Virus record (IMG/VR): IMGVR_UViG_3300014202_000529 | Coordinates: 32,001 to 96,000 of that record | Reading direction: 5' to 3' (one strand) | Length of the DNA: 64,000 nt | From: a virus | Taxonomy: Duplodnaviria; Caudoviricetes | Part shown: positions 1 through 64,000 of the stretch, piece by piece | Layout of the letters: every line of letters begins with the position of its first letter | How positions within the stretch are numbered: the stretch's first letter is position 1 | Translations under genes and position numbers: made by a program | The notes under the pieces: model-generated | Seen by the model: the letters and a program-made list of their open reading frames with translations, nothing else | Database searches by the model: none | Told to the model about the DNA's origin: nothing

Positions 1-110
1 CCGGTTTCATCGCAGTAATCTACGAGGGTTTCCCAAAGAGATACCTCATTGGATTTGGAACGGGCTTGGATCATGTCACTGAACTGCGCAATCTCACCCC
101 GCGTCGGCAC
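1..110 (-). CDS. T4 gp33-like late transcription coactivator (N-terminal part; runs off window edge)
   Basis: Manual translation from GTG: MPTRGEIAQFSDMIQ...LVDYCDETG, which resembles gp33; follows dsbA as in T4-like phages. Confidence 0.7.
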   Translation of the reverse strand, partial: MPTRGEIAQFSDMIQARSKSNEVSLWETLVDYCDET

Positions 111-397
111 TATTGCACCTTAGCCGTAACCTTGAGGTACAACTTCTCAAACTGTTCCTGTTCCATCTTTTCCTGATCGAAGCTCTGCTTGTAGTGCACC
201 TTGACCAACTTGGAGATAACCTTTGACGAAAGACCCAACTCCTTAGCTAGGGTTTTCTTTGCATCCCTGACATACTCCCTCTCACCTTCTGCGCGAGACA
301 ATGAGTTTGAAGTCTCCTTCAGGGTGTGCATCAACTTCCCTCGCTGTTCTGCTGTCAAACTATCAACGTCCACTGGTTGCTTTGCTGATTTTGCCAT
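110..397 (-). CDS. dsbA: DsbA-like double-stranded DNA-binding protein
   Basis: LKETSNSLSRAEGEREYVRDAKK..KELGLSSKVISKLVKVHYKQ pattern; start MAKSAK after GGGGG SD. Confidence 0.7.
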   Translation of the reverse strand: MAKSAKQPVDVDSLTAEQRGKLMHTLKETSNSLSRAEGEREYVRDAKKTLAKELGLSSKVISKLVKVHYKQSFDQEKMEQEQFEKLYLKVTAKVQ

Positions 398-405
398 AAT
401 ACCCC

Positions 406-1002
406 CTATGTTAGTTTTGGTTGATCCGCATAAAACAAATGCTTCCCGATCTGCCCGACGAACACTTTCTGGTGCATCCATTCTGGTGTCACGTAGTCTG
501 CATGATAGTATAACGCTTTATGTAGTGACATATCAAGCAGTTCTTTTTGCCAATAGTTAATTAGTGCTCTTTCAGCTATTTCCTTCGACTCCTTCCAAAC
601 CTTCCACACAGGTCTGTGTAGTTCTTCCGCACATTTATACGAAAACTGGCAAATTCGTTTGTCCTTTACAATATGAGACTGTTTTATCACTCCGCATACT
701 GTACTGGGATAGCGTTTATTGTATACTCGGTTCACAATGACCATCGCAACTGCTTCTTTACCCAGTTCTGTTTGGTTCGCTGCTTCGTAGTAAATAGCTT
801 CTGCTAAGCACTCCACATCTTTTTTAGTGGTGGCTACTTTGAGTGGTGCTACAAAATGCCGAGTTACATATTTCTGTGTAGAGTATGATTCAAGGGTTTC
901 ATTTGATTCCACAAGAGGAATCGGACCAATTAGAGCCAAGGATACGGAACATACAAGAACTCCACTGAGTTTCATAATCCATTTTAAAACCATTACCACC
1001 AC
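406..1002 (-). CDS. SleB/Hydrolase_2 family cell wall hydrolase
   Basis: CLAEAIYYEA, AVAMVIVNRV..YPSTVCGV, CQFSY, ALYYHADYV, IGKHLFY motifs. Confidence 0.9.
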   Translation of the reverse strand: MVVMVLKWIMKLSGVLVCSVSLALIGPIPLVESNETLESYSTQKYVTRHFVAPLKVATTKKDVECLAEAIYYEAANQTELGKEAVAMVIVNRVYNKRYPSTVCGVIKQSHIVKDKRICQFSYKCAEELHRPVWKVWKESKEIAERALINYWQKELLDMSLHKALYYHADYVTPEWMHQKVFVGQIGKHLFYADQPKLT

Positions 1003-1003
1003 C

Positions 1004-1714
1004 TTATGGGTTTTCTTGATAGTAAGTATCGATGCACTTCTGCAGTGTCGGCAGATACGACTCCTTGTCTTTTACGTATACCACTGGTTTTGGTTCATCT
1101 TCCACTGCCATCAGGATAACCAATTTGTTGATTGGCATCCCAGTTCTCTCTTCGAACATCTCTGCATATGCTGCTGCTTGTACGAAGTAATTTAAGATCC
1201 ATGCTTCTGGTTTTGCTTTAGCTGCTGTCTTAAAATCGAGTATCGCAATGATATCATCCCAGGTTGCTATGGCATCTGCTCTACCTGCAATCCTCAATCG
1301 GTCAGAATACAACCCCTGCTCTACAGCATACACAAATTTAACATGTTTGTCAAGTTCGCGCTGGATCTGTAGGAATAGCTCTTTGGTAGTAGGCATCATT
1401 CCTGCTCTCTCCAGCATAGAAAGACCAGAAACCATGTACTTTTCGCAGATTAAGTGGACCCCTGTACCTCGAACTGCGCCGCGTTTTGTCTTTTTATCTG
1501 CAGCTTCGTTACCAACCCTCTTTCGCCATGCAGCAATTGCGTCTCTTGTGAGGATTTTTGATATGGTAGAAGCCGAGGGGTATTTTTTACCTTCTGGGGT
1601 GGTGTAGACTCTCCCCTCTTCGCTTGTGTCAGAGGGGAGATCATAGGTTAAACTTGGTAGGCTAATCTTCTCAAATTTGGATTTCGTTTCCAGCATCTTT
1701 ATATTTACCTTCAC
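1004..1714 (-). CDS. PD-(D/E)XK exonuclease (T4-like phage exonuclease family)
   Basis: RVYTTPEGKKYPS, RGTGVH, IAGRADAI, ILDFKT, YFVQAAAYA. Confidence 0.85.
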   Translation of the reverse strand: MKVNIKMLETKSKFEKISLPSLTYDLPSDTSEEGRVYTTPEGKKYPSASTISKILTRDAIAAWRKRVGNEAADKKTKRGAVRGTGVHLICEKYMVSGLSMLERAGMMPTTKELFLQIQRELDKHVKFVYAVEQGLYSDRLRIAGRADAIATWDDIIAILDFKTAAKAKPEAWILNYFVQAAAYAEMFEERTGMPINKLVILMAVEDEPKPVVYVKDKESYLPTLQKCIDTYYQENP

Positions 1715-2378
1715 TAATAATAAAGTCTTTCACAAGTGCATTTCTCACAATATCACCATTACCAAATTCTATCTTCGCAAAACACTCCATGTCATCTAGG
1801 ACATTAAGGAAATGATGTAACCCCTGTCGGTCCCTGGATCGTTCTAGGTCGCTTTGTCGATAATCACCACTGAAGATCAATCTTGAATTATCACCAGTGC
1901 GAGTAATGACGGTTCTCAATTCGTCATATGTGAGGTTTTGCATTTCATCGACAACGATAATCGAGTTCTTGAATGTCAGACCCCTCAGATACGAGGTTGT
2001 TGCAAACACAATCTTTTTTCTAGATTTCAATTCTTCGTATGCTGTACCTTTTTCAAAAAGATCCGCACATATTTCTCGATAAGGATCTTCGTAGACTGAA
2101 ATCTTTTCTTTAAGGGTTCCGGGTAAGAAACCAATTTCCCTAGTTGGAACAACGGAACGAATGATAATCACTTGCTCATGTTTGGAGTCTTGTGCAAGAA
2201 CCGCACAAAGCGCCATATGGATGGAAATGTATGTTTTCCCTGTTCCTGCCACCCCATGAAGAATTAAATTGTACCCCTTGTGAAATTCCTTATACGCTCG
2301 GTTTTGGTTAATGGTTATTGGTTTCACGTTTTTGCATGATAAAGGAGCAATCACAGCTACAACTGCTTTGCGTCCCAT
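1671..2378 (-). CDS. phoH: PhoH family ATPase
   Basis: GVAGTGKT Walker A, IGFLPG, YLRGLTF, IVVDEMQN, GDYRQSD. Confidence 0.95.
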   Translation of the reverse strand: MGRKAVVAVIAPLSCKNVKPITINQNRAYKEFHKGYNLILHGVAGTGKTYISIHMALCAVLAQDSKHEQVIIIRSVVPTREIGFLPGTLKEKISVYEDPYREICADLFEKGTAYEELKSRKKIVFATTSYLRGLTFKNSIIVVDEMQNLTYDELRTVITRTGDNSRLIFSGDYRQSDLERSRDRQGLHHFLNVLDDMECFAKIEFGNGDIVRNALVKDFIISEGKYKDAGNEIQI

Positions 2379-2397
2379 GCTTGGCCTTTGGTTAAGG

Positions 2398-2655
2398 TTA
2401 GACTTCTCTGCTCGTTCTGAATCTAGACTCCCTTGATTTTCCGAAATAGTGTTTTTCTATTGGCTTGATGATGTGGTTGATAAAATCACTTGGTGGTTGC
2501 TTAACCCCAAGGGCAACCGGATCACCCACATTCATTTGACGGAATGTCACTTCATAGTCTGGGTTATCCTTTAGAAAGACCTCAAGCGCGGCAATAGTCA
2601 TAAACCGCTCACTCACTTCTCCGGTGGGTCGATGTAGAATATCATACGTTGGCAT
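2398..2655 (-). CDS. Hypothetical protein (MPTY- family typical of T4-like phages)
   Basis: MPTYDILHRPTGEVSERFMTIA..FLKDNPD. Confidence 0.6.
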   Translation of the reverse strand: MPTYDILHRPTGEVSERFMTIAALEVFLKDNPDYEVTFRQMNVGDPVALGVKQPPSDFINHIIKPIEKHYFGKSRESRFRTSREV

Positions 2656-2656
2656 A

Positions 2657-2803
2657 TTATTTCACCTTCACTGCACCTGGTGCATCGATAACCTGCTCAT
2701 ACTCTGGGTTATCTGCTAAAAATTTCTGTAAATCGCTATATGGCATAAGCGGAAGGGCTTGAGGAACACCTTCAGATTTCTTTCGCACTGTAAAGAATGG
2801 CAT
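2657..2803 (-). CDS. Small paralogue of the adjacent gene (48 aa)
   Basis: Manual translation MPFFTVRKKSEG..LQKFLADNPEYEQV; AGGAG SD. Confidence 0.55.
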   Translation of the reverse strand: MPFFTVRKKSEGVPQALPLMPYSDLQKFLADNPEYEQVIDAPGAVKVK

Positions 2804-2844
2804 AATTACTCCTTTTATTTAGTGATTGTCTACAATAAGATCCA

Positions 2845-3501
2845 TCATATGTGAATGTATGGAATTGAATTTGTTGCTTTGTAATCTTCTGTACAGGTTG
2901 ATACGTTGTAGAAGGTGGTATCTCCATGAGAGACAATTCCATACCCCTCATGAATGTGACCAAAGATATGGGCACTTGGTGCATGCTTTTCAATTGCTCG
3001 TAGCAAATCCTTATCACCCACATGAGGATCTTCATTCACATGTGGGCAAGACACCATATCGAGGATTCCATATGGTGGTCCATGTGTAATCAGAACGTCC
3101 ATTCTAGGACCATCGTGCACCATATCCCAAAGTCTTTTACCCCTCTCCCCGCCTCTTGGGTAGTCAAAAGACCAATCCGATGGATCGTAAATCGCCGAGG
3201 TATATGGTGAGCCGAAAAATGTTACCCCATCGATTTCATGGTACTCATGGTCCAAATAGATTGCAGGAAAGAAGGTATCTTTGACCCATTGCCTAGATAA
3301 TGATTCACATGCTCTATCATGATTTCCTGCGATCACAATTTTATGTTTATGTGGAAGAGATTTGAACCAATCCGCAAACTCGATAACATGTTTGGTTTTT
3401 GCTCGCATGGAGAAGTCTCCGGCATGGATCAACACATCCCCATCCGGTATGGTGAGATTCCTATGGAAGCCATGTGTATCTGACAACGCAATGAGTTTCA
3501 T
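2845..3501 (-). CDS. Calcineurin-like metallophosphoesterase
   Basis: SDTHG, HAGDF, IAGNHD, ITHGPP, FGHIHE. Confidence 0.92.
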   Translation of the reverse strand: MKLIALSDTHGFHRNLTIPDGDVLIHAGDFSMRAKTKHVIEFADWFKSLPHKHKIVIAGNHDRACESLSRQWVKDTFFPAIYLDHEYHEIDGVTFFGSPYTSAIYDPSDWSFDYPRGGERGKRLWDMVHDGPRMDVLITHGPPYGILDMVSCPHVNEDPHVGDKDLLRAIEKHAPSAHIFGHIHEGYGIVSHGDTTFYNVSTCTEDYKATNSIPYIHI

Positions 3502-3518
3502 AATATCCTCTACTAAAG

Positions 3519-3646
3519 AGCAGACGGTCTTGCCAGCAACAGGGGTGTTGGAGTTACTAACTAACTTATGTAACACCATCCCAACAGAGCCTACCCCAGC
3601 AAGACTCCGCTACCAGCCACCCTCGATTAAAGGTCTCGGTTGGCTG
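3519..3646 (-). ncRNA. Putative structured intergenic RNA (hairpin plus long irregular rod)
   Basis: CAGCCA/UGGCUG hairpin, then GUCUUGC/GCAAGAC, UGUUGG/CCAACA, GUUAC/GUAAC nested stems. Confidence 0.45.
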
Positions 3647-3649
3647 AAT

Positions 3650-3970
3650 TTAGCTTGATGCAATCATCAAATCTTCTGGTTTCAATTCAACCGGTGGGGG
3701 TTGAAGAAGACCCCTGCTGATAGCGTAAGCTACCATTTCGTCATGGTTCGCTAACGCAAGACTCACAATGTTTCGACCGTTCTTGTTCTTGGTGACCACT
3801 GCACCCATCTTCTTCAAATCCCAGAAATAGGAAGGAAGTTTATATAACGGCATCTGTGGACCTAGCACATCCCCTATTTCCTTGATGGTTACGTTACCAC
3901 CATTTGCAGCGATCAATACGATTAGAATCTTCTCTGCTTGTCTAGGATTCTTCCCTCGTCCTCTTCCCAT
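3650..3970 (-). CDS. Hypothetical protein, possibly winged-helix DNA binding
   Basis: ORF with SD; helix-turn-helix-like pattern VTIKEIGDVLG..YFWDLKKMGAVV. Confidence 0.45.
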   Translation of the reverse strand: MGRGRGKNPRQAEKILIVLIAANGGNVTIKEIGDVLGPQMPLYKLPSYFWDLKKMGAVVTKNKNGRNIVSLALANHDEMVAYAISRGLLQPPPVELKPEDLMIASS

Positions 3971-4033
3971 AACAAATTCCTTCCTGGTTAAAAAGTATGC
4001 GCATTATACAATACTGGTGTGGGGAAGTCAACT

Positions 4034-4261
4034 CTACTTTTTAGACTTCTTCGCTCCCCGTTTAGCCATCTTCTTTTTAAATACTCGAATTTTTTGCGGC
4101 TCTTCTTCTGGTTCAAGAATGCCTACCCGAAAATTGAGTGCAACCCCCTCATCATACTTCTTCACTACACCACCCTTATTCACAAATTCATCAACAAGAG
4201 ACTTGAGTTCAGCGGAAGACATTCCAGGTGGTTCCAACAATTCTTTGTCACTCATTATCAA
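4034..4261 (-). CDS. Hypothetical protein
   Basis: ORF in co-directional gene run. Confidence 0.5.
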   Translation of the reverse strand: MIMSDKELLEPPGMSSAELKSLVDEFVNKGGVVKKYDEGVALNFRVGILEPEEEPQKIRVFKKKMAKRGAKKSKK

Positions 4262-4430
4262 TTTCCTCCCTTTCGTCCGCAGATTGTTGTTCTTTCATTT
4301 GTTGATATTTTCTATTCCCCTCGCACCACGGGCAGCTACCATGATTTCGACAACTGCTATCAAAGGACTTCGCCTTTCGATAGGGTTTTCTTTTTTCTTT
4401 CCCCGATTTAATCGCTTTGTCCAGGCTCAT
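4248..4430 (-). CDS. Hypothetical basic protein (SCRNHGSCPWC motif)
   Basis: Motif pattern common in phage small proteins. Confidence 0.55.
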   Translation of the reverse strand: MSLDKAIKSGKEKRKPYRKAKSFDSSCRNHGSCPWCEGNRKYQQMKEQQSADEREEIDNE

Positions 4431-4587
4431 ATCTTAAGTTCCAATAATAACCAGCCCCATTCTCATTGGACTCTAGGGTACAATGACATTCAGTGCACCC
4501 CACCTGACATGATTGTCTTCCTGTACCAACTCGCACAACCTCTGCTTCCCCACCACAGAAAGGACAGGGTTTAAGCTGCAGCGTCAT
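4408..4587 (-). CDS. Lar-family restriction alleviation-like zinc-ribbon protein (59 aa; missed by ORF track)
   Basis: Manual translation MTLQLKPCPFCGGEAEV...VGCTECH...WNLR. Confidence 0.7.
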   Translation of the reverse strand: MTLQLKPCPFCGGEAEVVRVGTGRQSCQVGCTECHCTLESNENGAGYYWNLRYEPGQSD

Positions 4588-4732
4588 CTTTCTTACCCCG
4601 ATCCCTGTACTCCTTTTGAATCGCTGTTTTCTTTTCGGGAGTCAGTTTGGTGTACTCCGTATGGGTCATATTCTTCTTGAATTCGAGCCAGCTACGGAAC
4701 TGTGCCTTGGTTCCTGTCTTCGTATTCTCCAT
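4571..4732 (-). CDS. Small hypothetical protein ending DDAAA (53 aa)
   Basis: Manual translation MENTKTGTKAQFRSWLEF...KKDDAAA; GAGGG SD. Confidence 0.5.
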   Translation of the reverse strand: MENTKTGTKAQFRSWLEFKKNMTHTEYTKLTPEKKTAIQKEYRDRGKKDDAAA

Positions 4733-4767
4733 GATCCCTCAGTGCTCCGGTATTGGTTAATTATGTA

Positions 4768-4929
4768 TTAATACTCGTCTACCATTCCAATTTCACCCGA
4801 CACGATCCCATCAAGATCACTGTCCAAATCCTCATCGAGAAGTTCATCAAGTTCGTCTAGAGCGTCTTCATCGATCAAGATTTCTTCTTCATCACTACCA
4901 AAAATTTGTTCTCGTTCTCGCTGTGTCAT
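4768..4929 (-). CDS. Very acidic 53-aa protein (22 Asp/Glu), possible DNA mimic
   Basis: Manual translation MTQREREQIFGSDEEEILIDEDALDELDELLDEDLDSDLDG...; GGAGG SD. Confidence 0.55.
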   Translation of the reverse strand: MTQREREQIFGSDEEEILIDEDALDELDELLDEDLDSDLDGIVSGEIGMVDEY

Positions 4930-4952
4930 GATTCCTCCGGTTAATATGGTTA

Positions 4953-5480
4953 CTATTTCATAGAAATTTTTGCGTCGGTAATCATTTCATATGCTCTAGT
5001 CCATAATTGTTTATCCCCCTTTGTTAAAACTTCAAGCAACTCCTGCTTCTCTGGAATGTAAGTTTTTGCAAACTTTGGGTCATACTTCACAATCGTACTA
5101 GTATTTGAAATCAAATCTGCAAGCTTGATCGTTTGCGCTTCCGCTGGTGCTTGTGCTAGATGATCCCGATCTTTCCGCTTGCGAGTCTTACGGTTCCCAT
5201 CGCTTGGTTTACTCACATTGGTCAACCACATCACAAGATCCGTCACACCATCACCAAATTCTTCTCTAAGAACGTCTTCGGTAACCTTGGTGTCTTCGAC
5301 AACATCATGTAACCAAGCTGCTGATATCATATTCACATTCCAATATTGGGTTGTGGCTACGATATCCGCTACTTGTGCCGGGTGGATGATATATGGTTCG
5401 AAGGTGTACTTTCTCACCTGTCCAACTGCAGCATGAGCAGCCGTTGCAAACACCCTCGCTCTCTCTACCAGGTCATCCAT
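4953..5480 (-). CDS. HD-domain small alarmone ((p)ppGpp) hydrolase, SpoT/Mesh1-like
   Basis: AH..Q.RK...PYIIHP, AAWLHDVVEDT, IKLADLISN. Confidence 0.85.
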   Translation of the reverse strand: MDDLVERARVFATAAHAAVGQVRKYTFEPYIIHPAQVADIVATTQYWNVNMISAAWLHDVVEDTKVTEDVLREEFGDGVTDLVMWLTNVSKPSDGNRKTRKRKDRDHLAQAPAEAQTIKLADLISNTSTIVKYDPKFAKTYIPEKQELLEVLTKGDKQLWTRAYEMITDAKISMK

Positions 5481-5513
5481 CTCAGTTCCTCCATCTGTCA
5501 TCTTCATGATCTA

Positions 5514-5542
5514 ACCATACCACCTTACTACCAGATTGTCAA
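5514..5542 (-). promoter_or_regulatory. Sigma70-type promoter
   Basis: TTGACA-17-TATGGT followed by AGATCATGA leader. Confidence 0.65.
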
Positions 5543-5805
5543 GATATCCCTTCCGGCCACACAGAACTAGGAAGTGGGGGGAAGTCTTTCATATACTTGA
5601 GCTGATTTAGCTCTGCAAATTTATGCGCTTTAAAGACATCCAACTGAACCCTAAGTCCAGTATGACAGAAATCCTCATTAATTAGACTGTAATTGTAGAA
5701 TTGTTGTTCTAGAAAGTCTCTTGGGATTTGACCATAGTTCGGAACAGAGTGGGTCATTTCCATTTGGAGGATAGCGATAATTTTTCTACCGTAACAATCT
5801 ACCAT
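5539..5805 (-). CDS. Hypothetical protein
   Basis: ORF downstream of its own promoter (5823-5851, TTGACA-17-TATGAT). Confidence 0.5.
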   Translation of the reverse strand: MVDCYGRKIIAILQMEMTHSVPNYGQIPRDFLEQQFYNYSLINEDFCHTGLRVQLDVFKAHKFAELNQLKYMKDFPPLPSSVWPEGIS

Positions 5806-5869
5806 GATTCCCTCATGATCTAATCATAACATTCAGATGGAGACATGTCAAGTGATGTAAGTTATTGAT

Positions 5870-6109
5870 TTATTTGATAACCTTAACATGATATATCTGA
5901 ACCTTACCGGTTTCATCATCTTTCTCGGTTTTGGTTATTAGTGATATGTCAGCAAGGTAACAGAAACGCTGGAATTCGGTTGAAAACGTGGGGTCATCCG
6001 CGAGTATCACAAGCTCATCATCTTTGTGTAGTGCATTGAGCGCAAGCCGAGTCTTGACGATCGGCATTGGGCACTTCAATCCTCTGCAGTCTACAAGTGT
6101 ATTTTTCAT
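5870..6109 (-). CDS. tusA: TusA/SirA-family sulfur carrier protein
   Basis: VDCRGLKCPMPIVKTR..L, VILADDP. Confidence 0.9.
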   Translation of the reverse strand: MKNTLVDCRGLKCPMPIVKTRLALNALHKDDELVILADDPTFSTEFQRFCYLADISLITKTEKDDETGKVQIYHVKVIK

Positions 6110-6499
6110 AGGTTGGGCTGGAGCCGATTTCTCGGCTCCGTAACTCACACCACACATGGTGGTTGAGCTATCCTTGCAAAAGGGTCTTTCCGTCCTGACG
6201 GTGCTTAATCTGCTCCTGTGTCGCTTGAGCTTTTGCCCTCTCAAGAGCAATCAGATCGATACTCAACTGAGAAATCTGTCTTTCAATATCCCTGATTCTT
6301 GCTTCGATAGAATTAACATCCATCATTTGGCTCATCCTCCCACATGTCGAACCCACTTGATTCAACTTTGTGAGTGCTTCTTGTATGTTTGTTCTTTTTG
6401 CTTCCTCCGCCACCCTTACGAACTTCTTCCTCTCGACCGGTGCGGAACTTTGTCTTGCGAGTCACTTCTAACTCACGACTACCATACATGGTGGTCTCC

Positions 6500-7165
6500 T
6501 TAAAATTTAGTGAATATTTTGTCTGCCAACTTAACCTTCACACCCTCTTCCGCTGTCAGCCAGGCATCGGATGGACGTAAAAGTTTTTTCTCCACTACAC
6601 GCTTACTAATATGGCAGTAGTTAGTAAGCAAACTGTTGATACGATTCCTACAGAACTCCAACTCCTTCATTCCCGCTTGAAGTTCATGCTCCTTCCCTTC
6701 CATGTCAGAATAGAACTGGTGCATCATGATACCAGCATGTCTTGCAAGATATCGATGCCCCCTCTGACCACAAGCGAGGATCAATGCTGCCGCAGACATA
6801 ACGTTACCAATTCCAACCGTCGCAACCGGATACTTTGATGCATGCATTACGTCGATCAACGCGAATGCATTGTACAGATCACCACCACTGGAGTTGATGT
6901 ACAATGTGAGCTGCTTTTTGACTTTCTTTCCTTTAATTTCTTCTTCTGGTTTCACATTTTCTGCAATGATCCACTGAACAGCTTTACCGACTGTATCATA
7001 ATTAATCTCACCTTGCAACAAGTGAGAGTGGTTATTAATTAGTGCTGCTTGGATTGGATCATGGTCTTCTGTTCCGTCGCTGATTACAAAAATTGGTTGG
7101 TTGCCGTGTTGAATGTCAGTATCTTCGGTTGTTGGTTCTGCTGATTTGTTTTGTGCCCTTGCCAT
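6500..7165 (-). CDS. clpP: ClpP-family serine protease
   Basis: LYINSSGG, VMSAAALIL (Ser), IMMHQ (His), DAWLTAEEG (Asp). Confidence 0.9.
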   Translation of the reverse strand: MARAQNKSAEPTTEDTDIQHGNQPIFVISDGTEDHDPIQAALINNHSHLLQGEINYDTVGKAVQWIIAENVKPEEEIKGKKVKKQLTLYINSSGGDLYNAFALIDVMHASKYPVATVGIGNVMSAAALILACGQRGHRYLARHAGIMMHQFYSDMEGKEHELQAGMKELEFCRNRINSLLTNYCHISKRVVEKKLLRPSDAWLTAEEGVKVKLADKIFTKF

Positions 7166-7854
7166 GGATACTCTCCTTGGTAACGTTGCTGAGTTATTTT
7201 GTTCCCTTCCAGAAACATCTGTTTTGTCGCTGCGCTAGTTTCGCCGCCTAATCTATAATTAAGTGTGAACTTTTCGGTACAACTGAAATTAGGGGATGCA
7301 CTCTTCACAGCGGCAAAGAATTGTCGGTCTGCTCCCCATTGCCCATACCAATTATGACCCACTTTCACAGCAAGGTCCCTAGGAATTACGAAACAACCAG
7401 TATCGATGTGATACCGACCACTATTTACAAACGCTTCCCATTTACCAAGACTTTCACAGTTATCTTGGCAGACAAAAGTTCCATCGGGGTCATACACATT
7501 ACGAAGGGTATAGCCCCACTGACTCTTATTTAGAATCTTGCGGAACTCATCGATATAGTTGGGTTCTGCCCAATTATCCTCATCCATGTAACACAAATAA
7601 TCTTCATTGACGAGGAATGACGCTGCAGCATAGACCCTATGACCATACCATCCCTTACCAACATTATTCTCCAAAGAGATTATTTTTATTTTTTGAGTAA
7701 CCCCAACATTGAGGAGAATTTTATTAATGTTAGCAAAGTTATCCCGCCCATCCATCACTATATAGTGTGTGCAATCTTGATCTTGTAAAGACCGCACACA
7801 GGTTGCAAGATAGTCTGTACCAATGGTTGGGGTTATCACAGCAAAGGAACTCAT
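7084..7854 (-). CDS. Glycosyltransferase family 2
   Basis: VITPTIG, HYIVMDG, YMDEDNW (DxD), WGADRQF. Confidence 0.8.
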   Translation of the reverse strand: MSSFAVITPTIGTDYLATCVRSLQDQDCTHYIVMDGRDNFANINKILLNVGVTQKIKIISLENNVGKGWYGHRVYAAASFLVNEDYLCYMDEDNWAEPNYIDEFRKILNKSQWGYTLRNVYDPDGTFVCQDNCESLGKWEAFVNSGRYHIDTGCFVIPRDLAVKVGHNWYGQWGADRQFFAAVKSASPNFSCTEKFTLNYRLGGETSAATKQMFLEGNKITQQRYQGEYPWQGHKTNQQNQQPKILTFNTATNQFL

Positions 7855-8378
7855 TATTTTGTCTCCTCTTCCCCCTCTACCTTCTGAATATTCGTCTTTG
7901 TTGCATTTGGTGTGACTTCCTTTTTCTCCACCACTTCAAACGGCATACCCGGAAATGCTTCCTTGACCAGTTTAGCAGTGAGATATTTTACACCAAGATT
8001 CTTTTGAAGTAAACCTACAAGCAACTTCGCTTCATCTGCATGAAGTGAAATCAGCAATGCATAAAGAATTCTTGCTTCTTTTTTAGGATCTAACTTTCCT
8101 GTTCTCTTGGGGTGTCCTTGAATAAAGATGTACAACCGTCTCATCTCATTGTTCAATGAGGTAATAGATAACCCTGCAGGATCAACTGACGGTTTGTAGG
8201 TTGGAATTGCATGAAGGTCAAACTTAATTCGGGGATTAAACGCATAGTTCAGGAATTCCTTGAACCATACATTGTTATTCCCATACTTTCGAAGTACCTC
8301 AATTCGATGCTCTCGATTGGTCTTCTTGTCGAATTCCTCAAAGATCTCACTAAACAGCACATCCGTATACTTTGCCAT
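7854..8378 (-). CDS. Conserved hypothetical protein of T4-like phages (next to RNase H)
   Basis: LFSEIF..FNPRIKFDL..PTYKP..LH.DEAKLL pattern. Confidence 0.6.
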   Translation of the reverse strand: MAKYTDVLFSEIFEEFDKKTNREHRIEVLRKYGNNNVWFKEFLNYAFNPRIKFDLHAIPTYKPSVDPAGLSITSLNNEMRRLYIFIQGHPKRTGKLDPKKEARILYALLISLHADEAKLLVGLLQKNLGVKYLTAKLVKEAFPGMPFEVVEKKEVTPNATKTNIQKVEGEEETK

Positions 8379-8388
8379 GATTCCTCCG

Positions 8389-9243
8389 TTAAAAATCTGC
8401 CGCTGAGGCAGTCAATTCTTTTAGACCTGAAACAACCAAATAATTAAAAAACTCTGATCGAGTTGCTGGGCGAGTGCTCTCATAATGATTTATAATACTT
8501 GTAGTGATGTGTTCTGGAATCTGACGTAGATCAATGAGGAGTTCATTTCTTTTGTAGTTCTTAAGCATTTCTGCTGTGGTGCAGAATTCCTCTGGTTTCT
8601 GTTGCAGCCATTTAATGACACTGGTTTCTCGTATGGGTTTCTGTCTTCCCCCGCTTACAAATACATCATCTGCAGATAGGATATTTGGTATACCATCCCC
8701 AGAATCACCGCGAATGATATGTTGCTTTAGGGTGAGGTTTGGGGTAAGGTCAACAATTGGGTTCTTGATGAATGGGGACCGTTGCTCCACTGCAGCATGT
8801 GACATCTGTAGTTGCACAAAATCTTTGTCACCAGAAAGGATGAGAACGGGAGACCCCATTGTTTGACGAAGTGTCAGAGACCCGATGATATCATCTGCTT
8901 CTGCGCCAGGGACATCGATAACCTTATAAGGTAGATATGTGCGGAATTCATCTTTCAACGTATCAATGCATGTGAAAATAGACTTCCAATCAAACTGGGA
9001 GGCATCCCTGGACTTCTTTCGATTTGCTTTATAATGTGGGAATTGGTCTTTCCTCCAATACCTATCAGAGTCGAATGCAACAACTACTTCACCAAATGTA
9101 TGTTTATTTTTCTTAACGTTGGAGCGAATTGTGTTCAGAATCATATGTCTGACAAGACTCAATTCTGCCTTGGGCGTCTTTGACATCACAAGGAACTCGA
9201 TTGTGCAGGCATATGCAATTTGACTAAAATCTATAAGAATCAT
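8389..9243 (-). CDS. rnh: T4-type RNase H / 5'-3' exonuclease
   Basis: ILIDFSQI, YWRKD.FPHYKANR, EADDIIG, SGDKDFVQL, GDSGDGIPNILS. Confidence 0.95.
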   Translation of the reverse strand: MILIDFSQIAYACTIEFLVMSKTPKAELSLVRHMILNTIRSNVKKNKHTFGEVVVAFDSDRYWRKDQFPHYKANRKKSRDASQFDWKSIFTCIDTLKDEFRTYLPYKVIDVPGAEADDIIGSLTLRQTMGSPVLILSGDKDFVQLQMSHAAVEQRSPFIKNPIVDLTPNLTLKQHIIRGDSGDGIPNILSADDVFVSGGRQKPIRETSVIKWLQQKPEEFCTTAEMLKNYKRNELLIDLRQIPEHITTSIINHYESTRPATRSEFFNYLVVSGLKELTASAADF

Positions 9244-10022
9244 ATTGTTGCTTTCATGATAAGAGTTTGTGAGTTAATGCGACCAGTAACTTTAGCTTCC
9301 TTTGTACTTAGCTCGCCCAGAAGACCATTGAGCGCACCTTTGCTGAGTTGTATAACCTTGGGAAGAACTACTTCAGGTTTTCTCAGCTTTTTTGCTTTAG
9401 ACTTATCCTTGGAATAGTTTTCTATTGAGCATCGGTTCATCATCAAACCACTATCCGTCTTTGCCACATACTGGGTCAACATTCTCGTTGGGACATGATA
9501 CGTCCATAACACCGAGGCGCCAATAATATCAACTGGATCTATTGATTTCATACCAGAGTCATTGTCACGAATAAGGTATTTGACATGTTTAACTTGTGCG
9601 TCTGGGGAAAGAATCTTCTTTTTTCTTGGTTTCTTAATAACAGGGACGCTCTCTACCCCCTCCACCACAACAGAAGGTTTTGCAACTGGTTTGGGTCTTG
9701 GTGCAACGGGTGCTGGTTTAAATACTTTCATCTCTTGTATTTTGGTATGGAACCACTGCATTGAGCGTTCATCCATCCCAGCGCCGCGAGCCAACATCCT
9801 CGAAACAAACCCAAAGGTTGCAACCTGTGCAGATATCTGTGCATCGGTTACATCTATTTCATGTTCCCTACAGTATTGACGAAGATACTTATGCGAGTGT
9901 TCTTTCTCCCTATTCTGGGAGTACCAATTCAAGGCAAGAACAATCTCAATTTTTTCCAATGGTACTGAGGGTTGAAACCTGGGCTCATCTTTTTCAACTA
10001 ATCTGTCACTTACCCGTTCCAT
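9240..10022 (-). CDS. Conserved hypothetical phage protein
   Basis: ALNWYS, SIDPVDIIGA..LW.Y, KKLRKPE, TGRIN motifs. Confidence 0.6.
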   Translation of the reverse strand: MERVSDRLVEKDEPRFQPSVPLEKIEIVLALNWYSQNREKEHSHKYLRQYCREHEIDVTDAQISAQVATFGFVSRMLARGAGMDERSMQWFHTKIQEMKVFKPAPVAPRPKPVAKPSVVVEGVESVPVIKKPRKKKILSPDAQVKHVKYLIRDNDSGMKSIDPVDIIGASVLWTYHVPTRMLTQYVAKTDSGLMMNRCSIENYSKDKSKAKKLRKPEVVLPKVIQLSKGALNGLLGELSTKEAKVTGRINSQTLIMKATI

Positions 10023-10338
10023 GCGAAAACCTCATATCATAAATGACATTTTCAATCTTTGCTCTCAAGACTTCTACATCACTCTGTCCGTAATAAGCTA
10101 GATTATTTACAGCATTATTCAATTCTATTAGGGCGATCTCTTCTGTGTCAAAATGGTTTGTTGCATAGGAGAATATATGATTTCCAAGGACCGGATCACC
10201 ATCAATACATGAAAAGGTCCACCCCCTACCATGTTTCTGAACCATCTGTTCTGCTAGGTGTCTGGGACCCTTCATCGTCACATGACATTCATAATCCGAC
10301 ATGTTTTTGCCATCCGGTTTTAGATAGTGAATCAACAT
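10006..10338 (-). CDS. Hypothetical protein
   Basis: ORF in operon; likely start MSDYECH. Confidence 0.5.
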   Translation of the reverse strand: MLIHYLKPDGKNMSDYECHVTMKGPRHLAEQMVQKHGRGWTFSCIDGDPVLGNHIFSYATNHFDTEEIALIELNNAVNNLAYYGQSDVEVLRAKIENVIYDMRFSHGTGK

Positions 10339-10792
10339 TCACAGTTCGAATTGTTGTGCTGGTGTCGCTATCGAATGTAACCCGATTGGGGACCATATCA
10401 TCTATGAGAAGACTAACCCTTGCAACTTGGTTTGTGTGACACCAATCATGAAACGCTCCCTCTTTCCCCCTCATCAGTATAAAATCAGATAGGTCATCGA
10501 AATGACACAATTGAACTTTTTGGGAAGCTCCAAACATTCTCCTAACGGGAATAACCTCAGCAATAGAGACCCCCAGTCTATTTTCAAGATCTTCCTGCAA
10601 GAAGGTTTTAAATTCCGCTTCTTCTTCTGGTGTATGTACAGCAAAACTAAATATCCTGACAAGTTCTAACTTACCAAGATCCTTCATGATCTTCAGCAAA
10701 AGCTGAATTGCCCCACATTTTCTAAGGAAAATTGGATTTTTACCCCATGCATCAATGACTGTTTCTTCTAGGTCAATGAAAACATCCATCAT
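10289..10792 (-). CDS. HAD-like hypothetical protein
   Basis: VFIDLEETVI and LLIDD motifs. Confidence 0.5.
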   Translation of the reverse strand: MMDVFIDLEETVIDAWGKNPIFLRKCGAIQLLLKIMKDLGKLELVRIFSFAVHTPEEEAEFKTFLQEDLENRLGVSIAEVIPVRRMFGASQKVQLCHFDDLSDFILMRGKEGAFHDWCHTNQVARVSLLIDDMVPNRVTFDSDTSTTIRTVNVDSLSKTGWQKHVGL

Positions 10793-10796
10793 ACAC

Positions 10797-11159
10797 CTAC
10801 ATGTAAAAATCCATATATGAGTAATTTTTGTCTTCTTTTTCGGACCAAATTGCCGCCATTAAATCCCCCCATGCCCTATATGAGAGGATCATTTGCTTCC
10901 CATCCGAGAACACAGGAACACCTGAACTGTTTTGGTGCTCTTCTCCTGTGGTATGTAAGTTTTTCTCTAAAACCTCTCTCCTCACTGCTTCTAGGTATGG
11001 GTGTGTGGTTTCTAAGAAATGTTTAAGATAATCATTCCACCGATGATTCTCATGTCCTTTAGCATTAAACCAACCACCCATCCAACCAAAACTATCATCT
11101 TTCTCGTCAGCAACATCATCCTCATCAATCCAATCGACAACCCTAATGTCGCTACTCAT
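10797..11159 (-). CDS. Hypothetical protein
   Basis: ORF in operon; SYRAWGDLMAAIWS. Confidence 0.55.
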   Translation of the reverse strand: MSSDIRVVDWIDEDDVADEKDDSFGWMGGWFNAKGHENHRWNDYLKHFLETTHPYLEAVRREVLEKNLHTTGEEHQNSSGVPVFSDGKQMILSYRAWGDLMAAIWSEKEDKNYSYMDFYM

Positions 11160-11427
11160 AATAATCCTCTGCTTTAACTACATTAAAAGTTTCATACTCG
11201 AACCGTTTTAAGTCTCTGTAGAGCATAAACGATTTGGGGTTTCCTGAGAGTGCCCTCTTATACAACCCTAGCTGAGTCTTATTCATTGTCTTCTTATCGT
11301 ACCAACCATTCTGCTGTCTTTCCCTGAAGAGTTTTCGCAGTACATTGACATAATCTAACTCTAACCTAATATCACTGATGGTAAAACAACGAAGTCTGTC
11401 CTTTTCTTTGGCAACCAAGATGTGCAT
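11152..11427 (-). CDS. Hypothetical protein
   Basis: ORF in operon. Confidence 0.5.
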   Translation of the reverse strand: MHILVAKEKDRLRCFTISDIRLELDYVNVLRKLFRERQQNGWYDKKTMNKTQLGLYKRALSGNPKSFMLYRDLKRFEYETFNVVKAEDYYE

Positions 11428-11430
11428 AGT

Positions 11431-12633
11431 CTACCCCTTCATGCAAAGAACCTGTCGGAGTTCTGCAACCACCTTTACAAGATCCGTCTGATCTGACATA
11501 ACCTGATCAATTGACTTATACGCTGCTGGAATCTCATCAATGACCCCCGCATCTTTACGGCAGACAATCCCCTCAGTCTGTTTCGCAACATCCTCAACCG
11601 TATACTTTTCCTTCGCTGCTCCCCTTGACAGGACCCTACCTGCACCATGTGAGCATGAACAGAATGAGTCTTTGTTGCCCAATCCCTCTACGATGTAGGA
11701 GCGAGTTCCCATAGATCCTGGGATAATTCCAAAATCACCCACGCGAGCACGAACTGCCCCTTTGCGAGTGACAATCACATTCTCACCAAAATGGTTCTCT
11801 CGCTCTGCATAGTTGTGGTGACAATTCACTGTCAAAAGTGGTGTAATATCGGGCGCATGGTCCTTATCAGAACCATACAACGCTTCGGACAATGAAGACA
11901 TTGCCAAAGACATCATAAGCTCACGATTCCTCATAGCATAGGACTGAGCCCACTGCAAATCTTGCCAATACTCGTTGAACAATTTATGACCTTCTGGAAG
12001 GTATGCAAGGTCTGGATTTTCTAGCTTGATCATGAATGCTTTCATTAAGTCTTTTGCTCGATCAATGTAATAATTTCCAATGACGTTACCAATTCCACGC
12101 GAACCTGAGTGGAGCATGATCCACACTTGATCCTGGGTATCGAGGCACACTTCAACGAAATGATTCCCCCCACCCAACGTTCCGAGTTGAGCCAACATTT
12201 TGCTCTCACGATCCTTTTGTATTTCCTCTGGTAAACTCTTGAACCCAATCATTCCATGCCAATAGAGGGTGGATAATATGGGGGTTTTGTGTTGGTCCTG
12301 TCCAACCGGAATTTTCTTAGAGAGGATCGAAAATAAATTATCTAAGTTATCATCTAAATCATTGGAATTCAACGGCAACTTTGCTGCCATCATCCCGCAA
12401 CCAATATCAACCCCAACTGCTGCAGGGGAAAGTGCTCCCTTTGTTGCCACAACAGATCCTACCGTAGCACCCTTACCAAAGTGAACATCGGGCATGGCAG
12501 CAACATGCTTGAAAACAAATGGAAGTCCCGCAGTCTGACGTAGTTGTGTCTCAGACTTGGTGTCTACGTTATGAGTCCAGATCTTGACCGGAACTGTTTG
12601 CTTTTCACCTGTTAACACTTTTGCGATTGGCAT
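11431..12633 (-). CDS. rtcB: RtcB RNA 2',3'-cyclic phosphate/5'-OH ligase
   Basis: MPDVHFG, VGVDIGCG, GTLGGGNHFVE, MLHSGSRG, HHNYA, IPGSMG, SHGAGR, DEIPAAYK. Confidence 0.97.
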   Translation of the reverse strand: MPIAKVLTGEKQTVPVKIWTHNVDTKSETQLRQTAGLPFVFKHVAAMPDVHFGKGATVGSVVATKGALSPAAVGVDIGCGMMAAKLPLNSNDLDDNLDNLFSILSKKIPVGQDQHKTPILSTLYWHGMIGFKSLPEEIQKDRESKMLAQLGTLGGGNHFVEVCLDTQDQVWIMLHSGSRGIGNVIGNYYIDRAKDLMKAFMIKLENPDLAYLPEGHKLFNEYWQDLQWAQSYAMRNRELMMSLAMSSLSEALYGSDKDHAPDITPLLTVNCHHNYAERENHFGENVIVTRKGAVRARVGDFGIIPGSMGTRSYIVEGLGNKDSFCSCSHGAGRVLSRGAAKEKYTVEDVAKQTEGIVCRKDAGVIDEIPAAYKSIDQVMSDQTDLVKVVAELRQVLCMKG

Positions 12634-12634
12634 C

Positions 12635-13027
12635 TTAATCCCCTTGGTTATTGATTCCCCTCAGTGTAGCAAACTCCATTTCCCTTGTCAAGTGTTGGTC
12701 ATTTAGCCACGCGAGGTATTTTTTAAGGTCCTTGTTCCGTTGAGTCCAATATTCATCATAGCAAAATTCGTTAAATAGCATCGGTTCAGACAAGATCACT
12801 TGTCCATCCCCATCACACATCATGCAAGGCATATCCGGTAGACCAACATAATCAGGGTCAACACCAGACCCCATACACACTTCACATGTGCCACATGTGG
12901 GTTCGGTGGCACTATATCGACCAGATTGTTCGAACAATTCTTTCAGATCTGTTCGATGGAGTCTAACCCAATCCTTTTCTTGGAGAAGGTCAACTTTAAA
13001 AGACGTAGACATTTCGTACCTTTTCAT
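12635..13027 (-). CDS. Hypothetical protein with DnaJ-like zinc-finger repeats
   Basis: CEVCMGSG, CMMCDGDG. Confidence 0.55.
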   Translation of the reverse strand: MKRYEMSTSFKVDLLQEKDWVRLHRTDLKELFEQSGRYSATEPTCGTCEVCMGSGVDPDYVGLPDMPCMMCDGDGQVILSEPMLFNEFCYDEYWTQRNKDLKKYLAWLNDQHLTREMEFATLRGINNQGD

Positions 13028-13209
13028 AGTGTTCCATGATCCACTTGACCTGGCGTTCCGATAGGGATTTGTGGGCGAACCCAGTTACCGTGTTGAGTAG
13101 TACCACATCATTATGGGTTACCTTTAGATCCTGTTTGTGGTTACTCCATGTTAGTACTAAATCCTTGTCCGAATGCACATCATCAGTTTGCATAATCCCC
13201 CTCCAAAGG

Positions 13210-13626
13210 TTATCGACCACCAACCAAGCTCTCTAGCTCTCTCTGCGCCCATTTCATGTACTCTGCACCTTCATGCGTATGAAAGAAATAATCAACATTT
13301 CCCTGTCTCAGTGTCTCAATCATATAAAGGGACTTTTTGTAGTTTTCTCTCTTCTTTTGTATATCTGCCTGTTCCTTTTGGAATAAGGATATAGCTTTTA
13401 GTTTTTCTGTCTCTTCTTCACAAACCTCATCCTCAAGTGAACTGATCATATTTTGAAGTGATTGTATCTCAGACTTCAGCCCATCATTCTCAGATTTTAC
13501 TGAAACCAAACTCTCTTCTGCTTGTCTCCGAAGCTCTTGAGAAGACCGTAGATCAAGTTTCAGATTATGAATATGATCCCTCAGATCTTCAATCTGTTCG
13601 AGCAGGTTATCTGTTGCTTTACTCAT
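13210..13626 (-). CDS. Coiled-coil hypothetical protein
   Basis: Heptad-rich ORF in operon. Confidence 0.5.
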   Translation of the reverse strand: MSKATDNLLEQIEDLRDHIHNLKLDLRSSQELRRQAEESLVSVKSENDGLKSEIQSLQNMISSLEDEVCEEETEKLKAISLFQKEQADIQKKRENYKKSLYMIETLRQGNVDYFFHTHEGAEYMKWAQRELESLVGGR

Positions 13627-14821
13627 AATCCCTAACCGCTATCCCAACTGGGAAAATCGGAATACCTTCATCCGAAAGGGTTTGGTAACGAACGGTCAAT
13701 TGCTTCCCCATATATGATTTTCTGTTGTTCCACTGCTCTTCTCTCTCTACCATCGTAGCTTTACAGCGGACATCAAATGTTCCATCACCATATACCCCAC
13801 CGGTTTTTGATGAGGTTTGGCAACGAAAGATTGCTTTATGTTCGTCTTTACCCCTTCCATCCTTACATCCAACGATTTCAAATTCTTCATCGACAAAATC
13901 TTTATATTTCTGCAACTGGTTGTCTCGATACTGAAACCGATAAGCGTCATTCGAATCTGAGCGCACAATGGACCCCTCATACCCCTGCTCAACAAATATA
14001 CCATGCATCGCTTTCATTTCTGTCTCGTTCAGAACCACTACAGTTTTAACAAACGAGAGATAGGGGACGTTAAGACTGTTTGGGAGTTTCCCATGCCACA
14101 GGATATACCGCTTCTTAAACCCACCCTCTGAAGACGCTCGATCATAACAATGAAAGTGGACATGTTTCTTTAGTGTGTCAATGTCTGGGGTCTTTTCGTC
14201 CTTAATTGCAGAGATAAGCTGCTGGAAAGTCAAATCCCCATGATTATACATTTCACCATCAAGTATCTCACCATCCTTCATGAAAGAAAGAAACTGAGGG
14301 TTCATGTACAAGCTGAAGTTCTTATAGATTTTTCCTTTCCTGGACCAATAGAAAATATTATCTCCCTTACGCTCAACCAAGCAACGAACACCATTCAACT
14401 TTGGTTGGACGAATGCGGGCCACTGTATATACTTTTTCCGCTCGTTGAATTTTTGTGCCAACATCGGTAGAAGTTTGGAACCACCAACAGAACTTCCATC
14501 ATTGTCCTGTTCGTCTGTACCTTCACCAGACTTAGGAACAACCTCTGAATAATTCTTGTCATACTGCTTCTTTAATTTTGACTCCGCTTCCAAGCATGCT
14601 TGCACGAAATGATCCGTCTCGTTGGAGCGACCGATGTTTTTCCCCTCGGTGACCGTCTGGTGTGAAATCTGCATCTTCCCATTCATTTGACCGTGCTTGG
14701 TGAAAATGACAGAAGAATCCACTTTCCTCTCAACCCAAATCGTCCATACCTTCACCACACCTTTTGAGGAAAGACCATAGAGGATTGGATAGGTGGAAAT
14801 ATCGGGCATATTATTCTCCAT
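13619..14821 (-). CDS. ATP-dependent DNA ligase
   Basis: PMLA, QPKLNGVR (motif I), LDGEMY, GYEGSIVR, KYKDF, OB-fold C terminus. Confidence 0.93.
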   Translation of the reverse strand: MENNMPDISTYPILYGLSSKGVVKVWTIWVERKVDSSVIFTKHGQMNGKMQISHQTVTEGKNIGRSNETDHFVQACLEAESKLKKQYDKNYSEVVPKSGEGTDEQDNDGSSVGGSKLLPMLAQKFNERKKYIQWPAFVQPKLNGVRCLVERKGDNIFYWSRKGKIYKNFSLYMNPQFLSFMKDGEILDGEMYNHGDLTFQQLISAIKDEKTPDIDTLKKHVHFHCYDRASSEGGFKKRYILWHGKLPNSLNVPYLSFVKTVVVLNETEMKAMHGIFVEQGYEGSIVRSDSNDAYRFQYRDNQLQKYKDFVDEEFEIVGCKDGRGKDEHKAIFRCQTSSKTGGVYGDGTFDVRCKATMVEREEQWNNRKSYMGKQLTVRYQTLSDEGIPIFPVGIAVRDYE

Positions 14822-15752
14822 TTTTCTGATGTGTCAGCTCAATGATCTCAAATAGAAGATTATCGCATCTATCTTCATTTACTGTCTCTGGTAGTATGGA
14901 CCGTTCTGATAGTTTTTCCAACGAATCCATTAGTTCTTCAAGCATCGGGGATACATCTTTAAAATGCAGCTCACCGGCTTTTATTTTTTTGAGAAAATCA
15001 ACTTGCTTCAGTGGATAGGTGAAATCACCATCAGTCAAGATGTCCTTGATTTGGTACCCTGCTCGAAATGCATGTGAGATTGCCTTCCAGTCAATTCCCT
15101 GATTGGTTTCTGCTTGTCTTGCTCGCTCTCCAAACATATCAACAAAGTGTTCCACCATATCAACATAATTGGTGGTGGTTGCATTCAGTGTCATCTTCTT
15201 TCCGCAGACCTGGTAAAACTTTCCATCTTCTGATGGTCCACAGTGCTCTCCAACCGGAAGAAGGTTGATGATGTTACCAATCTTCTCTTTGGGGTGCAAA
15301 TGCAATGCTTCGAGAACAAGCTTCGCGTCTGCTAAACGAGACCCCTTGATGCCATATTTTGCTGCCTGACTCTTTGCATACCCAACAAATGAAGAGAGTT
15401 TTCTAGTATAGAAAATGTGTCGTTGTTGGTGTATTAGATCCCATGCGAGGGTTGGTTGTATCCAATATTGCCGGGGTGCATGGAGCATGTCGAGGGCAAC
15501 CGTCTCACCTTTTTTGGCAAGTTCAAAGAAGTATTGGATGGAATAGAATTCCCTATCTGTGTCAGAAGATGTGTTTTTTGCGTGGCTGTGAGACTTGGTG
15601 TTGCAAGAAATGCTCTTTGGTGTTTGACCCAGATACATTTCTCGTTTTGTCGGAAGGAAGACCCCCTTATAATCCTTATCGGATGAGGGGGTATCGGTAC
15701 CATAAAGATGGGACCCAAAAACCATTTCCACTATGATATGCTTGTCATTCAT
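14811..15752 (-). CDS. Nucleotidyltransferase (Pol-beta superfamily; T4 NrdC.11-like)
   Basis: FGSHLYGTDTPSSDKDYKGVF, QAAKYGIKGSRL, DWKAISHAFR. Confidence 0.88.
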   Translation of the reverse strand: MNDKHIIVEMVFGSHLYGTDTPSSDKDYKGVFLPTKREMYLGQTPKSISCNTKSHSHAKNTSSDTDREFYSIQYFFELAKKGETVALDMLHAPRQYWIQPTLAWDLIHQQRHIFYTRKLSSFVGYAKSQAAKYGIKGSRLADAKLVLEALHLHPKEKIGNIINLLPVGEHCGPSEDGKFYQVCGKKMTLNATTTNYVDMVEHFVDMFGERARQAETNQGIDWKAISHAFRAGYQIKDILTDGDFTYPLKQVDFLKKIKAGELHFKDVSPMLEELMDSLEKLSERSILPETVNEDRCDNLLFEIIELTHQKNGE

Positions 15753-15761
15753 GATGTACAG

Positions 15762-15790
15762 AGTATAGCAAGTTCACAGGGTATTGTCAA
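15762..15790 (-). promoter_or_regulatory. Sigma70-type promoter for the NTase-ligase-rtcB run
   Basis: TTGACA-17-TATACT with extended TG. Confidence 0.7.
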
Positions 15791-15811
15791 TAGGACATAA
15801 CGTATTGATAT

Positions 15812-16729
15812 TTAACGAGAGTCACCAGTTATCATTTTGTCTAAGTTTTTGGTCGTTGAAACTTGATTGTATGCAATTTGGTTTGCGTTATACCAACCAA
15901 TTCCAGATATGCGCTTCGATCTCATCACCAACCGAGCATTCCTCTCAATTTGAACTGGGGTGTATTTTACAGAAACATTGTTTTCGACATAATAATTTGC
16001 AACAAGTATGAACAGATCATTGTTGGGCATGTTCACCAAATGTTCAAGTGGAAAGGTTTCAGCGTAATTAAACAGACAGATACCATCAATAAAACCATTT
16101 CCATACCATCCTTGCGGGTCTATACCTTGACTATTTCCAAGATTATGTACACTGTTGGTAATAGTGTATATGGGTACACTGTTACTCACTGACTCTCTAA
16201 TCCGTTGGACCACACTTGACACAATGTCCTTTGAAACTGTTTGCCCTGGTAGTTGTGCGACAACTGAGCGAATGTAATCCACTCCCAGCGCATCTGCACC
16301 ACACAGATCCATACATTCCTTGATGTATGAAATTCTCCAATCAACAAACTTTGTATTCCAAATGTCGTAGTGCGGTGTTGCAACTCTAGATAATATAAAT
16401 TCGGGTCTTATTGGATTTGCTTGGTTGACAATACCAACAAAATTTAAAACAGGAACAACAGAAAATCCACTATCCCGTAAAGTTTCAATAGCACTTCTCA
16501 ATGGGTTGCCACCCAGTGGGGCAAGACGCGAATCAATCGGTGCACAGGTTGACGGCCAGGTTGCTCCTCTTCCATCATCGGCAACCAAAAACACAGTGTC
16601 GATGCCCATACTTTTCCAAACACCAGAGCGAGTGGCTAGTGTTTCTGTATTTGCCCAAGCGGGTATATGGGTTTCGAATACGAATTTTCTTACGCCTCTC
16701 CAATTACTCATACGCCTCCATCTGCTCAT
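15812..16729 (-). CDS. Putative glycoside hydrolase-like TIM-barrel protein (GHL10-like)
   Basis: GIDTVFL, ATWPS, DALGVDYIR, GIDPQGWY..G.IDG patterns. Confidence 0.5.
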   Translation of the reverse strand: MSRWRRMSNWRGVRKFVFETHIPAWANTETLATRSGVWKSMGIDTVFLVADDGRGATWPSTCAPIDSRLAPLGGNPLRSAIETLRDSGFSVVPVLNFVGIVNQANPIRPEFILSRVATPHYDIWNTKFVDWRISYIKECMDLCGADALGVDYIRSVVAQLPGQTVSKDIVSSVVQRIRESVSNSVPIYTITNSVHNLGNSQGIDPQGWYGNGFIDGICLFNYAETFPLEHLVNMPNNDLFILVANYYVENNVSVKYTPVQIERNARLVMRSKRISGIGWYNANQIAYNQVSTTKNLDKMITGDSR

Positions 16730-16771
16730 GTGGTCCCATTCGGTTAGTGTGTAACCTATATTTAGGACGAT

Positions 16772-17002
16772 TTACCAAGAAGCATAGTCACTAAGATCGA
16801 GGGTGTCATGTGTCTTGACGTTCTCAAGGACAACAGAGACACCTATACCGTTAGATCTACTGATGTGATATATAAATTCCCCACCACCAGGGGTTTGTTT
16901 ATTTTGTGACCTAATAAACTTTGAATGTTTCCACTCAAATGATGGTGGAATAAGATGTGAAAGATATTCTGGAATTGTCGGAAGAGCTTTTAATTTCTTC
17001 AT
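16772..17002 (-). CDS. Hypothetical protein
   Basis: ORF after tRNA-Val; LDLSDYASW end. Confidence 0.5.
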   Translation of the reverse strand: MKKLKALPTIPEYLSHLIPPSFEWKHSKFIRSQNKQTPGGGEFIYHISRSNGIGVSVVLENVKTHDTLDLSDYASW

Positions 17003-17006
17003 GATG

Positions 17007-17081
17007 TGGTGGACCCTGTAGGTGCTGCCCCTACTGCCTCCGCAGTGTCAATGCGGCACTCTGCTGGTGAGCTAAGGGTCC
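17007..17081 (-). tRNA. tRNA-Val(GAC)
   Basis: Cloverleaf with CCA; non-canonical T-loop. Confidence 0.85.
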
Positions 17082-17171
17082 GTCTATATTGTGCGTCTAC
17101 TGGTTCAACATCCTCGTTCGCAACGATCTCTTTACTGTCTGCAAATCTTGGCATAATAACCTCACATTATA

Positions 17172-17247
17172 TGGACTCCCTGACAGGACTCGAACCTGCA
17201 TGTCTCTGGTTCGAAGCCAGAGTAGCTTCCATTGCTATCACAGGGAG
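17172..17247 (-). tRNA. tRNA-Arg(TCG)
   Basis: Cloverleaf, GTTCGA T-loop, CCA. Confidence 0.88.
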
Positions 17248-17657
17248 TGTAACACTTTTAACCATTCGTTGTCAAATACACAATTGTCTGGTGCATGACG
17301 AAACATTGGAGCAATTTGCTCATTCTTATATCCAGCAAGACCGCAACCAATACGAGTTACCAAAAACTCCAGTTCATTATTCTGGGATGCAAAAACAATA
17401 AATTCTTTCACATACGTCTCTATGATATCTAAGGGAAGTACCTCTAAGTGGTGTCCCTTTGTGGGAATTGCATAGGAATTCCCTTGCAACCCCTTTCCCT
17501 GCCCATACTTTGCACCGTAATAGGTTCGAGCATGTAGGGCAGCTCCAGCACCATGACGCCCAGCAAGGTTTGACCCAAATACAAATATTTTATGCGTACT
17601 CATAACCATTATCACCATACTCATATGGGACTTTATATTTCCCGTACAAATACCCAC
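17238..17657 (-). CDS. Macro-like phage protein (FVFGSNLAGRHGAGAA family); likely start MSTHK
   Basis: FVFGSNLAGRHGAGAA, SYAIPT, VTRIGCGLAG. Confidence 0.75.
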   Translation of the reverse strand: MGICTGNIKSHMSMVIMVMSTHKIFVFGSNLAGRHGAGAALHARTYYGAKYGQGKGLQGNSYAIPTKGHHLEVLPLDIIETYVKEFIVFASQNNELEFLVTRIGCGLAGYKNEQIAPMFRHAPDNCVFDNEWLKVLHSL

Positions 17658-17757
17658 ATGAACATCTAAATGGGGTATTGAGTGGTCCCTGTGGTGGATT
17701 CGGAAATTCTCTTTTGCATTTGAGACAAATAATAACTGGTGATTCCATGATATTTCA

Positions 17758-17952
17758 TTAACGAGGCTTAAAGAACATCAAAGAATCGGTAGCTTCCTCA
17801 AACATTTCTATACTTATTACACCCTGCAACTGCAATACATGAAAAGAATTCATAAGAAAAATCCACTTCTGCCATTCCAAATCTTCTCTAATTTCCTTGT
17901 CTGTGAAATCTTCCTTATGTCGGAAGTCTCTCTTAATCTCTGTTATCCTCAT
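17758..17952 (-). CDS. Hypothetical protein
   Basis: ORF with GAGG SD between tRNAs. Confidence 0.45.
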   Translation of the reverse strand: MRITEIKRDFRHKEDFTDKEIREDLEWQKWIFLMNSFHVLQLQGVISIEMFEEATDSLMFFKPR

Positions 17953-17971
17953 AGGAACTTCCTCACATGTA

Positions 17972-18046
17972 TGGTGCCGCTAGCAGGACTCGAACCTGCA
18001 TGGTCCCCTTTAGGAGAGGGGTGCATATCCTTTTTGCTATAGCGGC
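17972..18046 (-). tRNA. tRNA-Arg(CCT)
   Basis: Cloverleaf, CCA. Confidence 0.9.
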
Positions 18047-18053
18047 ATGAATT

Positions 18054-18131
18054 TGGTGCCCCCGGCAGGATTTGAACCTGCGTGGGTTCCGCTTAGAAGG
18101 CGGATGCCTTTCCAGACTAGACTACGGGGGC
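18054..18131 (-). tRNA. tRNA-Arg(TCT)
   Basis: Cloverleaf, CCA. Confidence 0.9.
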
Positions 18132-18140
18132 ATATGTTTC

Positions 18141-18231
18141 TGGCGGAAGACAGAGGACTCGAACCTCACCCCCGCATTGAGAGCCCTTCGTTTTCGAGAC
18201 GAGGCGACGCGGCCCGCGCCGTTTATCTTCC
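18141..18231 (-). tRNA. tRNA-Ser(CGA)
   Basis: Long variable arm, G73, CCA. Confidence 0.9.
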
Positions 18232-18236
18232 ATAAT

Positions 18237-18570
18237 TGGTGGAGGTGCGGGGCATTGCATCCCCGGTCCAAAAGTACTCTTGAAGTAGGATCTCCATGCT
18301 AATCAATCATTCTACGATCAACTGTGGATTGATACACGGTTGAAAGTTTTGAGGATAAATCTCGTATTCAGTACACCCCCAACTCCTGAATACCAGTCTG
18401 AATTTACGCCTCCCCACTTACAGACTTACATGAGTTGGCGCGAAGTGCGATTAAGCAGCGACGAGTTCTAGTTCTGCAGCAATTAATTGCTTCCATGTTG
18501 TTAACGGAGCCACGGAACTCCGGCATGCCCTCTCATTCTCCAGTTACCCCTGTCGATACTGTTCACCCCC
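18237..18570 (-). ncRNA. ssrA: tmRNA; tag (A)AAELELVAA*
   Basis: GGGGGUG/CACCUCC-ACCA acceptor with G3:U70, UCGAC 5' motif; tag ORF at 18451-18480. Confidence 0.92.
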
Positions 18571-18575
18571 ATGTT

Positions 18576-18791
18576 CTACTTAGGTTGTGGAATTTCTCTA
18601 CCTGCTTCTAATTCAGCTTCCACCCAGGATTTTGCAACCTCGTTTAGATTATCGAATGCTTCTTGTGCAGTTTCACCTTGAGCAAAACATCCCTCGAATT
18701 CAGAAATGAATGAGAAATACCCACCTTCCTCTTCTGGCACTATCACTCGTCCATACGGTCTTTTTAGAATCTCGTCCACTATCTGATTCAT
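18576..18791 (-). CDS. HicB-like antitoxin-fold protein
   Basis: PEEEGGYFSFISEFEGCFAQGET..EA..NL.E..K.W.EA.LE.GR.IP.P; ORF-track N terminus overlaps tRNA. Confidence 0.85.
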   Translation of the reverse strand: MNQIVDEILKRPYGRVIVPEEEGGYFSFISEFEGCFAQGETAQEAFDNLNEVAKSWVEAELEAGREIPQPK

Positions 18792-18807
18792 AACGTTACC
18801 CCAAATA

Positions 18808-18898
18808 TGGCGGAAGAGGGAAGACTTGAACTCCAATGCTAATGATAGCATCCCATCGCTTTCCAAGCGAGTCCGGCAGCCTCTCCGGTTCCTCTTCC
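18808..18898 (-). tRNA. tRNA-Ser(GGA)
   Basis: Long variable arm, CCA. Confidence 0.9.
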
Positions 18899-19045
18899 AT
18901 TAAACTTGTTCGGCATTCATATAAGTCTTGTCCATCAAAATATATGTGACACATGTATATGAAAGCTGGGGGCAATTAATCTCAGGATCACTAAAATTAA
19001 TCACCCCCGTATGCCCGCTTCCTCACATGGAGGCCGGGTCTGAAA

Positions 19046-19135
19046 TGGCGGAAGACAGAGGACTTGAACCCCATACCCTTTCGAGTACAATCCGCTTTCA
19101 AGGCGGTTGTGTTGACCCGCAACACTTTATCTTCC
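19046..19135 (-). tRNA. tRNA-Ser(TGA)
   Basis: Long variable arm, CCA. Confidence 0.9.
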
Positions 19136-19141
19136 ATATTA

Positions 19142-19216
19142 TGGTGCTCCTACTGGGTATCGATCCCAGTCTTCTAGATTGAGAATCTAGCGACCTAGCC
19201 AGTAGTCTATAGGAGC
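19142..19216 (-). tRNA. tRNA-Glu(CTC)
   Basis: Cloverleaf, CCA. Confidence 0.88.
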
Positions 19217-19220
19217 TATG

Positions 19221-19295
19221 TGGTGGACCGCCGCGGTATTGCGCCGCGTTCCTCCGGTTAAGAGCCGGGAGCTTCACTATTAAAGCTTGCAGTCC
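19221..19295 (-). tRNA. tRNA-Lys(CTT)
   Basis: Cloverleaf, CCA; atypical T-loop. Confidence 0.85.
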
Positions 19296-19325
19296 GTATT
19301 TATTTTAATAATTTAATAGTCAACC

Positions 19326-21161
19326 TTAATGAAAACAAATATATTCTCGTTGAGCATTTGCTGACATTTGCCACCACATTCCTAGTCCACATTGGGTTGC
19401 GCTAGCTGCATCATTAATGAACTCAAATTTCGATGCTTCTATTTCGAAATTATTTGTGCAAATATCATCCGAACAACTTGTCTCAAAATCTACAACAGAT
19501 TTAAACCCAAAGGATCGATACATTATAGGCAAGTGACCATTTGATACTATAAACCTATTCTTTCGTATAGTTTGTGCCCCAACGTTCAACTTATTTGGAA
19601 GATAGAGTGCCGCGTATTCTGCACCAGGGGTATCAAGTCCTCCACAATTTATAAATATATTTTCCTCAATTATATGATTGGAATTTGTAAAGTTACTAGC
19701 ATTAAATGATATGCATGGACTGGTTGTATTGTTTAGAAAAATATTCCGCTTAACAATATTGCCCTGTGAAGGTCCAGCATATCCCTGAAACTCAAGAACT
19801 TGTGAAATATTCTTCTTGGTAAGAAAAATCCCACCAATTCTTTGATTGGTGAATAAATTACCCTCAAGAAGATTTCCATTTCCATTAAACTGTGCGCGTA
19901 CAGTCATATTGACTATTTTATTATTCCGAAACACATTACCTGTTGCTGCATTTAATCTAGAACCATCAATACCAAATGGACGACAATATTCAACAAACCA
20001 CCGACATGTAAATACTGTGTTTGATACAACATTATTTCTAATCGTTGTTGTTCCGCGAAGTGCCTCCACACTAAATCCAGTGTGTTGCCAATCAATAATA
20101 ATTAGATCATGAAACGAGTTATCATGCGACCCTTCAGAGAGAAGAATTCCATCACCAGTTACTCCATTGAATTCGTGTGCGTAGCCGGCGATTGATTCGG
20201 GTAGTCTTGGATCGATATTACAATTAAAAATTTCAATATTCCTTGATTCTGTACCTGTCCCTCTGCCGGTTGAATCTGTGATATACACCCCACGATGGGA
20301 CCATCGCCCAATTTCACAGTCATTTGTTGTTTTTAATCCAAAAATCCGTATATCTGTCGCGCCTAAAATATAAACAGAACCAAGTCCACCACCACCAACA
20401 TTTGGATTTATAATATCAAAAAACTTATTATTTGCCCTCATAAAACAAAGGGCAGAAAACGAACAGGGTACATTGGTAGATGAGAGAGTTTTAACCACCA
20501 TCAATTTTATTGATGGATTTGATGTCGATGGTAAATATAATCGTTTATTGGGGGCATCAAACCACCATCCGCGAACCGGACCATTTGGTGTTGAGGATTG
20601 ACCCAAGAGAGACTTTACCTCAGACTGCATATGTTCAATGTCATTTAACCACACTCTTTTTGGTGGGTTAATATACGATGGTAGAGAAAGGTACCAAACA
20701 CCTTCACTTTCTTTTACCCAGTTGGCAGCCTGCAGCGCCTCGGTTAAAATTGTTTGATTAAGAATTCTACCTGGATTTCTGGGACAATCGAAACGAATTG
20801 TAATATGTCTGTCCGGCGTACCGGATGCAGAGGGTCCGACTAGAAATCCAGTAGTATGTAACCCACACACATAGACTGTATCCCCGGCATCAATTCCTGT
20901 TACTGGAGTCCAATTCAACCCACTGTCGGTTGAATTGAATGCACCACTCCCCCCCAATGATTCTGCGCATTCATATGAGAGTCCATTACCGTTAATGGAA
21001 CACTCTACTTTTGGTCTCACATACCACGTATTGTTGGCTTCAGACCCAACCAATGCTGGTGCTGGCGGATTAAGTGGGGTCCAAGATGCCCCCATAACTG
21101 TATATTGAACAAGAAACAATGATGAGGTTATTATTAAAAATAATATTGACAATAATTTCAT
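19326..21161 (-). CDS. Secreted right-handed beta-helix (pectin-lyase-like) protein
   Basis: Signal peptide MKLLSILFLII, TWYVRP, GDTVYVCG, N/I-rich beta-helix repeats; AT-rich. Confidence 0.7.
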   Translation of the reverse strand: MKLLSILFLIITSSLFLVQYTVMGASWTPLNPPAPALVGSEANNTWYVRPKVECSINGNGLSYECAESLGGSGAFNSTDSGLNWTPVTGIDAGDTVYVCGLHTTGFLVGPSASGTPDRHITIRFDCPRNPGRILNQTILTEALQAANWVKESEGVWYLSLPSYINPPKRVWLNDIEHMQSEVKSLLGQSSTPNGPVRGWWFDAPNKRLYLPSTSNPSIKLMVVKTLSSTNVPCSFSALCFMRANNKFFDIINPNVGGGGLGSVYILGATDIRIFGLKTTNDCEIGRWSHRGVYITDSTGRGTGTESRNIEIFNCNIDPRLPESIAGYAHEFNGVTGDGILLSEGSHDNSFHDLIIIDWQHTGFSVEALRGTTTIRNNVVSNTVFTCRWFVEYCRPFGIDGSRLNAATGNVFRNNKIVNMTVRAQFNGNGNLLEGNLFTNQRIGGIFLTKKNISQVLEFQGYAGPSQGNIVKRNIFLNNTTSPCISFNASNFTNSNHIIEENIFINCGGLDTPGAEYAALYLPNKLNVGAQTIRKNRFIVSNGHLPIMYRSFGFKSVVDFETSCSDDICTNNFEIEASKFEFINDAASATQCGLGMWWQMSANAQREYICFH

Positions 21162-21172
21162 AATTGATACCG

Positions 21173-21250
21173 TGGTGTCCCCGGTTGGATTTAAACCAAC
21201 GATCTCCACCTTCGCAGGGTGGCGTGATATTCGGGCTTCACTACAGGGAC
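21173..21250 (-). tRNA. tRNA-Arg(GCG)
   Basis: CCACC-CTGCGAA-GGTGG anticodon arm, CCA. Confidence 0.85.
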
Positions 21251-21256
21251 GTTAAT

Positions 21257-21353
21257 TGGTGCACCCCCAGTCCTTTAGGGACCATTATATCATCCAACAG
21301 ATTTAGCTCTATCTGTCTATGATGTTTCTTCACCCGCGTCCAGGTGAGGGTGC
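21257..21353 (-). ncRNA. Aberrant tRNA-like RNA with extended anticodon-position rod
   Basis: GCACCCU/GGGGUGC-A-CCA acceptor, CACC/GGUG D-like hairpin, GUCC/GGAC T-like hairpin, long bulged central stem. Confidence 0.6.
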
Positions 21354-21359
21354 TCTATT

Positions 21360-21434
21360 TGGTGCACGGTATAGGTACTGCCCCTATCTTGTCTCGCTTG
21401 TAAGGCGAGTGCATTCCTTCCCTGCCCACCGTGC
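21360..21434 (-). tRNA. tRNA-Val(TAC)
   Basis: Cloverleaf, CCA; atypical T-loop. Confidence 0.85.
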
Positions 21435-21435
21435 G

Positions 21436-21645
21436 TTAGTCGATAATTCTATGGTCTTCGTATATGTCAATTGCTTGCTTTAACTGCTTTCTAATCTCTC
21501 TTGTATTACCTTTTTCAGCAAGCAACTCAATCTCAAGCTTATGTATGCGCTTCATCAACTTCATGCATCCAGGAATAGCTTCTTGTTCACAAGCAATAAG
21601 TTCCTGTCTATGCCGTTTTCCTAGCTTCATCCAATCACTAGACAT
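21436..21645 (-). CDS. Hypothetical protein
   Basis: MSSDWMKL start with GGAG SD. Confidence 0.5.
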   Translation of the reverse strand: MSSDWMKLGKRHRQELIACEQEAIPGCMKLMKRIHKLEIELLAEKGNTREIRKQLKQAIDIYEDHRIID

Positions 21646-21657
21646 AATACTCCACAA

Positions 21658-21734
21658 TGGAGCCGCTTGTTGGACTTGCACCAACCATCTCCACTTTACC
21701 AAAGTGGCGTGTCAACTACCTCTACTTAAGCGGC
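21658..21734 (-). tRNA. tRNA-Thr(GGT)
   Basis: Cloverleaf, CCA. Confidence 0.87.
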
Positions 21735-21751
21735 GTAAACTTATTTATAAA

Positions 21752-22063
21752 ATAGGACAACATGTAAGCGGCGTTCTGTTTACAATCATCATTTCTCTAG
21801 GAGTATCATTACTGATACCCTCAAGCTGCCTACCCGCGAGTTTTGTACGAGCAGTACACTCGCCTATTTGGCATTGCACCAGGTAGAGATTGCCCGTTTC
21901 ACTTCCTCATCATCGAGGAGCGATGAACCCCCTCATTGATGATGATTACTCGTCTCTGTAGCTCTAATCATCAGGTTACCCTGTGTGGTCGTTAACCACT
22001 ACCATGCTCTAGGTGCGCCGACTTTCCTCTAGCTGTGTGCTAGCGATGATTCTGTTGTCCTAT
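21752..22063 (-). ncRNA. rnpB: RNase P RNA (catalytic subunit)
   Basis: P1 AUAGGACAACA/UGUUGUCCUAU; GAGGAAAGUC (CR-I), ACAGAGA, GUGAAACGG, AGAAAUGA, AACAGAA-CGCCGCUUA (CR-V). Confidence 0.93.
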
Positions 22064-22077
22064 AATCTCCTTTCATG

Positions 22078-22154
22078 TGGTACCTGGGGTGGGACTCGAA
22101 CCCACAGGAATCTGTTTTTGAGACAGACATGTTTGCCAATTACATCACCCAGGC
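22078..22154 (-). tRNA. tRNA-Leu(CAA), short variable arm
   Basis: Cloverleaf, A73, CCA. Confidence 0.85.
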
Positions 22155-22336
22155 AATTTTTCTAATACCTTATTCCCCATAATTAAGTTTGCATCAAGAA
22201 CCCTAAGCTCACTTGCGACATTAAATGCGACCACCCAATCTTCCTGAGTCACCGCTTCCTGCAATTCAGATTTTAACCGTTCTCGATTTTCTTCTAGGAT
22301 GTTCACTGCAACTTCAAATGCTCTCCGTTCTGTCAT
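22145..22336 (-). CDS. Small UVR-like coiled-coil protein
   Basis: LKSELQEAVTQEDWVVA...A.ELR. Confidence 0.45.
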   Translation of the reverse strand: MTERRAFEVAVNILEENRERLKSELQEAVTQEDWVVAFNVASELRVLDANLIMGNKVLEKLPG

Positions 22337-22337
22337 A

Positions 22338-22733
22338 TTATACCCCCACAGAAGACTGAATAGCAATGCCAAACATTTTGTGGTGCTGATCAATATAATA
22401 GTTGTTATACTTAGGGACCCCAGATTTACCCGAAGGTCCATCAGCATATTCCATCTCTACTGTTAGAAATGCCCCTTCGGATAACCTCTTAAATTGCATT
22501 TCGGCATTATACTTATAAGTTTGTCTCAATTCGTAGGGGATTCCTAGAGTGTCAAAGAGTATCCTATTTCTCATCCCGCGCTTTGGACAAACGATATGTA
22601 ATTCACCAGGTAACCAATAATCACCCGCTGTGCAACTGTAAGGTCTCACATACCAATGAGTCTGGACCGCTATACAATTCTTGAACATGTGTGTAGAACC
22701 ACAACCACATTGAAATCTTTTGTTCTTGTACAT
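22338..22733 (-). CDS. Hypothetical protein
   Basis: ORF with GAGG SD. Confidence 0.5.
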   Translation of the reverse strand: MYKNKRFQCGCGSTHMFKNCIAVQTHWYVRPYSCTAGDYWLPGELHIVCPKRGMRNRILFDTLGIPYELRQTYKYNAEMQFKRLSEGAFLTVEMEYADGPSGKSGVPKYNNYYIDQHHKMFGIAIQSSVGV

Positions 22734-22749
22734 ATGTCCTCATAATATA

Positions 22750-22828
22750 TGGTGCCGTGGGTGGGAGTCGAACCCACAAGCGAATCGTTTTAAGCGACCC
22801 AGGTATGCCAAATTCCCTTCACCACGGC
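22750..22828 (-). tRNA. tRNA-Leu(TAA), short variable arm
   Basis: Cloverleaf, CCA. Confidence 0.85.
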
Positions 22829-22829
22829 A

Positions 22830-22904
22830 TGGAGCCCAAGTCCAGATTTGCGCTGGATCTTACAGTTTACGAAACTATCGTGCCACTATCAACACTTCAT
22901 GGGC
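22830..22904 (-). tRNA. tRNA-Thr(CGT)
   Basis: Cloverleaf, CCA. Confidence 0.82.
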
Positions 22905-22909
22905 ATATA

Positions 22910-22984
22910 TGGTGGGTTGGCTAGGTACTGCCCCTAGTTCCTCCGGTTAAAAGCCGGGAGCTTCACTTACAAAGCTTACAACCC
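22910..22984 (-). tRNA. tRNA-Lys(TTT)
   Basis: Cloverleaf, CCA; atypical T-loop. Confidence 0.85.
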
Positions 22985-22986
22985 AA

Positions 22987-23125
22987 AATCGCTTGCATTG
23001 CTACCGTTACAACAAAAAGACTGTTACCCACTGTCTCTGATGCATGCAGGGATTCTTCCTCTCTAGAATCAGAAGAATCTATCGTGGATACCGTCTTCTA
23101 CGGAGTTGAACCGTTCCGCAAGTCA
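22987..23125 (-). ncRNA. Circularly permuted tRNA-like RNA 1 (YrlA-like architecture)
   Basis: Order: CUUGC, T arm ACGG-UUCAACU-CCGU, AGAAGAC, insert, GUCUUUU, D arm UUGU-AACGGUA-GCAA, GCAAG. Confidence 0.7.
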
Positions 23126-23141
23126 AAAATATTTCTTACGA

Positions 23142-23217
23142 TGGAGCGGGCTATGGGAATTGCACCCATACGTCCAGGTTGGAAGCCTAGCATGCTGCTG
23201 TTGAACATCAAGCCCGC
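23142..23217 (-). tRNA. tRNA-Gly(TCC)
   Basis: Cloverleaf, U73, CCA. Confidence 0.88.
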
Positions 23218-23275
23218 ATATGATCGGAATTTTAACACATCACCCTACGTCTGTCAATACTATATCGCCAGTTTT

Positions 23276-23350
23276 TGGAGCGGATGGTGGGAGTCGAACC
23301 CACGTGATCTTCCTTGGCAAGGAAGCACATAACCGTTCTGTCACATCCGC
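23276..23350 (-). tRNA. tRNA-Gly(GCC)
   Basis: Cloverleaf, CCA. Confidence 0.9.
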
Positions 23351-23352
23351 AA

Positions 23353-24375
23353 TTAAACTTGATTAATGTGTCTCATGAACTTCTTCGTCTCAACCCACCA
23401 AGGCATATTCTCATCCCAGTCTACCACATCCCAACTACCAGTCCAAATTATCACACCATCTGCAATCTCATGAAGGACTTGAAGCTGCAATGCCCAAAAT
23501 TCCGGTTCAACTAACCTTAACCCATTAGGGGGTGGAAGAGAATTGTGATACCTTGGCCATATAAAAGGATATATGGGTTTATCACCTGCATATCTCCTGG
23601 CTTCTTTAATATTTTCTACCGCGTATCGAACCCAACTATCCCAAGGGTCATTTCTTAGTACATACAAGGATGGTGCAAGAAAACTGACTTTATCCACTAC
23701 AGACTGAACGAGTGCGTTTTCTGACTGCCACCTATTGTATCCACTCACTCTTCGTATTGCTCGATCATAATCCCGACGAGGCAAAAACCCATACATCCCC
23801 AAGTTCATGGTGGGTTTTATTTCCCGCATCCAATCAAAAACTTGGATATGATTCGCTCTCTGTTGCGCCCCAAACTCATCATCCGTATAAAACTGGTAAC
23901 TCTCAATGTCGGTGATAATTGGGGTGTCATCATCATACTGAAGTGCATTGTTTGCAATATTCTTAACTGTTCCCTCATGGGGAAGAGCTAAATGATCCGG
24001 TTGACCATTGAAAAATGTATTCTCGAAATAGATTCGCGCTCGTTTGATGCCATATAACCCCAAAAGATCCGGTTTATTCAGATAGGGGGTTGTGTCGAAA
24101 ATTCTAAACGGGTGCGTTTTAAGTTTTTTTCGGGTCTGTCGGACATCTTGCTCTAAGCTTCTGTCCCACCCCGTACCGTTCCACCGATATATTTTACCAT
24201 CCCGTTGATCGATCCGATGAACCCCTGTGTGTCCTGGGGTTAGGTTTTCTATTTCTCTGTCGCCATATTGATATGCTGCAGTCCAATTTGTCAGTACCGT
24301 TGGATCATTATTCGCTTTCAACCAAAGAACTTTATCATTAGAGTGATAAAATAACTCCCCGTTCCACCTAGACAT
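23353..24375 (-). CDS. Putative glycoside hydrolase-like (hyaluronidase-like TIM barrel) protein
   Basis: IITDIES, GMYGFLP, FLAPSLY, KPIYPFIWPRYH, ADGVIIW. Confidence 0.5.
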   Translation of the reverse strand: MSRWNGELFYHSNDKVLWLKANNDPTVLTNWTAAYQYGDREIENLTPGHTGVHRIDQRDGKIYRWNGTGWDRSLEQDVRQTRKKLKTHPFRIFDTTPYLNKPDLLGLYGIKRARIYFENTFFNGQPDHLALPHEGTVKNIANNALQYDDDTPIITDIESYQFYTDDEFGAQQRANHIQVFDWMREIKPTMNLGMYGFLPRRDYDRAIRRVSGYNRWQSENALVQSVVDKVSFLAPSLYVLRNDPWDSWVRYAVENIKEARRYAGDKPIYPFIWPRYHNSLPPPNGLRLVEPEFWALQLQVLHEIADGVIIWTGSWDVVDWDENMPWWVETKKFMRHINQV

Positions 24376-24525
24376 GTTACTTCTTACACTCTGAGCAAGG
24401 GTACCAGTATCCTATTGTACCATTGACGCAAAGATGAGCATTCATATGATCGAACTCCGCCTCCTTGCGCGATGGCGATTTCTTTTTAGTATTCCTGCTC
24501 ACATGAACCTCCATAATATAATAAA

Positions 24526-24600
24526 TGGTGCGAGGTCGGAGAATCGAACTCCGGTGTCAGGCTCTTCAGGCCCGCGCTTTGCCAACTAAGCTAACCCCGC
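24526..24600 (-). tRNA. tRNA-Phe(GAA)
   Basis: Cloverleaf, CCA. Confidence 0.9.
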
Positions 24601-24604
24601 ATAA

Positions 24605-24682
24605 TGGCTCCGGTCCCAGGGATCGAACCTGGCTCATTCCGCATTAACAGTGCGGCGCACTCACCCTGAGTGCTAGACCGGA
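24605..24682 (-). tRNA. tRNA-Asn(GTT)
   Basis: Cloverleaf, CCA. Confidence 0.9.
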
Positions 24683-24700
24683 ATAATCTCTATTCAATTT

Positions 24701-24776
24701 TGGTAGGGACACCTGGGCTTGAACCAAGTCTTAAGGTTTCAGAGACCTTCGTGCTCCCAATTACACCATATCCCCA
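24701..24776 (-). tRNA. tRNA-Gln(CTG)
   Basis: Cloverleaf, CCA. Confidence 0.88.
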
Positions 24777-24779
24777 CTA

Positions 24780-25106
24780 CTATCGTGCATGTTTAGGTAA
24801 TATTTCAGGGAAATACCTAGGGCACAAATAAACCATCAGTATCACAACAATAATACTAGAACCCCCCAAACCAAAGACCACGGACCAATCCCAATCCAAC
24901 CCCCACCCTCTAATAGTGGTGAAAGTTATAGATTTTCCTATGATAACCCCCAGACCCAACCAAATAGCAAACCAAAGTAACCAATCAGAAACCATAGCAA
25001 CAAACATTCCACAAACAATAAACAATGCTCCCATAGTTTTCCCAACAACCCCAAATTCATCAAGCAACTCATTAAGTTGATTGTCATTCATTACAAAGCT
25101 CCCCAT
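24780..25106 (-). CDS. Membrane hypothetical protein
   Basis: Three hydrophobic segments. Confidence 0.5.
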   Translation of the reverse strand: MGSFVMNDNQLNELLDEFGVVGKTMGALFIVCGMFVAMVSDWLLWFAIWLGLGVIIGKSITFTTIRGWGLDWDWSVVFGLGGSSIIVVILMVYLCPRYFPEILPKHAR

Positions 25107-25608
25107 TAAACCATTTAAAACGTAACTTAACTTCTTCTAGAGCAATGGGTTTATATTCGGTCTGCTCAACACAAACACACACATACCACGGATCATCTAG
25201 AACATTTGCATGTGTGTGACCATGAACATTTGCAACAAATCTTCCCTTACTCTCAGGATGCACTGGAATATGGGATAACAGCATCCTATCGAGAATGTGA
25301 TATCCTCGAATATCACGAAAATGCTTCAGGTAATCGGTGATCTTGAAGATATCATGATTACCCTTAATTAAAACCTTGTCACCATTCAATCGTTGCAAAA
25401 CCGCTAATGCTTTTCTAGCAATAACCACATCCCCCAGGTGATACACTTTATCATTCGGACGGACAACCTTGTTCCATTCCTGGATCATGTATTCATCCAT
25501 TTCCTCTGGTGAATCCCACGGTCTCAGTTTGGTACCGTCATTTCTGAGGAACTTACAGACCCCAGCATGACTAAAATGTGTATCGGCTGTAAGAAATATG
25601 TTACTCAT
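25084..25608 (-). CDS. Calcineurin-like phosphoesterase
   Basis: TADTHFSH, YHLGDV, KGNHD, LSHIP, NVHGHTH. Confidence 0.92.
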   Translation of the reverse strand: MSNIFLTADTHFSHAGVCKFLRNDGTKLRPWDSPEEMDEYMIQEWNKVVRPNDKVYHLGDVVIARKALAVLQRLNGDKVLIKGNHDIFKITDYLKHFRDIRGYHILDRMLLSHIPVHPESKGRFVANVHGHTHANVLDDPWYVCVCVEQTEYKPIALEEVKLRFKWFNGELCNE

Positions 25609-25612
25609 AATA

Positions 25613-25686
25613 TGGCCGGGACACTCGGTAACGCTCCGAGTCCAACTGGTTCAAAGCCAGCTATGCTTCTTTTACACCATGTCCCA
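25613..25686 (-). tRNA. tRNA-Gln(TTG)
   Basis: Cloverleaf, CCA; atypical T-loop. Confidence 0.83.
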
Positions 25687-25972
25687 AAAACTGATCCAAT
25701 CCTTCTTTATTTGCGAGTCTCTTTAACGTTTCTGCATGACACCGTTTTGGTGCACAATGACACTTGAGATTCTTACCAACCAACGGATCTAACCAATTGG
25801 GGTCTTCTTTTAATCTCTTCGTTGCATACTCTTCAAACTCATCACATACTCTGTTGCGTTCCTCAAGAGTATCTATGGTCATTATGAAGGGGTTACCCCA
25901 AGGAGTTGATCGATCCACCAAGACCGCTCGACTCATGACTCCTTCAACATCTCTGATATGGTAAATCTTCAT
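25661..25972 (-). CDS. DUF4326-family protein
   Basis: VDRSTPWGNPF, L.GKNLKCHCAPKRCHAETL. Confidence 0.85.
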   Translation of the reverse strand: MKIYHIRDVEGVMSRAVLVDRSTPWGNPFIMTIDTLEERNRVCDEFEEYATKRLKEDPNWLDPLVGKNLKCHCAPKRCHAETLKRLANKEGLDQFLGHGVKEA

Positions 25973-25976
25973 AATA

Positions 25977-26066
25977 TGGCGGAAGATACAGGATTTGAAC
26001 CTGTGTGGGAGTTACCCCGCATTGTTTAGCAAACAAGCCCGTTTAGCCAGACTCCGGCAATCTTCC
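25977..26066 (-). tRNA. tRNA-Ser(GCT)
   Basis: Long variable arm, CCA. Confidence 0.9.
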
Positions 26067-26073
26067 TCGTCTA

Positions 26074-26148
26074 TGGAGTCGCCGATAGGACTCGAACCTA
26101 CATACAACTGCTTTGCAGGCAGCGACCTAGCCTTTCAGTCACGGCGAC
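26074..26148 (-). tRNA. tRNA-Cys(GCA)
   Basis: Cloverleaf, U73, CCA. Confidence 0.9.
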
Positions 26149-26153
26149 ATATA

Positions 26154-26229
26154 TGGCGCGCCCGATGGGTAACGATCCCACTTCATTCCTGATTGACAAT
26201 CAGGCGTCCATCCTACAGACTCCGAGCGC
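26154..26229 (-). tRNA. tRNA-Asp(GTC)
   Basis: Cloverleaf, G73, CCA. Confidence 0.85.
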
Positions 26230-26243
26230 ATTCTATTATTTTC

Positions 26244-26327
26244 TGGTGGACCATCAAGGAATCGAACCTTGTGGGAATTAACGACTGGTTTACAGCCAGC
26301 CCCGCCTCCATAACGGTCTAATGGTCC
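26244..26327 (-). tRNA. tRNA-Tyr(GTA)
   Basis: Cloverleaf with extended variable region, CCA. Confidence 0.87.
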
Positions 26328-26335
26328 ATAAATCT

Positions 26336-26432
26336 TGGGTGCCTAGGTCCCCGGTTATTTCCAGACTGGGGGGACTCCACGAATGTCTGGCCAGATGTTC
26401 CCATGTCAACACCCTGGGGAACCCGCGACTCT
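26336..26432 (-). ncRNA. Putative ~100-nt GC-rich structured RNA behind its own promoter
   Basis: TTGACA-17-TAGAAT upstream; GGUUCCC/GGGGACC and CCAGAC/GUCUGG stems. Confidence 0.45.
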
Positions 26433-26477
26433 ATTTCAGATTCTAACACACCATCGGGAACATGTCAACTACTAATT

Positions 26478-26567
26478 TGGTCCACCCGTTAGGAATCGAA
26501 CCTAAACGAGGCTCCAATCTAGAGCGAGGGGTTTATAAGACCCCCTTGCCTCCAAGGCGCGGGTGGA
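26478..26567 (-). tRNA. Atypical tRNA with UAU anticodon (allo-tRNA-like; long V arm, tiny D arm)
   Basis: GGGGU-CUUAUAA-ACCCC arm, GCUC-UAGAUUG-GAGC variable arm, GCCU-UGG-AGGC D hairpin, CCA. Confidence 0.75.
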
Positions 26568-26576
26568 TATTTTATT

Positions 26577-26652
26577 TGGTGCCTGTGGTAGGATTTGAAC
26601 CTACACTTGACGGCTTCTAAGACCGTTGACTCTGCCGTTGGTCTACACAGGC
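26577..26652 (-). tRNA. tRNA-Leu(TAG), short variable arm
   Basis: Cloverleaf, CCA. Confidence 0.87.
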
Positions 26653-26657
26653 GATAT

Positions 26658-27116
26658 TTAAAATTTCTTACTGACTTCATTTGAAAGGGGACTCAAGTTT
26701 CCCTTTGCATCCTTCGCTTTCAGTGCAAAGTAATATGTAGCACCTTTCAAGATCCCTGTCAACTTCAATTCTGTTACTAACCCAATTTCAATTGGTGTCT
26801 GATACTTTCCCGGCTCCAGACCCCAATACACCAGATACCCACTTGTTACCCCATCAACCGGTGGAGCCCATGTTAATGTTGCTTCCCCCATAATCACTAC
26901 AGGTGGGGTTGCTGCTGCGATTTCAGCAAGCATTGCATCTTTACCACCAGGATTCGACCATGATTTACCTACAAACTTACCAGAGTGGCATTCATATACA
27001 TTCGACTTATTGTTGTTATGACACCCATATGAATCCAATGCACCAGCATGTGGAAACGCTGAGGAGGCACTAAGGAATAAGAACAATGTGGCAACCACAC
27101 TCACTATAATATTCAT
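26658..27116 (-). CDS. Secreted YHYH-like plus fibronectin type III domain protein
   Basis: Signal peptide, HAGALDSYGCH..YECH, TLTW..P..GYLVYWG..YYFALKA.D..GN.S..SNEV. Confidence 0.8.
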   Translation of the reverse strand: MNIIVSVVATLFLFLSASSAFPHAGALDSYGCHNNNKSNVYECHSGKFVGKSWSNPGGKDAMLAEIAAATPPVVIMGEATLTWAPPVDGVTSGYLVYWGLEPGKYQTPIEIGLVTELKLTGILKGATYYFALKAKDAKGNLSPLSNEVSKKF

Positions 27117-27130
27117 ACATCCTCCGGTTA

Positions 27131-27204
27131 TGGTGGCGGTAGAAGGAGTTGCACCTTCTCAGTACGACTTATGAAATCGTCTGGCTGCGCTTGTGCTTAC
27201 CGCC
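27131..27204 (-). tRNA. tRNA-Met/Ile2(CAT)
   Basis: Cloverleaf, CCA. Confidence 0.78.
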
Positions 27205-27210
27205 TTTATA

Positions 27211-27286
27211 TGGTAGCGGGTTAACGAGTTGCACGTTAAACTCAAGGTTATGAGCCTTGACGGGTCGCTGTCCCCTTCCACCCGCA
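27211..27286 (-). tRNA. tRNA-fMet-like (CAT)
   Basis: Unpaired 1:72, GGCTCATAACC anticodon arm, CCA. Confidence 0.8.
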
Positions 27287-27292
27287 AATTTT

Positions 27293-27420
27293 AAAACTGA
27301 GAGGCCGTGCTTCCGTTACACCACATTCCTACGTTACCGATCTTACTGGTGGCCATCCAGGAGTCTTAATTCATGATCGGTGTTCAGAACAATCGGATTT
27401 GAACCGTTCCTGCCCCGTTA
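27293..27420 (-). ncRNA. Circularly permuted tRNA-like RNA 2 (YrlA-like architecture)
   Basis: Order: GGGGC, T arm CGG-UUCAAAU-CCG, acceptor-like stem closed by an ACCGAUC/GAUCGGU insert, D arm GUGU-AACGGAA-GCAC, GCCUC. Confidence 0.7.
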
Positions 27421-27497
27421 TGGTGCCTCTGGTAGGACTCGAACCTACACTAAACAGGCTCTCGACCTGCCGACTCTGCCAATTGGTCTACAGAGGC
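27421..27497 (-). tRNA. tRNA-Leu(GAG), short variable arm, C33
   Basis: GCAGG-TCGAGAG-CCTGT arm, CCA. Confidence 0.83.
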
Positions 27498-27501
27498 GAA
27501 A

Positions 27502-27579
27502 TGGTCTGGGCGGCAGGATTTGAACCTGCGATTTCTCGCCTCCAAAGCGAGAGGAGTGGCCGGACTCTCCTACACCCAG
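27502..27579 (-). tRNA. tRNA-Pro(TGG)
   Basis: Cloverleaf, CCA. Confidence 0.9.
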
Positions 27580-27587
27580 ATATATTT

Positions 27588-27662
27588 TGGCGCTCCTTGT
27601 GGGTATCGATCCCACTTCATATGCTTGAAAGGCATATATCCTAGCCAGTAGACGAAAGGAGC
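27588..27662 (-). tRNA. tRNA-Glu(TTC)
   Basis: Cloverleaf, CCA. Confidence 0.87.
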
Positions 27663-27670
27663 AAAAATTT

Positions 27671-27744
27671 TGGTGGACCTTGACGGTAACCCTCCGTCCC
27701 CGCCCGGGTGCAAACCGGGAATGCTCGTTCAACACCTAAGGCCC
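27671..27744 (-). tRNA. tRNA-Ala(TGC)
   Basis: G3:U70, CCA; atypical T-loop. Confidence 0.82.
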
Positions 27745-27751
27745 AATACCC

Positions 27752-28005
27752 ACCATTTAACCTCCACGAAGCAGGAGGCACCATCTTTCTGGGGTCCATA
27801 AGGAGAGTCCCAGAAATTAAGCTGGTGGACTTACTTACCGTCTAAGGGTATCTAGTGAACCAATCTAGCCCTTTATCGGCTACGGAGCGATCCACAACCC
27901 CTAGACTACCTCTATCTATGTAACCCCCGCACCACGTCTTTGAAGCCGATCCAATCCAATTTAACGGCGCGAGCGACTTCCTCTAACAATGATACTGAGG
28001 GGTCC
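27752..28005 (-). ncRNA. Putative ~250-nt structured RNA between tRNA-His and tRNA-Ala
   Basis: CUCGCGCCG/UGGUGCGGG, GUCUAGGGG/CCCUUAGAC with GUGGA/UCCAC pseudoknot, UUCUGGG/CCCAGAA, GCCUCC/GGAGGU. Confidence 0.55.
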
Positions 28006-28079
28006 TGGGGTGATCGGTGGGTAATGCTCCCACTTTTCCTGGGCCACAACCAGGCGCATTTCTTTTATGCTACGACCAC
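28006..28079 (-). tRNA. tRNA-His(GTG)
   Basis: Cloverleaf, C73, CCA; no encoded G-1. Confidence 0.85.
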
Positions 28080-28084
28080 AACTG

Positions 28085-28275
28085 ATCCACTATTTTTCAA
28101 GTGGAAATTGTTACCCCTTTACCCCACCGTGCGTAATGAGAACCACCGCAACAAAGGCAGTGGAAGAGATAACTCCATCGATCCGGGTCTCATGGAGCCG
28201 GAAATTGCGGGCATTTGATGGGTAGCGCCCTACTACCTTAGTGCAGTCTTCCTCTTGCGGAGTAGTTTCTGCCAC
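28085..28275 (-). ncRNA. Putative ~190-nt structured RNA between tRNA-Thr and tRNA-His
   Basis: CCGCAA/UUGCGG, CCGG/CCGG crossed with CUCCAU/AUGGAG (H-type pseudoknot); no ORF on the coding strand. Confidence 0.5.
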
Positions 28276-28276
28276 A

Positions 28277-28352
28277 TGGAGCCGCCAACTGGACTTGCAC
28301 CAGCCTATTCCTGCTTACAAGACAGGCGATCAACTATCTGACCCATAGCGGC
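28277..28352 (-). tRNA. tRNA-Thr(TGT)
   Basis: Cloverleaf, CCA. Confidence 0.87.
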
Positions 28353-28403
28353 ATATCTCTTTTAACACATAAACCAACAGTATCGTCATTGACGCATAGA
28401 CCA

Positions 28404-28507
28404 GTGTATTGGGTGCAGGATTTCTGGGATGGTGTGCCCAAAGCCTACCTGCGCTTCTCACGGTGCACCTACTGAGTGTGCTTGGTGTTTACACTAACCC
28501 AATACCC
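28404..28507 (-). ncRNA. Putative ~105-nt multi-stem RNA directly after the HNH stop
   Basis: GUAUUGGGU/ACCCAAUAC closing stem enclosing GCAC/GUGC and GCAGG/CCUGC arms. Confidence 0.5.
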
Positions 28508-28513
28508 CGTTTC

Positions 28514-29047
28514 CTATTTCAATTCGACATTCCAGTACAAGTAATCTGCCCATGTTTCTGGCATCTTGCGCAATCCCAACGTCACTGTTACCACTTGGGA
28601 CCATACTGGTTGCTTAGGTTTCTTGAGCAACTTCATTCCTGCTTGCTCTGGTGTCCTACCCTCTTTCTTAGAGTTACATGGGACACATGCCGTTACAATG
28701 TTCTCCCAAGTCTTCGTTCCACCCTGAGCAACCGGTTTCACGTGGTCAAATGTCAACTCTTCTGATTCAAACTTTTGAGCACAGTACTGGCAATGAAAAC
28801 CGTCCCTAGTGAAAATGTTCAAACGAGTAAATTTCACTGGTGCTTTTCTGCGAAAACGAACCGGAACCAACATCCTCAACACCGAAGGAATCTTCATGCT
28901 AAACGAAATAGAATGGATTTCCTCTTCGTGCTCTTCAATAACTTCTACTTTACCAGTCCAGAGCAAAGTGATTGCTCGCTGCCAATTGACAACTTGTAGA
29001 GGTTCATATGAGCTGTTCAAGAGCAATGTCATATGCATGATAACCAC
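28514..29047 (-). CDS. HNH endonuclease (McrA-like)
   Basis: LLLNSSYEPL, RDGFHCQYC, TFDHVKP..QGG..TWENIVTAC..CN.KK; own promoter TTGACA-17-TAGAGT. Confidence 0.93.
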   Translation of the reverse strand: MVIMHMTLLLNSSYEPLQVVNWQRAITLLWTGKVEVIEEHEEEIHSISFSMKIPSVLRMLVPVRFRRKAPVKFTRLNIFTRDGFHCQYCAQKFESEELTFDHVKPVAQGGTKTWENIVTACVPCNSKKEGRTPEQAGMKLLKKPKQPVWSQVVTVTLGLRKMPETWADYLYWNVELK

Positions 29048-29099
29048 CCTCCAGTTTCCACTACTCTAACACACCACAATTCACTTGTCAACTAGTATT

Positions 29100-29173
29100 T
29101 GGCATGGGATGCAGGAGTCGAACCTGCGCCGGCTGTTTTGGAGACAGCAATGCTACCGTAACACTTATCCCAT
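29100..29173 (-). tRNA. tRNA-Trp(CCA)
   Basis: Cloverleaf, CCA. Confidence 0.9.
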
Positions 29174-29178
29174 ATATT

Positions 29179-29252
29179 TGGTACGCCTCCACAGAATTGC
29201 ACTGTGATCTCCCGCTAATCAGGCGAGGGTACTGCTGTTGTACGAGAGGCGT
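29179..29252 (-). tRNA. tRNA-Ile(GAT)
   Basis: Cloverleaf, CCA. Confidence 0.85.
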
Positions 29253-29261
29253 ATTAAATTT

Positions 29262-29336
29262 TGGTGGAGGCTGGCGGTTCTGCCCCGCCGACTTCTCGGT
29301 GCAAGCGAGATGGTTTCCTAATTAGCCTAAGCCCCC
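29262..29336 (-). tRNA. tRNA-Ala(TGC), first gene of the array
   Basis: G3:U70, CCA. Confidence 0.85.
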
Positions 29337-29374
29337 AAAAAACAAAAAGCCGAAGGGTGTCTCTCCCCTCGGCT
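29337..29374 (-). terminator. Intrinsic terminator immediately upstream of the first tRNA (attenuator)
   Basis: AGCCGAGGGG-AGAGACA-CCCUUCGGCU followed by UUUUGUUUUUU. Confidence 0.85.
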
Positions 29375-29421
29375 CCATCTTTCCGTTTCCCCAGTAGCAC
29401 TGGGGAGTTGTGCTACCGATC

Positions 29422-29529
29422 TTATTTTTTACCTGTTGCTTCATTAATACGGGCGAGTGGTTGCCATCCCATATAAAAGGGTGAATTATGAGTATTGATA
29501 TCTTTTAAACCACCTATAGAACTCTGCAT
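29422..29529 (-). CDS. Putative attenuator leader peptide MQSSIGGLKDINTHNSPFYMGWQPLARINEATGKK
   Basis: AAGGAAG SD, 35 codons, lies between the promoter and alternative hairpins/terminator. Confidence 0.65.
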   Translation of the reverse strand: MQSSIGGLKDINTHNSPFYMGWQPLARINEATGKK

Positions 29530-29540
29530 GACTTCCTTAC

Positions 29541-29569
29541 ATGATACTCGAAAATGATTATGATGTCAA
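29541..29569 (-). promoter_or_regulatory. Promoter of the tRNA array leader
   Basis: TTGACA-17-TATCAT. Confidence 0.75.
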
Positions 29570-29851
29570 CAACTATTTAGCAAACTTAAACTTATTTATA
29601 ATACTTTTACTTTTGTGGTACTAACCCATCGAATTGAAAGCCAAAAATCCTCACATACCTGTATATATATGAAGAATTGTACGATGTTTCCCCATACGCA
29701 AAACACCATTTCCTGAAACTATTGCACTGACCCACGCGCACATACCCATCATAATGTAATTTGGTCATTTGTCACCCCAATTGTCTTAGTGTGGGATACA
29801 TGATAACACAGAATAGATGAGTATGTCAACACCCATTCCAAATACTGATTA

Positions 29852-31108
29852 TTATGCTCGATACTGGACCACTACGCGATGCTGTTCCAAGGTTATTATA
29901 TCAGTTGGTTCAACCACCTTACTGCAGGAGAAATAAACTACCCAATCACTATCAGTGTTGATTGCATGGTTGGTATTGACGTTTGCAGAAGTGCTGCCCC
30001 CATAAAAATTTTGCACTGCGAGGGAACTTATTTGTTGTTGTGTATTTCCACGGTTATAGATGATTCCAGATTGATGGAAGGATATATGATTTGTTGCTGT
30101 GATACTATTGATAATCTGACTAGCAGGGCCCAATGCTCGAATACTTATTATCTTGTTGTTGACTGTTCCCCCCATCGTCCAGGTTGCAAAACACTGGACC
30201 CAACCATTTGGACCCATAGATCCACCCGGCACAGTAACCGTTGCCATCGTTTGGAAACCTGTGGTATTTGACGCCACCACCGGAATGGCACTACTAAACA
30301 CTGCAACAGGTTGGTTGTTTGATAATATTAGTGCCGCATTAGAATGGGCTCTTGCATATTGGTCTGTTGTGTTTGCCACTGCAACTGTGACTACATCTGT
30401 GCTTTGATTTGTGGTGATGCTGATACCATCCCCAGCTACCAATGTCAAAGTGTCTGCATTTGCGTCAGAAACAATATTATTTTGACCTGATACTGAAATA
30501 GTAGAAAAGCTATTGATAGAAGATGAAATGGTTATGGTGTTGTCCGACCCGGACACATCGATACCAGAACCAGGAGAAAGCACAACAACATCTGCATTGC
30601 TCTCTGCGAGCAAGCTTCCCTTATCCTGGATGCCAATAGACGAAAAAGCATTCTGTGCTCTAAGGTTTGCCAAATCAAAAGAAGAATTGGAATGGGCGCG
30701 GGCAAACCCATCCAGTGCTGTTGATGTAACAGTAATGGTGTTGTTCCCCGGATCTGTGGTGATGGAAGTTCCAGTTCCGGGCGTGATTACTAAAGTATCA
30801 GAATTGGATGCAGCAACAATGTTGTTTTGCCCAGACACTTCGATTGTCACAAATGCATCCTGCACTGTGGAATTTGCCTTCTCGAATGCGGCATTTGCTA
30901 CAGTTCTTGCTTCATCATCTGAGTTTCCGTTTGAAATGGTAGTGTTCGCCCCACCAGGTGTTGCTCCATCGCTTAAACGAATAGATCCAGCACCCGGATC
31001 ATAAAACAAATCACCAGGTTGACCAATGAAATTAGTGACTTGCGTTCCACCTAGTTTTTGTACAAGTACTTTATACGTAACGTTGTTCGCCATAATACCC
31101 CCAGACAC
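29852..31108 (-). CDS. Fibre/virion adhesin-like protein, paralogue 3
   Basis: N-terminal GDLFYDP..IRLSDG.TPGG module, repeated DTLTL.AG.GISITT units. Confidence 0.6.
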   Translation of the reverse strand: MSGGIMANNVTYKVLVQKLGGTQVTNFIGQPGDLFYDPGAGSIRLSDGATPGGANTTISNGNSDDEARTVANAAFEKANSTVQDAFVTIEVSGQNNIVAASNSDTLVITPGTGTSITTDPGNNTITVTSTALDGFARAHSNSSFDLANLRAQNAFSSIGIQDKGSLLAESNADVVVLSPGSGIDVSGSDNTITISSSINSFSTISVSGQNNIVSDANADTLTLVAGDGISITTNQSTDVVTVAVANTTDQYARAHSNAALILSNNQPVAVFSSAIPVVASNTTGFQTMATVTVPGGSMGPNGWVQCFATWTMGGTVNNKIISIRALGPASQIINSITATNHISFHQSGIIYNRGNTQQQISSLAVQNFYGGSTSANVNTNHAINTDSDWVVYFSCSKVVEPTDIITLEQHRVVVQYRA

Positions 31109-31121
31109 CTTTCACTATAAA

Positions 31122-32360
31122 TTATGCTCCGTATTGTGCTATTACCGAATACTGTTCTAATGTCACTCGTTCAGTTGCAACCGTTTTAGTCACTGCGAAA
31201 TGGATTTCCCAATCATTGTCAGTATTAATTGTATGGCTAAAACCACCTTCTGAAGAAACCGCACCATAGTAAAACTGAGAAACGGGACCACTAATTTGTG
31301 AATTGACATTGCCCCTATTATGTATATCACCAACCATATACAGCGAAATCTGGTTTGTTGCTGAGAGGTTTGTAAGTCTTGTTCCAGTGGAACTAAGTGT
31401 GCGAATGCTAAGGTCCTTAGCCGAGGCACTTGCATCCATTGTCCACAATGAAACACATTGTACCCATCCATTGGGACCCAATAGACCACCAGGTACCGTA
31501 ACAGTAACAAGCGATTGAGCCGTATTTACATTTGCAGCCAGGGTTGACACCGCAGAGTGTGCGACGATCATAGGACCGGTATTTAGTGCCGCAAATGCAC
31601 CATTCGCATGATCTCTTGCAAATTGGTCAATTGTATTTGCTGCCGAAATAGTCAGAGTAGCGTTCGCTGGATCTGTGGTGATGGATATTCCGTTTCCTGT
31701 TGCCAAGGTCAAGGTATCGGCATTTGCATCTGCAACCACATTATTTTGGCCAGAGACCGCAATGGTCGAAAAGCTATTGATCGAAGATCTGATAATGATG
31801 GTATTGTCAGACCCGGACATATCAATACCAGCACCAGGTGAAAGGATCACACTATCTGCATTCGTGGCTGCAGTTACGTTTCCCTTATCTTCCACTGCAA
31901 TGATGCTGAAAACATTTTGCCCCCTGGTATTTGCAAGATTGAATGCAGAATTGACATGAGTTCTTGCGTATGTGTCGTTTGCTGTTGTTGTGATTGTAAG
32001 AGTAGTATTTGTTGGATCTGTGGTGACTGATACCCCCACTCCAGCACGAATACGCAATATACTTGTGTTAGATGTCGAAACAATATTATTCTGCCCAGCA
32101 ACATTTATGCTGACAAATGCATTTTGTGCAACACTGTTCGATTTCTCAAATGCCAATGCGGCAACAGTGCGAGCAATAATATCAGTGACCTCTGCGCTGA
32201 CTGATGTGCTTCTTCCACCTGGTGTAGATCCATCGCTTAGACGCAGTTCTCCGCGTCCTGGATCATAAAATAATTCTCCAGGTAGCCCGATAAAGTCAGT
32301 GACTTGTCTACCACCGATCTTTTCAATATAAATTCTATAGGTAACATTATTTGCTGACAT
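31122..32360 (-). CDS. Fibre/virion adhesin-like protein, paralogue 2
   Basis: Same architecture as neighbours. Confidence 0.6.
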   Translation of the reverse strand: MSANNVTYRIYIEKIGGRQVTDFIGLPGELFYDPGRGELRLSDGSTPGGRSTSVSAEVTDIIARTVAALAFEKSNSVAQNAFVSINVAGQNNIVSTSNTSILRIRAGVGVSVTTDPTNTTLTITTTANDTYARTHVNSAFNLANTRGQNVFSIIAVEDKGNVTAATNADSVILSPGAGIDMSGSDNTIIIRSSINSFSTIAVSGQNNVVADANADTLTLATGNGISITTDPANATLTISAANTIDQFARDHANGAFAALNTGPMIVAHSAVSTLAANVNTAQSLVTVTVPGGLLGPNGWVQCVSLWTMDASASAKDLSIRTLSSTGTRLTNLSATNQISLYMVGDIHNRGNVNSQISGPVSQFYYGAVSSEGGFSHTINTDNDWEIHFAVTKTVATERVTLEQYSVIAQYGA

Positions 32361-32436
32361 AATACCCCCTAATCACACCCTTCCTTATATTTATGAACAC
32401 AATCCAAACGACATATGTAGAATGGAAGTATTAACA

Positions 32437-33675
32437 CTAGTCTCTATGATTAACAACTACTCGATATTGCTCCAAGGTAACACCATCAGTAGCTACTGAT
32501 TTCGTCACAACAAACAATATGGACAAATCGCTACTGGTGTCAATGGACGATGTTAATTGGTTAACAGAAGCGGTTGCACCATAATGCGCCGATATGCCAG
32601 CCGGGGCAGCAATCTGAGATGATACGTTTCCTCTATTATAAAATAGACCACCCTGGCGAAACCCAACCTGGGTGGAGAGTGTCAATGATGCAATTGCGAA
32701 TCCTGCCGCAGCGTTAAGTCTGATGCTAACGGGCTTATTATTAGAACCATTAGCGGACCAAATTGCTGTACAGTGCACCCACCCATTTGCACCAATCGAT
32801 CCACCAGGAATGATAACGGTGGCTAATGCTTGTGTTGAGGTTGTGACTTCTGCAACAATCGGAACGGCAGAATGTGCAATAACCACTTCATCTGTGTTTG
32901 CTGTTGTGAATGCTTCGTTCGCCCAATCACGCGAAGTTTGATCGATAGTATTTGCTGCAGTAAATGTGATGGTATCAGTGACAGAATTTGTTGTGATGCT
33001 CACCCCATTGCCAGCTACCAAGGTCAAGGTATCGGCATTTGCATCTGCAACCACATTATTTTGACCAGAGACCGCAATAGTCGAAAAGCTATTGATCGAT
33101 GAAGAAATAGAAATAGTATTTCCATCGATGCTCATATCTATACCAGCACCAGGCGAAAGAATCACACTATCTGCATTGGTGGCTGATATGAGACTACCCT
33201 TATCCTGAATTGCAATAGTGGAAAAAGCATTTCCTGCTCTGACGTTTGCCAGCGCATATGCACCATTCGCATGATCTCTTGCAAATTGGTCAACTGAATT
33301 TGCTGCAGATATGTGCAAACTACTGTTGCTGGTGTTTGTGGTAAGCTGAATCCCAGACCCAGCTACAATGACCAGGGTGTCATTGTTTGATGTTGCAACT
33401 ACGTTATTTTGACCAGCAACGTTCAATGTGACAAATGCGTTTTGTGCTGCACCATTTGCTTTGGTTCGAGCACCCGTTGCTCTTGCGCGGGCATAATCAT
33501 CAGAACCATCGATGCTAGTGGTGACATTGACGCCGCCCATAGTAACACCGTCACCAAGACGCAATTCTCCGCTTCCTGGATCATAGAATATCTCACCGGG
33601 GGCCGCAATGAATTCATCATACGGCATTCCACCAAGCTTCTCTAAAAATACCCTGTAAATTACATTATTAGCCAT
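32437..33675 (-). CDS. Fibre/virion adhesin-like protein, paralogue 1
   Basis: Same architecture; late promoter upstream. Confidence 0.6.
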   Translation of the reverse strand: MANNVIYRVFLEKLGGMPYDEFIAAPGEIFYDPGSGELRLGDGVTMGGVNVTTSIDGSDDYARARATGARTKANGAAQNAFVTLNVAGQNNVVATSNNDTLVIVAGSGIQLTTNTSNSSLHISAANSVDQFARDHANGAYALANVRAGNAFSTIAIQDKGSLISATNADSVILSPGAGIDMSIDGNTISISSSINSFSTIAVSGQNNVVADANADTLTLVAGNGVSITTNSVTDTITFTAANTIDQTSRDWANEAFTTANTDEVVIAHSAVPIVAEVTTSTQALATVIIPGGSIGANGWVHCTAIWSANGSNNKPVSIRLNAAAGFAIASLTLSTQVGFRQGGLFYNRGNVSSQIAAPAGISAHYGATASVNQLTSSIDTSSDLSILFVVTKSVATDGVTLEQYRVVVNHRD

Positions 33676-33705
33676 AACCCCCTCATGAGTAAAACTGTAC
33701 TGTAC

Positions 33706-33713
33706 TATTTATA
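33706..33713 (-). promoter_or_regulatory. T4-type late promoter TATAAATA
   Basis: Exact consensus ~30 nt upstream of a structural-like gene; genome has gp33. Confidence 0.7.
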
Positions 33714-34211
33714 CATTCAGGTATCGACCAAAGCACATTTTGTGGTGCTATATTGGCAGGTATCTCTACTTTTCTACTGACCAACCAAGACGCTCAAGAC
33801 CAAAATCTACCACTGCTCTATTCGCTTCCTCTTTCCCAAACTGGGAATTAATTGCACTTAAGGTGAGATTGATGATGTTATGTGAAAATGGTTTCTTTCC
33901 AACAAACCTCACTTCTTTCTTTATTGTAGCTCTCCAATCCTCCAAAGTTTTAGGAATCATAACCCCTCCGATACGAGGAACGGACATCCGTACCAACTCT
34001 CGTCTTCCCATACCGAATCTCAACCCCACTGTCCCTTACCGTCCCACTGCTCACTAGAAGAGTGAATTCCTCTTTAAGCTTCCGTCTCTTTGCGAGGTAG
34101 TTCTTGATCAGTGTAATCGGATTCAGTGATTGTAGGGTCATGCTCTCCTCCATATCCTGTACTTATATGAATGGGATTATGGGGGAATTTCACCCCCATA
34201 ACGGAGTATTT

Positions 34212-35390
34212 CTACTCCTGCTTCAATAATCCTGTTGTGCGCAAATCAACTGCGAGGTCCTTTGCTGCTTTCGCACTCAGGAGTTCCATCATAGACAGTG
34301 CTGCATTACCGTTGGAGCTACTAGAACCGCTCTGGATCATAGGAACAACCGCACCTTTGTAATTAGCAAATGCCGTAGACCATGCTTCTTGTGCTGCAAC
34401 CCATGCTTCCAACTTCTTCTCAAGTGCTCCGTCTGCTTGCATGACCAAACGTCGCTTTGCTGCATCACCCTCACCGATAAGGGTTTGTTGACGTTTATAC
34501 TGTTCAGCTTCTTGAGCTGCCAATTGTGCAACTTCAAGTTTCTGTCTCGCTTCCGTCACCGCTTGAATCTTCTGCACTTCCTTCTCGTATTGAGCTTTTG
34601 CAACGTCTGCTTTACCTGTTGCTTCTGCAGTCAACTTGCGCTGTTCAGCTTCGCGGGTTTGTGCCATCGCAGTTTGAACCTGCATGGTAATATCCTGCTG
34701 TCGCTTGAACTGTTCGGTTACCACAGTGTCATACTCAATGTCACTTGGAGCAAAGTTCACAATCCTGATTCCAAACTCAGACAATGCGGATTGTTCCTGT
34801 CGTTCTGGTTTCCCATCACTATTTAACACAATTTCTGCAACGACTACGGAGCGGAGTTCTTTTGACACTGGATCAACAACAGTAGTCACCCTCTGGGTGG
34901 TACGATAGACCCCATTTTCAATTTGATCTGTGATGTATCGAATCAACTCAGTCTTCTTGGATGCTACAGATTCTTCAGAAGACATGGTTGGACCTGTCAT
35001 GTAAATAACCTTATCAATGGTTGGTTTTACAAGACTGTGCTCGATTGCTTCTTGACTACCATACTTGGTATGAAGATCCGTTAATGTAGATTTTTCAAGC
35101 GGCAACTCCAATTGAAACTGCCCCTTCATGACACCAGTTCCCTTATCGTTGAACTGAATCTTACTGTCCAGTACTGTATTGGAAAGCTTTCGGTAGACTG
35201 TGACTTTACCAAACCCCTGCCACTGGATTCCAGGAGACACAAACCAATTCAACTCTCCGCTTGTTGGATGTTGGACTACCACGATTTCATCGGCATCGAC
35301 ATTTTCAAACAGCATGCCAGAAAGAGCCATGAAAATAAACAACAGCAATGTTACTCCAACTCCTGCTACCTTTGCGTTCGTCGGTGACAT
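34212..35390 (-). CDS. SPFH/band-7 (prohibitin/flotillin-like) membrane protein
   Basis: N-terminal TM helix, SPFH-like domain, AEA-rich coiled coil. Confidence 0.8.
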   Translation of the reverse strand: MSPTNAKVAGVGVTLLLFIFMALSGMLFENVDADEIVVVQHPTSGELNWFVSPGIQWQGFGKVTVYRKLSNTVLDSKIQFNDKGTGVMKGQFQLELPLEKSTLTDLHTKYGSQEAIEHSLVKPTIDKVIYMTGPTMSSEESVASKKTELIRYITDQIENGVYRTTQRVTTVVDPVSKELRSVVVAEIVLNSDGKPERQEQSALSEFGIRIVNFAPSDIEYDTVVTEQFKRQQDITMQVQTAMAQTREAEQRKLTAEATGKADVAKAQYEKEVQKIQAVTEARQKLEVAQLAAQEAEQYKRQQTLIGEGDAAKRRLVMQADGALEKKLEAWVAAQEAWSTAFANYKGAVVPMIQSGSSSSNGNAALSMMELLSAKAAKDLAVDLRTTGLLKQE

Positions 35391-35524
35391 CTTATTTCTT
35401 CCCTTTCTTTGAGAATGGATTTTTCCCCGCTAACAACGGGGCGATGATTTGCCAAGACACATAGGCAACTACAAACAATCCAACCGCATATTCCAATACC
35501 CGCAGGACAACCATAGTATCCTCC

Positions 35525-37039
35525 CTATCTAGTTAACTCATGATAACACTTTTCAATATGCTTGTCAACCACCCCATCAATTCTAGAACGAATTGAAGAA
35601 AGGGTATTCAGTCTCACCGAAAGACCATTACTCAGACCATTATGGAATACTAAATCAAGAAGACCCAACCGCATAGAATCTTCTTTTGTTAATTCGTCAA
35701 CTAAAACCAACCCCCCATTACGATCCTCTACCGCAAGATACCCCTTTGCGGATTTCTTTGTTCCATTGTCAGTTTTGGGGTCTTTAAACACGTGAAGCTC
35801 TTTCCCATCAACATATCCCGCAGTCGCTTTAATTGCCATCCCGAATGTATCCCGCGTCACATGTTGATAGGTGTAGCTCCCGATCCCAAACACAATATTT
35901 GTAGAAGCAAATCCAAGCGACATGAGCTGTCTGCAAATTTCATCTGCTCTCTCAAGTGTGATGGAATCTCCATAGATCATTCCAATATGAGGGTCAAGTT
36001 GTCGATATCCCTTTGAGTTGACCGTTCCACCAAATACCTTCCAGAGCAATCGAGCAGTTCCTTCGTTCTCTGGTGTTCCCAATGGAGCATCAAGATCACC
36101 ACAAATGATCTTCACTGGATCTCCTGAGTCTGGACGAATAACAACCTTTCCATCCCTGGACATGATTTTATCTTTCAGGGTTGGAAGTGTCTCTGTTAAA
36201 ATCTTCCAATAATCCCATGTATCGGAGACGATAGACACAATACCCTTTGGATAGACCTTGCTGATCAATCGATCATAGGTTTCTAACTCAGTTTCCTTTC
36301 CACCAAAACACATCACCGAATGCTCCGTTGCAGCAACAGACCCACCAATCATAGTGTCCCCAATGACTGCATGATAATATGTTTCCAGCATATCAATTGC
36401 AGGGATGGTATCTGTTCCATAAAAAGAGAGTAGGTGTCCTGCACTTGACACCGAAGCACTCTCTAGACTCGTCTGACCACGCATTGAAAAGTCATGTCCT
36501 TGCCACAAGACGAATTCTGGAAGATCGGAACTAGCTGCAGCGTATTTTTCCAACAATTTCCTATACTCGAATGCAATGGTGGCTACTGTAATTGGATGCC
36601 AAAGAACCGTTGACATGAGAGTTTCGAGGAAATTGGTCAACCAAAAGAACTTGGGATTAGTGTTCTCAATTGTTAAAAACGGAACTCTTAATGGGACAAG
36701 TGTTCCCTCTGGGAGTGCTCGGATACTAATGGGGAGATATCCCAGATCATGCAATTCCTCAATGTGGTCCAGTGGCACCGAATCGGGACCCAATGAAGTA
36801 TCAAGCCTTCGTTTATATTTGAGAAGTACTTCCTCTTTTGGTTTATTGAAAAAGTTTTCGTTGAACTCCTCGATCAAATATTTCTTGATAAAGTATTGGA
36901 GACCGAAGAATACAACATGATTCACACCAGGGATTCTAGAGCTTCGCGCCGTCATGTTCGAGTAGACGTACTGAGTATTTTCTGGGTACTGTCTACGATG
37001 ATCGGTTTTGTAGAAATCGCTGTAGTGAATCGGGGTCAT
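35525..37039 (-). CDS. nadV: Nicotinamide phosphoribosyltransferase-like (NadV / Namat of NARP1)
   Basis: DFYKTDH, HDFSMRG, ATEHSVM, SIVSDTWD, IRPDSGDP, YGDSIT, TRDTFG.A.KAT. Confidence 0.93.
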   Translation of the reverse strand: MTPIHYSDFYKTDHRRQYPENTQYVYSNMTARSSRIPGVNHVVFFGLQYFIKKYLIEEFNENFFNKPKEEVLLKYKRRLDTSLGPDSVPLDHIEELHDLGYLPISIRALPEGTLVPLRVPFLTIENTNPKFFWLTNFLETLMSTVLWHPITVATIAFEYRKLLEKYAAASSDLPEFVLWQGHDFSMRGQTSLESASVSSAGHLLSFYGTDTIPAIDMLETYYHAVIGDTMIGGSVAATEHSVMCFGGKETELETYDRLISKVYPKGIVSIVSDTWDYWKILTETLPTLKDKIMSRDGKVVIRPDSGDPVKIICGDLDAPLGTPENEGTARLLWKVFGGTVNSKGYRQLDPHIGMIYGDSITLERADEICRQLMSLGFASTNIVFGIGSYTYQHVTRDTFGMAIKATAGYVDGKELHVFKDPKTDNGTKKSAKGYLAVEDRNGGLVLVDELTKEDSMRLGLLDLVFHNGLSNGLSVRLNTLSSIRSRIDGVVDKHIEKCYHELTR

Positions 37040-37863
37040 ACTGCCCTCCCATCCATTTGTTTTTGATGTTGTTTTGATAACAATGGCACCATTCCCTCTC
37101 TCGTCCACACTTCATCAATAATACCATCAAACACTTCCAGACCCTTAGAAAATATACCATGCGTCACCATGAGAACAATTTTCTTTGGAGCATGATGAAG
37201 TCTAATTTCTTTTGCAATTTCGATGAATGTTCTTCCACCATCACAAATATCATCTACCATCACACAGGTTTTACCGTCTAATTCATGTGCGGGCGCATTA
37301 ACCTTGACTCCGGTAATGTCTCCGGTTTGTGTATTTCGAAGCTTACTGCACTCCACAACCCCCTTAACTTTAAAGGATTCCTTAGAGAGACGATAGATTT
37401 TCTTAAGCGCCCCTGCATCAGGGGAAATGAGAATCACATTATCATCATGGGAAAACCATGAATTCAACATAGGATAGAAAATTGTCGATTGGTGAACGAC
37501 ATACACATTATCTAACAATGCAGGAAGAACATCGGAATGGGGGTCATGTGTTACGACTTCCTCTGCTCCCAACTGATTAATTAACCCACACATCACCTTG
37601 AGCGAAAAACAATCCCCATAATTGGCTACACGATCCTGGCGAGAAAATGGAAAATAGGGAATGATCAATTTATCTATTTTATACCCATGTTGTTTTAGAG
37701 CACTACTCAAAAGTAGTATCTCCATGATCTCCTCAGTGGATTCAAATAACCACTCAACATTCCCCTTATCAGGATATGTCACATCGTCCTCAAGAAGGAG
37801 TTGAACATGCATTTCGCCGGCAGGAAATTTGATTTTCTTATATTTCACAAATGACTTAATCAT
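37036..37863 (-). CDS. Ribose-phosphate pyrophosphokinase-like (Prs / Adps of NARP1)
   Basis: FPAGE, PYFPFSRQDR, DPHS, SPDAGA, MVDDICDGGRTF, VTHGIFS. Confidence 0.92.
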   Translation of the reverse strand: MIKSFVKYKKIKFPAGEMHVQLLLEDDVTYPDKGNVEWLFESTEEIMEILLLSSALKQHGYKIDKLIIPYFPFSRQDRVANYGDCFSLKVMCGLINQLGAEEVVTHDPHSDVLPALLDNVYVVHQSTIFYPMLNSWFSHDDNVILISPDAGALKKIYRLSKESFKVKGVVECSKLRNTQTGDITGVKVNAPAHELDGKTCVMVDDICDGGRTFIEIAKEIRLHHAPKKIVLMVTHGIFSKGLEVFDGIIDEVWTREGMVPLLSKQHQKQMDGRAV

Positions 37864-38146
37864 CTAATTCCTCCAGGTCTTTATCATCAAGTTCACACCA
37901 TCGACAACCAGTACCTAGGGTTTCAGTCATACAGTGCATACAGTGACTACAAAGTGTTCCTCGGATCTCTCCTACTATCCGATGCCCCTTGAACCAACAT
38001 ACAACCAAGTTCCACTTCGTAACGATCCACTCTTGAACCTGCATTGGCACCCATGTTGGGATACCTCTATCAGTGGTCCATCCCAACCACCAATCATCCT
38101 CATCTAGCACTGCCCTGAGTCTAACACCCTTATCCATTATTGTCAA
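37856..38146 (-). CDS. Hypothetical protein
   Basis: ORF in operon. Confidence 0.45.
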   Translation of the reverse strand: MTIMDKGVRLRAVLDEDDWWLGWTTDRGIPTWVPMQVQEWIVTKWNLVVCWFKGHRIVGEIRGTLCSHCMHCMTETLGTGCRWCELDDKDLEELDD

Positions 38147-38765
38147 CTAATCCCTTTGGACTTTCATCCCCCTCAATGGTCTTCTTAAAGAACGAATTTG
38201 CAGCAACATGATAGATAACGATACCCTCTGGCTTCATGAACCCAGGAGCAGCAACGCTCCCATTAAATGCCAAATGAGCAAGGGTTACGTTAATCTCGTT
38301 GGTTGTGAACATTCCATCGTACAATACTGGTACCACATGACAACAGGCAGGTTTATTATCTTCCTTCCAACGATCTGTATTGAATAGAGAAAACCTCTTT
38401 TCCTTCAACCCATACTTACGCTGAATACCTGCGCCCCACCACTCTCCGAAATGTCTTCCTATCCCAAGACCTGTAACCAACTCATCCTTATGTTGGAGTG
38501 CCCAAGCACCAAACCCAAAATTATCACATTTCAACACATCATTCTCGACAAGCCATCGAGAGCGACTGCCCGCAAACAATTTACCATCCTCTGTGATAAG
38601 GAGTTGAGCATTGGTCCCATCAATCTTTTCAGTAACCACACAACGACGAGAAAGCCGTGGAATTTTATTGAATGTTTGAAATTCTGTCTCAGCTATTTTG
38701 CGGAGAATCATTGTATCAATTTCATCCCTAATCGGATCGTCTGTGTTCATGATGTCACCTTCCAT
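38130..38765 (-). CDS. RNA ligase (Rnl2-like adenylyltransferase)
   Basis: TEKIDGTNA (motif I), SRSRW, FGEW.G.GIQ, PEGIVI. Confidence 0.85.
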   Translation of the reverse strand: MEGDIMNTDDPIRDEIDTMILRKIAETEFQTFNKIPRLSRRCVVTEKIDGTNAQLLITEDGKLFAGSRSRWLVENDVLKCDNFGFGAWALQHKDELVTGLGIGRHFGEWWGAGIQRKYGLKEKRFSLFNTDRWKEDNKPACCHVVPVLYDGMFTTNEINVTLAHLAFNGSVAAPGFMKPEGIVIYHVAANSFFKKTIEGDESPKGLVDNNG

Positions 38766-39115
38766 CCATCAGCGGATTGCTCTTCGATAAGTAAATTTTG
38801 TGGTATCATTGATTCTTCTACTCGATCCTCCAAAGACTTCTCACCGCGAAGTTTAGCTGCCATACTACGAGCCCATCTCTGAAATGTCTCAGTCTTCCCC
38901 ATTCGCGCAAATGCTGCTTTTTTGTTTTCTAACTGGGTTCTGAATTCCCTAGATTCTCCGCGAGACCCGGATGGATGGTGAATGATACGCACACCAGACT
39001 CAACCTTATTTTGATTTTGCCCACCCTTCCCACCAGCACGAAATGTCTGGATCTCGCAATCTTTTATAGTCACGCTGAATAGGGGTGTCTTTTTGTTTTG
39101 TTGGATCTTATACAT
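38747..39115 (-). CDS. Peptidyl-tRNA hydrolase domain release factor (ArfB/YaeJ-like, GGQ)
   Basis: FRAGGKGGQNQNKVESGVRIIHHPSG..R.QLENK..A. Confidence 0.88.
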   Translation of the reverse strand: MYKIQQNKKTPLFSVTIKDCEIQTFRAGGKGGQNQNKVESGVRIIHHPSGSRGESREFRTQLENKKAAFARMGKTETFQRWARSMAAKLRGEKSLEDRVEESMIPQNLLIEEQSADGWKVTS

Positions 39116-39331
39116 TCTGCTTCTCCAGAACAATGGCATCGGGTGGTGGGGAGATACAATCAAGCACACATTTTACTTCGCCGGTAGTACGAATTCTATT
39201 CATCAATGCAATGTATTCTTTTGCATAGTGTAAGCTTTTAAATGCTTCTCTCAGAAGATTTTCCGCATTTGCTATATGTCTCTGTGCTAGTTCGTTGCAG
39301 TATGTTTCCATCATAGGCTCCATAATAAAAA

Positions 39332-39619
39332 GTGGGGTGGGGGGATTTCCAGGCCCCCCAACGTTCGTTTGGTGTTCGGTTATTTGGCTACAGAACTCAA
39401 CCCGTTCCGGTTACGGATCTCTGCGTTCTGGGGAGAGTGTCTACTCCCAAGCATTCGTCTACTGGTGTATAGGGAGCTACCGAATGCCTTGCGCTCTACC
39501 AGATTAGGATCTTCTGGTATCCTTCAGCCTTACCTCCACCATTCTACTTGTGCTTTCCCTGGTCCTTTCAGGTACTACGCCTTGACCCTGTAGAATGAGT
39601 CTATCAGCCACACCCCACA
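39332..39619 (-). ncRNA. Putative ~290-nt highly structured RNA with its own promoter
   Basis: TTGACG-17-TAGTAT at 39627-39655; GUGGGGUG/CACCCCAC termini plus U tract; many internal stems. Confidence 0.7.
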
Positions 39620-40302
39620 ATTCAACATACTACCACAGTCACTTACCCTCGTCAACTCTTATTTTCGAGTAATTTAATTTTCTCTCGCAATTCTTGAACG
39701 TACTTCACTATGATAGAGGGGACAGAATATTCCCAACACCCGATCCTGTCAAGATCACCATATCCGTATGTAATTGTTTCATCATCAATGAATGTAGATG
39801 CACAAATCTGTCTACCAGACAAGAACATCACAATACCCTGCTTCATTTTCTTATAATACTCAATCTCGTCTTTCAGAGCCTTATTCTCTTCTTTTAACTT
39901 TTTGAGTGTTGAAAGGATAGTCTCTTCTTTTAGATCTTGCAGCTCTTGTGATGTTGTCATGATACTCCCCAGAGAGTTGCAAGGGACATCCCCAACCCAA
40001 TACCGATCATGAAATAGAAAAAGTAATGTATGGTTCTCACTTCTTCTCCTTTCTATCACAGTTAACATAATATTTCATAGACAGGGTGAATATAACCCAC
40101 CAGAACCCAATTACCAAAACTGTTGCAACCATCGTGCCAAGTTCCTCGAACAACCAACCATAGCCCATCGAAAACCCTGATGCCAAAGAGACGCATACAG
40201 CTATCAGAGCACTGAGAAACATCGAACCGGCATACAACGCTGCAATTAAGAAAAGAGAAGCAAAAAGCTGTTTTGCGTAGGGAAGCTCAGGATCATATTT
40301 CA

Positions 40303-40854
40303 TCATAACCCCATCTCCTCAAGGGTTGCAATGGGTGCACCAAAAGTATCACTCACATCGATGGAAAATCCCTCCATAGCTGGAATACCACATCCAGGCA
40401 AAACGCGGTCCCATACTTCCCTTCGAGCTTCCCACTCCTCGTCAGTTACATGGTCTGGAGGATCAACGTTATTCCAATATCCATACTCTCGAATTCCTGG
40501 CAACTTTAACCATGCTTCAAACCACTTATCATGCTCTGTATATGCGATACCAATAAACCGACCCGAATCAGGAAAAATGGTTACTTTAAAATCTGTGTCT
40601 AATGCTGGTTGCCTGGTGGTCGAGGTTCGCGCTTTACTAGAAAGATCCCACCAAAGGCTATACGCTTTCCTCTTTGCCTCTGCATCCTGAACAGGAAACC
40701 CAGCAAAAGCTGCGGCGACAAACTTCTCCCTCAGCTCTATTGCTCCCTTCTTCCAATACCCATCACGAAACGTATGAACAAGATCCAAAAACGTTTCAAG
40801 ATCACCAAATGAAGTCTGGAATCCATTGTAAATCTTCGTACTCATTATGGCCAC
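40303..40854 (-). CDS. Hypothetical phage protein
   Basis: MSTKIYNGF..EYGYWNNVDPPD..EEWE.R..VWD. Confidence 0.6.
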   Translation of the reverse strand: MAIMSTKIYNGFQTSFGDLETFLDLVHTFRDGYWKKGAIELREKFVAAAFAGFPVQDAEAKRKAYSLWWDLSSKARTSTTRQPALDTDFKVTIFPDSGRFIGIAYTEHDKWFEAWLKLPGIREYGYWNNVDPPDHVTDEEWEARREVWDRVLPGCGIPAMEGFSIDVSDTFGAPIATLEEMGL

Positions 40855-41183
40855 TCCTTCAGTGCTAATGTTAGTTTCTTGGTTATTTTCATAGACTTCG
40901 AGCCAACTTCCAACACAATTGCAGTCATTTCAAAATTGACATCCGGTTCATGAAACGTGGACACCATAACCCCCAACTTCATTGCTTTTCTTGCAAGAGC
41001 TTTCAGCTCCTTTTCGTCCCACACAGAAAGGAAACAGAGGTAGTTGGAAGTCTTATACCACTTAAGATATAACTCAGGAAATTTTGCAGAGAACTCAACC
41101 AATGCATGCATGCCCTGGACTCCTTGGTACCCAGGGGAAAGATCCTTTCTTGTGATAACATATAGATGTTTCGGCTGCTTCAT
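40845..41183 (-). CDS. Pth2-like peptidyl-tRNA hydrolase fold protein
   Basis: LYVITRKDLSPG.Q.VQ..HA, F.EPD...MTAI. Confidence 0.7.
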   Translation of the reverse strand: MKQPKHLYVITRKDLSPGYQGVQGMHALVEFSAKFPELYLKWYKTSNYLCFLSVWDEKELKALARKAMKLGVMVSTFHEPDVNFEMTAIVLEVGSKSMKITKKLTLALKEWP

Positions 41184-41755
41184 TTTAAACTTTTAAACTC
41201 CGAAATGTCTCTCATTTTTAAAATGCTATGGGTCCTAATCCCATGTTTCTGTAAGAGGGTCTGTGCTGCTATAAAATCTTCAGATCTATTCACAATAACC
41301 AACGCATTGCTCACCAGTAACCCCGCTTCCCGCACTGCAGTAGCAGCTTTAATTACCGACTCCCCCGTTGTGAACACATCATCGACAATCACCGCTCGAT
41401 CCTGGGCACGTACCGCCCCCTCAATCGCCCCGATTATTCCCTTTGCACCATGTGTCCGTTGATTTTTTCTAACATAGAACAAACGGGTGTTGGTTTGATC
41501 GGAAATGGATTGTGCAACCGATATCGCCCCAGACTCTAACCCACCAACACAATCAACCGAAAGGTCCCTCAGAAGCCATGCCCCCATTTCCCCAACCAAT
41601 TTTCTTGCATATGGGTATGATAGTAGCCTCCTGCAGTCAACGTAATATGGGCTCTCCTCACCAGAAGACAACAGAAAAGGATGAATGTGGTCTTCTTTGT
41701 ATGAATCAGTTTTATAAAACAGATCTATTAACATGGACTTATAGGTATCGTTCAT
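41180..41755 (-). CDS. pyrE: Orotate phosphoribosyltransferase
   Basis: FLLSSG..SPYYVDCR, GGLESGA, VRK..R.HG, VIVDDVFTTGES. Confidence 0.9.
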   Translation of the reverse strand: MNDTYKSMLIDLFYKTDSYKEDHIHPFLLSSGEESPYYVDCRRLLSYPYARKLVGEMGAWLLRDLSVDCVGGLESGAISVAQSISDQTNTRLFYVRKNQRTHGAKGIIGAIEGAVRAQDRAVIVDDVFTTGESVIKAATAVREAGLLVSNALVIVNRSEDFIAAQTLLQKHGIRTHSILKMRDISEFKSLK

Positions 41756-43027
41756 TGGGACACCAAGGAAACTTTGTTAGCATAATGAGTGAGAAATTCT
41801 TTCGAAAGGACATATTGTTCATAGAGGGGGTGGAATACAATCATGATCTCCCATCCCACAATACCAAACCCAGCTTCAACTGCTTCATGAGTCGCTTCAA
41901 ATTCACACTCACAGACAAACTTCTCTACCGCATCCAATATTTCCTCATTCATGTTGATTATCTCCCTCAAGATCAAGAAGAAATTGTTTAATCTTGGGCC
42001 ACAGGTACGTATCTCGGACTCGCTCAACCACACAACATGATCCCCTATGAATCTCTTCCCACCGTCTGCATTGTCTGCGGTAAAGATCCAACATGCCATG
42101 AAACTCATATAAATTCTGTTCCTTGGATGCCTCTTTATTATATCGGAAGTACCAGAACTTATCAAGGTCTTCTTGCTTCAGATTCTTCAGCTCTTCTTCC
42201 CCCTTCTTGAGGACTCCACCTAAGACTGCATCGATATCTTTATTTGTGACCACAGTAGTGTTTTTCATTCTGGCCTCCACCAAATATGGTACCACACAGA
42301 AAGCAAATGTGAAAAGATTCCAGTAAAAAGAATGATGAAGAAGAGGGTATGGGTGAACAGCGACACCACATTAGCGACCAACAGAAAGAGGACCAAAAAC
42401 TTCACCATGTTATGCAACACCACCCAGCTATCAATGGGCTGCTTCTTTTTACGCTTCATTGTGCTCAATCCTTTTTTACTGTTTCATTGTGGACAATAAA
42501 GAAATGGTCTTCCCCACACTTATAGGTAACCCTCAGAAAATCCCCCTTATCATCTGAAATGGTTGAACAGGCTATGTATGTCTTCCCCCTGAATGAGACC
42601 ATAACCGGGAATGGAAACGACAACCCCAGCACCGACGCATTAGCATGATACCGCTTTTCATCTGCGCAAAGGACACCGGGCTGGTTATCGGGAAACTTGA
42701 CGGAATCCATCAGAACCCTTCCTTCTTCCATGTGTAGAAAATCAAAGCAAGAGAGAACACCAGAATCGATATGATTGCTTCCGTTGTCATCATGTACATA
42801 AATCCCTCTTGCGCGTCATAGGCCGGTAGACTTCAATCAACCTTCAAGAATGCGGTTTCGTATTCCCTTCTTCGCTTGCTCGACCACAATCCTAAACGCT
42901 GCAGTAACAAGATCCTTATCACCGGTAACTATAACCTTGTACATTTCCTCCGGCATCTCACCCGGAAGAACTGGCTCCTCATCAATTGCTCGCAATACCG
43001 CTTCCTTTGATAACCATTTACCAGCCA

Positions 43028-43441
43028 TTATTTCACCAAATTATAAGGTTTATTCCACAACCCAACCGACACACTCACATACCAACCCACATCGAAATAA
43101 TCACTCTGCGAGTCACTGTTATCATGATTTCCTGCGTTCATGGTCTTGATGATCTTTTCCAAAATGTCCTTTGCAACCCCACTGAAATGATCCTTGTACC
43201 AGTACACATTAACATCGATATTTCCCTCTGCAGGTTTCCAGTGTGGATTTCTCAACTCAACATGATCCGCAATCTTCACTTCATTGTAGTTACCAATGAA
43301 ATCCACCGGACCACTTTTAATCTTCATCTGTAATGTGGAATGGTTATCAACACCGAGTGTGTACTTGATACCAGTCCCAGCAAGCACCTTCTTCAACTGT
43401 TCCGCGATTTCCTTTTTTCTCTCTTGACTCATGTATGCCAT
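43028..43441 (-). CDS. Conserved early hypothetical protein (MAYMSQE family), paralogue 1
   Basis: HDNSDSQSDYFDVGWY; first gene after a promoter cassette. Confidence 0.75.
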   Translation of the reverse strand: MAYMSQERKKEIAEQLKKVLAGTGIKYTLGVDNHSTLQMKIKSGPVDFIGNYNEVKIADHVELRNPHWKPAEGNIDVNVYWYKDHFSGVAKDILEKIIKTMNAGNHDNSDSQSDYFDVGWYVSVSVGLWNKPYNLVK

Positions 43442-43529
43442 TTCATCCTCCGTTTATTTGTTTATCTCTTACGTTCTAAGACTATCATGGCATATATAAG
43501 TTGTCAAGTCTCCTAAACCGTCAATTCTA

Positions 43530-43549
43530 CTGTATCCTTTTAGATACAC
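43530..43549. repeat. 20-bp palindrome, copy 1 (CTGTATC-CTTTTA-GATACAC)
   Basis: 22 bp upstream of the -35 of promoter 43479-43507. Confidence 0.85.
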
Positions 43550-43580
43550 TCAACGACTTAGGACACTTGACAAAAATGTG

Positions 43581-44288
43581 TCAAATTCCCAACACCTTCC
43601 TGCAAACCGGTCCAATGCCAAAATCCCTAGAAACTTGATCTGTTAGGGTCTTTTTGCAGTGACCACAACGACCTATCTTTTGACCATACAGCTTCAATGA
43701 CTCTGTTGGATTCATTGCTATCAGTGAAAATATAAAATCCTTTTCGGTTCGATCACGTATTGCGATGTGATTTTCACCACTCAACTGTGACAAAAATACC
43801 ACACCAGCCCATCGACCCTGAACCGGTCTATCAATCTGATAAAACCTGAGTTCACCAGAGGGGTGATTTATTGCATACCGTCCTGGGTTCAAGGTGACCG
43901 TTCTAATTTGTGGTGCAACTGGTGTGTTTACAACGACTTCTTTCTTTTTCCAGGGAATACCCACTAACCATGAAATGGTGTCTGATATGGTTTTGCGAGT
44001 CAATTTGGAAAGGTTGGTCATAAGCTGGTACCGTTGCGTATCAATCAGATCCTTACCCATCACTAAACTTTTGTAGAAATTGATTTGTTTTTCGGTTGGT
44101 GCATCTGGAGTTCCTGTGATTGGGGGTCCAAACTCAGTTACGATACCGGAAATCTCCTGCTTGGTCTTTTCAAGATATGGTGTCAATAAGTCCATAGCTC
44201 CCCCTTTGTTATCCTGTGTTATGCACAAAGTATAATACGGGGTCTCATGTTTGTCAAGTAATCGTAACTTATTGTTATTACTACACAA
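43581..44288 (-). CDS. DUF6011-like zinc-finger protein
   Basis: TEKQINF; C-terminal GRCGHCKKTLTD..S...GIGPVC. Confidence 0.7.
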   Translation of the reverse strand: MCSNNNKLRLLDKHETPYYTLCITQDNKGGAMDLLTPYLEKTKQEISGIVTEFGPPITGTPDAPTEKQINFYKSLVMGKDLIDTQRYQLMTNLSKLTRKTISDTISWLVGIPWKKKEVVVNTPVAPQIRTVTLNPGRYAINHPSGELRFYQIDRPVQGRWAGVVFLSQLSGENHIAIRDRTEKDFIFSLIAMNPTESLKLYGQKIGRCGHCKKTLTDQVSRDFGIGPVCRKVLGI

Positions 44289-46608
44289 TCACGCTCAACG
44301 TTCCTTTGGTTTGCTTATATTCCTCAATGTTCTTTCGATATATCTCTGCAGCCACCCTCATCAGGTTCTCGTTAATGTGTGGTCTTTTCGTCAGATCCAA
44401 CATCACCATTTCATAGTTATGTTGAATCGCATCCTCTAGAGCATCTTTCAAGTATGACAGCGGATCTCTCCCCGCTGGAATATCAATTTCAATGGTGTGC
44501 TTCACGAATCCTTTTTTACTCATCGACTCTTATTCCCCCAATCCGACAAGTACATAGATGAACTCACATCAATATTGTTTTGATAACAGTATCTCTTTAA
44601 TGCAAGCATAAATCCATCAACATTCGGTGCTGTTTGATCACAGATACTCAACATTTTCATTTCTAACCCAGAGTCCTTGCCGATTACCTTGGTCGCTCCG
44701 CGCTCACTTGGTGCATATTCCACAACTGCCACCATGCTCATATCGAGCTTCTTTATTTTCTCACCGAGTGCAAGGAGAACTGGTGCAATTTCTTCGTCGT
44801 AAATCTGTTCTTTGGTTCGTTCTTGTTCCATGTTATTCACCCATATAGATATTCAGTTCGTTCCACCTGACTACCAAACCATGCTTCAAATAACAGCTCT
44901 GGTTTATTCTCTTCGACCCATTCAACTGTCTCATCATCCGCTTCTTCTTGGGTGTCAGTAAACACCATCCAAGAAATATGCACATCATCCTCTTCACCCG
45001 CCACTTCAAACTCTACCTCTCGACCGGTCTGGTTCGTCGTAATCATAATGTATCTTTCTCCTTGAGGAATGGGTACCGAGCTTCCAGTTCCCTCAGATCG
45101 TTTGCTGCGTCACTCACACCATGCCAATCTCTCATTTGTGCCTTCGCGTATAGATACTCGATAAGAGTTTTTCGTATTCTCACCGCGTCCGTTTTAACCA
45201 TTCTTTTCCGCTCGCAACGTTCGCATGATCTTGCGCAACCAACAAAATTGTGAAAACGACAACCGATTACACAGTTCCATTGTTCTGCTCCTTTTTGAGG
45301 TTTTCGAGGACTAACTCAGTAAAATAGATGGATACCCCAGTCAGTGCCACCCGTACATTTTCCCTTGCATCGACCACCTGTGAGAACTTTTCGAAGTTTG
45401 GTTGAAACTGCTCATCAACCAGTTTATCTAACAGCTCTCTTGCTTCAGATAAATGGTTCATCGCTTGCATCACAAGTTGATCATGTCGCATTGTTAAATC
45501 CATTCTATTGTGATGGTCAATTTGTCGTTATGCCCGCATTCCTCACCATGAGAAATCAGCTTAGTGACAATGTGACCGATGGACTTCCCCCATGACTTAT
45601 CGGCAAAATCCTTCTGCTCATTCCCCTCTCGATCACTGTTGAATGTGACTCTAAACATCTCGATTCCCCCTTTGTTGTTCAATCATTACGATATAACCTT
45701 ATCAAAGGGGAATTGGTTTGTCAAATGGAAAATACTCTATGTAAATCAATGAGTTATGGTATGTGGTAAAGGTGAGTTTACCAAATGGTGGGGAAATCGA
45801 TTCCAGTGAACTATAGTTGACCACTATCCACCCAAATTTTCTGGGTCCACGAATTTCTTTTCTTCCGACTCTAACAACCATACACCAAATCTCGCTGCTT
45901 CTGCCTTGCCTAAAATGATTTCATCCTGCCAAGGATATCCCTTAGTAAGTATTCTCCAAATGTGTTGCAACCGGTATTTCCATGCCAGTTTACCCCTACC
46001 GCGAGGTACGTAGACTGACATATACACTTCTCCATCGTCACGATCCCGGCAAACGTGAATCATTTCAGCAAAACATTCACAGCGAATAAAATACTCGTCC
46101 ATAGCTTCTCACTTTCTGAAAAAGGAACTCATAAAATATAGCTTCTTGAAAGTTTTCGCCTTCGCCGCTTTCCATCCCTCATTATATTCATCTGAACGAA
46201 TGCCACGAATAGATTCTGCGAGGCAATCTTGCAACTGCTTGGTCAACAACTCAGCGTACCATTCTGTTCCACATTCCCAATAAAAATACATCACATTACC
46301 GTTGTGCATTTTGGGGTTCGCTTGGATCTTTACTTTGGTTCCTTCTTGCATAAAACTAATCATCGTTGCATCCTCTCCTTCTCTTCTTGGTGGCAGATAT
46401 ACAACCCATATTCTGCCATCAACCCCAACATAACTGCTAACGCGAGTCCTGGGGTCAGTGATTGCAGCCAACTGATATCAAGAACTCCAAATCCCTTTAA
46501 GAGCACCAAAATTACAGTGACCACGTTAACAGGAACGATAGCGCGAAATGCCCAAGAATCTTTCGTTTGCGGGACATCAACTTGCATGGTGCCTCCTAAA
46601 TTAGATGA

Positions 46609-46767
46609 TTAGTTCGGAACAACTATCGTTGCAGATATATGCACATTATCATCGAGTTCCAATTGCGCGGCGCGCTCCAGGGTCTTGAAGGGTTGTTCCT
46701 TTGTTCCCGGATTATTGTCGTTCCCATCATATGAATTTACGTAGTAGGTAGTTGTAAAGCTTGACAT
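46609..46767 (-). CDS. Small protein matching the N-terminal motif of beta-helix enzymes (52 aa)
   Basis: Manual translation TTYYVNSYDGNDNNPGTKEQPFKTLERA. Confidence 0.55.
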   Translation of the reverse strand: MSSFTTTYYVNSYDGNDNNPGTKEQPFKTLERAAQLELDDNVHISATIVVPN

Positions 46768-46778
46768 ATTCCCCCCGA

Positions 46779-47462
46779 TTAAAAATGAAGTCCCAACTCA
46801 ATGCCACTATATGCTCCGTCTCTGAACGTGCTGTCTCTCTGATATCCACCCTTAAGATTTACATTCACTGGACCCACAGGAACACCAACGACCGGTCCAG
46901 TTTGAACTGCATAATATCCTGCATTACCCATTGCCACAACATCCATACCCGCAGATATATATTCACCAGTTCGGTACATACTCCGAATGCGTCCCCAGAA
47001 AAAATTGTCCATTGTCACATAGTTCAGCATTCCCTGTACACTAATTCGTTCCCCCCAATGACCAGCTTCTAGCTGCACAAATGCCCCAGCTCGATTATGG
47101 TCCGAATTGTTGGAATCGACCCTACGACCCGATGCACCAATCATTGCCGCAAATGCATACGATTGTATTTTCTTTTCCAATCCTATTCCTAGGTTCATGA
47201 ACTGGACATCTGTATGGAGTGTTTGTCCACCTTTGTCATGCTCACCATATCCAAATCCACCAGTCAATCCTTGAATAAACACTTGCTCTGATAGATGTGT
47301 TCGAGCGCCTAGGTAACCAAAATACTGCTTATACATGTCACTCTGAAACCCAGTGAACACATCCCCGGCAAGAACAACACTAGGTTGAAGAAGAATCAAT
47401 AATATCACACTTAGGATGATATTCATGGGTGCTGTGTCCTTCTTCATTAGATTTCGTTTCAT
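46779..47462 (-). CDS. Outer-membrane beta-barrel, cellulose biosynthesis BcsS-like
   Basis: Signal peptide, alternating beta strands, WGRIR, G..GY...Q.G, C-terminal GAYSGIELGLHF. Confidence 0.6.
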   Translation of the reverse strand: MKRNLMKKDTAPMNIILSVILLILLQPSVVLAGDVFTGFQSDMYKQYFGYLGARTHLSEQVFIQGLTGGFGYGEHDKGGQTLHTDVQFMNLGIGLEKKIQSYAFAAMIGASGRRVDSNNSDHNRAGAFVQLEAGHWGERISVQGMLNYVTMDNFFWGRIRSMYRTGEYISAGMDVVAMGNAGYYAVQTGPVVGVPVGPVNVNLKGGYQRDSTFRDGAYSGIELGLHF

Positions 47463-50265
47463 CCATCTCTAAAATAGAATGCTCACCTGGTAACAGAACC
47501 TCTGGATTCCTGTTATTATGCCGCAGAGTCACCATGAAGACTTTTCCTCTCCCTTTTTAAAAGGGTCTGTTGGCACTGTGTAATCTTATTTTCCGCTATT
47601 TCTCGACTCTTCGCCCGCTGCATCATTTCGCAGGTCTCTTTGCTTCCATAGTCATAATACATGACTCCACCCTGTGGTGTGACTACAGCGAACCACCAAA
47701 TGAATAGAATAAGTCTTAATCCCACTCTTCTCTCATAGCTTCCTCATATGAACGTATGTAAATAATTAACCTTTTTAGTGGGGTGTAGGTTTTCCATTTT
47801 TCTGCATGCCCGGAAGCGTAGTTCCTCCAATCATATACCCGACTAATCTTTCTCCTCGTAAAATCGGTCTTCAGAAGTTCCCGATCACTGAGGTTGGGAA
47901 CACCAGGAAATTCTGCTGCTATCTCGTCTCGGCTATACACAATAGGTACCTCCATCGCTAATCATCCTCATGGTATGTGTTCAGTGGATCAGCCGACACA
48001 ATCCTCATACAACTTAATTTATTATCTCGCACAGCATCATAGATCTGTTTATACGGATGATCCATCGATGTCTTGTCAACATCAACGGTCCCCTGGAATA
48101 CTACATGCCAGGTTTCCTTCACTAGATCACACCCAACCGCTTTAAAGTTAATGCAAAACACAACAATCCACCGAAAAACGGCAGTATCTTAAACAGGGCA
48201 ACAGACCCGAAATTTCTTGGTGTGGTTATCACAAATGCCAACCCAGTCATAAACACTGCGGCATAACCAAGAGCAAATGTCTCAATCATGATCTCTCCTC
48301 CAATACGTTCTTGGCACCTTCTGCATATTTTAAAAGTGCGTCAGTTACACCATCAAGACGAGCTTCTAGCTCTCCAACTTTCCTCTTAAGGGCTTCAATA
48401 TCCTGCAGAGCATCTGAAATTCTTGAATCTAGGTGTAATGTGGGTTTCATAATATCTCCATGATACCAAACTCCCTGGCGCCTGTCAAGTCTTCTTCAAT
48501 TCCACAGATAATCTTAGAGTCTTGGTGTCGTATCCCCTCTTCTCAAGTTCCTCAATAAACGAAGGGTCAAAATCCCAAGGAAATTCACCAGGTTTCCTAT
48601 CACCAAACTTTGGGTACATTCTCTTAGAGAAGAGCACATTGGATGCTAGATGCCCATCCGGTCTGGATGGATAGCTAATGAAAAAATCATTCTCCTTTTT
48701 GCTCCATCGGACAAGAAGCTTTTTTCTATTGATCCTCACAGAATCCCCCACTTCTGCAACCATCGAATAATCCTAAATTCCAACACATCCATTACACTGG
48801 GCTCCTCAAAACTCTTATCAAAAACATTCACTCGGCAGGTTGTAAAATGTTCACCGCGTATCGTACACCCGCAACATTTTTTCATAGTGCTCCTACCAGT
48901 CAGTTAAGGTTTCAAACTCCCCAGTAACCAAATCCTTCATAATTTTTAGGGGTACACCAGTCACATGCAGATCATTGTCATATTCATAGAGAATATGTGC
49001 GATACCACTATCCTCTTCTAAATCAACCCCATCAACCCACGATACAGGAGTATTAAAAGAATCATAAAACGACCACGACCCCATTCCTTGGGTATAACAC
49101 ACCAACTCTGGATATTTCAATAGGATATTCTTCGCTTCTTGTTTGATATACTCCAACACCAAAACAGTCTGCTTCTTCTGCAAAGCATCAACCTTATCCT
49201 GAATGCTCTTTATTTTCTTATTTGTGTCGCTGTATTCTTTTGCATCGATGTCCATAACATCCTCCAAATGGGTGAGGGGGAAACTGCCGTCATGTTACGA
49301 TTCAATTTTTTCATCCGATATGGTTTCAACGCTTCTACGGGCTTAGTCATGTTATGATGCATGAGATTGCCCTCCACTCCACCACATCAGAAGGAAGCAT
49401 CAAGTCTTGGATGAAGTGTCCTGAGAGTCTTTTAGGTGTTGCCTCCATTCCAAAACAACTTCAGAACCGTCCCCCTCACTTTTCCTTACAGTCCCAACCG
49501 GTTACGTAAAATGACCACACCACCAACAAACCCATGCACCAGAACATACAAGAACCCAAGAGCAACCATAAACTCGATCAGTGCTGTTGCAAACATAACA
49601 CCCCCTCAACCATTTAAAAATGCCCACACCTTCACCCTCATGGGCATAAACTTCCACACATACGGAAGACATATGAAATCGACCAGTAGTTCCTTCATGA
49701 TGGCAACGGGACTCCATTAAAAACGAACTTGTACAGTGGTCTACCATGTGTAGACTTCATGTCATGAAGGGTTACTGTACATTTCCCCTTCCAGGTCTTC
49801 GAACACTCAACAGTCACTCGCTCACCCTTCTCTGGGAGAACTTTGTGCCCTGCTATTTGTTTAAGAATCCTCTGCGCTTGCTCTGCAGTGTAGTATGTTG
49901 TCATCAAATCACCATGAACATTGGTGCATTCCAGGTTGCAACAACCGCATTGTCAACCTGTCGAATCACCTTGGCTTTGTTTACCGCAGGAAACACCCCA
50001 AGAGATTGAGGAATGTGCGCATTGCAACCACCAGACTTCATCGACTCATGATAGGCGAAAACCCACTCCCCCAAAGATTTTTCCGTTGCTTTCCCCTTCC
50101 AGCACATCTGAACCTTCACACCCTGGCTATCAACAAATTCCATTCGGTATTTTGGAGTAATAGAGCGTCCCATCAGTTCACCCCTTTGTTATGTTTGTCA
50201 TTCATCATGATCTGAGTATAACAAAGTCTGCCAGAATGTCAAGTCCTCAAATATATACTTTCTGG

Positions 50266-50285
50266 GTGTATCATTTTAGATACAC
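50266..50285. repeat. 20-bp palindrome, copy 2
   Basis: GTGTATC-ATTTTA-GATACAC, 23 bp upstream of -35 (50237-50242). Confidence 0.85.
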
Positions 50286-51348
50286 TAGTTCCTAGGTTCG
50301 ATTGGATAATGCTGCTGGATCTCGTTCCACAACCGATGATAAAGCTTGTCATAATGCGATTGTGCCGCAGCCAGGACCGCTTTTGCCTCGGTCACCTGAA
50401 CAAGAAGACTATGCACTTCCGTCCTCGTCATCTTATCCATAATCTTCATCCTCCAGGGTATCTCGTTCCGTCAATTGCTCTAGTAAGTCATTGATCGCTT
50501 CTTCTTCGGTCTCACCGGTTCCGCATTCCTTATTAATGCTGTCTGGTGCACCATCATAGGTGTTCTCGTCAATCGCATTCCACCCAAAGTATGGTTGGTA
50601 TGTGGTTTTGATTTTAATCGTTGCCACTGTTATTGCTCCTTTAAGATCTCCTCGATCATTGCATTCCGACTTTCAACCAGCTTCTTCGCCCCCTCTGCTG
50701 CATCCTTCGTCATACTTGCTGTCGTATACATGATGAACATCACTATACCAAGCACCACCCCCGTAATAATCATCCTCATGATTTCACCCCTTTGTTTTGT
50801 TGGTCATTCATCATGATTTAAGTCTACCACACCCGTCCAAATTGTCAAGTCTTATGTGGGTCCCCATATTGAGCATCAAACTGCTTAAAATGATCATCAC
50901 AGATCGTATGACTCACCCGCGTATCGTCTAGGGGTTCCTTGTCCCCCATATCCGCAGGTTTCCCCTCTTGTAGACACCATGCGCATACGAGCTTCATTGA
51001 TTCCCCCTTCGACGGATCTCTTTCGCTTCCGTCACCACCTTGTCAAGTTCCCTCATGAAATGGATTGGAGTCGCGTTATCGGCAACATCAATCAGCTTAT
51101 CCACAAGTGTTCGTAATTGTTCACATTCACAGGGTTCCATTGGCCCTCACTTTTGGGCATTCTTTAGGCTTATCCCCACCAACTCTTTTGGTACCCTCAG
51201 TGCTGCAAAGAACACATCATCTGCTGCATCCGCTTCAACCAAACGCTCTACCCGCTTGACCAACCGTTCACAGTCTAGAACCAATTCTTTTATTTTCGTC
51301 ATATTCATCATGATTTAAGTCTACCACATCCCACCGGTCTGTCAAGCG

Positions 51349-51768
51349 TCATGTTTTGGTGGGTGTATCTTTTTGGATACAGTTACCATTTGCTGCCTTT
51401 CGAGCACTATCAATCCAGTGTTGCAAGTTGTTCAGAGTCGCGTAGTCTTTCGGTAGTGCATTATTATTCATCAACTCAATAATCTGCAGCATCCCGAACA
51501 CATGAGCCTTCAAATGTTCAACCTCATGTTTTGTATCAGTGTCACTAAAATGGCGATTTAGTAAATCGGTATCCTCCGGTCTAGATTTCAATTTAAGACC
51601 TATACTTTCCCCATACGCAACCCATTTGCCTTGCTTGAGAGCACAAAACCCAGCACTCACTGCAGTATGGTTGTAACTCTCTTTTGGAATCGTCCTATGT
51701 GGAATGGTCTCAGGAAATATAATCGGCACCAGATCATCAAACTCAGTCTTCACCACCACATATTTCAT
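51349..51768 (-). CDS. Hypothetical protein coupled to bcsA
   Basis: Overlapping start/stop; PIIFP..I.H, VSAGFC, YGES..L.LKSRPED. Confidence 0.6.
   Translation of the reverse strand: MKYVVVKTEFDDLVPIIFPETIPHRTIPKESYNHTAVSAGFCALKQGKWVAYGESIGLKLKSRPEDTDLLNRHFSDTDTKHEVEHLKAHVFGMLQIIELMNNNALPKDYATLNNLQHWIDSARKAANGNCIQKDTPTKT
51363..51382. repeat. 20-bp palindrome, copy 3
   Basis: GTGTATC-TTTTTG-GATACAG, 17 bp upstream of -35 (51340-51345). Confidence 0.8.
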
Positions 51769-53723
51769 AACAACTCCCTTCGTTGTTGGTCCTGTGCCAC
51801 ATGCGTTTCAATTTGCTGCACTGCAGAGGTTTCTAACTCTGGGTAAACTTTCAACCCGCGTTCATCTTCCCACACTCCACTATGACCAAACAGTAGAGTG
51901 ATAAGTTGACCTTCCACATGTTTCATATCCTCCGAATCAAATTTCACCGACACCCGCATACCATCTAGACGAACAATGGTTGCCATGAGCACAAATACTA
52001 TACCCACATCTTCATCATTAAATGCAACCGGAACCCGCTTCCCCACCAAGAATTTTGGTGACATTGATGTCAGGGTTATTGCTGCACCGGTCATGCTCAA
52101 ATCATACACCTTTCCATATTCTGCACCTATCAGAGCGGGAATGTTATGCAACCCCTGCCGCACATGACGGAATGCACCGCGGCGATGCTCTGTTGGTTGA
52201 GCTGTCCAAAGAGCTGCAAGTACCATCCCCAGATTGATAGTTGCCCAGACCATCGCATATGGAACTCCAAGATGATAATCCCCACTCTGCAATTCAAATG
52301 CACCCAGGATTATACCCAACCCCAACAAACAAGCAAGCACCATCAAAGGATACGTGGGTGCCCACATGCTCGCCCCATGATCCTGCTGCTCACCCTTTGG
52401 GGTAACTTCAAACACTCGTTCTTTTCGAGGAAAACAAATCGACAATGCTGCTCGACACAGACTTGGTGCCATCGCTACTTCATAGATATCAGAAGCAAAC
52501 GGATTGCGCATCCTAGCAACAGAAAGATGCATGGTGGCAATGAGTGCCAGGTACACTGCACCAAATTGTATCACTAGGTGCCACAGATCGGTTGCAACTG
52601 GGGTGATTCCAAACAAAAGCATTGTTAGTGGTGCAACCAACCCGATCATACGAGGAAACCCAAACATGAAGTAGAACATTGATCCAAGATAATCGATCCG
52701 CTGTTGCCACGTCAACCCGCGCTTCAATAACGGATTGTCACCAAAGAACACTTGCATACATCCAATCGCCCACCGCTTCCGCTGCTTCACATACCCATGA
52801 AACGTTTCCGGCATGAGTCCTGCTGATAAGGGTTGATTCACATGGACCGATTTCCATCCCCGCGAATGGAGTTCCATGCTTGTATGGATATCCTCGGTAA
52901 TCGTCTGAGTCATGAAGCCACCAATTTCCAATAGAGCCGATCGGCGCACCAACCCACCAGACCCCGCGAAGAATGCGCTATTGTGTGCATTTCTCCCAGG
53001 TTGCAGGACAGAGAAAAAGAGTTCCTGTTCGTTCTGAATCTTCCGCGATAGCCCAGATTGAAAGATGTCAGGATTATAGAAGTGTTGTGAAGTTTGCACC
53101 ATCGCCACTTTAGGATCACTAAAATGAGGTAGTGTCTCCTGCACAAAGTTTTCTGTGGGTACATGATCCACGTCAAATATTGCAATCACATCCCCAGATG
53201 TTCGAGGTAATGCCGCATTAATATTCCCAGCTTTCGCATGTTGGGGAGTATTGGTCCGGGTGTGATAGCGACACCCCAATTCCTCTGCCAACAGTCGCAC
53301 TGATTCGCGCTTTCCATCATCCAAAATGTGAACAGTGATGGAGTACCGACCCCGCTGCATCAAACAACCATAAACAGTTTGTCTCAGGAGTTCAATGGGT
53401 TCTTGGACCACACAGACAAACATATCCACACTAAGAGGTTCAACCTTGTCCGGTTTGGGGGTTGTATGAAACCCATGCCAAGTTTGAAACGCAAAAAATC
53501 CAAACTGAATGGTCCCATATAACTCTGCACCCCACAAAACAATACCTGCAACCAATGACCACGTTTCATCAGTGGGGATTGTTTCAGTGACACGCCAGAC
53601 CATGTAGCGCACATAGAGCAGACCGCTCAACATCAATGCGACTTTTCGTTGTTTTGATACCACTGCGGCAAAAATTACCATCAACCAAATACCCGTAACT
53701 ACCAAACTCGTCATCATTTTCAC
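51765..53723 (-). CDS. bcsA: Cellulose synthase catalytic subunit BcsA-like (GT2 plus PilZ)
   Basis: LDDG, HAKAGNIN, FDVDH, QTSQHFYNPD, FFAGS, TEDI, QRKRW; TM helices; PilZ RRGAFR and DLSMTG. Confidence 0.92.
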   Translation of the reverse strand: MKMMTSLVVTGIWLMVIFAAVVSKQRKVALMLSGLLYVRYMVWRVTETIPTDETWSLVAGIVLWGAELYGTIQFGFFAFQTWHGFHTTPKPDKVEPLSVDMFVCVVQEPIELLRQTVYGCLMQRGRYSITVHILDDGKRESVRLLAEELGCRYHTRTNTPQHAKAGNINAALPRTSGDVIAIFDVDHVPTENFVQETLPHFSDPKVAMVQTSQHFYNPDIFQSGLSRKIQNEQELFFSVLQPGRNAHNSAFFAGSGGLVRRSALLEIGGFMTQTITEDIHTSMELHSRGWKSVHVNQPLSAGLMPETFHGYVKQRKRWAIGCMQVFFGDNPLLKRGLTWQQRIDYLGSMFYFMFGFPRMIGLVAPLTMLLFGITPVATDLWHLVIQFGAVYLALIATMHLSVARMRNPFASDIYEVAMAPSLCRAALSICFPRKERVFEVTPKGEQQDHGASMWAPTYPLMVLACLLGLGIILGAFELQSGDYHLGVPYAMVWATINLGMVLAALWTAQPTEHRRGAFRHVRQGLHNIPALIGAEYGKVYDLSMTGAAITLTSMSPKFLVGKRVPVAFNDEDVGIVFVLMATIVRLDGMRVSVKFDSEDMKHVEGQLITLLFGHSGVWEDERGLKVYPELETSAVQQIETHVAQDQQRRELL

Positions 53724-53940
53724 TAACCCTTTCTAAGATTTCCTAATGGTTGCCGATTTACTTGGGTTCGATGTAACAGGGTCTTCCTGCTGCTTCGTAC
53801 TCAATCATTCGTAGTTTCGCTTCTTGGTAGGTTACACACTCGACAATCTTCTCTTCAACGCACAATACCCACTTCGCAGTCTTCCCAGCGATTTTTTTCA
53901 TGTTCTCCCCCTTGGTTTTCTTGTTCATCATCATGATCTA

Positions 53941-53993
53941 AGAATACCATATCAACGGATAGTGTCAAGGGGGGTGTATCTAAAAGGATACAC
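53941..53993 (-). promoter_or_regulatory. Promoter upstream of bcsA with palindrome copy 4 (53974-53993)
   Basis: GTGTATC-TAAAAG-GATACAC 5 bp upstream of TTGACA-16-TATTCT; leader AGATCATGATGATGAACAAGAAAACCAAGGGGGA. Confidence 0.85.
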
Positions 53994-54465
53994 TATGTTT
54001 TCGCATCCAGTAGTGGGTGATAAGAGCAGATAGTTCCTCACGGTAAGACAGTGCGTCATGTGTATCGAATACCACATGGATCTGTCTCATACTGTAGGTT
54101 TGTGTTTTGGTGAGCCAAGCATTCATGCTGATAATCGTGACTTCATCATCAGATTTCAGTTTGATCCTCACATACGGACCCTGATGCAATGGTGAAATGG
54201 GTTCATCGAGAGTAATTCCTGCTCCCATGAGACTCATGTTTGTAATGATGCCATGATACCCATTGACCGATACAGAAATACCGGACACGTCATACCGACC
54301 ATGTAATTTAGAGCGTCGGTCTAGATCTGCTGCTTTTCTACGAGAATCGCGCACACTGAGCACCGCGATAGAGCAGAACACCACAACCAACATAGCAATC
54401 ACTATCATCCACATCACACCGTAGATTTGTGTCACAAGTTCCATACGTCCCCCTAATAGATCCAT
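53980..54465 (-). CDS. Membrane-anchored PilZ-domain protein
   Basis: N-terminal TM; DRRSKLHGR and TNMSLMGAG PilZ-like motifs; similar to the BcsA C terminus. Confidence 0.7.
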   Translation of the reverse strand: MDLLGGRMELVTQIYGVMWMIVIAMLVVVFCSIAVLSVRDSRRKAADLDRRSKLHGRYDVSGISVSVNGYHGIITNMSLMGAGITLDEPISPLHQGPYVRIKLKSDDEVTIISMNAWLTKTQTYSMRQIHVVFDTHDALSYREELSALITHYWMRKHSVSF

Positions 54466-54977
54466 TCGGAAATATTCACAACTGCAGATAACTTACTCTC
54501 CGTCTTCACCAACACATGCACCGGCACCCCAATCCTCCGTAGCACTCGAACCACTGGCGCAATCGTCACAAAATACGCATACTCCACACCCAGCGATTTC
54601 AGATCCCTATGGATACTCTTCAACAGCATCGAGACGATAGGAAACCCATCATGACGCACAAATGGATCAACACAGAGACGCGAAACTTCCGCGCTGCTCT
54701 TTTTATTGAATGGGGTGGGCAGCACATCAAGAAAATCTTTTTCGATCATATATTGGTGTTCTTCATGAATCACGCGAGCATACGCGATTGGTGCATCATC
54801 CATATACACCGCGTAGGGCATACACTGTGCATCATATTCATCCTGGTCCTGTCGGTCTGGGGTCTCCGGTATCCAGTGCAATTCTTCAGCGAAAACTTTG
54901 TAGCGCAACCGCATTGCGGCAGGACTCTGCACACCAGACACCACGCGATACATAGGACCGTGCCAGTTAGGTCTCAT
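54453..54977 (-). CDS. LuxI-like acyl-homoserine-lactone synthase (GNAT fold)
   Basis: RLRYKVFAEELHW, DQDEYD, AYARV, EVSRLCV; start MRPNW overlaps the stop of an upstream Cys-rich ORF. Confidence 0.75.
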   Translation of the reverse strand: MRPNWHGPMYRVVSGVQSPAAMRLRYKVFAEELHWIPETPDRQDQDEYDAQCMPYAVYMDDAPIAYARVIHEEHQYMIEKDFLDVLPTPFNKKSSAEVSRLCVDPFVRHDGFPIVSMLLKSIHRDLKSLGVEYAYFVTIAPVVRVLRRIGVPVHVLVKTESKLSAVVNISEWIY

Positions 54978-55131
54978 CTTGACATCGTTTCCTACAGTCA
55001 TCACAACATGCACACATTGTGCCCAGATCGGCATACAGATCTTCTTTGTATGGACAAGTGTGTAGCGTCTTCGAACGGGGATTATCACAATCCCTGGCAT
55101 GCAGACCTGGACACTTCTTTTCTTTCCTCAT
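54967..55131 (-). CDS. Small Cys-rich protein (54 aa)
   Basis: Manual translation ...HTCPYKEDLYADLGTMCACCDDCRKRCQDET. Confidence 0.55.
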   Translation of the reverse strand: MRKEKKCPGLHARDCDNPRSKTLHTCPYKEDLYADLGTMCACCDDCRKRCQDET

Positions 55132-55311
55132 GACTCAGTACTCCACAACGGATGCTGTATACACATACGCATCCTTCCCCTGTGCTTGCGCTTGTTTCAC
55201 ATCACGTTCCGCAAGTGACTTGGACTCGTATTCCTCTTGCATGAGTCCGTTCACAATGACTCGGTAGACTGTGCGGTAGTTTGCTTTTTGCATTCTCATT
55301 GTTGAATACTC

Positions 55312-55659
55312 CTATCGAAGGTAGTTCCACCGTCTTGCATGCAACTCCCTCGGATTCACTGTTGCAATGTTCCCGATATCCGCTTTCTTTTTCTTGTTGT
55401 AATCCGGCACTCCATATCCTTTAATATTGTACAATTCCCCTGTTGCACTTTCAACCAGAAATGCACCAGACCCACCACAATCCAGGTATGCGAACTTTTT
55501 CCCCACCTTCTTCAAGTGCCATCTATCATGGGGATGTGTGAAACCCCTTCGAGCAAAATCCTCAGCTTCCAGCTTGTTCAACTCAACCGCAAGCGCCTCG
55601 ATCTTGGTTGTCAGATGTTCCATGATTTCCCCCTTGGTTTTGTTGTTCATCATCATCAT
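55312..55659 (-). CDS. Early hypothetical protein
   Basis: First gene after promoter 55666-55693; likely start MEHLTT. Confidence 0.6.
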   Translation of the reverse strand: MMMMNNKTKGEIMEHLTTKIEALAVELNKLEAEDFARRGFTHPHDRWHLKKVGKKFAYLDCGGSGAFLVESATGELYNIKGYGVPDYNKKKKADIGNIATVNPRELHARRWNYLR

Positions 55660-55719
55660 GGTCTAATCATACCATAGCTGCCAATCTTGTCAAGGGGTCT
55701 CCAAACACTCATGTTTAAA

Positions 55720-55739
55720 GTGTATCCTTTTAGATACAC
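55720..55739. repeat. 20-bp palindrome, copy 5
   Basis: GTGTATC-CTTTTA-GATACAC, 26 bp upstream of -35. Confidence 0.85.
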
Positions 55740-56338
55740 CGCTACTTCCGGTTAATATAGTAATCGACTACCAGATGGAGTAGGGACATGAATATTGACA
55801 CCCCCGCTAAGGCAAGCGCAATGAGTTGCATCCAACCCCCTCGATCATCATGTGACAATATAAACGCAAACATCAACCACAACACGGCGCGAAATTCCCA
55901 TAGTGTATCCTTACTCATGGTTGTATCCCCCGTTTCATCAATTCCTCAATTGCTTTATTGGACGCTTCATTGACCCCCGCTTCATCTAACACCCGATCTA
56001 ACTTCTCCTCGACTTCCTTCAGTTTCGAAAGAAGGAGTATCAATATTTCATGTGAATTTGCATGATCACGGTTCAGTAAGACTTTAGTTTCAAAACGATA
56101 AAATGCTACATCTTCAAGTGTTCTATTCAATAGAGAGATAGCATCCTGTCGCGTCATCTTCTTCATGCTGGGTCCTTCGGAATCCAGATAGATCTAAGAT
56201 CCGGGTGAATGTGCACCGTTTCACCAAGGACCGTATGATGCCAGTATTGTGCACCATCATAGGAAAACTCACCAACCACTTCCAGAGACCGGTAGCGTTT
56301 TCCAACTTCCATCCCCACCGTTCGAACATAGAGTGCTA

Positions 56339-56743
56339 TCATCGTTTCACCTTCATAATGAATTCGTACCCATCATGTGCTGTTGCTTTATAGGTCCTCA
56401 CAAACCCCCTCGTATTCATGTACACAATCTTGGTAGATCCCATCAACCGCCGCAGATCGATATACCCCTCACTCATGATCGGCACCGGTTCTTCATAGAT
56501 CGACCCGTTTGAGATATCGACCAAGCAAAAGAGTGCCCAGATCTTCTTATCATTCAACGCTTGCGCGATCTCACCCTGCATGAGGATTCGACTGACGACA
56601 AACTCACCATCAGTCAAGACGCGCCTCATTGTGACCTGTTCACCCGATCTCACCCAATACCGCTCCATCTCTCTATCCACATCTTCTATAATTTCTTGTA
56701 GATTTTCGTCTGTCATCACCGCCTCCGATTCAGAGTCTATCAA
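56339..56743 (-). CDS. Hypothetical protein, paralogue of 60065-60463
   Basis: Shared IW.LF.LV..S.G......P.MSEG.ID.R.L. Confidence 0.6.
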   Translation of the reverse strand: MIDSESEAVMTDENLQEIIEDVDREMERYWVRSGEQVTMRRVLTDGEFVVSRILMQGEIAQALNDKKIWALFCLVDISNGSIYEEPVPIMSEGYIDLRRLMGSTKIVYMNTRGFVRTYKATAHDGYEFIMKVKR

Positions 56744-57283
56744 GTGGTAGAGAGCTTGTCAAGCTTATTGTTTGATACATGAGACACAGGTATAGAGAAT
56801 CAACCCATCTTCTCTAGCTGTCACACAGTTCCATCCCTTTGGATACGAATATCTCGCATTGAACCGCAGCATACTTGTGCCCGGCAACCCACCACCATGA
56901 TAAACCATCGTCACCTTTGGACCCATTTCACTTTTTCGGCAGACTGAACAAGTAAAATCTCTGCAGTATGTCACTGTCACTGTCTCGATCTCGGTTTTCA
57001 TAATGTCTCCATGTTAAAAGTTAAATGCCAGATATCGGTTACATGGTATCACCTTGGGCTAGTGGTTTATTTGCCATTATGCGTACAAATAAGACAAACA
57101 CATCCTCTTTGCTTGTTCAAGTGTATCCATGCTGCCGGTCTGCAACAACGGACCATTGACAAGTTTACCATAGCGACCCATCCAAAGTGCATAGACATCA
57201 TAGAGATACCGGTCATTGACTCGATAGATCACTGCGCTTTTATCTGTGGTCTTTTGAAACCAGATTCCCATGTTCCTCTTCTC

Positions 57284-57784
57284 CTATTGCTTTGCGGTAC
57301 ATGCACCGATCAAGAGCTTCAACATGTCCACTCGATTTTTTCCATATACTGGGATGTCCTCGATCCCCATCAATTTAGCACCACTCTCTAAGAGCTGATT
57401 CTGGATCTTAATCAGCTCATGCTCTGCAACAAGTGCTGGGCAATACCCCGCTTGCACATCGTACCCCTGCTCTTTGTGTGCTTTGTCACATGCTGCATAG
57501 TACTCTGTCACCCTGGGGTCATCCGTCAAGTACAGGTCAGAAGGTTTATCGAGGGGCCGTCCGTAATCCGTCATCCCCTTTGTGATGTCGGCATCAACCT
57601 TGAACCCGTAGGTTTCGAAGATTGGTTGTGTATACGAGTCAACATGTTCCCGCACCAGCTCTGCCTGTGCTTGAGCTTTACAGACCATCAACGCAAGTTC
57701 CTTGTTGACCTTCGCCCACAATTTAAACGCAGCGAGTGTTGGTGTCTTCATCGTTTCCCCCTTGGTTTTCTTGTTCATCATCAT
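57284..57784 (-). CDS. Early hypothetical protein
   Basis: First gene after promoter 57791-57818; likely start MKTPTL. Confidence 0.6.
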   Translation of the reverse strand: MMMNKKTKGETMKTPTLAAFKLWAKVNKELALMVCKAQAQAELVREHVDSYTQPIFETYGFKVDADITKGMTDYGRPLDKPSDLYLTDDPRVTEYYAACDKAHKEQGYDVQAGYCPALVAEHELIKIQNQLLESGAKLMGIEDIPVYGKNRVDMLKLLIGACTAKQ

Positions 57785-57833
57785 GATCTAAGAATACCAT
57801 AGGTGCCAGGAAAGTCAAGTATCAAATTTTCGG

Positions 57834-57853
57834 GTGTATCTAAAAGGATACAG
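57834..57853. repeat. 20-bp palindrome, copy 6
   Basis: GTGTATC-TAAAAG-GATACAG, 15 bp upstream of -35. Confidence 0.85.
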
Positions 57854-58301
57854 TCATACATACGCTTGAGGGTGTGTCTCCAAATAGTTCATCTGTTCAT
57901 CGACATCATGACGCTTAATGCTGTTTGGAATCCATGCTCGATAGAATCTCATGTAGCACTCAGATCCACCTTGCCAAACCCCCTCTGGATCATACATGCT
58001 GGTTTCGTCCCACCACTCTAGAAGCCAGCGCCCCTGCATGGTCTTTTTGTGTTTTCTCACCACTCCACCCATTCAACATCTTTTCTCGGTACAATCGCAT
58101 ACACAATGCTCCTCAATTCACCCCACTCCATGATGGTTTCCTGAGCGCGAGCATGTGTTATAGAACTATGCACTGCACGAAGTTGTCCTTCACCGATCTC
58201 CTTGCAGATCAAAAAATCATGATCACTCAATACGGCATAGATGTTGTTTGGTTTGTGCACCTTGATCATCCTGGTTCCTTTCTCTCTATCCGCATGTCCC
58301 C

Positions 58302-58862
58302 CTATGCTGCTACCAACTCCTGATACTGGACCACCGCTTGATTCAATTGATCCTTCAACTCCACAATCTTCTTTTCCAATTCCACCTTCTTGGCATCCTT
58401 CGCGTTCTGTATTGCATCCTCAATCGCCGGATCATGAGCAGTGCATACATAGGGCTTCTCCCATTTCCCTACGTTGACATCAACATACCATCCCACATCG
58501 AAGTAGTCCGTCATCGGATCACTGTTATCATGGTTTCCAATGTGCATGGTATCGATGATCTTCTTCATGACTTCCAGCGCAACCCCAGTGAAATGCTCAT
58601 GATACCAATAATGATTGATATCCATGTACCCTTGTTTGGGCAAAGCTTCGATTGCTTCTTTCTGGTAATCTTGCAACGTATACGCTTTATCCAACATGGT
58701 CTTGACATGGTTACCGATGAAATCAATTGGACCGCTCTTGATGTTCATCACCAATGTGCTGTGATTGTGTACCCCCAAGGTATACTTGAGTCCGGTTCCC
58801 TTGAGTGCCTTCTTCAGCTCCTCAGCAATCTTCTTCTTTTTCTCTTGACTCATATATGCCAT
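58302..58862 (-). CDS. MAYMSQE-family paralogue 2 with C-terminal extension ending ELVAA
   Basis: Clear similarity to 43028-43441. Confidence 0.75.
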   Translation of the reverse strand: MAYMSQEKKKKIAEELKKALKGTGLKYTLGVHNHSTLVMNIKSGPIDFIGNHVKTMLDKAYTLQDYQKEAIEALPKQGYMDINHYWYHEHFTGVALEVMKKIIDTMHIGNHDNSDPMTDYFDVGWYVDVNVGKWEKPYVCTAHDPAIEDAIQNAKDAKKVELEKKIVELKDQLNQAVVQYQELVAA

Positions 58863-58963
58863 CTTTCTACCTCCCTTGTTTATTTCCCTTACATTCTGAG
58901 TCTAGCATATATGCCAATCTTGTCAAGTCACCAGAAACATTAAAAATATGACAATTATTGTCA

Positions 58964-58983
58964 CTGTATCTTTTTGGATACAC
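58964..58983. repeat. 20-bp palindrome, copy 7
   Basis: CTGTATC-TTTTTG-GATACAC, 37 bp upstream of -35. Confidence 0.8.
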
Positions 58984-59185
58984 GCCGTGCCGATTTCACA
59001 ACGACACATTCCCCTGCAGGAACAAGAAATTCCTCACCTGCAACCTTCACATACACTGAGTCAGTCCGTTTTGACATTCCCGAAATCTTTCCGACATAGA
59101 ACCACGGCGTAGTCCATGAACTGAGTGCAAGTCCTGCTATCTTGCATCCCTTTGTAATCGTTTTTCCTAGTGCATCTTTCATGTG

Positions 59186-59466
59186 ATTGCTCCTATTCTT
59201 TTTGATTGTTTCACCATTAGGATGTACACTTGTGATGTTGAATCACCACGCGCATCAACTTCTCAACCTGCTTCTTCCTGTCTTTTTGTTCCTCTATCAT
59301 ACGTTTTAATGAAACTTGTTGTCTATAAATCTCTAGAGCCATGCACTGGACCTGCCGCTCAAGTCCGTCGATTTCTCTCTCATATAGGTCCAACACACCC
59401 TTAGACAACCTATGATCTTTCTGCTTCATCATCTCTCCTATTGCTCCTATTCTTTTTGATTGTTTC
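59186..59466. repeat. 27-bp direct repeat pair (59186-59212 and 59440-59466)
   Basis: ATTGCTCCTATTCTTTTTGATTGTTTC occurs twice. Confidence 0.85.
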
Positions 59467-60058
59467 GCCACTATGATGCATTCTTCTCTCGAAACACCGA
59501 CAACTGTATGTTCTCTTTGACTTCCCGCGAAAGGGTCTTGAGTAAGGGGTCCACGTTCATACGAGTCAACAGGTAATCATAGGTGTAGATCATGCTTGGA
59601 CGGTTCTGAAAACGAATAGTAAACCCACTATATCTCTTATTATGTGTGAATTCTTCAATGATCATGAGACGCCTTCCTCCATGTGTTCAAGGATCTCTCA
59701 GACCTTCTGTATCCGCAACTGATCAACACCAAGATACTTACCAATTGGGAGTGCTAGGACCACTGTGTACCCTGCTTTTGGAAGCTTCGGTATGACCACG
59801 TTCATGTCGCTGAGCAATCGCTGAACCGCAGCGACCACTTGCGCCCGCGTCTGACCGCCATCCAGCTTTCGACCTGCTCCATCTGTAATCACATACCCAA
59901 TCATGATTGCCTCCTAGTGTTCAAAGATCTCAGTATACTGTGGGCACGGCATGCGCTGAGTCCGCTTCCATGCTTCCACCAGAATCCTGATTTCCTTCGC
60001 TACCCTTTTGATCACCTTCATCATGATCAAAGTCTATCATACTGGCAGATAGTGTCAA

Positions 60059-60078
60059 GTGTATCTAATTGGATACAG
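60059..60078. repeat. 20-bp palindrome, copy 8
   Basis: GTGTATC-TAATTG-GATACAG abutting the -35. Confidence 0.8.
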
Positions 60079-60463
60079 TCGCTTCGAACGTCCGCTTCCC
60101 TTCCCACTCTACCAGATACTTCCTTTTCTTCTCCTCCAGTCCCCCCTGATAGGTGACCTTGGTTACCCGCGCTCTCTCGTCATCCCCACCCCTCAACAGC
60201 TTCCTGATGTCAATGGTCCCCTCACTCATGACTGGAATTGGTGCTGCCCAGGTAATCCCGCAGCTCAAGTTGACCAGTGTGAACAGCTTCCAAATTCTCC
60301 GATCTCGTAGTTGACTCTCCATTCTCTTACCAAGAATCGTCAGTGCCACAATGTATGTTCCATGCTCTGCACCCAGATCCACAACGGTGCCTGGGCGTAG
60401 GTCATACTGAGCGATATCTAACCTGATCCGTTTAAACATCGCGTCCATTTCATCCTGTTCCAT
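60065..60463 (-). CDS. Hypothetical protein, paralogue of 56339-56743
   Basis: Shared motif block. Confidence 0.6.
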   Translation of the reverse strand: MEQDEMDAMFKRIRLDIAQYDLRPGTVVDLGAEHGTYIVALTILGKRMESQLRDRRIWKLFTLVNLSCGITWAAPIPVMSEGTIDIRKLLRGGDDERARVTKVTYQGGLEEKKRKYLVEWEGKRTFEATVSN

Positions 60464-60696
60464 GTCTCCAATCCTTCCTTATGAACAGCACCCGTTATCG
60501 GGGAAAATGTAGACCTTTTCCTTCTCTGCTGTGATGTCATAGGATACCGGCACTTCATCATCTCTGAACTTCACATCACGCTCTGCTGCTAGCTGTCTCG
60601 CTCGCTCCTCATCTTGTGCAATGATCACCAACCCTCCATCAGAATGATATTGGTCCGTCAGCTCTTCAACATATTCCCAGATAAAAATCTTCATCG

Positions 60697-61239
60697 TTAT
60701 CCTTTCTGGCATCGATCAATGCGCCACCGATAGACTCGAACTCGATATAATTTTTTCCACTCCTTGAATGGCAGGCCACCGGTTCCACAGTTCGGCTCAT
60801 AGATCTTTCCATCTTCAAACGCAACCGCATGTGCCGTGCGCTTCCCCAATGCGACCCCCAAAATACCCTTCCCATGTAACAAGGATTCAGTGAGGTTCAC
60901 TCGCTTCAACCCCAGAAATGGGGTATCGAATAGTCCAGTCGCAAAGGTAGATCCGGGTTGACCCTGAAATCCATACTGTTTCATCATTGTGTTCGCTGTC
61001 TGAAACCAAGTAAAATCTTGTGTCCCATCCGGTCTCCGTGCTGCAATCGAGGCATGGTATTCCATACCTGCCAGGGTCTCGAATTCTTTCAACAACTCAT
61101 CAACCGCTTTTCCAGTGACCATTGCTAACGAAGTGACCCAACATTCATTCTTACGTTGTTTGAGAGGTTGAATCATCATGTCTCCTTTGGTGTCTTGATC
61201 ATCATGATCCAAGAATACCATAGGTGCCAGAATAGTCAA
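60697..61239 (-). CDS. Hypothetical protein with a peptidase C39-like pattern; likely start MMIQPL
   Basis: Q....CW.TSLAM and HAVAFEDG.IYEP. Confidence 0.45.
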   Translation of the reverse strand: MTILAPMVFLDHDDQDTKGDMMIQPLKQRKNECWVTSLAMVTGKAVDELLKEFETLAGMEYHASIAARRPDGTQDFTWFQTANTMMKQYGFQGQPGSTFATGLFDTPFLGLKRVNLTESLLHGKGILGVALGKRTAHAVAFEDGKIYEPNCGTGGLPFKEWKKLYRVRVYRWRIDRCQKG

Positions 61240-61254
61240 GTGTCAGGTTTTCTG

Positions 61255-61274
61255 GTGTATCTAAAAGGATACAC
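61255..61274. repeat. 20-bp palindrome, copy 9
   Basis: GTGTATC-TAAAAG-GATACAC, 15 bp upstream of -35. Confidence 0.85.
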
Positions 61275-61544
61275 TATCTCCATATGTACGATAATGCGCG
61301 TCCCCTCGCACCCTCCAGGGTTTTGCGGCGACCCATATAGATCACTCGTCCATGTACCTTGGACCCGCTTGGATGGTCAACCATTTCGAACACTCGATAC
61401 ACAAACCCATCACCCTCTTGCAACACATGCGCTCGCCTGTAGTTGCTCACCACATACCACTTCACAATATCGTCCTGTGTATAGACCCCTTCTTTTTGTG
61501 TGCATGGTTCTGGAATCATGGTGCCTCCATGTCTGCCGTTATTG

Positions 61545-62156
61545 TCAAGCAAGAATCACTTCCACATTCCCTAACGCTGTGAACTCTCGACCCCGTTCCG
61601 ACTCGATCCCAACCGACCAACCAAACCGTGTCTGACCTACCCAGAAACAGATCCCGATTAATCCCTTTGGAAGCTTGCGACCCCGAACAATTTTAACCTG
61701 CTTCCCGCGCTCCACTCGCATCAACCGGTCCATCCGCTTACGTTCCTGTATCGCTCTATATTTTGCTTCTTGCATCTCAGCATACTTGGCAGCAATTTCG
61801 GGAGTCGCATCAATCGAAGCACCATTTGGATAGGACCAGCCGCGAGTTGAAGCATAGACCACTCGTTTAAATTCCTGTTTGGCATCATCCCACACAACCG
61901 CGTAAAAGTCCGAGTCATCATATCCATTGATCTCACCGGTATCGACCACACACCCCACATAAGACGTTTTCATATACAGTGGCGAATAGTTGACACATTG
62001 ACTGCACGATTCACCGCGGCCCTCATGCGACCCCTTACCACAAGCATAGGTGTGATGAATTCGCGTAATCTCATGACCTGGGTAATTCTCAATGCACTCA
62101 ACCTCACCAGGGTTCTTGTCATACTCAGCTTTGTCTACCATCATACGAATAGACAT
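61545..62156 (-). CDS. Early hypothetical protein
   Basis: NGYDDSDFYAVVWD, VKIVRGRK.PKG..G..FW; GGAGG SD. Confidence 0.65.
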   Translation of the reverse strand: MSIRMMVDKAEYDKNPGEVECIENYPGHEITRIHHTYACGKGSHEGRGESCSQCVNYSPLYMKTSYVGCVVDTGEINGYDDSDFYAVVWDDAKQEFKRVVYASTRGWSYPNGASIDATPEIAAKYAEMQEAKYRAIQERKRMDRLMRVERGKQVKIVRGRKLPKGLIGICFWVGQTRFGWSVGIESERGREFTALGNVEVILA

Positions 62157-62208
62157 TGTGTGCCTCCTAGTTCAGATCATCTACTTTTTGCGTCATCATC
62201 ATGATCCA

Positions 62209-62614
62209 AGAATACCATACTGGCATGTGATGTCAAGACCCCCTTGACAAGATTTTTTATTATGATAAACTATAATTGATTTTTGAGGGTGAAACCCCCT
62301 AGGGGCGGGTGTGTGTATAGAGTGGTATAAATGACACCATCGACTCTTGCAATTGCAAAAATCATAGGCTTGCAAGTTCCATGCTCACAAAGCCTCACAG
62401 AAGCCAATATTAATTATTTTTAATGTTCTCTCAGTGTACAAAAATGAACACAGTTGACAGGCTTCCATATATTTGGTAATCTGGTATTGTGGAGAAGTAT
62501 ACTCATTGTATCCTTTTAGATACACTCCCCATGTTACCAGATTACCATAACTCCGTAAAATGTCAAATTTTTAATATTTGGTTGACTTGACACTATCTGC
62601 CAATATGGTATGCT
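62209..62614. promoter_or_regulatory. Promoter hub: five sigma70-like promoters on both strands plus palindrome copy 10 (62506-62525)
   Basis: Minus 62209-62236, plus 62244-62271, plus 62454-62482, minus 62539-62566, plus 62587-62614. Confidence 0.7.
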
Positions 62615-62620
62615 TAGATC

Positions 62621-63013
62621 ATGGACAGGGGAGAAAACAAGGAGGCAACCATGAAGCTCATAGGAAAAGATCTCAAGTCCGTAAAGCACATCATTCAAGC
62701 CACGTTCCCTGATTACAAAGGACGTAAGTTCTTCTTGCAACCCAAGGAACGGGCACCCAAGGATCTGAGGAGCTATTGGGATGAGGGGAGCAGAACGTAT
62801 TATGCGTTCTATAACCTGGACACACAGGAAGTGTTACATGTTCATAGCAACCACCCGATGTTCGAAGCGAATCAACCAAGCAAACTGAGGGAGTTGCCCA
62901 CTCATGTGGTCCTGGCAACCTATGCGGTCTATTGTGGAAGGGAAGCAGGGGTGACGTTGTACGCGGATCTCACCAAGCTCATCTTTTCGAATGCAAAGAG
63001 AGCAGGGTTATAG
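62621..63013 (+). CDS. Hypothetical protein; the only convincing plus-strand gene (likely start MKLIGK at 62651)
   Basis: Own promoter, GGAGG SD, FPDYKGRKF..SYWDEGSR..Y. Confidence 0.7.
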   Translation: MDRGENKEATMKLIGKDLKSVKHIIQATFPDYKGRKFFLQPKERAPKDLRSYWDEGSRTYYAFYNLDTQEVLHVHSNHPMFEANQPSKLRELPTHVVLATYAVYCGREAGVTLYADLTKLIFSNAKRAGL

Positions 63014-63325
63014 AGTCCATACTCGAAAGAAGTACCCAACCATGATGGAGAGAAACGCAATGACCAGGTAGTCAAATGTATCCATGTTATTCCTCTCTTT
63101 GGCATGTGCACCATCCGCGGCGCACCGAACACTCATCAATCTTTTCATCGATATTAATGGCAAGACCCTGCCCCATGCGAGCACCATAGCACCGAATAAA
63201 GGTTTGCGCGTCCACCGGTATCCACTCTCGATCATAGCAAACATGACAACTTGGGTATGAGTCTTTGAGGATGTCCTCAATCACTTCCATCATGTTCAGC
63301 AAGCTACGTTGTTGGCGTATGTTCA

Positions 63326-63598
63326 TCATAGCACCCCCAAGGTTCGAAGAAGTCCGATACCATCAATGATAAAGTACGCAACATAGAGAGCAGTAAGTCC
63401 AAACGACCCACGATGCCACGCACCCCCACCAAGCAAGCATGCGGAGATTAACCAACCAATATACGCATAGACCATTGGAGGCGTAGGGGTTGTGAGTGCC
63501 AACAAGATGGACATAGCAATGCCAATCACCAGACCACAGAACTCAACCACAAATCTAATTTTATGGCAATACCAATCCCGGCAGATATATTCAATCAT
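63326..63598 (-). CDS. Membrane hypothetical protein
   Basis: Three hydrophobic helices. Confidence 0.55.
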   Translation of the reverse strand: MIEYICRDWYCHKIRFVVEFCGLVIGIAMSILLALTTPTPPMVYAYIGWLISACLLGGGAWHRGSFGLTALYVAYFIIDGIGLLRTLGVL

Positions 63599-64000
63599 GA
63601 TTCTTCCAATGAGGATTCACCTGATCCATGAGCGCAACGACTTCAATAGGGTTACAGTGACCCTTTGTCAACTTCAATATAAGATGCAATGACATCCGAT
63701 AGGGTAGCTCCAACAGGTGGGCCGCACGGATATACTCAAGAATTTTTTCTTTCTCAACAATGCAAAGCTGCGAGTCCATCACCAATTATCTTTGTTTGGA
63801 TTGGTGTCATAGTGATTCACAAGGTGAATCGCACCCCAAAAGAACCAGAGTGCACCAAATACCCATGCTGCAGTATAGGGATGATCCCATGCAAGCATCC
63901 CGATCACCACCAAGCAAGCAAGTCCGACTGCACCAACTGGTATCCATGCCAATATTGTTAACATTCGTCATACACCCATAGTAAGAAGTATAAGACCAAC

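What the first reader, a model, noticed from the sequence alone, without database searches (positions are those of the whole stretch)
46609..47462. BcsS-like outer-membrane beta-barrel 4 kb from bcsA: a possible export partner
Seen: signal peptide, amphipathic beta strands and a terminal Phe (ELGLHF). It resembles the BcsS family found in some bcs operons (from memory). It is followed by a 52-aa ORF that looks like only the N-terminal cap of a beta-helix glycanase. Inference: this completes a minimal phage-encoded polysaccharide synthesis and export route, and it implies a diderm host.
Basis: partly seen in the sequence, partly recalled or inferred. Interest (0 to 1): 0.7.

Follow-up and report, generated by a model that had tools for sequence, protein, structure and literature searches.

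The report
Phage BcsS-type outer-membrane barrel gene
A large T4-like phage, most likely of nitrite-oxidising Nitrospira, carries a Nitrospira-derived outer-membrane barrel protein of the poorly understood BcsS family together with the cellulose-synthase type that BcsS accompanies in the bacteria, which suggests the two genes work as a pair.

Summary
ORF 46779-47462 (minus strand, 227 aa) has a signal peptide, 12 amphipathic strands and a C-terminal Phe. It passes the Pfam BcsS threshold (27.2 bits, cut-off 24) and folds confidently as a 12-stranded outer-membrane barrel (pLDDT 92).

Its nearest cellular relatives (36-42% identity) are almost all from Nitrospira: 79 of 80 genome loci. In 62 of the 71 loci with at least 3 kb upstream, bcsA lies directly upstream on the same strand. 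The phage bcsA, 4.3 kb upstream, is 50% identical to this BcsS-linked Nitrospira synthase and 35% identical to the second, BcsC-linked type.

Phage-type BcsS proteins form a clade nested inside the Nitrospira-type proteins. A syntenic 2.7-kb fragment of a related phage also carries the gene.

The 52-aa ORF is a real beta-helix N-cap fragment. It is unique to this phage and is not part of the conserved module.

An export or channel role is plausible, because the barrel resembles KdgM/NanC oligosaccharide porins, but it is untested. The gene is a new phage-borne member of a known family whose function is unknown. A diderm host, Nitrospira, is supported.

The parts
46779..47462 (-). bcsS-like gene: 227-aa precursor of a 12-stranded outer-membrane beta-barrel (an alternative start at Met6 gives the 222-aa form held in the databases)
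   Evidence: ORF. Pfam PF17036 27.2 bits, cut-off 24, covering profile positions 12-206 of 207. AF2 pLDDT 92.2 with 12 strands. 12-stranded barrels are the top structural matches. Atlas BcsS clusters.
47367..47462 (-). predicted Sec signal peptide (residues 1-32, cleavage after V-L-A)
   Evidence: By inspection. Helix 13-25 lies ahead of the barrel in the model. The mature N-terminus AGDxFTGFQ is conserved. Inferred; no signal-peptide predictor was run.
46609..46767 (-). 52-aa ORF holding only the N-terminal cap motif of a right-handed beta-helix (DUF1565/pectate-lyase-like) protein. It has its own G-rich ribosome-binding site. It is probably a gene remnant or a mini-protein.
   Evidence: HMM matches. 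DNA. Absent from the syntenic relative L082. No such motif in 97 BcsS loci. No second copy in the phage. No longer homologue found.
51765..53723 (-). bcsA-like processive GT2 synthase with a C-terminal PilZ domain (652 aa). QRKRW, TED, HAKAGN, RxxxR and DxSxxG motifs are present.
   Evidence: Pfam GT2, Cellulose_synt and PilZ. TIGR03030 479 bits, below its cut-off of 699. 50% identical to the BcsS-linked BcsA of N. moscoviensis and 35% to the GH8-fused one. Motifs read from the translation; the motif names are recalled.
51349..51768 (-). 139-aa ORF whose ATG overlaps the bcsA stop codon (ATGA). It belongs to a phage family of unknown function.
   Evidence: Coordinates. No Pfam family. Atlas neighbours are viral hypothetical proteins with scores of 0.85 or less.
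53980..54465 (-). 161-aa ORF with a weak PilZ-like match, upstream of bcsA
   Evidence: PF07238 20.8 bits, below the cut-off of 22.5. Not found in 5 Nitrospira genomes with this query.
53941..53968 (-). sigma-70-like promoter match (TTGACA-16-TATTCT, TG present) in the gap ahead of bcsA
   Evidence: This is a consensus match only. The total number of matches in the region was not above the shuffles (17 found, 20.8 expected).
48460..48488 (-). sigma-70-like promoter match (TTGACA-17-TATCAT, TG present). It is the nearest strong match upstream of bcsS on the coding strand.
   Evidence: Consensus match only.
46360..46587 (-). 75-aa membrane-protein gene. In the related phage fragment it follows bcsS directly, so it serves as a synteny marker.
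   Evidence: 64% identical to L082 945-1154.

Best explanation
ORF 46779-47462 encodes a BcsS-family protein, a small 12-stranded outer-membrane beta-barrel. A T4-like phage lineage captured it from Nitrospira, and it serves as the outer-membrane component for the phage's own BcsA-type, c-di-GMP-gated beta-glucan (cellulose-like) synthase.

Proposed course:
1. The region is read early by the host RNA polymerase.
2. BcsA inserts into the inner membrane and polymerises a glucan when host c-di-GMP binds its PilZ domain. The phage has no GGDEF cyclase of its own.
3. BcsS is exported through Sec and folded into the outer membrane through its C-terminal Phe signal.
4. There it gives the single glucan chain a passage or docking site, much as KdgM/NanC barrels pass linear oligosaccharides.
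5. The infected Nitrospira cell becomes coated with polymer. This would keep it in the microcolony or mask receptors against other phages.

Shown: the gene, the family membership, the fold, the linkage to bcsA in the donor bacteria, and the Nitrospira origin.
Inferred: expression timing, the product, the channel role and the benefit to the phage.

My odds: BcsS-family outer-membrane barrel about 0.9; works together with BcsA about 0.7; is itself the glucan conduit about 0.4.
For: Family:
- PF17036 27.2 bits, cut-off 24, nearly full-length match.
- 35 of the 40 aligned relatives match PF17036 at E <= 0.01, best 9.4e-31.
- Atlas: 17 of 30 feature hits are BcsS clusters (score 0.97). TM 0.91 to a BcsS cluster whose commonest phylum is Nitrospirota.
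- One 39%-identical relative is named BcsS by NCBI.

Fold:
- pLDDT 92.2, 12 strands.
- Best VIA matches are all 12-stranded barrels: BrkA beta-domain Z 18.1, KdgM with oligogalacturonate Z 17.6, FapF 16.7, PcoB 16.6, NanC 16.0, VhGalP 15.9.
- After BcsS, KdgM clusters are among the next named families in the Atlas feature search (first at rank 18).
- The inferred lumen-facing residues are more conserved than the lipid-facing ones (0.63 against 0.48). They hold the family's invariant Arg, Glu, Gln, Tyr, Trp and Gly residues.

Linkage:
- bcsA lies directly upstream on the same strand in 62 of 71 genome loci that have at least 3 kb upstream, and in 9 of the 17 metagenome loci.
- Among 151 sampled Nitrospiraceae genomes, 23 have both BcsS and the roughly 760-aa BcsA type, 3 have BcsS only, 1 has that BcsA only, and none of the 9 genomes with only the second BcsA type has BcsS.
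- In N. moscoviensis the second synthase (GH8-GT2-PilZ, 1432 aa) is followed by a TPR/BcsC-like protein. BcsS therefore occupies the position that an outer-membrane component holds in the other locus.
- BcsB was found in 0 of 5 Nitrospira genomes, with the E. coli control positive.
- The phage BcsA is of the BcsS-linked type (50% against 35% identity).

Retention in phages:
- The phage-type BcsS proteins (window; P0058 and P0120; P0059 and P0121) form a starred clade nested in the Nitrospira-type clade. Holding the Nitrospira-type rows apart from them is rejected, p-AU 0.0028.
- L082 carries the gene at the same position beside five shared phage genes.
- P0121 (BcsS-like) and P0123 (BcsA-like, 52% identical) are both recorded on a Logan contig of 150,228 bp.
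- The gene's G+C content is 43.6%, close to the phage's 42.8%.
Against: - No experiment links any BcsS to export. The review passages I read only list it among optional components of type I bcs operons.
- A 12-stranded barrel need not be open.
- Neither protein has an obvious periplasm-spanning part (no BcsB, no TPR), so how a chain would reach the barrel is unexplained.
- In the phage the two genes are 4.3 kb apart, with 16 small ORFs of no known family between them, not adjacent.
- 9 of the 71 Nitrospira loci have bcsS without an adjacent bcsA, and 3 of the 26 BcsS-bearing genomes show no such bcsA, although these are incomplete MAGs.
- The 163,432-bp contig that holds the closest relative, P0058, has no BcsA-like protein among the 120 best hits.
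- 0 of 5 IMG/VR relatives picked by capsid similarity carry either gene, though only one is at least 90% complete.
- NCBIfam gave no family for the protein. N. moscoviensis BcsS itself gave no Pfam match at E <= 0.001.
- The synthase scores below the TIGR03030 cut-off, so the product may not be cellulose.
Confidence: 0.55

Rival explanations
1. BcsS works with BcsA but is not the conduit. It would be an outer-membrane anchor, organiser or sensor that holds or nucleates the glucan at the cell surface, or that stabilises the envelope during secretion, while the chain leaves by another route.
For: The same linkage data as for the best explanation apply. The conserved lumen residues (Arg, Glu, Gln, Tyr, Trp) would also fit a closed barrel held by an internal polar network. 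Several of the best structural matches are not open channels (autotransporter and intimin domains, LpxR, OMPLA).
Against: The type 1 locus of Nitrospira and the phage offer no other outer-membrane candidate. The closest non-BcsS families by language-model features, and the second-best structural match, are KdgM-type oligosaccharide porins. The strands are linked by short turns in the model, which leaves little surface-exposed mass for an anchoring role (inference).
Confidence: 0.25
2. It is a stand-alone phage outer-membrane protein, in the manner of Lom-, Bor- or OmpX-like morons. It would change the infected cell's surface to exclude other phages or alter permeability, and would be functionally unrelated to the bcsA 4.3 kb away.
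For: Phage-encoded outer-membrane barrels are common: 26 BFVD models match at E <= 0.001. The two genes are separated by 16 small ORFs. The closest relative's 163-kb contig shows no BcsA-like protein among the listed hits.
Against: The protein belongs specifically to BcsS, and no Pfam match to Ail/Lom or general porin families appeared at E <= 1. It has 12 strands, whereas Ail/OmpX-type barrels have 8 (strand number of that family recalled). The phage also kept exactly the BcsA type that BcsS accompanies in Nitrospira. A second phage-size contig appears to hold both genes.
Confidence: 0.12
3. It is a decaying passenger with no function, carried along from a host DNA capture, as the neighbouring 52-aa beta-helix fragment seems to be.
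For: The adjacent 52-aa ORF looks like a remnant. The branches of the phage clade are long.
Against: The frame is intact, with a signal peptide and a C-terminal Phe. All 42 columns that are invariant in the 17-row alignment of the phage protein with 16 Nitrospira-type proteins are, by definition, kept in the phage protein. The model is confident. The gene is conserved at 35-49% identity among at least three phage-type lineages and is fully adapted to phage base composition. All of this indicates long retention under selection.
Confidence: 0.03

Closest known systems
BcsS (Pfam PF17036, CBP_BcsS), an optional component of type I bcs operons
   Same: Passes the family's gathering score over nearly the whole profile. 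Similar size, signal peptide and beta-barrel character. Encoded near a bcsA.
   Different: Phage-borne. 4.3 kb from bcsA rather than inside an operon with bcsB, bcsC, bcsZ and bcsD. The score is only 3 bits above the threshold. The family has no established function (review passages).
Nitrospira bcsA-bcsS pair (for example N. moscoviensis NSP M-1, locus L016: CBS-domain gene, bcsA of 761 aa, bcsS)
   Same: These are the closest cellular relatives of both phage genes: BcsS 36-42% and BcsA 45-50%. Same BcsA type. The phage BcsS clade is nested in this group.
   Different: The phage BcsS lacks three short loop segments, including the Cys-Cys pair of the Nitrospira type. The phage BcsA lacks about 110 C-terminal residues. 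The genes are not adjacent. There is no CBS-domain gene.
KdgM/NanC family of 12-stranded oligosaccharide-specific porins (PF06178)
   Same: Same strand number and size. KdgM Z 17.6 (rmsd 3.0, 167 residues aligned), NanC Z 16.0, VhGalP Z 15.9. KdgM clusters are among the next named families after BcsS in the Atlas feature search (first at rank 18). They provide a working model for passing a single linear glycan chain.
   Different: No sequence-profile match to PF06178 at E <= 1 and 6-11% identity in the structural alignments. Those porins take up acidic oligosaccharides rather than export a polymer.
BcsC C-terminal porin (PF05420), the established cellulose outer-membrane channel
   Same: An outer-membrane barrel encoded beside a cellulose synthase. 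In N. moscoviensis a TPR/BcsC-like gene follows the other synthase at the position bcsS holds here.
   Different: BcsC is a 16-stranded barrel (recalled) with a long TPR periplasmic arm. The structural match is only Z 8.4-8.5, there is no profile match, and BcsS has no periplasmic domain.
Phage cellulose-synthase-like auxiliary genes (for example Synechococcus phage S-CBWM1 'putative cellulose synthase')
   Same: A GT2 cellulose-synthase-like gene in a large tailed phage. It is 33.8% identical over 55% of the phage BcsA.
   Different: That match covers only the catalytic half. No BcsS-like gene was found in any of the 50,697 phage records.

Membership tests
BcsS (PF17036) | Profile HMM score at or above the curated gathering score, over most of the profile | tested here: met
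   27.2 bits against a cut-off of 24, E 3.7e-6, profile positions 12-206 of 207. 27.1 bits in the six-frame search of the phage genome.
BcsS (PF17036) | Relatives found by sequence search are themselves BcsS | tested here: met
   35 of 40 aligned relatives match PF17036 at E <= 0.01. 9 of the 57 hits carry a precomputed PF17036, and one is named BcsS by NCBI. Atlas BcsS clusters by features and by structure. However, N. moscoviensis BcsS gave no Pfam match at E <= 0.001.
BcsS (PF17036) | Secreted small outer-membrane beta-barrel (signal peptide, C-terminal aromatic residue) | tested here: met
   Sequence. 12-strand model with pLDDT 92.2. 12-stranded outer-membrane barrels are the top matches. 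The signal peptide is judged by inspection only.
BcsS (PF17036) | Encoded with cellulose synthase genes | tested here: met
   Same strand, 4,302 nt downstream of bcsA in the phage. Adjacent in 62 of 71 Nitrospira loci. The phage genes are not contiguous.
BcsS (PF17036) | Match to an NCBIfam naming model | tested here: inconclusive
   No NCBIfam family at E <= 1. I do not know whether that library holds a BcsS model.
BcsS (PF17036) | Role in cellulose biogenesis | not testable with these tools
   No function is given in the passages read. Needs genetics or biochemistry.
KdgM/NanC porins (PF06178) | Profile HMM match | tested here: not met
   Only PF17036 and a sub-threshold YfaZ match were reported at E <= 1. 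The fold is shared (Z 17.6 and 16.0).
YfaZ (PF07437) | Profile HMM score at or above the gathering score | tested here: not met
   16.9 bits against a cut-off of 23, covering residues 127-223 only.
Ail/Lom/OmpX-type 8-stranded barrels | Profile match and 8 strands | tested here: not met
   No such Pfam family at E <= 1. The model has 12 strands. The strand number of that family is recalled.
BcsC porin (PF05420) | Profile match, 16-stranded barrel with a TPR arm | tested here: not met
   No Pfam match. 227 aa with no periplasmic domain. Structural Z only 8.4-8.5.
BcsA, UDP-forming cellulose synthase (TIGR03030), for the partner gene | Equivalog score at or above the cut-off; GT2 plus PilZ architecture | tested here: inconclusive
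   Architecture met. TIGR03030 479.3 bits, below the cut-off of 699.1. The product is therefore not certain to be cellulose.

The most novel reading that the evidence does not exclude
BcsA plus BcsS is a self-sufficient two-protein glucan secretion system that needs neither BcsB nor BcsC. In it, BcsS is a previously unrecognised class of 12-stranded outer-membrane polysaccharide exit channel. A lytic T4-like Nitrospira phage carries exactly this minimal pair to wrap the slowly dying host cell in cellulose-like polymer, either for retention in the nitrifying biofilm or for exclusion of other phages.
Probability: 0.3. Interest if true: 0.75.

Novelty: new member of a known kind. Interest (0 to 1): 0.55.

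Why it matters
BcsS has a family name but no known job. In this phage, which keeps little that it does not use, only two genes of the cellulose machinery are found: the synthase and BcsS. In Nitrospira the same two genes sit side by side, with no BcsB found and with a separate BcsC-like gene serving the other synthase. That points to a short, testable hypothesis for BcsS as the outer-membrane partner or exit of a minimal synthase system. It also supplies compact genes with which to test it.

The finding also gives a gene-based host link to Nitrospira for a complete 169-kb T4-like phage with 28 tRNA genes. Nitrospira are key nitrifiers in soils and water treatment that grow in matrix-embedded microcolonies. 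It suggests that phages may manipulate the matrix of nitrifying biofilms.

Tried and rejected
Phage and viral collections:
- tblastn of the BcsS-like protein against 50,697 phage records: no match.
- Megablast of 45000-54000 against the same records: no match.
- IMG/VR scans with the BcsS alignment, with P0058 and with the phage BcsA: no confirmed relative. Single-protein patterns reach close relatives only.
- PHROGs: no family for the BcsS-like protein.

Sequencing runs and earlier findings:
- Public sequencing runs for 46500-53800: none was listed, and no RNA holder was listed.

Literature:
- The Römling and Galperin 2015 review, which as I recall introduced the name BcsS, could not be read. 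The id I recalled is not held.
- A whole-word search for 'bcss' returned unrelated abbreviations.
- Searches for Nitrospira + cellulose synthase + phage (6 papers; listing only) and for cellulose synthase + bcsA + auxiliary metabolic + viral (1 paper; one passage read, which only lists bcsA among biofilm-related viral genes) gave nothing on a phage BcsS.
- The paper on soil nitrifier viruses has no occurrence of 'cellulose' or 'outer membrane'.

The 52-aa ORF:
- No longer homologue found (weak evidence).
- No second copy in the phage.
- No cap motif within the 97 BcsS loci.

Other genes and steps:
- No GGDEF domain in the phage.
- Atlas search of the 139-aa ORF coupled to bcsA: only viral hypothetical proteins, with scores under 0.9.
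- The careful BcsA tree did not finish. The quick tree has no outgroup, so it shows only that the two phage-type BcsA proteins group together on a long branch joined to an unresolved Nitrospira node.
- A complex prediction of BcsA with BcsS was not sent, because I do not claim that an inner-membrane and an outer-membrane protein touch.
- A pore-radius calculation was not possible, because model coordinates are not exposed to scripts.

Rejected readings:
- Ail/Lom-like or general porin (no profile match; 12 strands).
- The 52-aa ORF as a working glycanase (only the cap is present).
Full report
**What is there.** The window is bases 32001-96000 of a 168,789-bp virus record with direct terminal repeats, estimated complete. 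PHROGs matches to the major head protein, portal, large terminase, tail sheath, baseplate wedge proteins, UvsX-like recombinase, clamp loader and a family B DNA polymerase show a T4-like myovirus. The window holds 28 tRNA genes, and nearly all genes lie on the minus strand.

At the finding's coordinates, ORF 46779-47462 (minus strand, 227 aa) is followed after 11 nt by ORF 46609-46767 (52 aa). A bcsA-like gene (51765-53723, 652 aa) ends 4,302 nt upstream on the same strand. Sixteen small ORFs lie between the two genes, and none reaches a Pfam cut-off.

**The observation.** The protein starts with a basic stretch and a hydrophobic core, then V-L-A before the conserved mature start AGDxFTGFQ. 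It ends in ...ELGLHF. This reading of the signal peptide is by inspection.

AlphaFold2 on a 40-row alignment gives mean pLDDT 92.2, a helix at residues 13-25 and twelve strands between residues 33 and 226. Across the family, one face of 11 of the 12 strands is clearly more hydrophobic than the other.

**Family.**
- Pfam gives CBP_BcsS (PF17036) at 27.2 bits, cut-off 24, over profile positions 12-206 of 207. The only other match is a sub-threshold one to YfaZ.
- NCBIfam and PHROGs give nothing.
- A word-indexed search found 57 proteins, one of them the window's own. The rest are 36-42% identical and mostly 233 aa long. One is named BcsS from Nitrospira.
- An exhaustive HMMER search of representatives found 60 proteins at E <= 0.001. 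The best, P0058, is 49% identical.
- Of 40 aligned relatives, 35 match PF17036 at E <= 0.01.
- In the ESM Atlas, 17 of 30 feature hits are BcsS clusters (score 0.97). The best structural neighbour (TM 0.91) is a BcsS cluster whose commonest phylum is Nitrospirota.

I therefore file the protein as a BcsS-family member. The margin over the Pfam threshold is small, and the N. moscoviensis orthologue does not itself reach E 0.001 against Pfam.

**Fold.** Foldseek against the PDB gives only generic outer-membrane barrels, with TM about 0.5. The Foldseek-independent search ranks 12-stranded barrels first: BrkA autotransporter domain Z 18.1, KdgM with oligogalacturonate Z 17.6, FapF 16.7, PcoB 16.6, an intimin domain 16.5, NanC 16.0 and VhGalP 15.9. 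The 16-stranded BcsC channel scores only 8.4-8.5. After BcsS, KdgM clusters are among the next named families in the Atlas feature search (first at rank 18).

The residues that strand parity places in the lumen are more conserved than the lipid-facing ones (0.63 against 0.48). They include the family's nearly invariant Arg, Glu, Gln, Tyr, Trp and Gly residues. This fits a functional interior, but it does not distinguish an open channel from a closed barrel. I could not compute a pore radius.

**Where the relatives live.** A scan of one genome per prokaryotic species returned 80 loci, and 79 of them are titled Nitrospira, Nitrospiraceae, Nitrospirales, Nitrospirae or Nitrospirota. They include the complete genome of N. 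moscoviensis.

Of the 71 loci with at least 3 kb upstream, 62 have a bcsA homologue (40-58% identical to the phage BcsA among the rows shown, mostly 44-47%) directly upstream on the same strand. The other nine mostly have the CBS-domain gene that normally precedes bcsA sitting next to bcsS instead. In N. moscoviensis the order is CBS-domain gene, bcsA (761 aa), bcsS, then unrelated aconitase-family genes.

In a sample of 151 Nitrospiraceae genomes, 26 have BcsS and 33 have a BcsA-like protein at E <= 1e-60. The BcsA matches fall into two types:
- 24 genomes have the roughly 760-aa type (E <= 1e-170). Of these, 23 also have BcsS.
- 9 genomes have only a second type (38-40% identical, in frames of 1,045-1,244 aa). 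None of these has BcsS. One of the nine, G086, is an unpublished genome; without it the count is 8 of 8.
- Three BcsS genomes show no BcsA, and 115 genomes have neither gene.

These are incomplete MAGs and related genomes, so the counts describe an association and are not a statistical test.

In N. moscoviensis the second type is a 1,432-aa fusion of GH8, GT2 and PilZ. It is followed by a 564-aa TPR protein with a weak BcsC C-terminal match (19.9 bits, below the cut-off of 23.5). So each synthase is followed by its own outer-membrane candidate, and for the short synthase that candidate is BcsS. BcsB was found in 0 of 5 large Nitrospira genomes while the E. coli control matched. BcsC_C was above its cut-off in 0 of 5, with 2 sub-threshold hits.

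**The phage pair.** The phage BcsA has GT2 and PilZ domains. It also has the QRKRW, TED, HAKAGN, RxxxR and DxSxxG motifs, read from the translation; the motif names are recalled. It is 50% identical to the BcsS-linked N. moscoviensis synthase and 35% identical to the GH8-fused one. It scores below the TIGR03030 cut-off (479 against 699), so 'cellulose-like' is the safe term. The phage has no GGDEF domain, so any c-di-GMP would have to come from the host.

On a maximum-likelihood tree of 42 BcsS-type proteins, five phage-type rows form a starred clade (99/98): the window protein, P0058 and P0120, and P0059 and P0121. This clade sits inside a starred clade (100/98) of proteins that are 74-100% identical to Nitrospira MAG proteins. 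A tree that holds the 18 Nitrospira-type rows together without the phage clade is rejected (p-AU 0.0028). I named that group only after seeing the tree.

The branches of the phage clade are long. The gene's G+C content (43.6%) equals the phage background (42.8%), and bcsA (47.3%) is at the 90th percentile of phage ORFs. The capture is therefore old. A donor in the Nitrospira lineage is the simplest reading. The root is not inferred.

**Related phages.**
- A 2,683-bp metagenome contig (L082) encodes P0058 at the same position as in the window. It is followed by five genes that match the window's next genes in the same order (64, 34, 56, 60 and 39% identity). It is too short to show whether bcsA is present.
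- The protein collection records P0058 on a contig of 163,432 bp and P0121 on a Logan contig of 150,228 bp. The closest relative of the phage BcsA, P0123 (52% identical, 679 aa), is also from Logan with a longest contig of 150,228 bp. I read this as both genes lying on one phage-sized contig. That is an inference from equal lengths only.
- No BcsA-like protein with a 163,432-bp contig is among the 120 listed hits.
- Five IMG/VR records chosen by capsid similarity (69-94% identity; 38-96% complete) carry neither gene.
- No phage record in INPHARED has a BcsS relative. The nearest true phage BcsA-like gene, in Synechococcus phage S-CBWM1, covers only the catalytic half at 34% identity.

**The 52-aa ORF.** It carries the N-terminal cap motif of right-handed beta-helix proteins and has its own G-rich ribosome-binding site.
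- It ends after 52 residues.
- It is absent from L082, where the 78-aa membrane-protein gene starts 9 nt after bcsS.
- It has no counterpart within the 97 BcsS loci.
- It has no second copy in the phage, and no longer homologue was found.

It is a remnant or a mini-protein peculiar to this phage and not part of the bcsA-bcsS module.

**Expression signals.** The number of sigma-70-like matches in 45500-55500 is not above chance (17 against 20.8 expected). However, five of the six best matches have a perfect TTGACA, lie on the coding strand and fall in gaps between ORFs, including one just ahead of bcsA (gene ends). No T4-type late promoter motif lies in this region (the motif is recalled). This suggests early transcription by the host polymerase, but it is only a consensus match.

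**Most likely mechanism, and what is and is not shown.**
- Shown: a real gene for a BcsS-family, 12-stranded outer-membrane barrel; its derivation from the Nitrospira lineage; tight linkage of the family to one BcsA type in Nitrospira; and the presence of that same BcsA type in the phage.
- Inferred: that the two phage proteins act together; that BcsS gives the glucan its way through or onto the outer membrane; that the product is cellulose-like; and that coating the infected cell benefits the phage through biofilm retention or exclusion of other phages.
- Against a simple channel model: neither protein has a periplasm-spanning part; many 12-stranded barrels are closed; and the published texts I could read say nothing about BcsS beyond listing it.

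**Novelty.** The family is known by name, and phage cellulose-synthase-like genes are known. I found no mention of a phage BcsS, or of the Nitrospira bcsA-bcsS pair, in the searches (listings and passages only; supplements closed). I rate it a new member of a known kind. Its interest is moderate, because it offers a compact, testable hypothesis for a protein family without a function, and a gene-based host link for a complete large phage of nitrifiers.

Noticed in passing
window 54453-55100 (-): A 215-aa ORF matches Autoind_synth (PF00765) at 40.4 bits, cut-off 24, and also GNAT Acetyltransf_5. It is a LuxI-like or N-acyl amino acid synthase in a phage. It is 28-36% identical to one protein in each of 5 of 5 Nitrospira genomes. 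Its 3' end overlaps the start of the PilZ-like ORF upstream of bcsA.
   Followed up: partly
window 53980-54465 (-): A 161-aa ORF with a sub-threshold PilZ match (20.8 bits, cut-off 22.5) lies just upstream of bcsA. It is a possible extra c-di-GMP receptor. It was not found in 5 Nitrospira genomes with this query.
   Followed up: partly
window 17172-29252 (-): A cluster of 28 tRNA genes, all on the minus strand. Among them is a tRNA-Ile with a tat anticodon in an 89-nt gene, with the anticodon placed at position 30.
   Followed up: no
window 35525-37863 and 38130-41755 (-): NAD-salvage and nucleotide genes (NAPRTase/NAMPT-like, PRPP-synthetase-like), an RNA ligase, a PTH2 peptidyl-tRNA hydrolase and a phosphoribosyltransferase.
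   Followed up: no
L187 (N. moscoviensis, G006:C1:930001-946000) 5373-11271 (-): A second bcs locus: one 1,432-aa frame fuses GH8 (BcsZ-like), GT2 synthase and PilZ. It is followed by a 564-aa TPR protein with a weak BcsC C-terminal match. Genomes of the sample that have only this synthase type have no BcsS.
   Followed up: partly
L035, L039, L051, L053, L056, L057, L061, L068, L080: Nine Nitrospira-type loci have bcsS without bcsA upstream. In six of them the CBS-domain gene sits next to bcsS instead. Two are second copies in MAGs that also have a bcsA-bcsS locus (L057 with L049, L080 with L058).
   Followed up: partly
G009:C6:1166602-1167125: An extra BcsS-like copy in one Nitrospirota genome is split into two pieces with an in-frame TGA. 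It is probably a pseudogene.
   Followed up: no
window 51765-51768: The bcsA stop codon overlaps the ATG of a 139-aa ORF (ATGA), which suggests translational coupling. The ORF resembles only viral hypothetical proteins.
   Followed up: partly
P0123 (BcsA-like protein of the 150-kb contig): Its C-terminal region keeps an RxxxR motif but has E-H-S-K-P-G where the window's BcsA has D-L-S-M-T-G. The collection lists no PilZ domain for it, so c-di-GMP control may differ between the phage synthases.
   Followed up: no
window 48460-48488, 50215-50242, 50821-50848, 51318-51345, 53941-53968 (-): Five promoter-like sites with a perfect TTGACA and a TG-extended -10 element, each in a gap between small minus-strand ORFs. 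The pattern resembles an early-gene region of a T4-like phage.
   Followed up: no

Follow-up and report, generated by a model that had tools for sequence, protein, structure and literature searches.

Two kinds of precedent are already known for the genes described here, LuxI/LuxR pairs in Roseobacter prophages and a "putative cellulose synthase" in a cyanophage. Roseobacter prophages (Phaeobacter inhibens T5) are reported to carry xre-luxR-luxI modules, with luxI systems in 53 of 93 predicted prophages; these phages are temperate, and a cognate LuxR governs lysis-lysogeny (PMC13345283). The cyanophage gene, gp158 of Synechococcus phage S-CBWM1, encodes a BcsA-like GT2 protein, likewise in a T4-like myovirus, and we found no discussion of its function in the open literature. 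Among bacteria, LuxI/LuxR systems are described from Nitrospira (NmuI/NmuR of N. moscoviensis, NjpI of N. japonica), where the LuxI systems are reported to produce acyl-homoserine lactones (AHLs) and C10-C14 AHLs to be present in N. japonica cultures (PMC5767232); active LuxI has also been reported in the Nitrospirota (PMC12781772). T4-like phages, in turn, have PeSL elements, described as composites of a stem-loop and an early promoter that are repeated in hyperplastic regions and bound swappable cassettes (PMC4122927).

The window analysed here is a 64,000-nt stretch of a 168,789-bp T4-like phage genome that has direct terminal repeats (91 bp, exact, at both ends) and a completeness rating of 100%. 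The T4-like core includes structural genes (gp23-like capsid, portal, sheath, terminase and baseplate wedge proteins) and replication genes (DNA polymerase, clamp and clamp loader, UvsX and a gp32-like SSB). The genome also has 28 tRNA genes, together with PhoH, CobS-like and peptide deformylase genes, which are typical of marine and freshwater T4-likes; no integrase or repressor was seen among the 90 larger phage ORFs scanned. The first-pass annotation of the window had described three neighbouring genes, for a LuxI-like AHL synthase, a membrane-anchored PilZ protein and a BcsA, and all three are present as minus-strand ORFs with coordinates as claimed. As a combination they adjoin but do not form a single operon, being split between two neighbouring promoter cassettes, one holding the luxI-like and PilZ-like genes and the other the bcsA-like gene and orf139. 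The elements are as follows:

55719-55740, minus strand: stem-loop in the PeSL-like element that lies upstream of the luxI-like cassette (-10.5 kcal/mol, z -4.35, equalled by 0 of 200 shuffles)
55666-55693, minus strand: sigma-70-type early promoter of the luxI-like cassette (TTGACA, 16 nt, TATGAT, TG before the -10; 11 of 12 consensus matches)
55312-55623, minus strand: orf103, first gene of the luxI-like cassette, starting at the ATG after the conserved leader
55135-55299, minus strand: orf54, small gene (ORF) of the luxI-like cassette
54967-55131, minus strand: Cys-rich ORF of 54 aa, with its stop overlapping the gene C ATG
54453-54977, minus strand: gene C, LuxI-family (AHL-synthase-like) GNAT of 174 aa, assigned by PF00765, signature residues and fold
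53980-54465, minus strand: gene B, single-pass membrane protein of 161 aa with a PilZ-like domain (TM helix, sub-threshold PilZ)
53974-53993, minus strand: stem-loop between the cassettes, directly after the gene B stop (-7.9 kcal/mol, z -5.91, 0 of 200 shuffles)
53941-53968, minus strand: sigma-70-type early promoter of the bcsA-like cassette (TTGACA, 16 nt, TATTCT, TG; 10 of 12 matches)
53758-53901, minus strand: orf47, small leader gene (ORF) of the bcsA-like cassette
51765-53717, minus strand: gene A, BcsA-like processive GT2 synthase of 650 aa with a C-terminal PilZ domain, assigned by profiles, motifs and tree
51349-51768, minus strand: orf139, whose start overlaps the gene A stop by 4 nt (translationally coupled)
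51318-51381, minus strand: next PeSL-like element, closing the bcsA-like cassette (stem-loop 51364-51381, promoter 51318-51345)

Both cassette promoters belong to a repeated family. The cassette pattern has 17 matches, 15 of them on the gene strand, compared with 4.95 expected on the basis of 20 shuffles, and nine copies between 43507 and 62236 of the window align through the stem-loop, TTGACA, 16-nt spacer, -10 box, leader and Shine-Dalgarno sequence; the stem-loop at 55719-55740 is aligned with the eight others, and its promoter is followed by the conserved leader and then AAGGGGG as Shine-Dalgarno. A generic promoter scan placed the cassette sites among its top ranks (10-11 of 12 matches with TG), and a generic scan also found the inter-cassette stem-loop on the plus strand (53973-53994). 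The stem-loop at 51364-51381 folds less stably (-4.9 kcal/mol, z -1.89, equalled by 10 of 200 shuffles), and the cassette stem-loops have no T-run on the gene strand. This architecture resembles the PeSL elements of T4-like phages; unlike those, the sequence family is peculiar to this phage, with a putative role in recombination or termination. Because each cassette opens with a sigma-70-type promoter, expression early in infection, as had been proposed, is plausible. Within the cassettes, the gene B start overlaps the gene C stop by 13 nt. Neither orf103 (no PHROG, PADLOC or strong Pfam match) nor the Cys-rich ORF could be placed in a family; orf139 has no Pfam match and a weak match to phrog_3988 (function unknown, E 2.3e-7).

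In Pfam, gene A matches GT2 families (E 1e-16 to 1e-26) and PilZ (32.2 bits, threshold 22.5), and it aligns over residues 7-626 with positions 39-683 of the 714 in the TIGR03030 CelA model (E 1.6e-143). It does not reach the NCBIfam cut-offs for a true BcsA (479 vs 699 bits for TIGR03030, 363 vs 992 for NF008558). As in the BcsA proteins of E. coli and Rhodobacter sphaeroides (PDB 7LBY, 4HG6), its best solved relatives (2.4e-87 and 4.3e-81, respectively), the GT2 core has D, DxD, TED and QxxRW along with FFxGS and HAKAGN, found here as DDG133, HAKAGN160, DVDH182, FFAGS249, TED274 and QRKRW312, and the C-terminal PilZ domain has RxxxR (RGAFR513-517) and DxSxxG (DLSMTG539-544). None of these catalytic and PilZ motifs varies in the alignment with relatives, which bears out the earlier description of intact motifs; "full-length" needs qualifying, as the second PilZ domain of the Nitrospira relatives is missing. 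Unlike the two solved enzymes, gene A lacks a BcsB and belongs to a Nitrospirota-specific subfamily whose polymer is putative.

The nearest 120 of 912 relatives of gene A are 45-52% identical to it; every taxon-bearing source name among those 120 is Nitrospira or Nitrospirota, and 76 of 79 genomic loci of relatives have a Nitrospir* title. In the tree, gene A pairs with a divergent protein, P0003, from a 150-kb contig (SH-aLRT 100), the pair has a Nitrospira clade of 15 sequences as its sister (99), and further Nitrospirota clades lie outside this group. On this phylogeny, gene A nests with strong support inside a Nitrospirota BcsA-like radiation. That subfamily is without BcsB and usually has tandem PilZ domains; gene A shares the absence of BcsB and 45-50% identity across ~95% of its length with these stand-alone synthases, but ends after the first PilZ domain, whereas the tandem-PilZ proteins are ~757-763 aa long. 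BcsB was not found in any of the five Nitrospira genomes searched, and no other bcs genes were seen near the Nitrospira homologue. Given this BcsB-less subfamily, "cellulose" as the product of gene A is an assumption. The Nitrospira genes have no counterpart of B or C alongside, while the phage has its separate membrane PilZ-like gene B one cassette upstream. The S-CBWM1 protein is 33.8% identical to gene A over residues 24-381, in the GT2 half only, forms a long-branch outgroup in the tree and has a different neighbour (gp157, an efflux-pump membrane-fusion-like protein); its source is likely cyanobacterial and not Nitrospirota.

From this placement we infer a Nitrospira host, and gene C, whose top cellular matches are from Nitrospiraceae, points the same way. 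The best capsid match found anywhere, at 72.5% identity, is on a 7.8-kb contig in one of 371 Nitrospiraceae genomes, a binning association in an incomplete 1.7-Mb MAG where the two phage proteins used as queries matched nothing else. Possibly, though we think it unlikely, the present host is some other aquatic Gram-negative bacterium and the genes came by a route other than infection or through an ancestor phage. The best isolated-phage capsids, at 62% identity, are those of Methylophilales phage Melnitz and Synechococcus phages, the PhoH, CobS-like and peptide deformylase genes would suit such a host, and the genome GC of 0.428 is distant from the 0.53-0.67 of the three Nitrospira genes measured; the 28 tRNA genes, however, fit a phage whose composition departs from that of its host. 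Searching the 371 Nitrospiraceae genomes with one 20-kb query gave five short spacer-like matches (E 0.003-0.007), none of them convincing.

The true start of gene C is most likely at 54977, giving a protein that begins MRPNW; less likely are 215- and 193-aa readings, in which the added N-terminus is disordered in AlphaFold2 (residues 1-20 of the 193-aa form) and the extension overlaps another small ORF. Autoind_synth (PF00765) is its top Pfam match (40.4 bits, E 3e-10, gathering score 24), and all eight LuxI signature residues as listed in PMC12781772 are present (R25, F29, W35, D46, D49, R68, E97, R100), aligning with TraI R25, W35, D46, D49, R70, E101 and R104. The LuxI-family residues reported earlier are thus confirmed; the AHL-synthase call passes PF00765 but fails the NCBIfam cut-offs for true AHL synthases (~30 bits, cut-offs 250-292). 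With its AlphaFold2 model (pLDDT 87.7) as Foldseek query, AHL synthases take ranks 1-6 and 8-10 (TM ~0.63-0.71; best LasI, TofI and BjaI). The nearest cellular relatives are Nitrospiraceae LuxI genes: of 201 Nitrospiraceae genomes, 81 contain a relative (38% identity and E 6e-24 for the best), and a LuxR homologue is adjacent at all 16 loci examined. Gene C shares the Pfam family and the eight residues with these systems but differs from them in having no LuxR adjacent or genome-wide, in its apparent control by a phage early promoter and in a C-terminus ~60-70 residues shorter. Its sole close relative, P0122 (11.9-kb contig, 44-45% identity), pairs with it at the end of a long stem, in an unresolved part of the tree that lies apart from the clade of Nitrospiraceae LuxI proteins; an AU test did not reject a Nitrospiraceae grouping (p 0.306).

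It is improbable, in our assessment, that gene C is instead another long-chain N-acyltransferase of the GNAT clan (FeeM-type, exosortase-associated N-acyl amino acid synthase or OlsB-like), in which case the quorum reading would be wrong and the product a lipid or lipo-amino acid. Gene C does match Acetyltransf_5 (38.4 bits) and FeeM (26.8 bits, just below 27) in Pfam, but PF00765 outscores both. Its best NCBIfam match is TIGR03694, the exosortase-associated acyltransferase (34.8 bits, cut-off 111.95), ahead of TraI, and 50 of 50 members of the family alignment match both of these models; since all NCBIfam matches are far below cut-offs, they do not decide the identity, and no true TIGR03694 member scored above cut-off in 61 Nitrospiraceae genomes. 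The lack of a phage LuxR, the tree placement and the short C-terminus (also ~25 residues short of plasmid TraI, in both gene C and P0122) fit the alternative as well, whereas the LuxR linkage of the closest cellular relatives and the TraI spacing of the eight residues speak against it. A profile of gene C and 49 relatives matches each of the seven distinct AHL-synthase sequences of solved structure (1.3e-21 to 8e-14), with no match to FeeM at E<=1; FeeM ranks 17th by fold (TM 0.61, 10% identity). Profile, residues and predicted fold support gene C as LuxI-type rather than FeeM-type.

Gene B has one strong hydrophobic helix (residues 20-38), so the description of a TM-anchored protein stands; its PilZ match is below the Pfam threshold (20.8 bits vs 22.5, E 5e-4; 21.6 bits in a second run). 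The motifs RDSRR39-43 and NMSLMG76-81 are present, with RxxxR 33 residues ahead of NxSxxG, a non-canonical spacing, compared with 22 in gene A. Two large searches detected no sequence relatives and similarity to gene A is not significant, but its look-alikes by ESM Atlas features and structure are PilZ clusters. Gene B is likely a PilZ protein.

The absence of BcsB and LuxR noted for the window extends to the whole 168,789-bp genome, where the best BcsB match scored 9.6 bits with two stops inside, and no GGDEF was found there either. In canonical systems, BcsA activity needs BcsB. Missing partners of this kind, which other systems are held to require (BcsB, LuxR, a diguanylate cyclase), are what one would expect if the module genes were passengers without an adaptive role, PeSL-shuffled cargo of a hyperplastic region that is drifting and whose activity is incidental. 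The surroundings, many small ORFs of no known family with recombinogenic cassettes as borders, the imperfect motifs of gene B and the lack of the module genes in related phages of IMG/VR and GenBank agree with this. Nevertheless, we hold it quite improbable: there are no internal stops, gene A has kept all catalytic and PilZ motifs at 45-52% identity while acquiring phage GC, and gene C retains its eight residues at the identity it shows to P0122. The divergent second copies, P0003 and P0122, suggest long retention of genes A and C.

That a host-contig chimera or assembly artefact explains the region is effectively refuted, for although the module genes look cellular and phages of public collections lack them, the genome has a T4-like core and is closed by its terminal repeat, the phage-specific stem-loop/promoter/leader element borders both cassettes and recurs elsewhere, the strand is that of nearly all phage genes, GC (0.447-0.488, against 0.393-0.500 in phage core genes and 0.665 in the bcsA-like gene of N. 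moscoviensis) and GC3 fit the phage and differ widely from those of the Nitrospira homologues, identity with any cellular gene is at most 52%, and overlaps couple the module genes with adjacent phage ORFs. The luxI-like, PilZ-like and bcsA-like genes are genuine phage genes.

The reading we favour, and consider reasonably likely, is that a T4-like lineage took these genes from Nitrospirota long ago and now carries them as two early-expressed cassettes in a hyperplastic region. Directly in hand are the genes' presence, families and conserved residues, the phylogenetic origin of gene A and the regulatory cassettes, and from these we infer when the genes are expressed, their substrates and products, what gene B does, which host is infected and how the phage gains. 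Once infection begins, both cassette promoters would soon be used by the sigma-70 RNA polymerase of the host. Gene C would make an AHL from the host's S-adenosylmethionine, with acyl-ACP or acyl-CoA as the acyl carrier; as the phage has no LuxR, only LuxR receptors in the infected cell or in neighbouring cells could respond to the signal. Gene A would enter the inner membrane, be activated by host c-di-GMP binding its PilZ domain (R513xxxR517, D539xSxxG544), polymerise a UDP-sugar, most likely UDP-glucose, and extrude a beta-glucan, operating without BcsB like its Nitrospira relatives. Gene B, co-translated with C, is probably a second c-di-GMP-responsive accessory and may supply in trans what the Nitrospira enzymes have in cis as a second PilZ domain. 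The likely net effect would be to drive the infected cell and its microcolony to a high-density, matrix-embedded state; the purposes proposed earlier (masking of receptors, aggregation of hosts or counting of infections) are putative. With the nearest relatives of gene A in nitrite-oxidising Nitrospira, it is probably a biofilm nitrifier whose signalling and coat production the phage alters.

The claim that this combination is unfamiliar in lytic T4-like phages survives in that searches of IMG/VR and the GenBank phage collection turned up no related phage carrying the module; LuxI/R in Roseobacter prophages and the cyanomyovirus "putative cellulose synthase" narrow it. Like the Roseobacter prophages, this phage carries its own LuxI-type synthase, but it is T4-like and the synthase is an orphan that could address host receptors only. 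What appears to be new is a phage synthase inside the Nitrospirota radiation beside a gene with the LuxI residues and a predicted AHL-synthase-like fold, whose nearest Nitrospiraceae relatives are LuxR-linked in a phage itself without LuxR, GGDEF or BcsB. Gene A also matches PHROG families 30838 (E 1e-80) and 22641 (E 1e-78), and a GTG at 53723 provides an alternative start that would add two residues.

The first-pass annotation had read three neighbouring genes of this T4-like phage as a biofilm and quorum-sensing module. The observation of the three genes is confirmed as a whole, and the interpretation is supported in part: the module is phage-borne, gene C is of LuxI type and gene A carries the motifs of BcsA, but equivalog cut-offs are not reached and gene B scores below its family threshold. 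The genes in question are as follows.

51349–51768 (−): orf139, a small gene following A
51765–53717 (−): gene A, a BcsA-like GT2 synthase
53980–54465 (−): gene B, a membrane PilZ-like protein
54453–54977 (−): gene C, a LuxI-family GNAT protein
54967–55131 (−): a cysteine-rich 54-aa ORF

Gene A encodes 650 residues and scores above the Pfam thresholds for GT2 families, Cellulose_synt and PilZ, the last at 32.2 bits against 22.5 (35.9 bits in a second scan). It covers nearly the whole of the TIGR03030 CelA model (E 1.6e-143), two PHROG families match it, and its closest solved relatives are the BcsA proteins of E. coli and R. sphaeroides. The full GT2 signature of D, DxD, TED and QxxRW is present together with HAKAGN and FFxGS (DDG133, HAKAGN160, DVDH182, FFAGS249, TED274 and QRKRW312), and the c-di-GMP motifs RGAFR513–517 and DLSMTG539–544 follow with a spacing of 22 residues. 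All of these are invariant in a 13-row alignment, in keeping with the intact catalytic and regulatory motifs first reported. The name BcsA holds for the GT2 and PilZ profiles and for the motifs but not at the NCBIfam equivalog cut-offs, where A reaches 479.3 of 699.1 bits for TIGR03030 and 362.9 of 992 bits for NF008558. By every sequence criterion A is BcsA-like, yet it is not a certified cellulose synthase. An AlphaFold2 model built from the 13-row alignment has low confidence (pLDDT 60.9, pTM 0.41).

By searching 5.8 billion proteins, we found that 912 of 8000 scored candidates match A at E<=1e-10. The best 120 of these share 45–52% identity with A, every taxon name given by their sources is Nitrospira or Nitrospirota, and the JGI product name for A relatives is 'cellulose synthase (UDP-forming)'. 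A genome scan retained 79 loci, of which 76 were titled Nitrospir*, two 'uncultured bacterium' and one Deltaproteobacteria MAG. We placed A in a quick maximum-likelihood tree of 36 rows, comprising A, its close relative P0003 from a 150-kb contig, 32 locus proteins picked to span the identity range (47 were left out), Salmonella BcsA and gp158 of the Synechococcus phage S-CBWM1. A and P0003 pair at SH-aLRT 100, and their sister group (99) is a Nitrospira clade of 15 rows, N. moscoviensis among them; further Nitrospirota clades branch outside, as does the deltaproteobacterial sequence, with an approximate root as the two outgroups are long-branched. The Nitrospira homologues are about 757–763 aa long and end in a second PilZ-like domain, which A lacks. 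The N. moscoviensis homologue stands alone, with no bcs gene, BcsB included, within 8 kb, and BcsB was found in none of five Nitrospira genomes at E<=0.001. From the nested tree position, the invariant motifs and the absence of BcsB, we infer that A belongs to a BcsB-less subfamily of the Nitrospirota and is well preserved.

As a by-product, this brings to light the subfamily itself, BcsB-less and with tandem PilZ domains, whose product and role appear undescribed in the accessible parts of the literature. Nitrospirota carry one or two such stand-alone BcsA-like genes, lacking BcsB in the genomes checked (L046 7911–10196; L005–L082), and one genome holds two paralogues on the same contig (L005 and L053).

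Gene C was to be checked against Pfam Autoind_synth (PF00765), and it exceeds the gathering threshold of 24 with 40.4 bits in a 215-aa form, 40.8 in a 193-aa form and 40.5 when recovered by a whole-genome search. It also matches Acetyltransf_5, and FeeM at 26.8 bits, just under the threshold of 27. The coordinate 54977 appears to be the best start, because the longer frame overlaps the cysteine-rich ORF and its extra residues are disordered in the model. Eight residues are conserved in LuxI proteins, R25, F29, W35, D46, D49, R70, E101 and R104 (PMC12781772), and C has all eight, as R25, F29, W35, D46, D49, R68, E97 and R100 in 174-aa numbering, in agreement with the LuxI-family residues noticed at first reading. 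They align with R25, W35, D46, D49, R70, E101 and R104 of plasmid TraI. Across 14 rows (C, its relative P0122, eight of 16 Nitrospiraceae LuxI proteins and four plasmid AHL synthases), these columns are invariant except for F29, where one Nitrospiraceae row has Y; C and P0122 end earlier than all other rows.

Equivalog models are less generous. C falls below the NCBIfam AHL-synthase cut-offs (NF010408, 29.7 vs 292 bits; NF052393, 27.7 vs 250), as do 49 of its relatives (best E 5e-21). HMMER, run exhaustively over 1.84 billion cluster representatives, found 252 matches at E<=0.001, among which the sole close relative is P0122 (186 aa, 45% identity, on an 11.9-kb contig), followed by a Nitrospira sp. 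GNAT. We aligned C with 49 of the top 52 matches. Autoind_synth matches 50 of these 50 members, Acetyltransf_5 49 and FeeM 36; since all 50 match both the TIGR03694 and the TraI AHL-synthase models, far under the cut-offs, neither model is decisive for C.

The first-pass annotation had allowed that C might instead cluster with FeeM-type N-acyl amino acid synthases, and this reading now appears unlikely. The family profile matches each of the seven distinct AHL-synthase sequences with a solved structure (TofI, EsaI, LasI, two BjaI, MesI and RpaI) at E 1.3e-21 to 8e-14 and has no FeeM match at E<=1; C alone matches TofI at E 6e-5. An AlphaFold2 model of C (pLDDT 87.7) has LasI, TofI, BjaI, RpaI and MesI as its top Foldseek matches (TM 0.63–0.71), with FeeM at rank 17 (TM 0.61). 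Profile, predicted fold and residues thus favour LuxI.

Relatives of C occur in 81 of 201 Nitrospiraceae genomes, the best with 38% identity (E 6e-24), a count that agrees with LuxI being reported in 36% of Nitrospirales genomes in the accessible part of a survey (PMC12342949); TIGR03694 gave nothing over its cut-off in 61 Nitrospiraceae genomes. AHLs are reported to be made by Nitrospira (PMC5767232). At all 16 Nitrospiraceae loci examined, one of them cut by a contig end, a LuxR homologue adjoins luxI, called by Pfam in two cases and by BLASTP to those two in the others. A quick tree of 91 rows took in C, the 16 Nitrospiraceae proteins, four plasmid sequences and, of the listed representatives with 180 aa or more, the first 70; it omitted shorter representatives and those further down the list. 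Here C and P0122 (98) sit on a long stem outside the Nitrospiraceae LuxI clade, in a group without resolved branching. Forcing them together with that clade costs 15.2 log-likelihood units and is not rejected by the AU test (p 0.306), which decides neither way.

A word-based homologue search with C returned only C itself. A JGI metagenome scan with C and P0122 gave 215 relatives, the best full-length matches at 37% identity; among the 80 kept, none shares a second gene with the window ORFs, bar one unrelated pair (L158). One 167-kb contig, L161, with 47% identity to C over 53 residues, was rejected as bacterial, with a truncated luxI beside luxR. There the luxR overlaps the luxI-like frame on the opposite strand (7925–8959 and 7989–8423), and the N-terminal LuxI-like motif is kept before similarity is lost; this frame is probably a decayed luxI.

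Gene B encodes 161 residues. It has one transmembrane helix, in line with its description as membrane-anchored. Its PilZ identity is likely but below threshold: it matches the profile PF07238 at 20.8 and 21.6 bits in two scans (threshold 22.5), and it carries NMSLMG76–81 with its only RxxxR at an unusual spacing. This second motif, RDSRR39–43, lies 33 residues upstream, against 22 in A, and the canonical distance is occupied by RRSKL. In the ESM Atlas, B has PilZ-cluster look-alikes, commonest in Nitrospirota, with a feature score of 0.89, below the lead level of 0.9, and its model there (pLDDT 0.71) superposes on the PilZ portions of other proteins with TM 0.50–0.61. BLAST weakly matches B to the first PilZ region in some A homologues from Nitrospira (best E 2e-4 in a 120-sequence database). 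These several sources lend a PilZ fold weak support. We also considered B as a duplicated TM8-PilZ piece of A, an idea dropped because comparisons with A and its family were not significant; by hhalign, the probability of a match to the PilZ region of A's family is 2%. A word-based homologue search with B returned only B itself, and none of the 79 Nitrospira bcsA-like loci was matched by B, C or orf139 in tblastn.

Neither BcsB nor LuxR had been visible in the window, and the same holds for the whole phage genome. No LuxR-type (Autoind_bind) match occurs at E<=1, GGDEF was not found, and the only BcsB match scores 9.6 bits with two stops inside. Since all three are absent from the phage, c-di-GMP, the AHL receptor and substrates must come from the host.

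Reading the intergenic DNA directly, we found a composite element that recurs upstream of several phage genes. In order, it comprises a hairpin (GTGTATC-loop-GATACAC), TTGACA, a 16-nt spacer, TG with a TATtcT-type −10 box, a conserved leader (TAGATCATGATGA...), an AAGGGGG Shine-Dalgarno sequence and ATG. Nine copies between window positions 43507 and 62236 could be aligned, and the hairpin is present in seven of them. Two cassettes are bounded by these elements as listed below.

43507, 50242, 50848, 51345, 53968, 55693, 57818, 61239 and 62236 (−): aligned copies of the element
Cassette 1 (−): promoter P55693, then orf103, orf54, cysteine-rich orf54, C, B and a hairpin
Cassette 2 (−): promoter P53968, then orf47, A, orf139 and a hairpin with promoter P51345

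Across the genome the promoter pattern occurs 17 times (15 of them on the gene strand), where 20 mononucleotide shuffles give an expectation of 4.95. Outside the nine-copy alignment are promoter-like matches at 5542 and 5851 (−) and 62587 (+), one copy just beyond the window and four chance-like matches. A generic sigma-70 scan showed no overall enrichment (18 sites vs 14.6 ± 3.8); six of its seven top sites (10–11 of 12 matches, with TG) are aligned copies, and the aligned cassette promoters score 9–11 of 12. Hairpin fold z-scores were −5.9 and −4.4, with a third weak at −1.9. A repeated stem-loop with an early sigma-70-type promoter, bounding variable genes, is the architecture of the promoter-early stem-loop (PeSL) elements described as bounding swappable cassettes in T4-like phages (PMC4122927), and by this likeness we regard the phage elements as PeSL-like. 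The cassette promoters would naturally point to early expression by the host polymerase.

Within the cassettes, the end of C and the beginning of B share 13 nt, and the end of A and the beginning of orf139 share 4 nt. The module genes have a GC content of 0.447–0.488 and GC3 of 0.455–0.526, against 0.393–0.500 GC in four phage core genes, and the N. moscoviensis homologue of A has 0.665 and 0.852, respectively. A chimera with a host contig, which the first-pass annotation had raised as a possible undoing of its reading, is excluded for practical purposes because the cassette elements are repeated across the phage and the composition is phage-like.

The PeSL-like family is concentrated in the 50–62 kb region, among small ORFs without known family, and its conserved leader makes ORF finders give three genes false MMMNKKTKGE N-termini. 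The cysteine-rich ORF (nine Cys), which overlaps the start of C from upstream, matches no family. PADLOC found no defence-family match among seven cassette proteins. The orf139 protein, translationally coupled to A, matches phrog_3988 with its N-terminal 77 residues only and is a candidate accessory of the synthase.

The phage record comprises 168,789 bp with direct terminal repeats (an exact repeat of 91 bp) and a completeness rating of 100%; the window corresponds to its bases 32001–96000, and almost all of its larger ORFs lie on the minus strand. PHROG scans took in 31 ORFs of the window and 59 outside it. Structural matches include the major head protein, scaffold, prohead protease, portal, sheath, large terminase, and baseplate wedge and hub; replication matches include DNA polymerase, clamp and clamp loader, UvsX, SSB, primase and helicases. 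These constitute the core gene set of a T4-like myovirus, with E-values reaching 1e-303. No isolated phage exceeds 62% identity in the capsid protein, and the top matches are Methylophilales phage Melnitz and Synechococcus myoviruses.

The capsid of a contig binned in a 1.7-Mb Nitrospiraceae MAG (G154) is closer than that of any isolated phage. This 7.8-kb contig (L204, G154:C33:1–7807; GC 0.53) has T4-like head genes, with capsid, protease and scaffold proteins 72.5%, 57% and 51% identical to those of our phage. It was the only such case in 371 Nitrospiraceae genomes searched, and in the MAG, which is incomplete, neither A nor the phage DNA polymerase found a match. A spacer-type search of one 20-kb phage segment (about 12% of the genome) against the 371 genomes gave contig L204 and five short matches (E 0.003–0.007), the latter treated as chance. 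The nested position of A, the best cellular matches of C and contig L204 are circumstantial evidence for a Nitrospiraceae host, and a host within the Nitrospirota appears probable on these sequence grounds. In GC content, the phage falls well below the Nitrospira genes that were measured. Its 28 tRNA genes, arrayed at 17172–29252 (−), are a large set for a 169-kb phage; they cover most amino acids, with four Arg, four Leu and three Ser species, and would fit a mismatch in composition between phage and host. We know of no Nitrospira phage isolate; the accessible parts of the literature on Nitrospira-infecting viruses concern predicted viruses and mention neither quorum sensing nor cellulose.

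Phages reportedly listen to host quorum signals through LuxR-type receptors of their own. In the cyanomyovirus S-CBWM1, a BcsA-like gene is annotated beside a membrane-fusion-like gene: gp157, annotated as an efflux-pump membrane protein, precedes and overlaps gp158, a 'putative cellulose synthase' (L117 2586–5938). This pairing resembles the cyanobacterial arrangement of a synthase with an HlyD-like partner, and we found no open-literature paper on the S-CBWM1 synthase. Temperate Roseobacter prophages are reported to control lysis-lysogeny with xre-luxR-luxI operons, carried by 53 of 93 predicted prophages (PMC13345283), and 84 quorum-sensing genes are reported in 76 viral genomes from cold seeps (PMC12781772). 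With phage LuxI, LuxR and BcsA-like proteins on record, each part of the module is precedented. No related phage with the module was found by megablast of window 51300–55200 against phages or by IMG/VR scans with A alone, the A-family alignment or the C and P0122 alignment, and tblastn of C against phages gave no match. As far as our searches reach, three things are new: an orphan, receptor-less LuxI in a T4-like genome, on which the viral gene table of PMC12781772 could bear; the occurrence of this LuxI gene with a PilZ-like gene and a synthase of Nitrospirota type in adjacent early cassettes; and a probable nitrifier host for such a module.

We lean, with some reserve, towards a composite mechanism in which C makes an AHL and A a c-di-GMP-gated glucan, with B as a probable accessory. 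A bolder reading, tentative and rather doubtful as a whole, goes further. In it C, an orphan LuxI without receptor under an early promoter, would make each infected cell broadcast a counterfeit high-density AHL signal to its microcolony. At the same time A, a host-derived, BcsB-independent and c-di-GMP-gated glucan synthase, would coat the infected cell, and B, acting in trans at the membrane, would stand in for the second PilZ domain of the host enzyme. On this reading a virulent T4-like phage of Nitrospira would forge the AHL of the host itself through C while A wraps the cell. Having a synthase and no receptor, such a phage would be a pure sender, manipulating the behaviour of its neighbours and not its own lysis decision. 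If true, it would be the first lytic phage to take part in AHL signalling as sender only, and also the first example of phage genes steering how a key nitrifier aggregates. Having both a LuxI and an exopolysaccharide synthase gated by c-di-GMP suggests that the phage controls a matrix-embedded, aggregated lifestyle. With a Nitrospira host, the module would bear on nitrification in wastewater flocs, biofilters and soils, settings in which AHL signals and the forming of aggregates matter in practice.

Elsewhere in the genome, additional PHROG matches include PhoH, a CobS-like protein, peptide deformylase, NAMPT with PRPP synthetase, RtcB, and DNA and RNA ligases. The genes for NAMPT and ribose-phosphate pyrophosphokinase, an NAD salvage pair, lie at window 35525–37863, and an RNA/DNA repair set of RtcB, ATP-dependent DNA ligase and nucleotidyltransferase at 11431–16729, with the RNA ligase at 38130–38765. 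Three tandem genes at 29852–33675 (−), of 412–418 aa, each match only the first 50–60 positions of phrog_36222 and look like paralogues with a common N-terminal module. Outside the window, at G000:C1:112497–124257 (L102/L103), a cytidylyltransferase-like fusion protein, a HAD hydrolase, a glycosyltransferase and phrog_455 proteins are clustered and may form a nucleotide-sugar or DNA/virion glycosylation pathway.
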